A stretch of 63,906 bases of DNA, counting the filler, from Collodictyon triciliatum (lineage: Eukaryota): NCBI GenBank assembly GCA_043381765.1. It is 6 parts of 6 records of this genome, joined end to end, with 100 filler letters (N's around TTAATTAATTAA, not from the genome) between each part and the next. Parts side by side here need not be neighbours in the genome. Positions count along the whole stretch, not along the records: positions 21,659 to 33,264 come from JBHJMP010002371.1; 5 more parts are not named here. One strand, written 5' to 3'. The position numbers and the translations under genes were made by a program. The notes below the pieces were generated by a model that was not told the DNA's origin, made no database searches, and was given only the letters and a program-made list of their open reading frames with translations. This document shows positions 1-63,906 of the stretch, piece by piece; position 1 is the stretch's first letter; each line of letters opens with the position of its first letter.

Positions 1-689
1 GTAAAAACTCAGTAATTATGTAAAATTCGCATATAGCACTCTATATTTTTCAAAATATTATTGTTTCAAGACCTCATAATTTCTCAGTATTATTGTTATA
101 AAATTTAATTTTTATGTGTATTATGATGACAATTAAAAAAATTACATTAACGTTTACTTCTTGTTCCAGTTTTATATGATAATTTTTTATATCAATAATT
201 TATTGACATGTTGTGATTCATATAGACTTTCAATGGTATGATTTGAAGTTGTGTAAAAAAATTTTTATGAATGTTTCACATATCGACTCAAAGCTCAGAA
301 TCACTATTCAACAAGATGATAAAAATGAGCAGGGTGATGACATAGAATACATTTTTAATTGAAGTTACACAATAAATCAAATTTGTTGGGAATATCGATA
401 CATTTAGTAAATGCCTTTCAATTAAAAATTTTAATATCATTGGTTTTCAAAATGAAACAAATAAATGTCTCAGTGTTTTATTTCTCATTACAAAAGGCAT
501 TGAAATATAAAATATTATATCATATTTTTAACTCATATGGCTATAATATGTAACGGTTCTAACAATCCTAATCCAGATTGAGTTAATCATCTTACATTCA
601 TTGCAAACACAATATGATAAGATGGTTTTTCCGTTTATATCCACACCATAATTTGGATATGAATACTTGATTAGAAATGCAATATTTCA

Positions 690-1032
690 CTTTTGCTGAA
701 GCCTGATAGATTATATATCTGTAAAAATAATACCTGTGTATTTGATTTCACAAATCATATTTTGTATTATATAAGTATTTACGTGCATTTGTCTCATTCA
801 TTTCAGGAATCAGATATCCTTGTTTTTTCGAGACAAACCTGCGACTTTGGAGAGCCATGTGATATTGGGATTACCGATTTGAATGGAACGAACCTGTACA
901 AAAGCTCACATACGTGCGGATTTGTCATGCACTTATTAAATGTCATCAAAGCTCATTAAAAAGTTTGCCAACTACGTGCTGCTATATGGTGGAACTGATT
1001 ATCAAATACTGATTGACTCGGTGTACGATTGA
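690..1032 (+). CDS. Possible 3' exons of an unidentified intron-containing gene
   Basis: An AG/GT-bounded open segment at ~807-913 (ESDILVFSRQTCDFGEPCDIGITDLNGTNLYKSSH) and a following short segment ending in a stop. No recognisable family. Confidence 0.25.
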
Positions 1033-3129
1033 ATTTATTTGGGCTAAATTGATAAAACTGAAGGTGGCATTTCTGGATTACATTACTTTAAAGATTGATT
1101 TAGAATAGGATGTTTGAAGTCAATATTGATTAATATAATGCCACAATATAATAATTACATATTTCAAAACATGGGACTCCGAGGCATAAGACAAGCTGGA
1201 AGGATATGTATCTGCGGGTTTACCCTGCATCATATGGACGGCATGATGCATCTGTGTGTGTTGATTGCCATGGTGTGAAGATAGTAGGAGCGCTACGATG
1301 CCGCTATTCACGGAAATAGACCGAACAGGACGAATGCTCCATATACCCAAGATGGATAAAATAATTTTTTTGTTGTGGTGCAGTTTTATCTATAAGCGGA
1401 CAGTATATATTGAATGTGTTTTGTTGGGGGAGAGTGTTGCAGCGAGTGAGTGTGCGCCAGAGTGCGAGCGAGATGGCGTTGGTTGCGGTGGAAAGGATCG
1501 CTGCCTGTGGAGAGAGGGCTGCGTCGGTGTTGGGGGAATGCGCCCAGTGTTTGAGGGTCAATGCTTGCTGGGCTTCTTGTTGAGCGGTCTGTGCGGAGTT
1601 GGCCGGAGCAAGGAGGGTGGGTGTATGTGTGGAAGGGGGGGGGGTTGGGAGGCGGACAGCCTGTTCTTTTTCCTCCGCACGCAGATATTCCACGCAACAC
1701 TGTTTTTTTATTTCTTTTTGTCTGTGGTGTCTTGTTTCAATGAAAGGAGTGTGAAGCGTTTTGGGATGGCCAGTCTTTCACTTTTTTTAACTTCAAGGCG
1801 TTTTTTTTTTACTTTATGTTTTGTCTTGTTGGTGGCGAAAGGCTCCGAGCACCTTGAGAAGCCTGGGTGCTGTGATTCGTTTGTGGCGACAGCCTCTCGC
1901 AGTGAACCTTGCGGTGTTTTTTTTTTGTCACACACTCAGCGACTCCAAAAACAAGCGTTGCACGGGCCGTTAGTATAATGGTTTGTTTCCTGGATGTGCC
2001 CCAGGATGAGCCGACTAGTGACCTACCGACGCTGTTGTGTTGCTCACAGCGGAGCTTTTGTGTGGGTCTGGGACGAAAGAGAGGATTTGTTTTATGGTCT
2101 CTGCCTGCATCAAAAGCTGTGTGTGTTTTTATTTTGTTGGCGGTGCCCTCTGCCTTGGGGATAGCCTTGTGCAGCCGAGCCGCAGCGAGTGTGCTTTTCT
2201 TGCATCACCCGTGCGCACGCCGACACTTGAGCCTGCGGGTAAATGGCAGGGGCTTTTCACGAAGGCGGGGGCAGAGTAATCAGAGAAATAACTCAAGGAA
2301 TACAAACGTCAAGCCCAGGGCTCTGTGTGAGAGGCACGGACATTCGTCACACAGCGAGCGCACGGCGCGGAGAATAAACCCAGAAAACGAAAGAGAATTC
2401 AGCGCAGCCTCTCGCACTTCCTCGCTCAGCCTTCATTGACTGGCACGGGCGAAGAGAAATGAAGCAAGTGCGTTGAGGACGGCCGTGAGCACAGCGATGT
2501 GAAGAAAACAGGACGAGATCAGGCGTTTGTCTCGCTGGTTGGACTAATGAGCCACAGCCATAGCAAAAGCCTGTTGCGCCAGAGAGCCCGGAGGCGCGGA
2601 GCACACGAGCGGAAGACGCAAGCGCAACACCCACCAGCGCACGAAGCGGGACAATACGAGGCCGTTGCACACTATATAGTTGTTGGACTTTGTTCAATAT
2701 ATATGCACGCGGGCAACTTGCTCCCAATATAGATAAAACACGAATTCGTAAAAAAATATCGTACGAAAAAGGAGAAGAATTGCAAGGATGTATAAATACG
2801 CAACGCGAGACAAGGTACATGCCCTTAGCAAAAGGTATATATACCGAATGTGAGTGTTGCGCATTATATTGCAACATGATTAATATGGTCGTGTCGCTCA
2901 TCCATTGGGTGGCTTGTCGAACATTCATTGCATCTGGGCGCAGTGGGCGGATGGCTGTCTGCCAAGAATCGATGCGTGTGTTGTGGGTGACGGGGCAGAG
3001 ACGCGAATGATAATTCACAAGGCAACATCAGTTTTGCTGAACGTTTTTCTTTTCACTCATTTCCAAGGTGTTTGGGTGAGGATGCGCAGATAGAGAAGGT
3101 TTGCGTAAGGATGTTAAGACACAAAGAGA

Positions 3130-3430
3130 CGAACAAACAAACAAACAAACAAACAAACAAACAAACAAACAAACAAACAAAGTGACTAACAGACAAAGAA
3201 CAAACAAACAAAATAAATAAATAAAGAAAGAAAAGAAACAAACAATCATACAAATAAACAAAGAAACAAACAAACAAACAAACAAACAAAAAGACTAACA
3301 ATGACAAAAGAGACTAACAAATAAACAAATAAACATCCATAGAACAAACAAACAATGATCCATAGAAACAAAAAACAAACTGAGAGACAGATACAAACAA
3401 ACAAACAAACAAACAAACAAACAAAGTGAC
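3130..3430. repeat. (AAAC)n microsatellite, partly degenerate
   Basis: Direct inspection of the tandem AAAC runs. Confidence 0.95.
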
Positions 3431-5689
3431 AGAGATGCAAGGAGAAAGAGACAAAGGGTAACGAGGTAAAAAGACAGAGGCCAAAGAAATAGGACAAACA
3501 GTCAAGAGATCACAAAAAAAAGGACAGACTAACAGAAACCAGACATTATTTTACTCCCGACATCTTCACAAGAAAGGTCGACCACAGCATTATGCAAGGG
3601 CAGAAGGAATAGACTTATACTTGGACATCAGTATTGGTTATTTAAATTACAACACCCTGACTAACTTCGTCTGTTCCTTTCCCTGTGATGACGGTGGTTT
3701 ATTTCCAGCTGGTGGTGCATCCTCTGTTTTAATTTTATGTTCAATAAACTTTCTTTTAAGAGACTTAATGAGCATTCTTTTGAGACTTAAGTGCTGTCGA
3801 GGATCCACTACTATTTGTACTCAACTCGCACTGAAGTTCCCTTTTTTTTTACCATATTATCTTTTGCCTTTTCAAAACCCACTCAAACCAAACATCTATT
3901 GCTGTGAAATAGTGAATTGTTGCTTTCCGGACAAAATAGTTTTCTTGTGTAGCAGTATTGTTGCTGACTGAATAGCATTGCTTTCCTTTCCGTCCTGTAT
4001 TTCACACCTCACCTGCTTTCAACAATCTACAAACATGTACACACACACAAACACACACACACACCAGCCCAGCTCATGCACACAACCACCCAGTCATCTC
4101 CCTAGCGTATATGATTTACTTTATAACTTCAAATCAATACCTTTGCACACGTAGACAACCGGCGTGAATACTTCATGCGGTATAAAAAAAAGATGAAAAG
4201 GAGGATATGCTTGCGAGAAAAGGCAAGAAACTCCAGCAGAAGTTGCAGGATAAACTCATGAAACTGCTGCCTCTCAACTCCCATGCACAGGCCGACAGCC
4301 ACAGCCCCACACCTCGCAAAGCAGCTAGATGAACACCACCTGTACTAGAGGGCTTTTGCCACCATATCACACGACTTCTAGCACTCATCAACTCATATAC
4401 TCCAAGCGCAGCGTGTGCAGGTGTTCATCATGCAACGCTTTAAACGACCAACAATGTTTACTAGATGACACAAGGAAAGAGCAGCTACTTCCCAATGTGC
4501 CTGTTGAGTTGCCCTGGACAGACAGGATATGGTATTGCGTTATGCTGCAAGGTTGCACGAATTCGAGACACAGCTGTGGGGACACAGGCGCGAGAAGCAA
4601 TTTAAGTCTTCTGCTTGTGCTGGTTGATACACAGCCGCCCACAACTCACAAAGCAACAGTAACACAGCCGCGTTCCGTTCTGCGGTGGGAAAGGCGGAGG
4701 AGGCGCACCGAGTTGGAGTGGAAACCATACAAAGAAGCCTCTCATACGCGCATTAAAGAAGACAGCACTCAGCCGCAGCAGCCAGAAAATAAGAGAAACA
4801 AGACCAGAGGAGGTTGCACGGGATCTGCCAGTGAAATACAGGAAGGCGAAAGCAGCACTATATTTTGCCCTTTCTTTTTATCGCTTGGTGGAAGGGACAC
4901 AAAGTTTAGAGTTGCTCTGTTGTATGAGCTGCGCCTTTGTGTGTAAGAGGGTAGCTAAGCAGCCCACGAAGGTATTTGTGTTTGTACTAGCGGCTGAGTA
5001 CACTTGCTACCGAGAACGAGGTAGACAGGCTATGGGCGCGGGTGCGTAAGCTGCTGTCCACAATTGCTTGGGGCTGGAGCGAGTCTGTCCAGGTGTGCAA
5101 GAGGGTGAGATGAGGCGCAGGTATGTCATTTTCTTTGTTCTTAACATTTTTACTGCATAAAAAACAAAAACAAAAGGGGTTGTGTTTGCTCTTCACACCC
5201 ACCACAATGCAGCCTCCAAGCTCCCTCTGCAGAGCTATCCCTCCGAGTTTTCCCTGTGGCCTCGGTTATACGACCATAGGCATTGGCGACAGGAGCGTGG
5301 GCAAGTTTGGTTTACCCAGGAATGACTTTACGTTGCGCCTCACCACAAGTACAAAGCCAAGCGAGTTTAGCTTCTGGCTTTGTTCATCATCCCAGTCAGT
5401 CGCACTTCCTTTACCCACCCCAGCCAACACAGCCCCTTTGCAACTTGGAAGGTTTGAGTTCCCAGCCCCTAGTGCGCGTATGTTGGCAGCAGTTGCAACC
5501 TTACGATGGACAGAGCGAGCCCACACCCGCCGACGAACGAACCCGCCAGCGTGCGTCTCTACAAATATGTATTTCTGGCAGAGAGCAGCTGCTTGATGCA
5601 CGTAGTGAGTCACTCTGTATGTTTGTGCCCAGCAGAGATAAAGAGAACGAGCTGCAACTATGCCTGTGCGCACTTTTGCAAGCAACCGC

Positions 5690-6190
5690 GTAGACTCGAC
5701 GTGTGCTGTGTTATCAAGTGTGGACATGGGAAGCAAAGCAAGACGAAGGCAGTTCCAGGAGGGCTGGAGGAGCATGACAACTCTGCGCTTCTAGATGACC
5801 CAGCTGCGGTGCAACCCCAAGAGGGTGAGGCCGAGAATATCCCACGTGTCCTGCCTGCCGGACATTTTGGACGCAATATTCCTCAGAAAAAAGAAGGTTG
5901 AGCGAAGACAGGGCCGCAACGAGCTCACAGCTTTTAAAGCCCGAAGGCTTCCAGACTCCCGTTGGCCCGCCTTGCATCAAGGAAAACCTGGGGTTTGTCC
6001 TCATCGCCCCGTGGAGTCCGCATATGAGTGTAGGAAGCAGAAGCATAAACTTCACAAGCGCGGCCCATATATTATTTCCAGCGTAGGCAGAAAAAAAGAA
6101 CGGCGAGATGAGATGAGAGTCGTGATTTGGCTTAAACAATATTTTATGGAGGTTATTTTCATATTCCTGGGCTGTGCATCCACCGCGCCA
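5690..6190 (+). mobile_element. Decayed Ty3/Gypsy-like gag-pol relic (start of RT)
   Basis: One frame reads LLKPEGFQTPVGPP-CIKENLGFV...SAAHILFPA*AEKKNGEMR*ES*FGLNNI. This resembles the Gypsy pre-RT/RT1-2 consensus (IELKPG..PP.GP..ENL.KGFI.PS.SP.AAPILFVKKKDG.LR.CVDYRGLNNI) but carries stops. Upstream RRLDVCCVIKCGHGK looks like a degenerate gag zinc knuckle. Confidence 0.45.
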
Positions 6191-6915
6191 GGTTATGTTT
6201 GAAAGGAAAGGAGGGTGAGTTCTTTAATTTGTTTGTTTGCTNNNNNNNNNNNNNNNNNNNNNNNNNNNNNNNNNNNNNNNNNNNNNNNNNNNNNNNNNNN
6301 NNNNNNNNNNNNNNNNNNNNNNNNNNNNNNNNNNNNNNNNNNNNNNNNNNNNNNNNNNNNNNNNNNNNNNNNNNNNNNNNNNNNNNNNNNNNNNNNNNNN
6401 NNNNNNNNNNNNNNNNNNNNNNNNNNNNNNNNNNNNNNNNNNNNNNNNNNNNNNNNNNNNNNNNNNNNNNNNNNNNNNNNNNNNNNNNNNNNNNNNNNNN
6501 NNNNNNNNNNNNNNNNNNNNNNNNNNNNNNNNNNNNNNNNNNNNNNNNNNNNNNNNNNNNNNNNNNNNNNNNNNNNNNNNNNNNNNNNNNNNNNNNNNNN
6601 NNNNNNNNNNNNNNNNNNNNNNNNNNNNNNNNNNNNNNNNNNNNNNNNNNNNNNNNNNNNNNNNNNNNNNNNNNNNNNNNNNNNNNNNNNNNNNNNNNNN
6701 NNNNNNNNNNNNNNNNNNNNNNNNNNNNNNNNNNNNNNNNNNNNNNNNNNNNNNNNNNNNNNNNNNNNNNNNNNNNNNNNNNNNNNNNNNNNNNNNNNNN
6801 NNNNNNNNNNNNNNNNNNNNNNNNNNNNNNNNNNNNNNNNNNNNNNNNNNNNNNNNNNNNNNNNNNNNNNNNNNNNNNNNNNNNNNNNNNNNNNNNNNNN
6901 NNNNNNNNNNNNNNN

Positions 6916-9713
6916 TGCCAAGCTTTTTCTCTCTTGAAGCCAGAATATAATGAATTGGTTTACAGTTCTATTATCATGTAATGCTTTCCCTGTATTGCTC
7001 TGTGATTAATTGAAATTCATTCAAACAGGTTCCAAAACCATACCGATATTTTTGCTTGGGAGAGAGTATATCATGTCGGAGAAGAAGGATATAACGGACT
7101 CTATGGAGTCAGAACAAAAGAAATGTTCAGGTTGCTTCACAAAAGAATAATATTTTCATATCGCCTTTCTATACTGTGCCTTATGAACAAAAATATAAAT
7201 TGTAAGAAGTAATATAGACCTTTGAATCAAATGAATGGAAAAACATACAGACCTACCATTACACATGTGACAAACTGAAATTGCGATTATTATATATGCC
7301 TTTTTTTTTTTAAAAAAAAAAAAAGCAATTCTGAATCTTCAACATTAATCTATTTTTTTTAAAAAAAAACTACAGAATCTTGCTCACCAACACACGCGCA
7401 TGATTTTTTGACCTCATTCCGCTCAATTGTTTGGATAATGTATCGAAAGGTTCATCATTCATAACATATGAAAATCGTTGTGTACAGTATTGATGGCGTT
7501 CAAAGCATTTCTGACAGAATATCTATCCTTGAACGAAACAAAACATCATATTGTATGCCATATCGCCACTTAGGATTTCCCTCCTATTGGACCCGCGCTT
7601 TTCACAAGTGATGCTGGATGGGGATGTATGATACGAACTGGCCAAATGATGTTGGCACAGGCCTTCATCCGCCAATTCCTGGGAGCAGGTACATACAATT
7701 AGATTACCTAAACTGATTTATCTTGTTTTATTTTGACATGACAATTAATGAAAGTTTGGAATCAAATGGTTTGACGAATTGGTTTTTCTTTCATGTGTTT
7801 CTTTTTATTACTTTTCTTTTGTTTATTATATTCCAGCACATTCTACACATATCTACACAGCAGTTTGTACCTCAAATACTTTCACATACTAGACTGGAGC
7901 ATCGATAGGAACAGCGACATGAAAATATATGAGGAGGTCAGCAAACTACTGACGGTTATGGCGAGATGGATATTTCTATTTTTTTTTTCATAGCTTAATT
8001 ATATTTCGCCTCTTCTCCCCTTGAAAAGATACTCGGCTGGTTTCGAGACCATTCTGGTGCTTCATCACCGTACTCGATTCACAATATCCTCCACGTATCG
8101 GCCAATTACGGAATGGAGGCGGGCAATTGGTTCTCCCCTAGTTCAATCGGCAACGCTCTTCAGTATGTTAGCGTCTTCATCTGAAATTAATAATTACCAT
8201 TCGCATGCGGTAACATATATTATTTAATCTGGGTTCATGTCTATGAGTATGTTCTCATTCATTTGATGACAAAATGTCGGATCTTTTAAGTCAATTCCTT
8301 TCTGAACAAACATTAATCACGCCTGCAGGTTGTTGGTTAACTCGCACAACCCAAGAGGAATTGTGATGGTCATTTGCCGGTAATACATTTCGTATATATT
8401 TGTGCGTACCTATAGCTGTAGTAATTGATGAGACAATAAAAATTAAACTCACGCAGCTGATTTTATTTCAATCCCAACTTCCTTTCGTGTCTTTTTCAGA
8501 GACGGCTCCATCTATAAAGACCAAGTGAAGCAAACAGCGATGATATCAAACACATGGGCCCCCACTATTGTGTACCTACCTCTTCGCTTGGGACTTGATG
8601 TCATAAATCCTCTATACATGCAACAGATATTACAGGTTCTTTCTATAGTATATATATGAATGTTGTCATCTTTAGTATTAGTGCAGAAGGATGAGCCTCA
8701 TCTATGTTTTTGTGGTTTTTTTCTCCATACATTATTTCACATTCTTTAATTCACCCTATGAATTTATTGATACAAAAGGTATTTCGTTGGACCCAAAGCA
8801 TCGGAATCGTCGGCGGACGCCCTGGTGCATCATATTACTTTGTGGGAGCTCAAGGTTCTTTTCCTATACCGTTGTTTGACCCTTCCATCCATTTCTGAAT
8901 TTTCATTTGAAGTTGAGATTTTATCGCCAAAGACCGTTCTGTTAAAAATATACAAATGTAACCAAAATGCGAAACATGTAAAAGTAACCAGCGATAAAGA
9001 TTATACTAAATACAATGTTGCAATTTTAAAATGAAGTTCATATCACTGTTTCAACAAATAGAAAACAGCCTCTATTATCTTGACCCGCATGTTGTCAAGT
9101 CGTCCCGAGGAGATACGCGTTCCATCATCGAGGTTAGTTTTCATCAGGGTTCTTTGCTGGATATCGCAATGATGAATTCCTTGGACATATTCTAAAAGGA
9201 GAAATAGCAAATTAAGAAATGAATAGTTAATATTAACAATCAATAAATGAAAACAAAAAGAACCAAGAAAAATCAGTAATTTAACTGTGGACGCGACATA
9301 CCCTCTTTCCTTCCAGTCATACAAGAGTCCGTGTCCACGCCGAATGTCGATTGGAGACCTTGACCCATCTCTAGCGATGGGGTTTCTCTGTCCAACAGAA
9401 CAACATTTTGATGACTTGTGCGACAAAATCACTCACGTAAGCGCTATGCCCGAAAGAATGTTTACAATAACCATTAGTATTCATGTAATTATTTTTCATT
9501 CAAAACCTTTTTATGTCAACATTCGCTTTAATTTACCACAAAGCTCTCTGGAACCCCGTTTGCCACTGTGTTTAACAAAATGCCTGGGTATGTTGCATCA
9601 TCCATGGCGCGAATTTCTCGAACCTCTTCAGCCGACCGAGACGTTCAAAATACTTGCGGATATACTATGGTTAATTAGACAGGATGCGGGGTGCACTGGC
9701 ACAGAGAAAATAA
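6916..9713 (+). CDS. ATG4: Autophagy cysteine protease ATG4 (multi-exon; 5' end lost in gap)
   Basis: Spliced exons give [46 protein letters not shown] (catalytic Cys), [51 protein letters not shown] (catalytic Asp/His) and [11 protein letters not shown]. The last exon is less certain. Confidence 0.95.
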
Positions 9714-9804
9714 GGGAGACGTAGGCCGACTCGCCCCTCCCAACACGGAATCTATACTTTATCAAACTTTTCTTGGTATATAAGCATAATACATATATAT
9801 AGTC

Positions 9805-9835
<31 letters not shown>

Positions 9836-9945
9836 TTTTACTTTTTTTTTTTTAAATTTTTTCCTTTTTTTTTTTCTTTTCTTTATCCTTTATTCCTTTT
9901 TNNNNNNNNNNNNNNNNNNNNNNNNNNNNNNNNNNNNNNNNNNNN

Positions 9946-9957
9946 TTAATTAATTAA
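9946..9957. other. Artificial scaffold linker TTAATTAATTAA flanked by N runs (also at 21603, 33309, 44959, 56608)
   Basis: The identical six-frame-stop 12-mer sits between ~44-N blocks at five places, and genes are truncated at these points. Confidence 0.97.
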
Positions 9958-10001
9958 NNNNNNNNNNNNNNNNNNNNNNNNNNNNNNNNNNNNNNNNNNN
10001 N

Positions 10002-10085
<84 letters not shown>
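10002..10085. repeat. (AAT)n microsatellite at scaffold start
   Basis: Direct inspection. Confidence 0.97.
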
Positions 10086-10087
<2 letters not shown>

Positions 10088-10139
10088 ACCCAGGGGTTAA
10101 AATCTGTCTCCATAAAAGAAATATTATGTTGGATAATGT

Positions 10140-12737
<2,598 letters not shown>

Positions 12738-13343
12738 CCTTTTGAAAGATGTGGCGCTACAAACGAGTGATCCTGTTCGAATCGGCGAAAACTGGACAGC
12801 TTTGACTTCAGTGCGACACAGAACCAAGGAGTCCCGCGAACGTTGACAACAAAGCAAGGATACAAATGGACGCACCGCAGGGGTGTTTTGTGAATGACGA
12901 GCCCTCCTATGAGGTGCAAGTCCAAAGGTAAACGAAGGAGAATAAGAAGAAAAAAAAAAGGAAAAAGGATATTGTTTCTGTGAGACAGGAGACGAAGAAA
13001 ATGAACAGGAGAACTCAAGTGCACCGCGAAAGTAATAAACTGCGCTGAAAAAACACTGGCGGGGTGGGGTTCGGCTCTATGCTCCCGAGTTTATAGAAGG
13101 AGAGGAAAACAGAACGACTTTTGGGATTTTCAGGCATCCTTTGTGGTTTGTCTCTGTGTTGTTTCCACAGGAGGAGGGTCTTTGCGGTCGGTCGCAAGCA
13201 TAGCGGGCAGGCCATCACACTGAACGAAATGATCATCACAGCCGATCAAAGGAAAATGACCGAAAAAAATGGAGCGGAAAAAGAGCCGCAAACTGGCAGA
13301 TAATAATCTTTCAATAATGATAATGAACTTGTTAGGTCAAGAA

Positions 13344-13362
13344 GCTTCCATGGCGCAACCGG

Positions 13363-13399
<37 letters not shown>

Positions 13400-13416
13400 G
13401 AGCCCACCTGGGAGCG
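13344..13416 (+). tRNA. trnN-GUU: tRNA-Asn (GUU), intronless
   Basis: Acceptor stem GCTTCCA/TGGGAGC with discriminator G. Anticodon arm TTCGG-CT-GTT-AA-CCGAA, T-arm GGTTCGAGCCC, and a T-run pol III terminator just downstream. Confidence 0.96.
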
Positions 13417-13833
13417 AATATATTTTTTGCCTCATGTCTGATACGCTCATTTGTGCGGAGCCTGGCACCGAGCCAGAACTTCTGCCACCACACCACCATC
13501 GCGAGAAAGCACGATAAGGACAGACTAGCGAGATATCACCCCATTCAAAGCGCCCAGCCCATGGCCACCCAATAGAGGAAAGCACAATCGCCATGAAATC
13601 CACATAAGGACACCGAGCGCTAAGGCCTGAACCCCAAAGCGCGCACCCGCGACGTTCGTTCCAATTCTGGTGATTTTCTGCAGCCACGGTCGATCGCAAC
13701 CGCGCGCCCGTCAAGGAGCGGCGGAATCCAATGAAGGCGCAGCACGCGTGTTGTTGAGCCTCGCGCCCTGCGCAGGACGGTGAGAGGCGCGAGTCTAATG
13801 GAGTGGCGAATGTGGGCAGGTGCTGCGTGGCGA

Positions 13834-16800
13834 ATGAGCCGTTCAGGCAGCGTCGGAGCAGACGAAGAGCCGGCCCGGCCGACCGGCGCAGAGGCGGAGA
13901 GTCTGCCGCACCCGTTCGACGAATGTGGGGAGGGGCCCGCGAGCGGCAGCCTCTTGGATTCGCACGGCTGGTTGGAGAATCCTGCGGCCGTGAGTCGCTC
14001 GTCTTCCGAGGCTGCGTTGGGCGTCCAGGACGTGTGCTTGGAGAGCAGCACGACGGGGGGTTCTGTCGCGGCTGCGGGGGAAGCAGGTCGGTCTTCTTTT
14101 TCGTTTTTCGTTTTTCGTTTCTTTTCTTTTCTTTTGATTTTGATTTTGATTTTGATCATGTTTATTTTATTTTTTTATTCATTGTTTTAGCTATTTGTCC
14201 TTGTTTTTTTGTTTTGTTTTGTTTTGTTTTCGTCAATTCCAATTATTAAAAAAAAAAGAAGCATCTTTGATTTGATGAATATTCTGATGTGTGACGCTCG
14301 ATCACTAGAGTTGTCCATGAACAAGGATGTTGGTATTCAGCCGACGGAGCCAAACATCGATCAAGATCTATCTCTAGGTTTATTGATTTATTTGTTTCTT
14401 TTTTTTCGTTTCGTGTCGTATAGTTTCTTGTTTGATGGTTTGATCAAATGCAATCATACATGTGGAGCCTTTGCGTCGTCTGCTTATATTTTTTAATGTA
14501 ATACATGTTTGAAACAAGGTCATCATGAGACTCAAATGTCAGTAGAATACGATAAAACTATCTCTGGCCAGAATTCCGCCGTTCTATATCAGCCGAATGT
14601 GCAGGTATACCACGCTTAATATGATATATTATAAGTGAAGTCTTGATTGCATTGAGATGTTGCGTGATTGTTTCCATCTGAGTTTTCAATGCATATTCTC
14701 TCGGGGTATACCTTCATTTAATCAATATAAACCTTGTTCATGCTGAAATACATATATATATATATAATTGATGATATTTTTCCAACTTGCTCGTGTAGGT
14801 TGCTGAAAATGAGTCAAAAATACCACAACCACCAGCAGGATTTTTCCAAACCCTGGTCCGTCGGGTCCAAAAAATGATGGTTGGATAATATTTGTTAATA
14901 CATTTTTGTGATCGTACATTCATCCATATTGCTGATTATATCTCACCGAAAAGTAATGAGGCGGCAAATATTATTATTATTATTATTATTACTACTATTA
15001 TTATTATTACCATCATCACCATTATTTATAATCCTGGTAGAGGGAAGCACAGGAATACATAAAATACAGTGATGATTCATACATGTTCTTCAGTCCAGAA
15101 AATCCTGTCCGGGTACTTTGTTGGAAAGTTGGAATGCATCCGTTTGTTCCTTTTAATTGTTTTATTTTAAAAAACCTTATAATTTGTTACCCTTCATATG
15201 TGATTTCACCCAGCGACGGATTTAAAAAAAATGATAAAGGAAATACATAGCAATCTTATCTTTCTTCTCTCTAATAATTAAATAATCAAATAGCAGCTTG
15301 CGTTTTATCCATCTTTACAATATTCCATTATCTTCTGACGTACTTTGTTTTTAAGCCTTTTTCTTCTTTCATTTTTAAATTGCTCTTTAACATGAATTAT
15401 TTTATGCAGGTGGTTCGACCATTTTATCATACTTACAATCATAAGTACAATATTTTCTTCTTCATTCAAAAATAGTTGTAGATATTTGCGAATAATTTTT
15501 AAGATATGAATAATAGCGTAAAAGGGCAGTAGAAATCACCTAATAATGGTCTAATCTGAATTTCATTCCTATAATTGAACTATTCCCAGCCAATTGCATT
15601 ACTTTAAGCCTCAGCGACCCTCTTGACAACTCAGATACTGGTCTCCAGGGTTTCATCAACACACTTGACCCCGTCTACTTCACAATATTTCTATTGTAAG
15701 CACATTTTGATTATCTATCGAATTCGAACTGCTGAAAGAAGCTTTGCTTAGTCTGCTGGCGGTGATGATTTCCCTTCCTTTCACTTACTTTCAAACTACC
15801 ACAGTTAAAGATCTTATTCAAGTATCTAACTGCGACTATGATACAGCGAATACCTTGTGAAGTCAATTTCGAAAGGTTTTATTTTCACGGACGATGCTTA
15901 TTTGAAGGATAATTGGAACCAGCTGGATTTCATTATTGTCGTGTCCACGTAATCTCATGATTCAATTATTCTTCTTTTGTTTTTGTTTTTGTTTTTGTTT
16001 TTGTTTTTGTCTTTGTTTTTGTTTTTGTCTTTGTCTTTGTCTTTGTCTTTGTTTTTTTTTGTTTTTGTTTTTGTTTTTTGTTTTTTTGTTTTTTGTTTTA
16101 TTTTTGTTTTGTTCATCTTTCACTCAGTCCATGTCCTTATTTATGTATGTTTGAACCAATTGCAGAGGAAAACCCCCAATCAATTTTTTTCCAGATACAA
16201 CGACCAAACGCTCAGTAATACCCCGCCTGTTTGTAACGAAAGGATGCTGTTTTTTCTTTTTTCTTTTTTCTTTTTGAAATCTTGTAGATTCGTTTCTCTT
16301 GTGGGTCCGACAGGGTCGTTTACTTTTTTTCGAGCCCTTCGAATACTTCGTCCACTCAAATCGCTCTCTCGAATTTCATGTGAGTGCATTTAGCTGATGC
16401 GCCTTGTGAAACATTGACCATCATTTTATTTATTGAACTACTTTCTAAATTTACTCACTTTCATTTTGTCTTCGCTTCCATTGACTTACTTAAACGATGT
16501 TTTCCATTTTGAGAAATTAAACCGGCTTTCAAATAGCTCTGAAAATTGTTCTCAATTCTTTGGCGAGTGCAACGCAAATGCTTTTGAATGCTGCGATGCT
16601 ATGCGTTTTTCTCTTCGTGTTCTTTGGGATACTTGGGGTTCAACTTTTCAGTGGAGTCCTGAGGCAAAGATGTGTAGACAACGAAACAGGCAATTTATTT
16701 TAATATCGGCACATTCAGTTATATCTTCGTTAGGGATATTATACAATATCAGGATTTTATTAGAAATTTTTGCTCATAGGAGAAGTTACTCATGACGACA

Positions 16801-18652
16801 TCTGTTCAAAAATGGATTTATATGGTTTGTGATTTACTTTTCGTAATTTACCATTTCATTTTTTTCTTATCATCTCCTGAGCTATATTTTGTGCGCATAA
16901 GGGAGCAATAATGTCTGTTACGTGAATGAGACATGCCAATCTGATGTGGGACTGAATCCGAACTATGGTTTAACAAGGTTTGCTCTTAATTTCCCACATG
17001 TTCATCCATTCATTATTTTGATATTGCCATTTATTCTTAGTGTTTTGTCTCTTACAAGAGAGTAAGCTTGTTAATTATCCATATTATTCACCAGTTTTGA
17101 CAACATTGGATGGGCAACCCTTGTAATATTCCAATGTCTGACTTTTGAAGGCTGGTCAGATGTAATGTACGGGGTATGTTCGAGTTAACTTCCATGCGTG
17201 TTTGAAACGTGATTATGTTAAATTATAAAAGGATATGAATTCACTTGAATCCAACTCACGAAGAAATCGAGTGAAGCTAGCCGGTATTCAAGAGTCAATC
17301 ATGTTTCTATAACTAAATAGGTACAAAAGGCAGGAATAACTGCAAGTTCTCTGTACTTTGTGACTGTGATTTTTCTTGTTTCCTTCTACATGGTCAATAT
17401 CATCCTTGCCATTATTTCGTCGCAATACTCTGACCAGGTATGCATTTATTCTAAAACATGATGCTGGTTTTTGTCTTGAATGTCAAGAAATTCTGTTGCT
17501 CATGATTCCTTTATATATATACACTGAAATCTCGCTCAACAGGCCGAGCTTTTGAGAGCTGAAGCAGAGGCCATTGAAAACAAGATTTATCAGTCGAAAA
17601 AAGAAAAAATCGACGAAATAGAAAATGATGATGCCTCAGAGACGTCAAGGTTAGGACTTTATTTTCTTGTATTCGTACAATGCAACTATTCTCTGCTTTT
17701 ATTGAAAAGAAATTCTCGTATTATTTCTGCAAAATCAATTTTATTTATCACTACCAGTGAAGAAATACCCCTGTCAAATAATCGAATCGTGGCAATATGC
17801 CAGATATTAGTGAGGAGCAACAAGTTTGAGCAGATTATGGTAAATTTCTGTAAAAAAAAAAAAAAAATGGGGCGATGTCTACGACTAGCCTCGTCACAAT
17901 AATTCGATATTGTTTGATATTTAATCACATATGTAAACCGCATCTGTATGATTTTATTTTTTTTTTTTTTAAAAAAAAAAACCTAGCTAACGTGAGTTTG
18001 TCAATTAGTGCGGTTTTGTACTTTTAAACGCCATCATTCTCGCGATTCACTACGATGGAATGTCTCAAAGTCTGGCTGATGATTTGGGTAGTTAGATTGA
18101 GCAATCATAATTGCATCATGCTCTCTCTCTTATTTCGTATACAATAACGTATGTTTAAAAAATTGTATGACACTCTTGAAGATACTGCCAACAACTTTCT
18201 TGTCTTCATTTTTGTGGCCGAGATGATTATAAAGGTTCCAGTAGCTTCTTATTTCTTGTCTTTGTCCTTCCTACCAATACAAAAAAATATTAAATTTTAG
18301 TCACTCATGCATTAACTCTACATATCAACCGTGAGAATATACGCAAAAGTTGCAAACTACATCTGACTATGCCTTCAGATAGTAGGACTTGGTCCGAAGT
18401 CTTATTTCACAAACAAAATGGATTTATTTGACTTCTTTCTAGTCATTCTCGGTTTACTAGAGGTATTTTTCTCTTTATTATTGAGATTTCAGAATTTGTT
18501 GATTCGTTTTGCAATTTATTATGTTCGTACGATTTTTAGTTTGGTGTCATAAATTCAAAAAACTCGTCATCATTGAGGGCCCTGCGGCTTCTTCGACTGT
18601 TCCGCGTGGCAAGGTCCTCGTGACTACCTTAATTATTTACGCCAATATGTAC

Positions 18653-18748
<96 letters not shown>

Positions 18749-21558
18749 ATTCTTTACAGATCACACTTAGCGGGATAAAATTAATTTTATAGAAACTGGT
18801 CTTCCATGCGCACTTTGGTTGACACAGTCGTATCGTCTGGTGAAAGTATATTTGGGCTGTCGTTGCTTTTGCTTCTTTTTCTGTTTATCTTTACCCTACT
18901 CGGAATACAGGTTAGCATAACAACCATAAAGCCCTTCCAAATTATGGCTCATTATCTATTCTTGCTTTTTTTTTTCTTATCTTCTTATATATTTCTTTTC
19001 TCTATGTCTTTCCCCTGTCTCTAATCCATATCATGACTCTTATTCTTGTTCTTATCTATCCAAATTCCAGCTTTTTGCTGGAAAGTTTGATTTTCCCGAA
19101 GGCAGGCCACGTAACCACTTCGACAATTTTTTTCAATCCTTTCTGACAGTTTTTCAGGTTATTATCCTAGATTACATCAAAGTCATATAAACAAGTCGAT
19201 GAATGCATATCTTATAATCATCGATAAATTCTCCATTTGAGTATATTATTTTGAGATACATCATATGGAATGCAGGTAGTCGTGATCGACAACTGGAACG
19301 ATGTCGCATTTAATGCCATGCGAGCGACCTCTAATTCATCTGTCCTCTTTTTTATTGTCCTTATTTGCATCGGAGATTGTATCAACACTTTATTTTGATA
19401 GTCATTACGTGACTTGGATTTATTGAAGAAATAATACTACCCTATGATTTTTATGCTGCTATTCCTTAACAATATCAAGACATCATACTCAATCTGTTTA
19501 TTGCCATCATTCTGGACCGATTTTCGGTGGAGACTGAGGAAAAGTGGGAGGATTTATCTGTCCAAAGGCAAATCAATAGAAGGTTGACAACAATAACGAT
19601 AGCCCAAGTTAAACATCAGGTATTTGTAACACATCTTCAACAGCCAAATAAATATTGTCAAAATAGGCGTGCAATTCTAAAACAAGAGGAAAAGGAGAAG
19701 TTCCAGAGACTACTTATAGAAGGTAAATACCAGGATATGATGTCTTCTTTTTCATCAGAATCTTAGTCAAACCATCCTTTACTCTACACAAGTTACCTTT
19801 TCCTTATTTCTTTTTGAATATTACTAGATTCACTCACTGAAGCCAGGAATCCTGATTCGTTGTCGATGAGGGTATACTCTTCTGTTGATATTATGTGACA
19901 TGGAAATCTATGGCGTGTATTTTCTAAAAAATTGTCAAACTGGTCGCCACTTTATTCTCAAGTTTCTCTTTTATGTTCCTTGTAATGAAGCCCAGTTATT
20001 GTTTATCAGTCATTGTTATTCCTACTTGGACATAATGAAAATTATATAGGTGATAAATCCTCAAGATTCAGGCAATATAGAAAAGCGAAATTTGTAAGCA
20101 TTTATATGTCGAATATATTACAGTTATAATTGTTTTGCTGCGTGATTTACTCCTACACAAAATGAAATTACCAATTTATCAGTTTGAAGCGGTACAGATT
20201 AATCAGATTCTAATCTTCAATTCAAAAATAAGCAGACTCGCGGACCGCTTGTTCTTTACGCCTGATGATGAATCTGTTCAGACAGAGTTTGTTAAACAGC
20301 ACTTATAACCATTTAATATTTACTTTATGTATAAATTAGAATATTAATGACGATAGCCCATCGTCAAAATATTAGTATTGAATATGAGTATGTAACCTTG
20401 TTCCAGGTACTAAAAACAGTACCAAAAATCAATTATCTTTTATAGCACAATACACTCAGAAAGCGATTCGATAAGATATAGCAACACCGAAACTCTCGTT
20501 TCTTTTCGCAGCTATTATCGCTCCAATCAGTTTTTTAATAGGTATATATCATTTTATCCAATTGCATCGCGATACTACTGTGCAATATTAACTGGGATAT
20601 TTTTCACGTAGAATTCATGAATTTCACAACCGCAATCTGCAAAACACATTCTACTTTATTCCTCCCAATAATTTCATTCGGCGACGCTGCATTTATTTAG
20701 TTTTCAATCCAATACTAGACTATGGTAATTGTATTAGTTTTACTGTTTTCGTATAATTTTGGAGGAATTTATACTTCTCCTTTTATGATAAAAATCTATG
20801 TGTATAGTTTCTCTTGTTGTCGTAATGCTCAGCTGCATAAATCTGGCCCTGGATAAACCGAGCCTCGATTCAGAAAGCGGATTGGCGAAGGTAACTCTCG
20901 GTGTGCTGTAGGCACCAAATACCATCCATCCTTTATAGCAAAGACCATCATTTAACAGAAAAATTATATTATATGTTTCGATTGAAATACAGTTTATATC
21001 GACATCTGACCCAATCTATCTGGCCATCTTCATTGTAGAAATGTGCATTAAGGTTGAAAAAAATATTGTCAAGATTCTACGCAATCAATATTAATGTGAA
21101 AAAATTGGTTTATATTATTGCACATTCTTGTTTAGGAAAAAAGCTATTCAATTCTCTCTCTCTTTTTTTTTTTTTCTATCGCGAACAGGTCATCGCTCTT
21201 GGATTTGTATTTCCAAAATTTTCTTATTTAAAGTCAAAGTGGAATGTGCTCGATTTTATCGTTATAATCGTAGGTTTACATTCACTGGATATTAGAATAA
21301 TACTCCATAGCCTTTCATCTATACTGCCCGCGCAATGTAGTCTTTTCATTCAGAAAAAGTGTTTGATAATTTTCTCAGTTTTGCTTTGATTAATAGTTTG
21401 GAATTGTCGAGATAGCGTCCGGGGCGAGTCTGAAGGTATCATATTATACTAAATCTTTAAATGATACCTATTCTTAAAAGGGTAGAATATGTCAACGATT
21501 CTGATATATTCTCGTGTTGATTTAATCCCACATAGAGCATCCGATCCATTCGCCTACT
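13834..21558 (+). CDS. Four-domain voltage-gated Ca2+/Na+ channel alpha subunit (domains I, II and part of III; truncated by scaffold end)
   Basis: Exons give HPWFDHFIILTI.NCITLS, AYLKDNWNQLDFIIV, S4 FRALRILRPLKSLSRI, P-loop I FDNIGWATLVIFQCLTFEGWSDVMY, P-loop II FDNFFQSFLTVFQVVVIDNWNDV, IIS6 GDYIILNLFIAII and domain III YLKSKWNVLDFIVI. The start codon is approximate. Confidence 0.93.
18652..18747. repeat. (TGT)n intronic microsatellite
   Basis: Direct inspection. Confidence 0.97.
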
Positions 21559-21658
21559 NNNNNNNNNNNNNNNNNNNNNNNNNNNNNNNNNNNNNNNNNN
21601 NNTTAATTAATTAANNNNNNNNNNNNNNNNNNNNNNNNNNNNNNNNNNNNNNNNNNNN

Positions 21659-22350
21659 CCCGCAAGACCTTCCAAATCACCGCTCTCTAATGCTTAATAT
21701 CACCAATAGGGAGCTATGGATAGGCACACGCGCGGCAAAAGCTGGCAAAGTCTCCCAACAATGCACACTTTGCAGCAACTGTGATGAATCCATTGAGCTC
21801 ATATTTGTGCAATGTCCCTTCGCTCAAAACCTGCGCGAAACAGCCGGTGAAATTATTTGGCTGACACTCAAGACGGCTGCAGCTGTTGGCCCAATCCAGG
21901 CGATACTTGGCCCTCTGCAACAGCTGCGCCCAGATGCAAAAACATTCTGGGCAGTGACGCGAGGCCATTTGCTATGGACTATGTGGATAGCATGCATATA
22001 CTCACGCAAAGCAAAACTCACTGACCAGCCACCCATTCCTGATAACAGGTTGGATGACATCATACAAATCTCTTTCCTCAATAGCTTCCTTCGCCACCTG
22101 CACGTTCTCTACTACGCAGACTCTGTGAGAAGAGACATGTAGAAAGAGGCAAAGATATTCAATCTCGCCTTGTATCTCTCATGCAAGCACAAGACCCATG
22201 CTACAAGCCAAACCGCAGGATGCAATCCCTGATTACCGACTACTTCTTCGCCACCCGGCCACCAAGTAGCGTCCATGCAAACGATGGCTAGCGAACCAAA
22301 GCCAACATCTCCACCGTCCTGCACAAAATTGAAAGGAAGAATAAAAAATA
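21659..22350 (+). mobile_element. 3' fragment of non-LTR retrotransposon ORF2 (zf-RVT-like) plus 3' tail
   Basis: CTLCSNCDESIELIFVQCPFAQNL...LLWTMWIA matches the L1/Tx1-type CxxC..ETxxHLFxxCP and 'W..W' terminal motifs, with the His lost. It is intronless and ends in an A-rich tract. Confidence 0.7.
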
Positions 22351-22804
22351 TTTGGATAAAAAACAGAGGAAAATTTGTTATGAAGAGTGGCTTATATGTT
22401 GAAAGTGGAGAATAATTTTCGTCGCAAGATGGTCTTTTTTTCTATTTTCTGTCCTTCCAACAAATTATGAAGTCATCAACAAAAGCCAAGAAACCATATT
22501 TCCCAGAACAAAAATGAGCTGTGGACAAGACAGTGGAAAACCCCGGATTGTGTGGTTGGAGTTTTTGTGTTTTGGAAGGAAAGAAAAAGAAAAAGAAAAT
22601 AGAAATGAGAGAAAGTGTTCTCACACGCAGACTATTCTAACCGAGGTGATTCAGCTCCAACACGATTTCTGGTTGTGTTCGACACTTGTAAAAGAGCGGA
22701 TAGAGTTGTCGGGTCGATGAGAATACGCGCATTGCAGTTACTTCTCAAATCGATTCCGACGAGTCCTTTCAACTGTATATCTCAGACAAGGTTAACATCC
22801 TATT

Positions 22805-24170
22805 TCATTCCACTGGATGAGTCTTTTGAGGGGACAACGGGTCACTTTCCTTGCGTTTCTTGATGGGAGATTCAGACAAAAAGCGATACATCGTTGTTTG
22901 TCTGGAATTGTCGGAAGTGGCGCTTGACCGTCCCCTGGTTTCGGGACCATGCGTAGCCGGCAGTGGACTTTGCTTAATCAGGGTATAGCTATATGTTTGT
23001 GGTTTTAGAAACATACTCTCATGCTTGTTCGGACTGTCTTTGGTGTGTGAAGTTCCAAGCTTGGATTCGACTTGTGGTGTTTGCTCTTGCTCCTTGGTTC
23101 TCGGTGCAATGGGCTGGGGCAGGGTAAACGGACAATCTTTGGTGGGCGCTGGTTCTTGTGTTGCCTTCGCTTTGGAGTATCCTTTCGAATAAGTAACGAA
23201 GACTGCCTTGAGGCCTCCTATGTCAACCATATTCACGTCAGACTGAATGGGTAGTTTAAAGGGGGTTTCTTTCGGGGTTTGGAGATGCGCTGCTCTTGGG
23301 TCTTGCGATGTGCGGACTTGTCCAGTGTTGGCGGTGGAGGGCTCGAGTGCGAGGATTCTGAAGAGGAACCGAGATTTCCTTCCATGTCATCGTCGCTGTC
23401 GCTGTATGTACGTGTATCTGCTGTGAGTCTTGCGGACTCTGTTGTTGCCTGGCCTTGGCTTCCTTGACCCCTTTGCTGCTTGTCTGCTTGGCAGGTGTAT
23501 TTTTTTGCGGGATTTTTACCTGTCGTTCGTTGTTCGCGGCTGGCGGACGCTCTTTGAGGATGCGCTTTGGACACTTTTTGCCCATGACCGTAAACTTTGC
23601 AGGGAGCTGGTTCTTATGGCAAAGAGGCTTCACCACGGCCGTGTCTGTAAAGAAGCCTTTTGTCCTTTTTGATGTCTACGTGGGTCGGTCTGAACGGCTT
23701 CAGCTCCTCACGAAGGAGTTGCGGCCACACGTCCAGCGGTAGTTGGTAGAGCATCACCGAGGTCTCTGTTGGTTTACTTCTGCTGAAGCTGGTTATGATA
23801 TCGCCCAATCTTACCTGCTTCAGCTCCAGAAGCTTTCGGGCGTTTTTTGCAGTGCGGAAGCAATGAGGAAATGCCTTCGCTATCCGGTAAGTGCAATTGG
23901 ATGGACTCTTCCCAAAGTTTGTTCGCTTTCAAGAAGGAGGCGAGCGCATCTGTGAGCCTGCAAGCCTTGTTCTTGTTATAAACGACTTGCTCGACACTAT
24001 ACAAAAATACTGTCCGCTCAGACAGACTTGCAGGCGGCTTCCTTGCACGGGTTTTCTTAGACTTACGTGCAACTCGGGGGTTTCTGCGCCAGTGTTGGAA
24101 CCAGAAGAGCTGGCTGCAACTTGCAAAGCCTTCGACGTGTCCCGATTTGTTTCATCCATCAAGCGTTAGA
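22805..24170 (-). mobile_element. Frameshifted LINE ORF1-like (RRM-type) relic
   Basis: A chain of overlapping intronless ORFs gives TSVMLYQLPLDVWPQLLREELKPF...RHGRGEA..LPAKFTVMGKK (RRM-like pattern) followed by a basic low-complexity tail. Several frameshifts and stops are present. Confidence 0.35.
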
Positions 24171-25970
24171 AGCTTGATTGAAAATCAGGCGCGGGAACTA
24201 AAACATAAAATAGTTGAAATTGCACTGATTGTCTTGATATGCTCCTCTCCTTGAGGAAAAGATTGTAGAAAATAATTATTAATACGGCTCATCTATAAGT
24301 TGGTGTAGGAGACTTCTCCCAACGCGCATTCTTATTTTTTTCGGATAGACGACTTCTCTTCCTCAGTGTGAAGAATAAGAGTTTATAATTTATTTTACAG
24401 ATCCATAATTTTTAATTGAATTCTTCGATTACCAGGATTGAAAAAAAAAACTGCTCTGAGTTTTGAAAAAAATCAGCAGGTGTGTAAATACGAAGTAGAT
24501 CATTTCCACCATGACTATTGTCCCAATAAACAACAGTGATGGCTCTAGGAATCTATCAACTCACAGAACAAAAAAGAGGATGAGAGCAGGGTGGTTTATA
24601 AGAGGTCAACAAAGAATATTGTATGAGAAAGTTCACAAGCATGGACATAAATGAGCCGTTCAACATAGCTTTCTTTCTTTCTTATTCAACTCGAGTTAAG
24701 GTTTTTTTTTCTATACAATCCGTTGTTGTTATTGCACCGGTTCAAAGCAGTTATGTTTGTCGGATCCAGCTGCAGGCCAGCAGGGCACGGAAGCTGGATT
24801 CATGGCTCATTACTATGCACCCGAGAGAGACGAGAATAGTTCCGACTCCTTAGAGCTGCAACTACAAGGGGCCCTTACTTGGATCTGATTCAAAACCTTT
24901 TTTTTTTTATTCACGACAGACTTAGCTGTTGGCGCCCATGCCAATAATCATCTGATTCAAAACCTAATTTCCTTCAGTTATGGGTGACCACACTACCATT
25001 CCGTCCTCCTCTACAACATGGATGACAACAAAAAAAAAAACTTTCTTTTCATGCTTTTTCTTCGCTCTTATACCTCCTGTAACCCATGAATTAACTTTTA
25101 TTTTTTTTATAGTCTGGTGTATTCATAGTGGTTCTCCAAGGAGACCGGAAAGAATCATCTGAGAGGTTTGGATGTTCTCCGTTTACGATTTTGCTATCTT
25201 GTATGAATATTTCATAGGCGATTATGTTTTCATGGATTCTTTTAAATGACCTTATCTAGCATAGAAACCTTGCTGGCAGTACCTTCACATTCATAATCTT
25301 TTGATGACATTTAAACTATCACGAAATATGTATCTTTATAATGAATTAATTATAATGACAATCGCGTTTCTGTACGAAGACGAATTCATATGTATTAAGG
25401 ATATATGCTTCTGAAATATTAGTCCATTTTTTTTTGTGAATCCTAGGTTGTTACTGCTAATGCCTCTATGCAAATAATACTTTTATAATACTTTCTGGTT
25501 TTTGTTTGGTTTGGACGATTGTCTCCGATTCCAAAGTATCGGATTCTATAATTGTATTCATATCATTCGTTCTGTTATAGTCGCATTTATTTTATTGGAA
25601 GATGTAGTTGTAGACATAAATAAGAGGACATGCAATCGCATTGTGATTAAATGATTTGTCGTTATTGTCTATTAAAAAGTTATATATAAAACAATATTTC
25701 AGACACTTCCTCATCTACGAGTATTATTTTTTTTACATGATTGTGGTGGATTTTTATTGATCAAAACACAGATTGGATGTTTATATGTAATAAAAATGAG
25801 AAGCCAATCATTATGAATCAAAGAAAACCGTGAAGGCGTGAAACCAAAAAAAAAAAAACAATTTAATGAACCTATGAGTTTGAATATTATGACATTATTA
25901 AAATGACAATATCATAAAAACTGTAAATATGTTATTGATCTTGCTATCAATGAATTAAAATCTAACGCAG

Positions 25971-28900
25971 CAGGAATAATCGTGCTTTCTACCGGAATGA
26001 ACGTTGAAATTCGAAAGATTGCAATCAGTGTTGATGAGGTAGACACCTGGCGTAAAGAAACTTTTTTATTTCTTTTTTCATTAATAATAGAAGAATTCTC
26101 ATTTAATAATTATTCAGGTCTCTTCTAGCTGGACCTCTCATCAACCGGACCACTCAACAGCAGGAAAAAAAACCGTCACGAATGAAGTCGGTGGTGCAAC
26201 TGATTTTGTCAGGCTGATTAAACAGCTCTTCGATGCTTGTTCTGGTGCGTACAAACCACCCAGGTCTTCAGTTTTTTCCTTTTCTTTTTTCTTTCTTTCA
26301 AATTCATGTGGTTATTTTATTATCATTACTGTCACCCTATAAATAATCGCATGAATGAAATAGCCCTTTCCTTTTGGACGAAGTCTGCGAAGGACCGCAT
26401 AAGGCGAAGATTCGAGAAGAAATTCGAAGCGGGCTCATGACAGAGTCAAGAAATCTATGTAAATCTTAATTCATTACTAATTTGGTATTCACATCAACTG
26501 TTCTAATGAACACCAAATATAAGCCACTGTCATAATTTAATGAAAAATGTTTCGATGATAGGCGAGTATGAAAGAAGCGGTCAAACTGCGATGAAGTCAT
26601 CTCCACCAGATTACCTTGGAAGGGGATTGTGCTCTGAGCTCGCTATTCCTCCAAACATCGATCCGAACATTCTGAATGATGAAAATTGCTTCAACGAATC
26701 TGTCAGTCATGCATTTCGCAGTGATGGAGTATGTGAGTTGGGTCCCAATCTCAGAGGGGGAGGAAATGCTTCGTCACGAATGGCCCGCTCCAATGCAAGC
26801 ACCCCATCGCAAACACCCGGCGCCCCATTGCGAACACCCAGCGCCCAACCCGATTCATCATTCGACGTTCTCGAAATTCTGTCCAAACTCAACGAGGCCT
26901 ATCAGTCGACTTCAGCAAACTCAACACCTGGTCAGTTACCAAACATATCCCTACAACTGACTCAGGTGCTGGCGTCTCAGTTATTAATGAGTCCTACCAA
27001 GGAAGAAGATATCAAACTCGTTGAACGCCTTGTTGCACTTCATATGTCTTTAGTAGATAAACAAGCTCAAACTGCTGAGAAACAAGCAGCCATCCAGACT
27101 CGAAGCCTACGAGAACAAGCTGACATACAGACTCAGAGCCTACGAGAACAAAATGAATCAAAGCAAACGCTGATTCAGAGCCTTATTGACCAGGTGTCTC
27201 GTCTGCCAGCATCTCAGCAAACTTCGCAAGTTATTGAATCACTGGTGCACGTTATTTCACCACGAGCAACATCATCGAGCTCTGGCCAAACAAATGCAGG
27301 TATACCCTCACCCATGTCGCAATCTCATGATAATGTTGCTGTCATTACAAGTCAACAATCCAGAGTTAACATCACTCCCACTGCTCAACCGATTCCAACA
27401 AATCCTGCTACACTTCAACAAAAACCTCATGATGTTTCGCAAAACCCACCTCAGCAAGGAGCAATGCCGGCAACTACGGCATCAAATCAGTCCGGAACAA
27501 ACCAATTTACGACGATATCTGTCGATAACTCAACAAAAATTCAACCGATATTGACTTTCAACGATTGGATATCTAGAACAATCGAGTGCGTCGAGACACC
27601 CACGAATGCATCTGAGCTTTCCAAAGCCATATCCGAGCAACGAGACCAACAATACATCAAGAGCGTTGACAAGAAAAGAGCTTTTCGCATAATCAAGCTA
27701 TTCATGAAGGAACAAACCGCTTGGGATGAGAGCTTGAATGAACTTACTGCACTGGCCCCGGCAGGAGACAAACTCATTTCGGAGAAGCTGATAACATCTA
27801 TTGGCACAATGATGGATAAAAAAATGGAGAAGCTAGACCGCTTGCTAGATGCTTTGAATATCGTTGTGGGGAACACACTGAAGGAGGATTTCGACCACAC
27901 GTTGCTAGCTCAAGTCCTAGATATTCTGATAGAGCGTGTCGGAACTCTTTTTTCTTCGGACGAGGCTTTATGTCAAAGAATATTGGATAGTCTGATTTCC
28001 ATCCTGAATTCGCTCTATGTTTCTGGCGCATCAGGAATCCCTGAAGAAAAATACAAAGGCTACAAGGAGACATTTGACCAAAGCTGGATTGATAAAAAAA
28101 TTGAGACTCGTGGGGAAGACATCGATAACAAGATGCAAAGTCAATATTTTCAGGCCAAGAAATCTTTGTTCTGTGAGCTACTAAAGAATATTGGCGATGG
28201 CCAGAGTCCAGTCGTGAAGAATCTGAAAATCGCTGGAAGAGTTGGACTCGGTTTGTTCAACGCTGCATCTGCTGCTTTCTCTTTCGACATCAGCGGCACT
28301 TTGGATTCATTGCAGGAAGTTGCTACCGCTGTTGGAGAAATCGATATCAAAAAGAGTTGGTTTACATTCTATCAAATGTTTCGAGTCAGTTTATTTATCA
28401 GTGTCGATGAGGCGAAAAAAGTATGGGATTCTCAATTTTCAGGAAAGAAAGATAAAATTGGAGAAACCCTGGCATTCCTTATCATCGACACGATTTTTGA
28501 ATGCTATCGACACACTGACAATGGTTCTGAGCGAAGAAAGGTCTACGAATTAATCGAGTCCATCACACATCATGAAAAATGGTTGAAAAGTGAGGTTATT
28601 AACCGATTTGTGGAAACAAAAAAGCTAGAAATGACAACATATAAGCCAAAAGAGTCAAAATTACCTACTGCACTCTTTGAAAAAGCTGGAAAAGACGAGA
28701 GAACAATTCAAGACATCATCGAGAATATCAAGGAGGAAACCATTCGAAATGAAGAATTCAAAAGTCGTTTTAACACTTACATCTCTGGTCAAGCCGAAAG
28801 AATTGTTGAGAAAGGAAAGGTGTTTGGTGCCCAAGAATACATCCTGGATTTCATTGCATCCCCAAAAGAAAAAGTACTGCTCATACTTGGGGATTCTGGA

Positions 28901-31900
28901 TCTGGAAAATCGCTTTTGCAACAGTTTATTATTCGATTGCTTTGGGAAAAGTATGAACATGGAAAGTCACCTATTCCATTGTATGCTGCACTTACTTCTT
29001 TGGTAAAGCCTAGAGAAAACGCCATAGAGGAACTGCTTCTTTCAGAGAGTAAAAACAGCTTCTACATCCCAGACTCTGATTTCCGAAAAGATCAAATCAA
29101 AGAACTGAAAAAGAAACAATTCATCATTTTCCTGGATGGATACGATGAGATTGAAGATAGTGGCAAATCTTTTTATATTTCAAATAAACTTGAAGGATGG
29201 CCCAACTGCAAGTTTGTGATTGGATGCCGAAAGCAGTTTTTGGACAAGAAATATCAGTATCAATCATTTTTTGCCCCCAAAGCTAGTCATGGATACTCTC
29301 TGGATGAAATATATCTGAGACCTTTTGAAAGTAAGCAAAGGTTGGAGTACTTCAACAAGTATGCTGAGAGAAATCCCATTGAAGGATGGGAAAATGGTGA
29401 AAGGTACGAGGAAGAGCTGAAAAAAATCAAGGAACTGGACGAATTGGCCGTCACTCCGTTTATGATTTTCATGGCAGCCACCACACTTCCGTCTATACTA
29501 AAGGAAAGAGCTGAGTTTACTTCAAATTTTAATGAAAAAATCATGAGAACAGATTTTCTGGACAGGTTTTCGAGAAGATGGTTCGAACGCGAAAGAGAAA
29601 AGCTTGAAAATAACTTGTCGTTAAAGCAAAAAATGCCAGAAGATTTACAAAGATTGCTTTGGAATAAGTGCAAAGACATCTCGGAAGTCATGTTCCAGAA
29701 AGGCCATCTTGCTTTGGAGTACGAAAAAGTTGAGGGAAAGGCAAAGAGGCATGAATATGACGAATTTTTCCATCCCAATCCAGACCATATGATTGATGGT
29801 GAGTTAACTTATTCTGTCTTCGTATTGCGATGTGCACCCATCAAGAAATCTAGTGCCACAACCTATGAGTTCCTCCACAAGTCCCTCTACGAATTCTTTG
29901 CTGCTGAATACATCAGAATTGAAATCAATGGTTCTGATGCGGAAAATCAAAGTTCTACCGAATCATCAACGGAAGCTCAAAATGTTGCATCTTCCTCTGA
30001 AGCCGCGAATTCTATTCCTGGAAAATCTGATGCGAAATCACCAAGTTTCAAGCTTTTCAATGCTGTTCATTCTGTGATGAAATCAAAAGTGAAGACGAAT
30101 GTTCTGGATAAAAAGCTTGAACCTGCTATTCTTCTCAATTTGAGTGAAAAAGTGAACAAAGATAAAGCCTATAAAGACAATCTGTTTTCAATCATCGAGC
30201 AATCTAAGAAAGATGCAACCAAAGCGCAAGCTGCATCAAATGCCATCACAATTCTGAATTATGCCGACGTTCCATTCAGTGGCAGGGATTTCAGAGGGAT
30301 TCACATTCCAAATGCCGACATGTCACACTCTGTTGCTGATGGTACTGACTTCACTGGTGCCAACTTGGAGGGTGTTTTATTTTATAATGCGTGCATTTCA
30401 AACTGTGTTTTTGATAATGCAAATATGAAAGGCGTTAATTTTGGTCGTTTGCCTTTGTTTTTGGGACACACAGAATGTGTCTATAGTGTTTGCAGCATTC
30501 AAGGACCGAAAGGTGAAAAGTGGTTGGCCTCTGGAAGTAAGGATAAAACAATACGTCTTTGGGATGTAGCCACAGGAAACCAAATCAAAACATTGGAAGG
30601 TCATACAAATTATGTTAGATACGTTTGCAGTATTAAAGGACCGAATGGTGAGAATTGGCTGGCTTCTGGAAGTGATGATAAAACAATACGTATTTGGGAT
30701 GTAGCCACAGGAAATCAAATTAAAATATTAGAAGGACATACAGAATGTGTCAATAGTGTTTGCAGTATTCAAGGGCCGAATGGTGAAAATTGGTTGGCAT
30801 CTGGAAGTAAGGATAAAACAATACGTCTTTGGGATGTAGCCACAGGAAACCAAATCAAAATATTAGAAGGACATACAGAATGTGTCAATAGTGTTTGCAT
30901 TATTAAAGGACCGAATGGTGAACACTGGTTGGCTTCTGGAAGTTATGACAAAACAATACGTATTTGGGATGTAGCCACAGGAAGCCAAATCAAAATATTA
31001 GAAGGACATACAGAATATGTCTATAGTGTTTGCAGTATTCAAGGACCGAATGGTGAAAATTGGTTAGCTTCTGGAAGTAATGGTAGATCAATATATATTT
31101 GGGATGCAGACACAGGAAATCAAATTAAAATATTAGAAGGACATAAAAGTGTTGTCAGTAGTGTTTGCACTATTCAAGGACCGAATGGTGAACATTGGCT
31201 GGCTTCTGGAAGTGGTGATAAAACAATACGTATTTGGGATGTAACTGCAGGAAATCAAATCAAAATCTTAGAAGGACATACAGGTGGTGTCAATAGTGTT
31301 TGCAGTATTCAAGGACCGAATGGTGAATATTGGCTGGCTTCTGGAAGTGGTGATAACACCATTCGTATTTGGGATGTAGCCACGGGGAACCAAATCAAAA
31401 ATTTAGAAGGACACACAGGTACTGTCAATTGTGTTTGCAGTATTCAAGGACCGAATGGTGAAAACTGGCTGGCTTCTTCTGGAAATAGCGATAGAACAAT
31501 ACGCGTTTGGGATGTAGCAACAGGAAATCAAATCAAAATCTTAGAAGGACATACAGGATGGGTCACTAGTGTTTGTAGCATCCAAGGACCGAATGGTGAA
31601 TATTGGTTGGCTTCTGGAAGTGAAGGTAGAAAAATACGTATTTGGGATGTAGCCACAGGAAACCAGATAAACACATTAGAAGGTTATTTAGGCCGTATCT
31701 GGGGTCTTTGCAGAATTCAAGGACTGAATGGTGAAAATTGGTTGGTTTCTGGCAGTAGTGACCCAATAATACGCATTTGGGATGTAGTCACAGGAAATCA
31801 AATCAAAAAATTAGAGGGTCATAAACGACCTGTCATCAATTTTTGCAGTATTAATGGACCGAATGGTGAAAATTGGCTGGCTTCTGGAAGTGTTGATGAA

Positions 31901-32881
31901 ATAATACGCATCTGGGATGTAGCCACAGGAAACCAAATCAAAACATTAGAAGGTCATACAGATTGGATCATGAGTGTCTGCAGTATTCAAGGGCCGAATG
32001 GCGAAAAGTGGTTGTCTTCTGGGAGTAGAGATAAGACAATACGCATTTGGGATGTAGCCACAGGAAACCAAATCAAAACATTAGAGGGTCATACACAATA
32101 CGTCAATAGTGTTTGCAGTATTCAAGGAACGAAAGGTGAAAATTGGTTGGCTTCTGGAGGTAGTGATAACACAATACGTATTTGGGATGTAGCCACAGGA
32201 AACCAAATCAAAACATTAGAAGGACATACAAATTGGATCATGAGTGTCTGCAGTATTCAAGGGCCAAATGGCGAAAAGTGGTTGTCTTCTGGAAGTGGTG
32301 ATAGTACGATACGTATTTGGGATGTAGCCACAGGAAACCAAATCAAAACATTAGAAGGACATACAAATTGGGCCAACAGTGTTTGCAGTATTCAAGGACC
32401 GAATGGTGAAAATTGGTTGGCTTCTGGAAGTATTGATTAGAGTAGTTTGCATATTTGGGGTGAAGCCTCAAGAAATAAAATACACAGCCTGAAAAAATCA
32501 GAAGCGACCTACAATGAGAAGAGCCAATTGGTCATGAAAGATAAACCAGAAGTCATCGCAGTATTCAATAGTACAAGTGATGCGATGAATATGATTGATA
32601 CAAGCAGAATAATGAACGTGAGAACTGTTCGGATTATCGGCCCAAGAATACTTGAAGCTGCGAATACTCGTATAAACAAAGCCGAACTGGGTGTGATGAA
32701 CAAGAAATTATTTCTGCAAGAAGGTGCTGCTTCCTTTGATGCGGACTTTGTTTCCTATTGTGAGCAGGGTAAGTTCACTAAGTTCCAGGCTCAAATGATG
32801 GCTGAATGCTATGAGAATGGATGGGGTGTTGAGAAGGACATCCAGAAAGCAGCTGAGTGGATACAGAAAGCCACATCTTGA
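25971..32881 (+). CDS. NLR-like STAND protein: spliced N-terminal domain, Q/S/P-rich linker, ARM-like helical region, NACHT, pentapeptide repeats, 15 WD40 repeats, in-frame TAG (32438-32440), C-terminal segment with SEL1-like repeat
   Basis: Walker A GDSGSGKS (~28889), Walker B FIIFLDGYDE (~29120), YEFLHKSLYEFFAA, AASNAITILN, pentapeptide stretch ~30275-30445 and 135-nt WD40 units 30461-32460. Upstream exons 25971-26038, 26118-26263 and 26364-26458 splice in frame to 26562. The true start is further upstream and undetermined. Confidence 0.93.
30461..32460 (+). repeat. Coding tandem array of 15 x 135-nt (45-aa) WD40 units
   Basis: Consensus LEGHTxxVxSVCSIQGPNGExWLASGSxDxTIRIWDVATGNQIKx. Unit 8 has one extra codon. 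Confidence 0.97.
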
Positions 32882-33364
32882 TAAGGTAAGTAAAATCAAA
32901 AATACATATTAATTTATGTTCCTTAATTATGTTTATCTTAGATGGAGAGATTCTCTGGGTTTTTTCAAGCAGACCTCAGCTTTTTCCCAGACGGACGCTC
33001 CATGAAAACAGAATAAAACCATAAAAATGAAATTAGAGCTGATGGATGTCAATTAAATCCTCTCTCTTTTTCTCTTTTTTCTCTTTTTTTCTCTTTTTTT
33101 ATTCTTTTTTCTCTTTTTTCTCTTTTTCTCTTTTTTTCTCTTTTTTTCTTTTCTTTTTTCTTTTTCTTTTTTATTTTTTATTTTTTATTTTTTATTTTTT
33201 ATTTTTTATTTTTTATTTTTTATTTTTTATTTTTTATTTTTTATTTTTTATTTTTTATTTTTTANNNNNNNNNNNNNNNNNNNNNNNNNNNNNNNNNNNN
33301 NNNNNNNNTTAATTAATTAANNNNNNNNNNNNNNNNNNNNNNNNNNNNNNNNNNNNNNNNNNNN

Positions 33365-33500
33365 ATAAAAAAACCCAATAAAAAAACCCAATAAAAAAAC
33401 CCAATAAAAAAACCCAATAAAAAAACCCAATAAAAAACCCAATAAAAAAACCCAATAAAAAACCCAATAAAAAAACCCAATAAAAAAACCCAATAAAAAA
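33365..33500. repeat. (CCCAATA5-7)n tandem repeat at scaffold start
   Basis: About ten 12-13 nt units seen directly. Confidence 0.9.
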
Positions 33501-33551
33501 AAAACACCAAAAAACTAAAACAGTGACCACTTCAGCAAGGCAGCAACAAGA

Positions 33552-36500
33552 ATGTCGTCACGCACGATTCAAGCTAGCCAACCGATCTGGGCCGGGTGCA
33601 ACACGTGCAGCACGACCCGTAAGAAATCAAATCCACAGATACCTTCTCTACCGGCTAATCCAGAGAGAAAAAAGACACTCAAATCTGGATAGCGTGCCGG
33701 TCTTTATTTTTTTTTCCCCCTTCCTCAACACACATATAATCATACTTTTGATCATTGAACACACAAAGAGGACTTTCGCAAAAAGTACGACCAGCTTTCC
33801 TCGAGAGCGCATCCTTCGGCGTTGATGAGCCCGCTTCTTGTTAGTATAAATGTTGCATTTCAATATGCGCGCCCGACTTCATCCTTTTCCCCTCTTGAGG
33901 AAAAAAAAAATAATACATTCCATATGAAAATATTGAAAATGAAGTCAAGCCCTTCTGTATTTTTTCTTCTTCCTTTTTTTCCATACTAGCTCTCTTATCA
34001 CTCACCAGAGTTGTGTATTGATAACTGTGTTAATGAAGTAAATATTACATACTGNNNNNNNNNNNNNNNNNNNNNNNNNNNNNNNNNNNNNNNNNNNNNN
34101 NNNNNNNNNNNNNNNNNNNNNNNNNNNNNNNNNNNNNNNNNNNNNNNNNNNNNNNNNNNNNNNNNNNNNNNNNNNNNNNNNNNNNNNNNNNNNNNNNNNN
34201 NNNNNNNNNNNNNNNNNNNNNNNNNNNNNNNNNNNNNNNNNNNNNNNNNNNNNNNNNNNNNNNNNNNNNNNNNNNNNNNNNNNNNNNNNNNNNNNNNNNN
34301 NNNNNNNNNNNNNNNNNNNNNNNNNNNNNNNNNNNNNNNNNNNNNNNNNNNNNNNNNNNNNNNNNNNNNNNNNNNNNNNNNNNNNNNNNNNNNNNNNNNN
34401 NNNNNNNNNNNNNNNNNNNNNNNNNNNNNNNNNNNNNNNNNNNNNNNNNNNNNNNNNNNNNNNNNNNNNNNNNNNNNNNNNNNNNNNNNNNNNNNNNNNN
34501 NNNNNNNNNNNNNNNNNNNNNNNNNNNNNNNNNNNNNNNNNNNNNNNNNNNNNNNNNNNNNNNNNNNNNNNNNNNNNNNNNNNNNNNNNNNNNNNNNNNN
34601 NNNNNNNNNNNNNNNNNNNNNNNNNNNNNNNNNNNNNNNNNNNNNNNNNNNNNNNNNNNNNNNNNNNNNNNNNNNNNNNNNNNNNNNNNNNNNNNNNNNN
34701 NNNNNNNNNNNNNNNNNNNNNNNNNNNNNNNNNNNNNNNNNNNNNNNNNNNNNNNNNNNNNNNNNNNNNNNNNNNNNNNNNNNNNNNNNNNNNAAAATAA
34801 AATAAAATAAAATAAAATAAAATAAAATAAAATAAAATAAAATAAAATAAAATAAAATAAAATAAAATAAAATAAAATAAAATAAAATAAAATAAAATAA
34901 AATAAAATAAAATAAAATAAAATAAAATAAAATAAAAATAAAAAGGGAAGAGTTAAAGCATGGTTTTGGTGTCATAATTTCGTTTTCTGGTGTGTGAATA
35001 GCTTACAACGACTGACTGCAAAATCACCTGTCATATATTTATTAAATAAAGGAGTCCCGTCGTGGATGCATCTGTTCGTCCATCCTTATTCAGCCAGCCA
35101 CCACAATCCACGCGCGTACCATCTCTGAATCACTACACAACAGATGAGAATGTCCGCAACTATCTTGAATATCGCAAATACTCCAAAGAGATGGCAAGAA
35201 TGAATCTATTACAACACGAATCAAGTACACGACCGCTTGTTACAAATCCCAACAGTTATGCGGATGTGCCCATTGAAAACAAATACCTACGCAATCAAAA
35301 TGATCATAACGCAGAGATCGATGCTTACATGAATCAACAGAAAATGTCTGACAAAATCAGTACGCGATGCCGATGTGAGCACGACCACCAAATAAATAGT
35401 GGACGCGACGTATCTGTCCAAGTAAATACAAAATCAGCTATTCAGCATGCAAGATACGAACAATATTTTTTATTTTAAAAAAAACATCATTTCGGTGCGT
35501 CTCTCAGAGTGTGTGCTATTTTCTTTAGAACATAATATTGCGCATCATATGGTGATTATTATACTTCATCTATCACTTAGACATTATGCGAGGCCAAAGT
35601 CCAAACAGATGACAAGATGTTTCAGAACGGAGCCGTCGACGTGATTCCTTATCCCTTTATCGCATATGCATCTGTTTAAAAAGGAACCAATAAATGAAAC
35701 CAGTCCAAATGAAATCAATATTGCATATGTTCATATTTGCATGTAGAAGAACCAACTAATTTTTTCATCCCTCAATCATGCAAGATATCAACTCCGCATA
35801 AATCGCCGCGTTTTAATATGCACAAATCCCAACCTCCTCGATGTAGAGAGACAAAGTGCACCGACGCCCGCATTCTGCACCGAGACAGTCTGCCCCTCAC
35901 GACATCGTGCGTGCGAGTCATGCAACAATCCAAACACAAAGTCAAAGCGACAATGGAGATACGCGCTCTTCTTGTTCGCAGCAAACAAGCACTTACAACC
36001 CGCAATCCAGCATCACACCAATCTCAAGCATCCAAACAAATACACTTCGGCCTGCAACGTCTCAAACGTCTCACGCATCGTCTTCATCATCCCTGGAGCT
36101 ATCTGAAAGCTCCAAATTGACTTGGAGAGAGGCTTCCGTACGGCAAAAGCCATCACGTAAAGAGAGCCCACGAGCTCATCCGCAGCAAAGCGTACTTCAG
36201 CGAAGAAAAGCAAATATACAATTACCTCAAAGCAAGACAAAAGGATGCCCTCAAAACCTGGAGATGCAACAATCGTCAAAATCCACAGCGGTGTCGTCGA
36301 AGGTGCAGCAAAAGCCTGTTATTGTGAAGGAGAAGCCTTCAATACCTGTCACAAAGCCTGATGTGGGGAGGTATGCAAAGCAGGAGGTAATCTTGTCCAA
36401 GAGTGATCTGTACCCTGGAAAAGACGATGATGTGCTTTCTGCACAAAGCTTCGACCCTGACCAGATGGACCAAAAATACCTGGACGAACTGGCCCGCTCG

Positions 36501-38287
36501 TTAGGACGTCAGCGCCATCGTGCTGTGTGTTTCTTTATGTCAACTCAATATAACATTCGTATTCATATTCTTTGATCTTCGATTAATTATTTGGATTTAA
36601 GTATTCAATTTGCCGCTTGCTTTGGTGTAATGAAAAGTAAGGAGACAATAATATATAGACGTGAGTGCTTCTTTTCTCTTTTTCCCCGTCCCACCAACGC
36701 GTCTTAATTGTTCCAGAATGTCCGATTCGATGATGAGATGAACAGAGACGTAATTGAATCCGCAGCAGATTTGAGAGAATCATTGCCCTCATATAAATCT
36801 GTCGATAATGAGTTGAATCCCTCTCCGGCAAGCACTCCGTAAGTTTAGTTTTTTCTTTTTTGAGAAAGAGACGTATATGCATATTTTCAACGAAAGAAAA
36901 AGTTTGTAAACTTATCGCAAAAAGCCAAATAAGCCAAGAAAAGAAGTAACACAAAGCCAGCTGTTTCCATTTTCAATAACTTCCGTCCCCGAAAACAGAA
37001 TCAAGGGACCCGTCAGAAATGATATACCAGAACAAATGAGGTAACACTATTTGAATGTGTAAGTGTACTGAGGTTAAGATTAACTCATCTGATTTTTTTA
37101 TGCCTCAAGGTCTTCCATGGAGCAATTGGAGCGATTAGAAAAATTGTTGAATGAACACGTATTTTAGTACCTTTATTTTAAAAAAAATGAAAAACATCTT
37201 TTTACTTTCAAGCATCGTGGTAATTTTATCGAGTGAAATAAACTGGGTATACAAGTGACCAAAAGTCATTTATTCAGAAGTCTGACATGTCGGCCAAAGG
37301 AAACGCATCGGTTTCTGATCTTCGACAGTCACTCTCAGTGCGTAAAATCTCAACTTTTCATGCTATAACCCGAGCATGAATAGTTTTTTTTATCTTTACT
37401 TTCGATCATACTTTATCTCAATGGATATCTTTGAGGAAACCCGTTATCCTATTCTATTGCTTTGAATAATCGTATTTATGGCCCAGACTGTTTCGGATGA
37501 CACTTGGAGCAACATATCTGATTTGAATCGTCGAGCCACTGCGGGTATGTATTAGTCACAACAGAAGACAATTTTTTTTTAGGAAGTCAATTCATTATAT
37601 ATATTTCCTGGAACGCTTATCGCTCTATCACTCTGCACCGGGGGGATTAGTGAGAATATTTGAAGTTCACAATTGAAAATTGTTATCCATCAACGGAATT
37701 ATATTGTTTAACAACACGAAAGATGTAAACATAATTGAACTTTTTCATACACCACAGCAACCGTCGCTGAAATCATGAAGGGGCGAAGTGACTCGTTGGA
37801 ACCGGGTTCAGAGAGTATGTTTTCATTAAATCGAATAGAGGACAGTTTCCTCAGCTTTGTTTTCTATCAATAAACTATAGAGATGAAACCAAACCAACAA
37901 ACAAACAAACAAACAAACAAACAAACAAACAAACAAACAAACAAACAAACAAACAAACAAACAAACAAACAAACAAACAAACAAACAAACAAACAAACAA
38001 ACAAGTGATGTAGTAATCACGGCCTGTGCATCTAACAAGAAATCCCCGAAACAGACGCGCCAACTGGCCCAATCGCCACACCAAAGCGCCCGTCTATGTC
38101 TTTTCAGAATACAAACGGCTCCGCCCAAGCGCTCGGCCCGACGCACGAGGAGTGGATGAGGCAAATAAGCGACCATCTCCGCATCGTGGAAAGACAGCCA
38201 ACAAACGCACTTCTTTCAGATTCCGCCCCACAGGCTCAGTTGATGATGCCTGATTTGCCTTCACGATATGACCATCTCGACGCATAG
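33552..38287 (+). CDS. Multi-exon gene of unknown function, largely S/Q/P-rich low complexity
   Basis: GT/AG-bounded open segments at ~35052-35410, ~35800-36525, ~36718-36838 and ~37487-37544, with a last exon 38108-38287 (..EEWMRQISDHLRIVE..*). The start is uncertain and no domain was recognised. Confidence 0.5.
34794..34940. repeat. (AAAAT)n microsatellite
   Basis: Direct inspection. Confidence 0.97.
37893..38003. repeat. (AAAC)n microsatellite
   Basis: Direct inspection. Confidence 0.97.
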
Positions 38288-49716: not shown

Positions 49717-52700
49717 TTAGGCCTGTGTGTTGTTCCAAACAACCGCAGCGACTCCGCGACGATACCTATTGCCATCGTTGTTATTACGATTGTTCCTATA
49801 TCTATTGTGCGTGCTGGGGGGATTCAAGACAGAGTCAAGTCCGAAAATGCATGCACCAATCAGGGAGTAGGTAGATGTGGATGTGGATGCAGTCATGTAG
49901 CAAACGAATCAGATGTAAAGAACAATAACAAGTAGTTGCGGGTAAAGGCGAGCTCACCAAAGAGTCAGGTCGCATGATGAGTCCACAGGAACCGCAACAG
50001 AAAAGAGAAGTTGCTTGCGTGATTGGTTGAGGTAGAAGGGGATGGCGATGGCCGTGCTCGGCTGCGCGTGTGAGGCAGCCTTTGGTGCCCACGAGAGGAA
50101 GCAGAGCGGGAGCTCGTCAACAAGCTTGTCTGACATCTGCATCGCTTTTCCGTCCCACACAGCGCCGAGAAGCGAAACGCCTGCACAAAGGAGAACAGCG
50201 GTTAATAGAGAATAATCTAATCAACCCATTGGATTGTAACCAGCGACAGCCACATTAAATGATGAAAGAAACTCAAAGTCGCACAACAACTTCTCCTTGT
50301 AGATGTGATTATTTTCAAAGGAAACCATATGAGAATATATTCGTTTTTCTTTTTCTTTTTTTTTCTCAGTAGAAATGGTGCTGTGTGCATTACGCACCTT
50401 TGATCTGGTAGCTGAATTCGGTCGAGGACACGGGCTGGCCAACGCAGACATGCATCTCAAGCGTTTCCAGCGACCACGAGTGATGACGGGCGAAGGCTTG
50501 GCGCGTGGCTGTGATGAATGCCTCGGGGCTGAATAGGCCGCCCAGCCAGATGGGCATTGTGTGGATGGACTTTGACCCAATCACAGACGCCAGTTGCTCG
50601 AGGCGTTTCAGCAAATCGTGAATCCAGGCACTTGTTGTTACGTTGGACTCGACTGGATAGAGCTTCCAGGATGATGGCACAATGGCTGGTATTGGATTGA
50701 TGAGGATTTCCACGAGATTAGAAACAAAGAAGAAAGAAGAAAGAAGAAAGAAGAAAGAAGAAAGAAGAAAGAAGAAAGAAGAAAGAAGAAAGAAGAAAGA
50801 AGAAGAAAGAAGAAGAAAGAAGAAGAAAGAAGAAAGAAGAAAGAAGAAAGAAGAAAGAAGAAAGAAGAAAGAAGAAAGAAGAAAGAAGAAAGAAGAAAGA
50901 AGAAAGAAGAAAGAAGAAAGAAGAAAGAAGAAAGAAGAAAGAAGAAAAACGGCAAAGAGGGAAACCAATTGGTCAAATGAAACATATAAACTTTTATTTA
51001 TATTCCGAGTATACTTCGCTCTCCCATAAATGTCTACATCTCTTTGAATATACATTTTGGTCTGGCGTGTGGGATTGGTATTAGAGGAATGACAAACCTT
51101 TGCCAAGGTCAGCCATTAGCTCGCGTGTCCGATTCGTCAGACGGTCTCGCCCATCTGCCACAGCAACGACAGATTCGAGCTCATCGCGCACGAGTCGGAG
51201 CAGCTTTCCGGCAATGTCTGCCTCTCGCTGGAACACACGGGCAAGGGGGTCTGAACTGGATGCAGCCCAGGACGGCTGTGGAATGCTCTGCAAATGTAAA
51301 GTTTTCCCAATTAATTCCCTTCGATTCTATTTTACTAAAAAGAAAGAAATGTACAGGAAAAGAGAATTCGACATTAATTTTTTTTTTCTAAAACCTTGGG
51401 CAGTAAGTTGAGCCATTCTGTTGAGGTGACCCTCAGAGGTGCCATCCAGGCAGGAACACGACTCTCACCGCTTATTTCGTCATCGGAAACCGCCTTCACA
51501 TCGTCATAAATACTNNNNNNNNNNNNNNNNNNNNNNNNNNNNNNNNNNNNNNNNNNNNNNNNNNNNNNNNNNNNNNNNNNNNNNNNNNNNNNNNNNNNNN
51601 NNNNNNNNNNNNNNNNNNNNNNNNNNNNNNNNNNNNNNNNNNNNNNNNNNNNNNNNNNNNNNNNNNNNNNNNNNNNNNNNNNNNNNNNNNNNNNNNNNNN
51701 NNNNNNNNNNNNNNNNNNNNNNNNNNNNNNNNNAGGAGCGGACCAAGATAGAAAACAAATTGATAAAAACGCTCCAGGTAGCTAGGCATCAACAAATTAA
51801 CAAATCAAATATATGCCAACGGTCATAGCAAGTCAGGAATAAATAGTGTATGAGTATATGAGAGGCGTATGATGATATAGGAGACGTAGAAAAAGATATG
51901 ATGAAGAGAGTGACCTTGATTCGTGCGCATCACAATATTTGCGCTTGGGTCTAAACCGTAGAGTGCGGGAGACTCGAAAGTGGGCATCTCGTTAATCCAG
52001 GCCTTGAACTGCTGGTATGTGCTGCTGTCCGGGATGGACACGATATGTGATGCGTCTCCAGCAAGATTGAATCCGTGTGTGTATGCGTTCGGAACAAAGA
52101 GGTGGTCGACAAGCGAAGCGAGAATCTTTTGGTCGAACTCGTTGTCTATGCGGCCGCCGTAGATGCTGTCCTTGAGGATAGTACGGATGGCAACCCACGG
52201 AATCTTCTCCACATCGACGTTGCGGCGGCTTCCAGCAGCCTGGTCAATCCAATAGTCCACCGTCTCGAGCGAGCATTTCAGGTCGTTCTCGTTGAATTCG
52301 TAGTGCTTGGACCAGCCGATTGGTGTATACTGCAGGCGCTGCTGCATGAGAGAATGAATCCACGACACAAGGAAATGTATGCGAGTACGTTCGATGGGGT
52401 CTTTGGAGCTGCGGTTTCTATTGTTGAAAAGTAATAAAATAAATGACATGACATGGTCAAACATGTAATCACTCAGTCAAACTTCTCAGCTGTTGATTGT
52501 GACGATTCTGCAGCTTCAAGAATGTAAACAGTTCATGGAAAAGTAGACATGTGATTTCACTGATAAAGGCTCATACGTTGTGACTGTATTCGAAAAGATG
52601 TTCATGAGCTGTGGTTTCATTCCGCTGGGCTGCTCAAACACAAAGACGCGAGCAGAGCGGATGAGGTTGACAGGCACGATGGCACCTTGTATTTCCATCG

Positions 52701-55700
52701 CCAAGAAGATGCGGAATTCAGGATGTGGCCTCAAGGTGTACAACTTCTTCTCCAATTGCGAGAGCCATTGCGGTGCGAGATGGATGTTTTTCAGCATGGC
52801 CCAGAAACCATTCTTTGCAGCGACGTTGATGGCCTTCTCCGCCAGGTCAAAGCCCTACAATTACGAATGCAAATTTTTTTTATTATTCAAAAGAAAAGAA
52901 AATAGCAGAGCATATCATTGAAACAAAAATTGCAGGTATGTTATTCCTATTTGTGCAAAATTTGTCTATGATTAAGCAATCACTTCGGCAGAACCGATAG
53001 CGACAGTGTTCAGTTCTTTTCCAAGCTGTGAAGCGGCTATATCGACAAGTGTGGTTGGGTCGTAACCAGGGCGACTGCAAAGGAGCATCGGTGTTGATGA
53101 GTTTAAATCATCCTGTCAGATAAGTGAATTGGGTTGTGATGTTAGCTGCTTTTCAAACATAAACAAACAACGGACAGAGCCGCTGGAGTGGGCCCCTTTA
53201 GCTCCGTTTGTTAATATATCGATATTAACAGTGAGTTGGTTACCTTTTAATATTTTTTTTTTTTGGCATTAGGTATAGGGGAATATTGGAAATATTATGA
53301 AACCTTATAAATACTCTGAATATCAACTGCCTTAGTTTCAGTGAATCTTGGATTGTCAAAGACCAGGCCAACAAACTCCTCTACAGCATCACAAAGGAAC
53401 TCAGGACGGAAAATCTTTGTGAAAAGAATCTTGTGGAACTTATTGACGATGGGTGACCTCTCTGTTTTCAAAGGATGGGTGAGTCATCCTGTTGAGTTTT
53501 ATCACATAGAAAGGATTATCACTTGTCATGGAAGCAAAGACTGGCACGATTTAAATCACGCACCTTTTCCAACAGCAAAGTCCACTTGAGTCAGCGAGGT
53601 GAATCGCTTGTATGCTTCAAAGTTGCTCTGTTGAGCGCTGACTATGGAAACAATATCACGAAGAGAAGGAACTGCAACGGACACCTGGGCAACAAATTTT
53701 CGCTCTGCATCGCTCATCCACGAAGGAAGCATCGTCCAGGTGCTTGGCTGTGTTTCCGACCCCTGTATCCATAGGTTACAATTTGAAATAGATGTGCGAT
53801 GGTAAATATAGTCAAGACTGAAAACAAAATATTATAAAAGCGCTTTGTATTAATATGCATATGGAGCTCAGAAAAGAATCGTCCAGTTGTTTGCACGCGC
53901 TATAATTTCGTATGCTCCTGACAAACCTTGAGTATGTAAGACAATTCCAGAGGATCGGGCTCGTTCTCGTTTCCGTTGAGATATATCATGGCCAAGTGAA
54001 ATGCGAAGAGAAGTTTATCCTCATTGAGCAGCCCTCGGGAGACTTTTTGGTAAAGCAGCGCAAAGATATCGTATTTCTGTTCGAATTCCAACCAAAGAAA
54101 ATGATAGGGAGGAATGAGTATGTTATTCTTGAAAAAAACGTTTTTCAATAGATATAGTGCAAACCAGGAGCGCCAGACGGGACGCAGCATCAGATGTGCT
54201 CTTTGTTGGCGAGGAGTTCAAAACCTTGTTGAAGGCATCTAAAAGGATACAATGAAGGGAAATGAGATAAAGAAAGGACTTTAGTCAAAAAAAGGATACG
54301 GCACACATATGTTATAGTTCCAACAAAAAAAAAAGTTATCAGGAAGCAAGGAGAAAGAAATAAAATGACAAAAGTAAAAGAGAGCTGACCCATGAAGAAG
54401 CCAAGTGAGAATTGATAGAGTGGGTGAATAATGCCAAGCTCCTCCAGGGTAAAATACACTCGACTACACGAATCGGCAAAAGGCTTGTATATTGCGCTAC
54501 ACATTTTAGTACAGTTAAGACTTGCCAACATTCATACAAGCGTAAAAACACTCCAACCGCGAACCAAAATGAATCAAATTCATGGCATTTTATAGCTAGC
54601 AAAGAGAAAAGAAAATGTTGAGTAAGTTGGCTGTTTTTTGAGGACTTTTAATTCCTACCTAACATCGTTGACTTCCTGCATGACATTTTCAGCCTCAGCG
54701 GCCTTTCGGTTGATTTGGCTAGCTTCATTCTTTAGCTGCTCCAGTGAAGATATTACGTGGTCGTCATCGAGGATGCTTCCTGCGATATTTTTATTCAAGA
54801 TTAATTGTGTTGCATGATACCCCCGACGACTAAGAGCGATTTTGTAAGAGCACAAGGATGAAAGAAAAAAAACCAAAAGAAAATTCAAAATCCTTTCATG
54901 ACAGGAGAAATAGAGACCTTGAGCTTCTGAGAGTGCTATCAATAAAGATTTCTCAAGCTTTCTGAGCTTGACACGGAACTCTCCTTGGAGTTTGTATATG
55001 TCCGAGCGCTTTTGCTCAATATCGGGTCGTTCCAGCTTCAAAGAAAAACCAAAGAAAATATGCATATTGTCAGAGATGCTAGATATCAGCGGATGGTCTG
55101 CAGGACAAGTATGATGCGAGCATCTGGGAGGAGTACCTTCATAATCTGGTTGAGGCATTGGCTGGAAAGGCTCGCGTTTGTCACCGTGAAGTTGACGAAA
55201 GTGACGCGGCTACAGATGTCAGGCGGGAAGCAGAAAGTGGGGTCGCGGGTCGTCAGGTATATGCAGAATGATGGTGAAAAGTCGATTTCTTGGTCACCCA
55301 GCCGAATCAACGTGCGCCCTCCAGTTTTGTGGATTTCCTGCGTAGAAGTTTAAGCTTGGTTTCTCGAGCGATAAAAGAATTCGCTATGTAAATTCAAAGC
55401 GACAACACAAGTCAAACTTAATTGCTTTCCTTTCATCTCAATTTTTTTTAGAAGAATATGATTCGAATCGAATCGAAATGATAATCAAACCCGGTTGAGA
55501 ACGGGGTTCAGAATCGGGTCGATGCGTTCGACGTCTTGGACAAGAAGGGGATACCCGAAGCGAAGGCAGCTTTCCAGACTTTTCATGAACGACTCGTCTT
55601 TTTGCATGTGTGTTTGTTTAGATAGCCACTTTGTAGTGGTCACGTGAATGAGAAAATTAAATAACATAAAAGAAGAGAGAATTGCCAAGTAAAAGGGCTA

Positions 55701-56405
55701 ACCTAGGAAGCTTGTTTTTATAATTTTCTTGGATGCATTGCTCTTCAAAATGAACTCTGTTGCTTGGCCAGAGGGGTCGATAATGAGAGGATAGCGGTGG
55801 AATCTGCAAATCATGTTTTGATTTTATATGGAAATCCGTTTGTGTAAGTTTGTGGTTTTTTTTTTTAAAAAAAAAAGGAAAGAATAAAATATTATAAATT
55901 AATAGAAAAGGACACAATTTAAAGACAGAAAGATATATCTCAATACAAATGAACTTCAATCTATATATGTCTGATTTATTGCTTCATTTGAGACGAGACT
56001 TTATCATGCATCAGGAGGTAATAAAGCCCACTGCAAATATTCGAACCTATTGAGGATTATTGCATTCTCTGTGCACAATTCGTCGGTCGGAAGAGCGTTG
56101 GCACTCCATGAGAGGCGCTCATCTGGATTGGACAAATACTCGATGACAGATAAGTCTTGGCGATGAGGGACTTTGTATTCCAGAAGAAAATCCTGCCATT
56201 TCTATGTAGAATAAAACAAAAACAAAAAAGACATAAGGCAAGAAATTGAGACGATTGTATCTCCCCTCCCCCAGAAAAGAATGGATAGGACGTGGAAGAA
56301 AAATATTTTTATTTTAAGAATGTGTGGAACCTGTATAGCAGATGTGCGATAATGCTGGTCGAGATAACCGCAGTATGTGCAGAACCCAGCGGCGATAATG
56401 ATATC
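49717..56405 (-). CDS. DYNC1H1: Cytoplasmic dynein 1 heavy chain, C-terminal part (AAA5-AAA6-C-sequence); 5' part beyond scaffold end
   Basis: [109 protein letters not shown] and terminal [11 protein letters not shown]. Confidence 0.97.
50728..50948. repeat. (AAGAAAG)n intronic microsatellite
   Basis: Direct inspection. Confidence 0.95.
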
Positions 56406-56486
56406 TGTTTTTGTTTTTATATTAAAAAAAAAAAAAAACAGGTTTAAAATTGACTCATGGATACCAGGCAAGGCTAAGATGCCTTC

Positions 56487-56541
<55 letters not shown>

Positions 56542-56752
56542 TTTTTTTTTTTTTTTTTTTTTTNNNNNNNNNNNNNNNNNNNNNNNNNNNNNNNNNNNNN
56601 NNNNNNNTTAATTAATTAANNNNNNNNNNNNNNNNNNNNNNNNNNNNNNNNNNNNNNNNNNNNTTTCTCTTCTTTCTCTTCTTTCTCTTCTTTCTCTTCT
56701 TTCTCTTCTTTCTCTTCTTTCTCTTCTTTCTCTTCTTTTTTTTTTTTCATCA

Positions 56753-59129
56753 GAAAGCAGAATGGATCAAATTTAACCGTCTCTATAAGCCTTCTGTAGA
56801 GCCTGGCAAGGCGCAAGAAACACCCACAAAGATCAAGATGGACAAAGCTACGAAATCTGTTCTAGAAGGAATCATCCCTTTGACAATTTATCGCCACGCC
56901 ATGAAAGGTTTTCCCTTGATATAAAATGTACTGGATAGATGTTTCCATTTTAAACGCGCACACAACTATCTAATGTATGTTTTGATTGAACTCCCTGGTA
57001 ATTTCTTTTTTATTTTATTCTTATTTTCTTAATTTATAGCAATTGAGAATGATTTTTCGTTCGGCCAAGGATTCCTTTCCATAGCTAAGCGAATTGATTC
57101 GAGTGAAAGGGTTGTCAATGTACCTTTTCATACATAAATTTTCAATTCATTCAATTTCCTGCTTCAATGAGGTATATTGTTAAATTAAGATTGTCGTTGT
57201 TTAACAACATCTATCCTCAGGAAATCAAGAAAGATCTTCAGCAAAGATTTGGACATAATCCAATATTGTGGGCCGAGTACGCCCTAAGGACTCTGAATTT
57301 CGATGTTGATTGGCAGAATAAGAGCTGGCCTCGTTTGTCAGGACCCATTCAATTGGCCCAAGATTATGCAGATGTACACTTCTTATACTCTTAACATAAA
57401 AATATGTGTATGTATGTATGTATGTGTGTATGTTTCCTTATGTAAATTTCTTAAAGCAAAATCATACATGTTTAAAATGTAGCAAACGAAATCTGTTGAA
57501 ACTTGGGAGAAGATTGTAGAATATTATTCGACCCTATTGTCTTTCAGGCTGAATCCAGAAGCTAGGGTTGAAGTAAAGAAATGACACTATTTATGATTTG
57601 TAGGAGAGAACGCATTGAAATATAAATCTTAGTGGTCTCTGCTGTACAAATTATTCCAACTAATCTGTATATGAACCCAGGTTATCGCGCAATTAGAGAA
57701 AATATACAAGACCTTAGCAGAATCGAATATTATGAACCAGGGTATTGCTGAAAGATGGGCATTTTTTCTATCAAAGCATTCAAAAATTGAAGACAATATC
57801 CGTATTGCAAAGGCATTATCCGATTCATTCCCTCAATCAAAGTCTATTCATCTCCACTACGCTTCATTCCTTTCGACATCATACAGCCAGAATATTGACA
57901 ATCACGGTCTGTATTGCTTACATTTCACAAGATTTTTTAATTCACGGGGGAAATACCAAGATAATGACATCCATGTATAAGAATATAATTGGCATATATA
58001 AAATACCTGGTACTGATATTTTAAAAAAAAATTGTAGTTCAAGAGATTGAGACCATATATAAGAACGCTCTCTCGAAATGTGCGAAAGATGACCACGCTC
58101 ATATATGGATGGAATATATTGCGTTTTACACGATGATAGACAAACCATGGCCTAATGTCGAACGTCTATTCCAGGTCTGGCTCTGTCAAACCATTTCACT
58201 GCATCCACGCATGCAGCACAAGATATAATGTGACTGCGTTGTATATTAGCAGTCAGGAATTATCCAACTAATACAGTCTTAAGACCCAAAAAAAAAAATG
58301 AAATCCCTTCTTAAAGACAGATTCCTAATAGGATGCCATAAGTAAAATCCAGACTGGCGATTACATTCCATTGAAAGAGACTTACTTGAGAATGGCATTC
58401 TACCACGAGAATATCGAGAAAGTGCGGAAAATAATGAACAAGTAATTTGTTTAAAGAACCTCATAATGAAATTTGGGTCACTATTTATTGTCTCGTTTGA
58501 TTTTATCATAATTCCCAAACCATGTGATTGCCATAGTGAAATTCTTTTAGCTAATCATCATATATATATAGTCCCCATATGAAAAGTGGCTCGTGTTCTT
58601 CATCTATCTTTCTTTTGGCGATAAGTATGGAAGAGTGCTGTTCACCCGTCAGTCACGATTCCATACGCCAACACTACGACGCTGCCACTAGACAATATGG
58701 GTCGAAGGACATTGGTAAAATGCACTCTATTGATATATCCCCTAACTCTGCATCATTCTTTTTCTATGTGAAAGAAAAAAATCAAAACATTACCGCATTC
58801 CACATTTCAAAAATGCCTGTGCTATCAAAAAAAAAAAAAAACTCCCTCGATAGAACCTTACATTTCCTTTTACTTGGCTGATTGATTATTATTTATGTAA
58901 CTACGAATGGATTTTGTTGATGCCTTTTATTTCGATGATTTGAAACGTTCGCCTTCTTTTGGATTGATTCCGGACACAAACATCAGGGATTTGGGTCGAA
59001 GCAGCAAAGTTTGAGAAACGAGTGGGAAATATGTCGAATATGGCGATGCTTCTCTGGAAGGCCAAAAAGGCACTTCCCATCACGCAGCGCCTCGAGCTGG
59101 ACCAGAAGTTTGCCGCACTGGCCAACTAA
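56753..59129 (+). CDS. UTP6: UTP6-like HAT-repeat SSU processome protein, C-terminal part
   Basis: VLEGIIPLTIYRHAM, FGQGFLSIAK, EIKKDLQQRFGHNPILWAEYALR and IRQHYDAATRQYGSKDI.IWVEAAKFE..LLWKAKKAL resemble UTP6 middle and C-terminal motifs. Confidence 0.75.
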
Positions 59130-59555
59130 ATAAACATCTTCCCAAAGGGTGGTTACTAGCGAGGAAGAAGAAAATAGTTAAATTCACCCGCTACTTGTTT
59201 TTACAGTTTTATAGTAGTCAGCTATGAAGGTTTGGTGTTTGTTCGGCATGAAGTGCAGTATCGTTTTCGTACAATATTTCTTTTAATGACTTTTTTTTGT
59301 TTGTTTGTTTGGTTGGTTGGTTTATTTCTTTTATGACTTTATGTATGTGTTCACTTGTTTATATAGTAAATATTGCGATGTATCAAAACCGCATAATTGC
59401 CTCGGTGAGGCAGCTGAACAAAAATCGAAGGGTGAAGACAAACAGGTAAGAGAAGGCAAAGGAAACCCTGTGCGCACATTCAAGTGCGGATTAGAGAGAG
59501 GGAGACAGAAAAAAAGGGATGGAATGGGACGAAAAAGACAGGAAGGAGGCCCCCG

Positions 59556-62500
59556 TCAAAGGTCCTGCGGTGTCTTTTCAGAGGCTATGGCGATGTTATA
59601 GTGCAGCGAAGCGTGCGAATACGCCAGCCAGACGGTGCTTTTTGGCTCTGATACCCGCGGGCGGATTTGGAGAAGCTCGTTTGTTTCCTTTGATGGATTT
59701 TTTTTTTGTTTGTTTTTGTTTCTTTGTTTCTTTGTTTCTTTGTTTCTTTGTTTCTTTGTTTCTTTGTTTCTTTGTTTCTTTGTTTCTTTGTTTCTTTGTT
59801 TCTTTGTTTCTTTGTTTCTTTGTTTCTTTGCTTCTTTGCTTCTTTGCTTCTTTGCTTCTTTGCTTCTTTGCTTCTTTGCTTCTTTGCTTCTTTGCTTAGT
59901 TGCTCGTTTGGTTGATTTAGACGCGGGCAGGACTCCGCATAGGGTTTAATGTTGGTGAAAAATCAATATATCGGTATATTTCATTGTGAAAAGTTTTAAC
60001 AAAATCCTGAAGAATACAGTGAAAAATGAAAAATGAAGTATATTTCTGGAAACAAATATAAAATCGAAGGTAAGATATACATCGGCAGTGGCCAGCAGGA
60101 CTCGAATGTTGAAGGCATCGCAGGCAGCCTGCAAGGTGATGTGGTCCCCGTATGTTCGGTCCTGCAGTAGTCCTCTTTATATGAGAACGGAATGCAGTAT
60201 AGGAACACAGTTTTTGCGATTGGAAAATAGGTAGACCCCAGAAAAAGCAATTTCATGAAAAGAATCCATGTATATATATGTGTGCTGTTTTACTTTTCTC
60301 ATGGTCTCGCAGTAGTTTAGGAAATCTCCATCAACAAACTATATCAAAATATTTAATGTTGTTGCTGTTTTATTATTTTATTTTATTTTATTTTATTTGC
60401 TGGTTTACTTTATTTTTAGATATATAGGAATGCAACTATGTGCAAAAGAGTGAATAAGGAAGAAAGCAGATGTACTAGTTGCAAATTAGGCTGTTGTGTT
60501 GATTGTGATTAGGCTGATAAGATGACTGATTAATGAGGCTGTCTGTTTGCGCTTAATATATTTTTTTATATTATGTTTTTCAATCATATTCGAGGAAGGG
60601 TTTGTTGATTATACCTCGGCAAAGACAGGCGAGTTCTGCATAATGTAATCTACAACGAACGACCTGACCTCGTGGCATTTCAATTGAGGGTTGAGTTGCT
60701 GTCCGATGGATTCAAACTGGCAATTGCCGTCTCTGAATCACAAAATTGTTAACATGACATAAAGTGGCATGCTGCGTTTTCGGGGTGATGGCAACACAAA
60801 ACTAGGGCCACTTAACAACAAGCTTAAGCAACACCTTGAAATGTTGGTTCCTTATGTAACAAAAAACAATAATAAAAATCACAAACCCTGGGACTGATAT
60901 CATGAATAAACCAAATCTATCCATCTTCATTTGTAGAGAAAGTTGGCTCTGTAAATGGAAAGGAAATACTTTGAAATTAAATACAACCTCTTGTATAAAA
61001 AAAAAAAATTCAGCGACAAACATAGCTGAGGGGAACATGTGAGATTTTCTCCAACGATATTTGGTCAGGAAAACCTTTTCAAACTCTACGGCAGTTTGTT
61101 CGTTTAATAGACTATCTGGAATCTGCTCCCATCGCTCCTGAGGGACACAGGAATCCATAAGAACTTCATCGGGTATTGTTTGCCAACCGTCTCTATCGTA
61201 TGAGGATTGCATTCTGTTTCCTCTATCAAAGTCGCTTTGTTTGATATGGTCATAACCTCTTCCTTCTTGCACTATACCCGTTCCTGAGTTAGCTGGTCCT
61301 TGGCTGTGATATGACCCAAACCCAGAAACATAAGTCCCTTGGTGAGTGGGCTGAGTTCTTGTCTCCAGTGGGTTTGAAACGTTGTAGTTTTGGTAAGCGG
61401 GATGTGTAATTGGGTTCGATCTTGTTTGGGGTGTTTGTAATTTAGATGGGGCGGGTTTTTGGGATGGGGCGATCGGATCAAACAAGGATTTGTTCTTTCC
61501 TCTGTACATGTTGTAAATTACGATTGATATGTACATTTAATTAATTATTTATTTCGTATTTGGCGAGTCGAAATATATTTGAAATAGAAACAAGAAAAGG
61601 TGACATTGATTAAATCTCCGTTATATATTTAGGAGAAAATCATTTATGAATATGAATTTATGATAGAATTACGATGTACTTTAAATGAAATAATAAAATA
61701 TAAAGGACCGTAATATGAAAAAAAATATACATCCATAAGACTCAGAAGTGATATAAATACGAATTTCAATTATAAAGAAAACTTGAATGGGTACCTGTTT
61801 TCGTTAGAGTCTTTTCTCTGAAATAAGGTTGCTATTTTTTGAAGAAACCCTGTCTTCGGTTTTGTTTGGGCTATTGCTTTCTGTCTTTCTAGTAGTGCTC
61901 TAGACCCGACGACACTGGATGACAAATCTTTCAAGCTGACGACCTAAACATACCAACAAGAATATGAAAAAGTAAACAGGAGTCAATTTACTAAATTTAA
62001 GAACACTCTTACCTCTTATACACGAATATTTTATGATTCTTAAAGCAAGATTGATATAATGCATTGGACTTCCCTTTTCCATGTGTTTGCATACGACGGG
62101 AAGGGGAAAAATTTCAAATATATGAATATATTTACCCGTGTGCTGTTTGAGCGATTCATCCGCCCAACATCTCTTGGATGTGTTAAATTCCCATTCATCG
62201 GTAAAATATCTCCCAATTGTGACTGAGGGTGTGAGTGAGGCAAAGCTACTTCATAATATTTATAGAGTAGACAATGAAGTCGCATTTTAGAATATATATA
62301 TCGACCGCCGAAATTGGAGTTAAAAGGTCCATATATCAGAAATACTGTAGCTGTGCAATATATAATGGTCATTTTCCTGACTCAAGTCCTTTTTTTTAAA
62401 AAAAAAACCCCCCTCAAACTGAAAGTTGTAAAAGTTGTGCAACTATTACACATACATGCACATAATATTTCAAAACGTGCTTCAGGGCTTCAAAGTTTTG

Positions 62501-62999
62501 GACCAATGCGTTATTATCTTCATTAAAAAAAAAATTGTTTCTTTCCAGACCGAAGAGAAGAATAGTTGGTGTGCGTATGAGAGCTACTGAATTAAAAGGA
62601 AATGAAATGAAATATAGAATCCTGGACAAGTAAGAGCCCATACCAATCGCCCGTGCGGGAGACTGATCGAGTCCATCCAGACGGATATCATCCAAGCTCA
62701 TTCTAGGCTTTTCCTTTTGGGAGATGTGAATGGTATGTGTTCTGAAAATCTTCTTCTAGAGTGTCTACACAAATACAGCTCATTTAGAAAGAAAAAAAAA
62801 ACGATCGCAGAGCACCTGCATATATATGCAAGTATTCATGAACCCAGTTTTTTGGGGCCCATGGTTCTTTCAGGTGTTGATGTACAGTCCGTAGAGGCAA
62901 GAAGGAAGCAGGCGAGGAAGGGGAAGTGGAAGGAGGAGGTAAGGAATAATTCGATTCCGAGCAAAGCGACTTGACAACGTGGCTCTCAAAATAAGCCAT
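59556..62999 (-). CDS. OTU-family deubiquitinase with long low-complexity N-terminus
   Basis: Spliced domain: GLFMISVPG-DGNCQFESIGQQL..HEVRSFVVDYI (Cys), TYGDHITLQAACDAFNIRVLL and VWLAYSHASLHYN (His). The 5' exon structure and start are uncertain. Confidence 0.88.
59715..59896. repeat. (TTTCTTTG)n/(CTTCTTTG)n intronic 8-mer repeat
   Basis: Direct inspection. The unit variant switches midway. Confidence 0.95.
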
Positions 63000-63554
63000 T
63001 CTTTCTTATATTTCTTTTTCTTTCCGTAAAGATCCCTTCCATGAAATGAGCTGGCGCGGTGACTCAAAAGATCAACACGCGGCCATGGAGGCGGACTGAT
63101 TCAACGCGCAAAGGTACAGAATAGAATAAGCAGCAAAGAAAGGCCGATAGTCTGTTAATGCGGTGTATATGTTTCCGAGAAATCGGGTAATGAGGCAATC
63201 ATTATATAATTAACACTAAATTATCATAATCTATTGCAGTCATATATATCTTATTAATAAATTAAAACTAATCAATTATTATTTTAAAGTCAAAATATGA
63301 TATGTTCCAGTTATGAGTTTTAATTTTGGAAATTAGATAAAATATATCATATATAACCTATTATAGCTAATAATTTTATTAATTAATATACTGTTGCATC
63401 AATAACGAATTGGTAATAATATATATCAAAGAAGAGAAGTCAACCCTATACGGTACTTAGATTACGCAACACAGAGCCCGTTACAACCAACGCGGCTATG
63501 CACCACAAAACGGCCGAGATTTCAAAAATTCAACTGTTTGAATCACACGTAACC

Positions 63555-63792
63555 GCCAGTATAAATAGATTCGTAACGCTTTACCTCACGCGCCGTAACG
63601 GTCAATCTGGGCATATATAGATTGCTCACAACAAGCCTCTCATTTCCACCTAGCTACACATTTCAACAACTGCTCGACACAACCCAAGCCAGCAATCAAG
63701 CAAGCAAGCAACACCTTCGGTACGCCTAACCGCACCCACCCAAGGAGCCACCAAGCAACCTACACAAACAACACCAACTCAACACCACCACC
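63555..63792 (+). promoter_or_regulatory. Putative alpha-tubulin promoter/5' UTR
   Basis: TATAAATA near 63560, a C/A-rich leader and a CACCACCATG start context. Confidence 0.35.
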
Positions 63793-63906
63793 ATGCGCGA
63801 AGTCATCTCGATCCACATCGGCCAAGGCGGAGTCCAAGTAGGCAATGCCTGCTGGGAACTGTACTGCCTGGAGCACGGAATCCAGCCGGACGGCCTGATG
63901 CCATCG
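63793..63906 (+). CDS. TUBA: Alpha-tubulin, N-terminus (runs off window)
   Basis: [38 protein letters not shown]. Confidence 0.98.

Follow-up and report, generated by a model that had tools for sequence, protein, structure and literature searches.

The window, by which we mean the whole stretch of 63,906 nucleotides of Collodictyon triciliatum DNA analysed here, holds one long stop-free frame that encodes a predicted NACHT protein (Table 1). The longest N-free frame outside this gene measures 272 amino acids (167 frames of at least 90 amino acids were listed in the window), and window frames of 281–334 amino acids arise only by way of N gaps. In the earlier note the region 26562–32881 was described as one uninterrupted exon; a single long stop-free frame is indeed present, but it is closed by a TAG ahead of the conserved end. 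The first in-frame ATGs, at 26540, 26555, 26591 and 26780, are candidate starts. The exon start at 26562 and the spliced 5' exons from 25971 that the earlier note proposed are putative: a loose GT[AG]..AG enumeration yielded 518 open chains leading into the frame from the 5' side, and no 5' exon joint into it was found among the contigs of the runs compared with the window. No second copy of the protein was found within the window by tblastn.

Table 1. Features of the NACHT gene, in window coordinates. X1 and X2 are two small sequencing runs that behave as RNA.
Feature	Position	Strand	Detail or basis
Stop-free frame	26510-32437	+	1976 codons; closed by TAG at 32438-32440
Low-complexity S/T/Q/P-rich N-terminal part	26510..27673	+	About 390 aa, open frame
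Helical N-terminal domain, predicted all-helical	27674..28795	+	hhalign, AlphaFold2 model
NACHT NTPase domain	28874..29368	+	PF05729, aa 789-953
Walker A GDSGSGKS	28889-28912	+	aa 794-801
Walker B FIIFLDGYDE	29120-29149	+	aa 871-880
Post-NACHT helical region (NACHT-associated), up to AASNAITIL	29369..30229	+	Aligned full length with 5 family members in alignment A1; covered by family-search matches
Family motif AASNAITIL, then pentapeptide-repeat segment	30230..30454	+	Motif at 30230-30256
15 WD40 units of 45 aa each (135-nt period)	30455..32437	+	TRF; TAG cuts the last unit
In-frame TAG	32438..32440	+	15th WD40 unit, column 29 (hypervariable; consensus K)
Tail: rest of degenerate last WD40 unit, conserved post-WD40 cap, one Sel1 repeat	32441..32878	+	Same frame, 146 codons
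Sel1 repeat	32795-32872	+	PF08238, E 3e-7
TGA ending the conserved frame, then TAA	32879..32881	+	Sequence
3'UTR intron, 56 nt, GT..AG (GTAAGT...TTAG)	32886..32941	+	Contig joints
Approximate poly(A) addition site	33032	+	A-run loose ends, 3 contigs each in X1 and X2

Predicted modules and genomic setting

The order helical domain, NACHT, pentapeptide repeats and WD40 units, proposed earlier from the sequence, was borne out by Pfam and hhalign, and all the motifs quoted at that time are found in the translation. AQVLDILIERV, YFQAK, AGRVGLGLF... and KKSWF all fall inside the helical domain, and NKKLFLQEGA, which belongs to the post-WD40 cap, sits behind the in-frame TAG. The low-complexity part that precedes the helical domain has no Pfam match. 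The NACHT domain was matched by PF05729 at E 4.6e-8 (33.5 bits, with the cut-off at 26.7; model positions 2–165 of 167), and its GxxGxGKS and DGxDE residues are invariant across alignment A1. These agree with the Walker A (GxxxxGK[ST]) and Walker B (hhhhDGxDE) patterns of STAND/NLR-like NTPases. Pentapeptide repeats were recognised at amino acids 1251–1313 (PF00805, 28.7 bits against a cut-off of 20.2, with PF13599 at the same place); in the AxNAxTxL motif ahead of them the positions N481, A482, T484 and L486 are invariant in A1. Pfam scored the WD40 array at E 4.9e-127 in 13 stretches. The single Sel1 repeat is barely over its threshold (PF08238, 31.2 bits against 30.7). As far as sequence can tell, the protein thus has the tripartite layout of STAND/NLR proteins, with a helical N-domain, a central NACHT NTPase and a C-terminal part made of pentapeptide repeats and 15 WD40 units.

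The AlphaFold2 model of the helical domain includes 17 helices and is of moderate confidence (pLDDT 65, pTM 0.67). Foldseek, run with this model against the PDB, returned 0 matches at E ≤ 0.001; it aligned only with designed helical or armadillo repeats, none of them above a TM of 0.27. The best score of an Atlas search with the domain, 0.78, is at noise level. A profile search of the PDB with A1 was dominated by WD40 and pentapeptide chains and is uninformative on the NACHT domain.

The surrounding genes are split, in line with the intron-dense setting that had been described: a heavy chain of cytoplasmic dynein has its final ~1040 residues spread over 7 tblastn blocks in ~6 kb of the minus strand. 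Searched with a dynein exon, the closest proteins reached at most 45% identity and were cnidarian or unnamed, and the Atlas gave only generic dynein clusters. An intron every 100–200 nt was, however, an overstatement, as dynein ORF pieces reach 217–241 amino acids. Exons of dynein, of an Atg4-like gene and of an ion channel are in the same window as the NACHT gene and were counted for host linkage. In codon usage the NACHT gene does not look like dynein, the one highly conserved host gene available, with a GC3 of 0.26–0.42 versus 0.42–0.63 in dynein ORF pieces and an RSCU correlation of r=0.20, both from a small sample in which the pieces include intron ends.

WD40 variation, transcripts and the in-frame stop

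The WD40 array is homogeneous save at five columns per unit. TRF reported a period of 135 with 14.6 copies and 82% matches, and the mean identity among 12 units is 73% at the amino acid and 82% at the nucleotide level. Columns 5, 6, 8, 27 and 29 are hypervariable, each with at least 5 residue types; going by the general structure of WD40 proteins, these columns would lie on the top face of the propeller. When pairwise codon differences among the 12 units are counted, the five columns accumulate 293 non-synonymous versus 9 synonymous differences, and the other 40 columns 496 versus 423. Joints in paralogue contigs skip or repeat WD40 units, so that the number of repeats varies between paralogues.

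Units that are highly alike, with variation confined to a few columns, are the pattern of the HNWD type. The HNWD/NWD proteins of Podospora anserina (HET-D, HET-E; PMC1805685), which are fungal NACHT-WD40 allorecognition NLRs, likewise have a NACHT domain followed by an array of near-alike WD40 units, het-d and het-e have the same focused variation, placed in a few columns right behind the GH and near the Asp of the S-x-D-x-T turn, and paralogues differ in repeat number. The fungal proteins differ in having a HET N-domain (in HET-D/E) and 42-amino acid units, and in lacking both the pentapeptide segment and the Sel1 tail.

Transcripts were sought in X1 and X2, whose RNA nature is only a guess from their behaviour, and in X5, a lake metatranscriptome. 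Contigs with 0 differences to the window cover 26893–27380 (a 489-nt contig), 29885–30090 and 32619–32738 in X1, and 28735–28885 and 29169–29319 in X5; stretches of the gene that lack contig cover carry no weight either way. Up to 7 contigs of X1 overlie one place of the NACHT gene, and close paralogue transcripts are 90–99% identical to the window. The joint 32879->32940, which marks the 3'UTR intron, occurs in 2 X1 contigs and 1 X2 contig, and further joints leave from 32872; by the letters between the joint ends, the paralogue transcripts have a TAA where the window has its TGA. Many paralogues thus exist in related organisms, on spliced and polyadenylated transcripts.

These transcripts, with their GT..AG intron in the 3'UTR and their poly(A) tails, exclude the contaminant scaffold that the earlier note had named as a danger to its claim. 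That the NACHT stretch is a bacterial or symbiont contaminant, or the product of a chimeric scaffold join, is very improbable to us, even though the block that holds it (21659–33264) is bounded by N runs and no recognisable host gene was found within this block. The nearest relative is a complete ORF of a eukaryotic transcriptome, none of the bacterial copies compared exceeds 35% identity, and the GC content of the stretch, 0.39–0.43, is inside the range of the window (0.23–0.51).

The TAG, if real, would remove the end of the last propeller blade, the conserved cap and the Sel1 tail, and for this reason the window copy may have been inactivated recently, or be a null allele, in a family that is otherwise active. 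Somewhat short of even odds, we would say, is the alternative that the codon truncates nothing in reality, whether because of a mistake in sequencing or assembly, because strains differ there or because it is read through, and that an intact protein of ~2122 amino acids is encoded. Past the TAG the frame stays open for 146 codons, for which the chance in random sequence is about (61/64)^146, or ~1e-3, and these codons remain collinear with the post-WD40 parts of the two closest relatives, P0005 (BLASTP E 2e-17), which carries several Sel1 repeats where the window has one, and P0004 (E 4e-11). The TAG is also one base off AAG, the consensus K codon class at column 29, and the draft assembly has 16 N runs in the window. 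This alternative is countered by the last WD40 unit itself, which, the TAG aside, has many differences from the consensus, and by the analogous fungal family, for which PMC1805685 describes pseudogenes with stops inside WD40 units. None of the runs covers position 32373 with the window's own letter, nor the TAG with the window's own haplotype. Reading the codon as sense does not tellingly extend conserved frames elsewhere in the window, and a reassigned code is improbable with a single TAG among the 2123 codons here; alternative genetic codes were rejected on the former ground. Removal of a 36-nt GT..AG stretch would restore the frame but is matched by no contig joint and is shorter than the observed 56-nt intron. 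Mini-introns of 11 or 16 nt around the TAG were rejected on inspection by eye, as both break the frame.

Relatives in protists, fungi and bacteria

The family search returned 3227 representatives at E ≤ 1e-3, 439 of them at E ≤ 1e-30. Of 154 sequences tested, 98 have a Walker A followed, 300–800 amino acids on, by the motif [AS][AS]N[AS][ILMV]T[IVL]L. NACHT-PPR-WD40 (PPR, pentapeptide repeat) NOD-like receptors are described from Mortierellomycota and Mycoavidus cysteinexigens in PMC11291939, and their long helical N-domain is named NLR_Helical in PMC9815663. Kinship with this family, suspected from the motifs, is upheld by a match to Linnemannia zychae EC991_003396, one of only 3 matches in the protein search (27% identity), and by the N-domain, which hhalign aligned with those of Mortierellaceae and Mycoavidus at 97% probability (353 columns, 14% identity; E 8.5e-11 for this single comparison of 3 protist-type with 20 Mortierellaceae/Mycoavidus-type N-termini). 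It is on this homology to Linnemannia and Mycoavidus-type N-termini that we equate the helical domain with NLR_Helical.

The shared order runs from the helical N-domain through NACHT, AxNAxTxL, pentapeptide repeats and WD40 units to the cap ..N..LL.Q.GA, and as judged by sequence comparison all modules, the helical N-domain and the post-WD40 cap among them, are homologous to those of the Mortierellaceae/Mycoavidus family. Identity over the NACHT-PPR part is 27–32%. Unlike that family, the window has a 45-amino acid WD40 unit with the insert ..IQGPNGENW.., a low-complexity front of ~390 amino acids and a Sel1 repeat after the cap, and its host is a non-fungal, intron-rich eukaryote. In the literature searched, the architecture was not reported outside Mortierellomycota, Pezizomycotina and Mycoavidus.

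A NACHT phylogeny, as the earlier note had suggested, groups the window with P0004 and P0005 (SH-like support 99 in FastTree with 105 rows; SH-aLRT 97 in IQ-TREE under LG+C20), but places it outside the Mycoavidus/Linnemannia clade and gives it no resolved bacterial sister. The IQ-TREE tree comprises 74 rows and 519 columns, is unrooted and has most of its rows without taxon label. The Mycoavidus/Linnemannia clade, which excludes the window, has support of 100 in both trees (68 rows in FastTree, 28 in IQ-TREE). P0005 comes from a protist transcriptome, as a Trinity ORF that EukProt labels 'complete'. The window's special 45-amino acid WD40 unit and its Sel1 tail recur in P0005 and in P0004, and identity among the three is 34–36%. 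By its sequence features the window gene shares the pentapeptide segment, the AxNAxTxL motif and the long helical N-domain with the Mortierellomycota/Mycoavidus family, but it stands outside that family's clade.

Bacterial genomes hold many members. In an alignment-based scan the family matched 43 times in a gammaproteobacterial MAG of 3.0 Mb and 211 times in a Mycoavidus MAG that has a 2.96-Mb scaffold, and many of these matches are frames of 1200–3000 amino acids free of interruptions; scanning the genome contigs with a single protein gave no match, and a metagenome scan with the tail gave only an unrelated bacterial TIR-Sel1 protein (L020). Of the rows compared, the one most identical to the window (35% over 498 columns) is from the gammaproteobacterial MAG (genome G001). 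The tandem cluster of this MAG (locus L002, C2:1,147,642-1,225,437) shares the NACHT-PPR-WD40 core with the window and differs in its short N-terminus (Walker A at amino acids 87–113), without a helical N-domain, and in the absence of a Sel1 tail. Twelve of the 14 tandem frames have a Cys-a-a-X end, the MAG's ends of this kind being CVIS, CSRM, CCVM, CSLM and CSIM; the MAG has a second cluster, of 4 frames, none with such an end. In view of CaaX prenylation and of Legionella CaaX effectors, ends of this type are presumably a eukaryotic lipidation signal that bacteria cannot use themselves.

Origin and possible role

Our main reading, to which we give a probability of about 0.6, is that the window holds a nuclear gene of a freshwater eukaryotic microbe, belonging to a STAND/NLR-like family with helical N-domain, NACHT, pentapeptide repeats and WD40 units. 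Within the known NLR-like family its sequence marks it as a new eukaryotic branch.

How the branch arose can be read in several ways. The earlier note put forward that the core was acquired horizontally or retroposed. It is possible, with a real but minority chance, that a protist lineage took up the core from a bacterium, an endosymbiont or their relatives and domesticated it, which would explain the missing introns: the 1976-codon frame has none, while the dynein gene in the window is broken into at least 7 blocks, and the codon usage of the frame is unlike that of the dynein pieces. The family is hugely expanded in the two unrelated proteobacterial genomes, of which the gammaproteobacterial one has the copy most similar to the window among those compared, and PMC11291939 argues for such a transfer into Mortierellomycota. 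The tree names neither donor nor direction, and transfer from eukaryote to symbiont is an equally open course. The window's clade is nested in no bacterial clade and forms a separate long branch beside a polytomy (19 of 71 inner branches are open in IQ-TREE), most rows lack a taxon label and the tree is unrooted. The clade's three members are so dissimilar that any transfer would be old, which weakens the argument that introns had too little time to accumulate. Repeat arrays that evolve by unequal crossing-over also commonly have long exons free of introns.

Unlikely, in our estimate, is the opposite course, by which the family would be eukaryotic in origin or use, intracellular bacteria would have copied it as injected 'eukaryote-like' effectors, and the window would hold the vertically inherited host version. 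The CaaX ends of most tandem frames, the long ankyrin array of P0003, which groups with the gammaproteobacterial copies, and midpoint rooting, which leaves the protist clade outside all bacterial rows, speak for it. Such rooting is unreliable on long branches, however, and the end branches of P0004 and P0005 exceed 1.8; CaaX ends tell where bacterial proteins act, not where their gene came from, and they are missing from the second cluster. Similarly doubtful is a broader picture in which one helical-NACHT-pentapeptide-WD40 family circulates between intracellular bacteria and their eukaryotic hosts, the pairs being Mortierellaceae with Mycoavidus and freshwater protists with gammaproteobacterial symbionts. 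The protist copies would then have multiplied into an expressed receptor repertoire that keeps diversifying, its WD40 faces hypervariable and a Sel1 tail added, parallel to fungal allorecognition NLRs, and the bacterial copies, many of them CaaX-ended, would be injected mimics or decoys acting on the same host pathway.

An immune role for this putative receptor is a proposal drawn by analogy from the HET-E/NWD proteins of fungi, the NLRs of animals and the NACHT proteins of bacteria. By that analogy, two WD40 propellers would bind a ligand, either non-self or a guarded host protein, via their hypervariable face; binding would free the NACHT module for nucleotide exchange and oligomerisation, and the clustered helical N-domains would then trigger a downstream response, possibly cell death.

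Much work has gone into the NLR-like receptors of animals, plants and fungi and, more recently, into those of bacteria; to our knowledge very little has been described for free-living protists. With its many transcribed copies and its focused WD40 hypervariability, the present family bears on the repeated origin of diversifying intracellular receptor repertoires. Its link to endosymbiont genomes bears on the way in which gene exchange between host and symbiont may seed such repertoires, and the CaaX-ended bacterial copies on how symbionts may deploy look-alikes against them.

Domains and relatives of the gene

The gene is carried by a stop-to-stop frame of 1976 codons. Of the 167 frames in the window that reach 90 aa, the longest N-free one outside the gene encodes 272 aa, and the few of 281–334 aa consist of N gaps. 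All motifs quoted in the earlier note were found in the translation, including intact Walker A and Walker B sequences. At the start of the gene, loose rules for the 5' exons proposed from 25971 allow 518 open spliced chains.

Features of the window and of the predicted protein
Feature	Position	Strand	Details
Atg4-type peptidase exon	9251–9721	+	single exon; matches end of Peptidase_C54 (Atg4) domain
Ion-transport protein exon	21039–21386	+	single exon; matches part of ion-transport domain
Stop-to-stop frame	26510 to 32440	+	closed by TAG 32438–32440
NACHT	aa 789–953	+	Pfam E 4.6e-8; 33.5 bits, cut-off 26.7; model positions 2–165/167
Walker A	28889–28912	+	GDSGSGKS
Walker B	29120–29149	+	FIIFLDGYDE
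Pentapeptide repeats	aa 1251–1313	+	Pfam, above curated cut-off
WD40	13 stretches	+	Pfam E 4.9e-127, above curated cut-off
Final stop, TGA	32879–32881	+
3'UTR intron	32886–32941	+	56 nt, GT..AG
Poly(A)	behind 33032	+	runs of A in contigs
Simple repeats	33040–33560, 33998–35002		T-rich and TTTTA-type, long (frames FYFILFYF...)
Cytoplasmic dynein heavy chain, C-terminal third	49957–56405	-	at least 7 blocks; AAA_9, Dynein_heavy, AAA_lid_11, Dynein_C

A word-indexed search returned only three proteins (7999 scored candidates), among them EC991_003396 of Linnemannia zychae, and an exhaustive profile-free search returned 3227 representatives at E ≤ 1e-3, 439 of them at E ≤ 1e-30. The top two matches, P0004 (36% identity) and P0005 (35%; a complete ORF from a EukProt transcriptome), alone share with the window protein an unusual 45-aa WD40 unit (..SVCxxxGPxGExWLASGS..), the helical N-domain, a post-WD40 cap and Sel1 repeats. 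The N-domain aligns over 353 columns with the N-terminal parts of 20 proteins of Linnemannia or Mycoavidus type (hhalign probability 97%, E 8.5e-11) and, by this profile comparison, is homologous to them. Its AlphaFold2 model, predicted from 9 sequences, is all-helical (17 helices, pLDDT 65, pTM 0.67); it had no PDB match at E ≤ 0.001, only designed helical/armadillo repeats at TM ≤ 0.27.

The resemblance to Mortierella and Mycoavidus proteins named in the earlier note was correct, as judged from the L. zychae match, the N-domain homology and two papers. One describes 'NACHT-PPR-WD40' NOD-like receptors of Mortierellomycota in common with Mycoavidus (PMC11291939), and the other 'NLR_Helical', a long alpha-solenoid N-domain of Pezizomycotina, Mortierellomycetes and Mycoavidus (PMC9815663). 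No report of the helical-NACHT-PPR-WD40 architecture in a protist was found in the literature searched, which includes few of the subscription journals.

The in-frame TAG, transcribed paralogues and genomic setting

The frame had been described as open through to 32881, but it is broken by the TAG, which occupies one of the hypervariable WD40 columns, where the consensus is K. A further 146 codons follow in the same frame. By its sequence, this stretch clearly belongs to the gene, since it supplies the remainder of a degenerate 15th WD40 unit, contains the cap motif NKKLFLQEGA and a Sel1 repeat (PF08238, 31.2 bits against a cut-off of 30.7), and is collinear with the post-WD40 parts of P0005 (E 2e-17) and P0004 (E 4e-11). 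At position 32373, near the TAG, all contigs of the compared runs differ from the window, and therefore the window's own haplotype has no coverage there. Reading TAG as a sense codon gave no convincing extension of any other frame, and short GT..AG removals around it either broke the frame or had no supporting contig joint. The window's copy carries a single putative in-frame stop.

Two small runs, which are only guessed to be RNA and come from related organisms, have contigs of many copies that are 90–99% identical across the WD40 array and tail, with up to 7 contigs at a single place. Contig joints skip or duplicate whole WD40 units and remove the 3'UTR intron, and behind 33032 there are runs of A. 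Pieces corresponding to 26893–27380, 29885–30090 and 32619–32738 have no differences to the window, as is also the case for two 151-nt pieces of a lake metatranscriptome. Based on these copies, joints, A runs and identical pieces, the family is eukaryotic, multicopy and transcribed. Bacterial contamination is dismissed on the spliced, A-tailed multicopy contigs. In run X2, a 370-nt contig brings 26120–26263 and 27016–27226 together in opposite orientation; it probably reflects chimeric assembly within the run.

The Atg4-type, ion-transport and dynein exons identify the scaffold, from their sequence matches, as eukaryotic. The C-terminal ~1040 residues of dynein are split into 7 tblastn blocks across about 6 kb, so that the 5.9-kb frame without introns is a real contrast, but the proposed intron every 100–200 nt was overstated. 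The best database relative of this dynein is just 28–45% identical, and the host lineage is therefore divergent. GC3 is 0.26–0.42 in the gene against 0.42–0.63 in the dynein pieces (r=0.20), a codon-usage difference that speaks only weakly to origin in either direction. Five pairs of 44-N runs with 12 bases between members (9902–10001, 21559–21658, 33265–33364, 44915–45014 and 56564–56663) recur about every 11.65 kb, at the filler between parts; the remaining N runs (68–739 bases) are irregular, with simple repeats at their flanks. Directly 3' of the site of poly(A) addition lie the T-rich/TTTTA repeats, which adjoin assembly gaps.

Bacterial copies, phylogeny and origin

When prokaryotic genomes were scanned with an alignment, at least 19 loci emerged from 600 candidate stretches; full-length matches, among the loci listed, came from Mycoavidus MAGs and one gammaproteobacterial MAG chromosome. 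Copies number 211 in a Mycoavidus MAG and 43 in the gammaproteobacterial MAG, and both genomes contain dozens of uninterrupted 1200–3000 aa frames on multi-megabase contigs. Besides dozens of full-length copies, scaffold C1 of the Mycoavidus MAG G002 has many short matches to the last ~160 NACHT-PPR profile positions (motif and pentapeptide), which may represent proteins with the PPR-WD40 part but no NACHT.

The NACHT-PPR region was used to build two trees, one with FastTree (105 rows) and one by a quick IQ-TREE search under LG+C20 (74 rows, 519 columns), for which the large clade was cut from 68 rows to 24; 56 of the 154 hits, whose Walker A/motif pair was unmatched by regular expressions, were left out of both. 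The window protein groups with P0005 and P0004 (support 99 in FastTree, 97 in IQ-TREE). It falls outside the Linnemannia and Mycoavidus clade (68 and 28 rows, respectively, support 100 in both). The remaining rows form a polytomy that includes at least three separate groups from the gammaproteobacterial MAG, with 19 of 71 inner branches open.

Horizontal transfer into the protist lineage is possible, but the trees point to no donor or direction, because the window clade stands on long branches, the trees are unrooted, the remaining rows lie in the polytomy and most rows have no taxon label. The reverse direction, from host to symbiont, is also on the table. In the gammaproteobacterial MAG, the region C2:1,147,642–1,225,437 (loci L034–L038) holds 14 same-strand NACHT-PPR-WD40 frames with one other frame interspersed, and 12 of the 14 end in Cys-a-a-X (CVIS, CSRM, CCVM, CSLM, CSIM); none of four frames in a second cluster of this MAG does. 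CaaX boxes are eukaryotic prenylation signals and are present on effectors injected by Legionella. These termini suggest that the bacterial members act within a eukaryotic host cell, where they would be delivered and lipidated, and host-to-symbiont transfer therefore stays a candidate. The gene itself is a true eukaryotic representative of an NLR-like family already known, in which it stands on its own branch and has a Sel1 tail.

The WD40 array and a possible mechanism

The 15 units of the array would suffice for two seven-bladed propellers and a closing strand, and their identity to each other is 73% in protein and 82% in DNA (TRF: period 135, 14.6 copies, 82% matches). Variation clusters in five columns: three after GH and two flanking the Asp of the S-x-D-x-T turn. 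Counted over the 12 units that are exactly 45 aa long (excluding the first, the 46-aa and the truncated units), these columns show 293 non-synonymous and 9 synonymous pairwise differences, and the remaining 40 columns 496 and 423. The same signature of few variable columns in homogeneous units is described in PMC1805685 for Podospora het-d/het-e, a family with known pseudogene members, in which a few interaction-face residues are under diversifying selection and concerted evolution keeps the others homogeneous.

By analogy, the propellers would sense a ligand, the NACHT domain would then switch and oligomerise, and the helical N-domains, thereby brought together, would signal. The gene is part of an expressed, diversifying multicopy family, for which we infer an immune function.

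Follow-up and report, generated by a model that had tools for sequence, protein, structure and literature searches.

An in-frame TAG in the last WD40 repeat of a NACHT, pentapeptide-repeat and WD40 receptor gene, with a conserved C-terminal frame open behind it

The gene described here lies on the plus strand of the window (the whole stretch of DNA that was analysed, 63,906 nucleotides with filler included), which comes from Collodictyon triciliatum. ORF calling gives an uninterrupted frame of 1966 codons at 26540-32437, encoding 1966 aa and closed by an in-frame TAG at 32438-32440. Its product opens with a Q/S/T-rich N-terminus, followed by a region shared with P0072, an ORF of the EukProt Diphylleia rotans transcriptome, and then by a NACHT domain, pentapeptide repeats and a WD40 array. 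In residues 1-770 no Pfam family exceeds its curated cut-off. The first ~377 residues (26540-27670) are Q/S/T/P-rich, have no Pfam match and have no counterpart in P0072; homology to that protein begins near 27671, at about residue 378, as judged by tblastn. The NACHT NTPase domain (28874-29368, residues 779-943) carries the P-loop GDSGSGKS and scores 33.6 bits against PF05729 (cut-off 26.7). Between it and the WD40 array lie pentapeptide repeats (30260-30448, residues about 1241-1303; PF00805, 28.8 bits, cut-off 20.2), and the segment that holds them can be aligned to P0072 and to a second ORF of the same transcriptome, P0104.

The WD40 array consists of 15 units of 135 nt (45 aa) at 30464-32494, as delimited by TRF, Pfam and a unit split. 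Pfam recognizes 15 WD40 stretches (E 3.5e-126), TRF reports a period of 135 with 14.6 copies and 82% matches reaching 32431, and the unit split yields 14 complete units of 44-46 residues plus a 15th (32351-32494 by unit alignment) that holds the TAG. Third-position GC is 0.26 in the array (30470-32437), 0.40 in 26540-30469 and 0.42 in 32441-32878; the low value of the array fits a separate, homogenised repeat history. Behind the TAG, a 146-codon tail (32441-32878) comprises strands C and D of blade 15, a linker, a C-terminal cap motif, LEAANTRINKAELGVMNKKLFLQEGA (32651-32728), and one Sel1 repeat (32795-32872, tail residues 119-144). It ends at a TGA at 32879-32881, the normal stop position of the family, where paralogue transcripts have TAA. 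A 56-nt intron, GTAAGT...TTAG (32886-32941), starts 4 nt past this stop in the 3' UTR, behind a 6.3-kb coding region that is otherwise free of introns. The locus is best explained as one member of a greatly expanded STAND/NLR-like receptor family in a flagellate related to Diphylleia. Within the window it is the only copy detected, with 0 of 7 HSPs falling outside the gene in tblastn searches with P0001, P0072 and P0104.

Elsewhere in the window, dynein heavy chain exons (Dynein_C, AAA_lid_11, D6 P-loop and AAA_9) lie on the minus strand at about 50393-55209, which fits a flagellate, and fragments of an ATG4-like C54 peptidase and of an ion-transport protein are found at 9251-9721 and 21039-21386. 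Just downstream of the gene, beside a masked stretch, is a T-rich microsatellite of about 200 nt (33067-33264; TTTTTTA and related periods). Runs of 44 N occur as five pairs with 12 bases between the two members (9902-10001, 21559-21658, 33265-33364, 44915-45014 and 56564-56663); the pairs recur every 11.65-11.7 kb and look like technical masking, not biology.

A sequence-only reading of this stretch had claimed that an in-frame TAG sits inside the last WD40 repeat, at a place where other repeats have Asp followed by Lys, Asn or Ser, that about 146 codons stay open behind it, and that these encode a motif resembling the terminal one of the family together with a SEL1-like repeat; the results of this and the next paragraph bear out the core of this. 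The codons around the stop are GGA AGT ATT GAT TAG AGT AGT TTG CAT ATT TGG, with the TAG lying in unit 15 immediately 3' of the conserved Asp codon. At the corresponding place the other 14 units have K in six cases, R in three, N in two and S, P and E once each, encoded by AAA (5), AAG (1), AGA (3), AAC (2), AGT, CCA and GAA. Unit 15 exceeds the canonical length by one codon, and the place of the three extra bases is ambiguous. In gapless registers against unit 14 the spacing changes from 135 to 138 between GAT 32435-32437 and AGT 32441-32443, and a register switch exactly between these two codons implies that the TAG is itself the extra codon; a MAFFT alignment against all units instead sets the gap at 32445-32447 and aligns the TAG with the K/N/S codon. 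When the TAG is translated as X, the frame continues to 2113 residues and ends at the TGA at 32879-32881, the TAG being the only stop read through. The 146 sense codons behind it contain no in-frame stop, while the two remaining forward frames have 11 and 17; none of 20,000 shuffled tails stayed open, and the expectation from base composition is ~2.4e-5. The open frame behind the TAG is not a matter of chance.

The tail also has homologues. An exhaustive HMMER search with its 146 residues returned 6725 proteins at E <= 0.001; among the 150 matches listed nearly all cover the Sel1 repeat only, and only the two Diphylleia proteins extend beyond it. P0104 (2619 aa) aligns query residues 5-145 with its residues 2471-2613 (E 3.9e-19), and P0072 (2169 aa) likewise matches the tail far beyond the Sel1 repeat. 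In both, the WD40 array passes into the tail without a stop, an architecture shared with the gene in the window, and their tblastn alignments span the TAG and reach 32875 and 32872, respectively. Tail identity is 40% to P0104 and 32% to P0072, with 32 columns invariant across the three tails. The two Diphylleia proteins agree at 42 positions of the tail, and the window gene matches them at 32; the symmetric comparisons for the intact Diphylleia relatives give 32 of 58 and 32 of 46 kept. The tail of the window gene is thus no more deviant than that of either intact relative. Searching with the NACHT region brought up six further, more distant relatives with about 21-29% identity, among them proteins of Mortierella alpina and Entomortierella parvispora; three of the six (P0171, P0172 and P0174) terminate in the cap motif found at 32651-32728 behind the TAG. 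This motif, L..a.n..I......L...N..LL.Q.GA, aligns with all five relatives compared (P0104, P0072, P0171, P0172 and P0174). The Sel1 repeat scores 31.2 bits against PF08238 (cut-off 30.7). These comparisons show that the 146-codon tail is a true C-terminus of the family. A word-index protein search with the tail region gave no match, a word-index search with the tail alignment gave 18 matches, all Sel1-only, and an ESM Atlas search with the tail core gave no usable match. A metagenome scan with the tail produced a single locus, L001, which was discarded as it encodes an unrelated TIR-like/Sel1 protein.

We compared 32250-33000 (751 nt) with the contigs of four sequencing runs at a likeness of at least 85%. 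Two of these, X1 and X4, whose kind was guessed to be RNA, come from two organisms in one study; X2 and X3 are freshwater metagenomes that did not differ in their results and may represent a single data set. Word sharing with a run reached 0.19 at best, the stretch being poorly represented in all of them. On the 751 nt, 334 contigs of X1 and 286 of X4 could be placed, and such numbers indicate that the family is very large in the X1 and X4 organisms. Across the four runs only one contig covers position 32438: X1 record 5 (242 nt, 32407-32648), which differs from the window by 27 other letters and 6 gap letters. It reads GAC AAA ACA ATA CGC ATC TGG GAT GTA (DKTIRIWDV), with Lys where the window has the TAG, and beyond this point continues along the tail seen in the window; the contig stems from a paralogue or orthologue, not from the present allele. 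None of X1, X4, X2 and X3 has a contig of the present allele over 32432-32535, a gap that proves nothing, while an exact 120-nt contig at 32619-32738 (X1 record 7) may stem from the present gene or from a near-identical paralogue.

As to whether paralogues or relatives share the stop, a check proposed with the sequence-only reading, all three sequences that cover the site have a sense codon: AAA in the one bridging contig, and a sense codon in each of the Diphylleia proteins P0104 and P0072. With the TAG in 0 of 3, the stop appears, as far as the data reach, to be private to the present copy. From position 32480 onward, 21 single-base differences are listed for the tail, of which 10 are synonymous, against 20% expected (p 0.004). 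This count draws on 40 of 121 difference rows, pooled over paralogues, and shows purifying selection on the tail of the family, not on the present copy. Around the stop, a stretch of 41 nt (32437-32477) carries ~14 substitutions and the 3 extra bases relative to two paralogue contigs, while its flanks differ by ~10%; the paralogues read canonical DKTIRIWDVATGNQ here and the present copy reads D*SSLHIWGEASRNK. Across the linker at 32458-32535 all contigs placed depart from the window, which makes this stretch suitable for distinguishing the copies. The 24 nt surrounding the TAG are unique within the window, and no local template for these diverged 24 nt, direct or inverted, was found.

A structural model of the end of the protein places the stop in a propeller. 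A single-sequence model of 823 aa was unusable (pLDDT 44), and a model of units 8-15 with the tail, built from a six-sequence alignment, reached a pLDDT of 79. Its best PDB matches are eight-bladed propellers, namely Tako8 (TMt 0.88-0.90 over about 364 columns), ODA16 and Rsa4. In this model units 8-15 are predicted to form an 8-bladed propeller with unit 15 as the closing blade, and the TAG falls in the B-C turn of that eighth blade, between strand B (337-343) and strand C (349-353). Model confidence is moderate at the TAG (64-77) and low in the linker (< 55).

On balance, the TAG probably marks a young, real nonsense allele (a null or a truncation) in a birth-and-death receptor family. The sequence-only reading had left the choice between a recent nonsense allele, a consensus error, and readthrough or editing. 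Of these, the nonsense allele is now favoured by the sense codon in relatives, the undecayed tail and the lack of a second lesion; for readthrough, editing or splicing no support was found, with no significant RNA structure, no shared stop and no joint across the TAG, although these are weak negatives. We infer that the TAG is real in the DNA, where it would have arisen by substitution of a Lys/Asn/Ser-type codon or within a 3-nt insertion. The nonsense event would be very young or still segregating, with both the 146-codon tail and the remainder of the gene intact and undecayed. Translation would end at residue 1966, giving a product that in the model would be missing the cap, the helices of the Sel1 repeat and two strands from the blade that closes the second, 8-bladed propeller, and because of these losses the allele is most likely null or crippled and its product non-functional.

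The age of such an event can be bounded. No other disabling change or stop is present in 2112 codons, so that the gene, if dead, would have been inactivated within about 1% neutral divergence (< about 1% at 95%, the whole gene being assumed neutral). The bound from the tail alone is 15% (95%), and the open tail on its own is weak evidence of youth. A long-dead unitary pseudogene was rejected in view of the single stop in 2113 codons and the 32 of 42 family-conserved tail positions kept.

The 3' UTR intron bears on the fate of the message. In contigs of X1 and X4, four other letters link 32879 directly with 32940, equivalent to the removal of 56 nt, and the family's stop reads TCT TAA, whereas an X2/X3 DNA contig continues into the intron; its absence from X1 and X4 and presence in DNA argue that X1 and X4 are RNA. 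Its splicing is seen in at least three types of paralogue transcript. In animals and plants, nonsense-mediated decay follows an established junction rule. The TAG lies 445 nt upstream of the intron junction, which makes the mRNA of the allele a possible target, and the transcript may be degraded by this route in addition to the loss of the C-terminus from the protein; set against this step is the need to carry the junction rule over from animals and plants to the present lineage. It is a speculative and distinctly improbable idea that the stop-proximal intron acts as a tripwire against premature stops or, alternatively, that a leaky TAG yields a short and a full-length receptor. If the tripwire were true, nonsense-mediated decay would detect premature stops generated by the unstable array and silence the allele.

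A consensus or assembly error, behind which would stand an intact receptor of 2113 residues (2112 if three bases are spurious), is unlikely, and it is kept as an option because no contig of the present allele covers the site in X1, X4, X2 or X3. The remaining gene is flawless and the tail undecayed, as in an intact gene, and the site lies right where a 2-kb tandem array ends, one that has hundreds of paralogues, a setting in which mis-mapped reads can spoil polishing; the divergence of 32437-32477 beyond its flanks, which counts against a young allele, could likewise reflect a badly polished repeat-array end. Mis-assemblies are reported for WD40 arrays of Podospora (PMC12222747). Yet a stop is rarely produced by a substitution or 3-nt error, the 24 nt at the TAG are unique in the window, and the net length change preserves the frame. 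A consensus contaminated by paralogues should moreover look more canonical, whereas the TAG stretch lies further from the canonical repeat than the paralogues do, which speaks against an error. Rather improbable, too, is a real TAG that leaves the 1966-residue protein as a working shorter receptor with 14 complete blades and a tail that is dispensable or newly lost. Fourteen complete units are enough for two 7-bladed propellers, the 1966 upstream codons are intact, and a tail that has stayed open allows for neutral divergence of up to about 15% and could be free-running; contrary to the null reading, a truncated protein with 14 complete blades might be functional. On the other hand, conservation of the cap motif reaches as far as Mortierella-type relatives, whose NACHT regions show only about 29% identity, which argues that the cap is needed; the model makes unit 15 the closing blade of an 8-bladed propeller; and family-conserved residues have not been lost in excess from the tail (32 of 42 kept).

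That the stop is recoded, by programmed readthrough, UAG-to-UGG editing or an unusual decoding of TAG, to give a short and a full-length receptor is very unlikely. The tail is intact and in frame, and low-level readthrough is compatible with the data. An A as the first base after a stop is not known as a readthrough-promoting context, and the codon that follows the TAG begins with A. The stop recurs in 0 of 3 relatives covering the site, and the RNA folds at and downstream of it are no better than those of shuffles: 32438-32540 has a z of -1.36, with 22 of 200 shuffles folding as well, and 32409-32469 a z of -0.48, its A being paired and not looped in the best fold. The UAG has the U at -1 preferred by fungal A-to-I editing according to the part of the literature at hand (PMC11156358), which is trivially true of any UAG, and the host is no ascomycete. 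Reassignment of TAG was judged unlikely, with one TAG in 2113 codons and paralogues that end in TAA or TGA. Removal of the TAG by an intron that leaves the mature mRNA in frame is extremely improbable. By chance, 634 GT/GC..AG pairs span the site, and ~100 of the 634 leave at least 40 open codons past the junction, nearly all of them keeping the frame of the tail; but no pair has a strong donor like that of the real 56-nt intron (GTAAGT...TTAG), and every pair would delete conserved WD40 or tail residues that can be aligned to relatives. Among the contigs, no GT..AG joint crosses the site. The joints over the region end in CT..TC, AT..CT, TT..AA and TG..CA, and are paralogues with other linkers. 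Splicing over the TAG was rejected on these grounds, namely joints that are not GT..AG and carry unknown inserts, poor donors, and the conserved residues that would be deleted.

The nonsense copy resembles an NWD-type case in a distant lineage, and the NWD/HNWD genes of Podospora anserina (het-d, het-e and nwd6/nwdp-1) are, in the sections of the literature consulted, the closest described. There, as here, a NACHT domain precedes near-identical WD40 units in a large paralogous family, and natural stop alleles occur inside a WD40 unit with the rest of the array intact, the Podospora genes being broken or intact by strain. In Podospora (PMC1805685, PMC12222747), NWD pseudogenes are described that retain intact WD40 units and carry one stop, where a unit begins; reads support two stops within the sixth repeat of a het-d allele; some strains have an intact nwdp-1; and one deletion in a WD40 array was judged to be a mis-assembly. 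Unlike Podospora NWD, the present gene has pentapeptide repeats ahead of its WD40 units and, behind them, a conserved cap and Sel1 repeat, and it is carried by a protist allied to Diphylleia, whereas Podospora is an ascomycete. Premature-stop genes of Fusarium and Neurospora that are rescued by A-to-I editing of UAG to UGG (PMC11156358, PMC5496914) share with it an in-frame UAG followed by an intact conserved frame. In those genes the edited stop is reportedly common to the orthologues and placed in a hairpin loop, whereas the present stop is unshared, has no significant hairpin and belongs to an unrelated lineage.

Among sequence relatives, the Diphylleia rotans proteins belong to the same family, with a WD40 array running into the same tail. 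They differ in having no stop in the last repeat, in the extension of P0072 into a long Sel1-rich region, and in the distinct N-terminal half of P0104, which has TPR-like sequence. The Mortierellomycota proteins P0172 (Mortierella alpina) and P0174 (Entomortierella parvispora) share the domain order, the cap motif and about 29% identity in the NACHT region. Unlike the protist family, they stop 10-20 residues past the cap motif, whereas the protist family adds GAASFD..F...C......FQA..MA.CY and one or more Sel1 repeats.

A lone nonsense codon in a fast-turning receptor family is in itself ordinary, and fungal NWD genes show the same in the parts of their published descriptions drawn on here. Of greater value is the very large, transcribed NACHT-pentapeptide-WD40 family in a deep-branching freshwater flagellate of CRuMs type, near Diphylleia; no paper on such a protist family was found in the literature searched. 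The protist family shares its cap with Mortierella-type fungal proteins, the Sel1 module being extra in the protist, and the domain order and cap common to it and to P0171, P0172 and P0174 of the Mortierellomycota raise the question of common descent versus transfer. The family could therefore inform the origin and turnover of NLR-like repertoires outside animals, plants and fungi.
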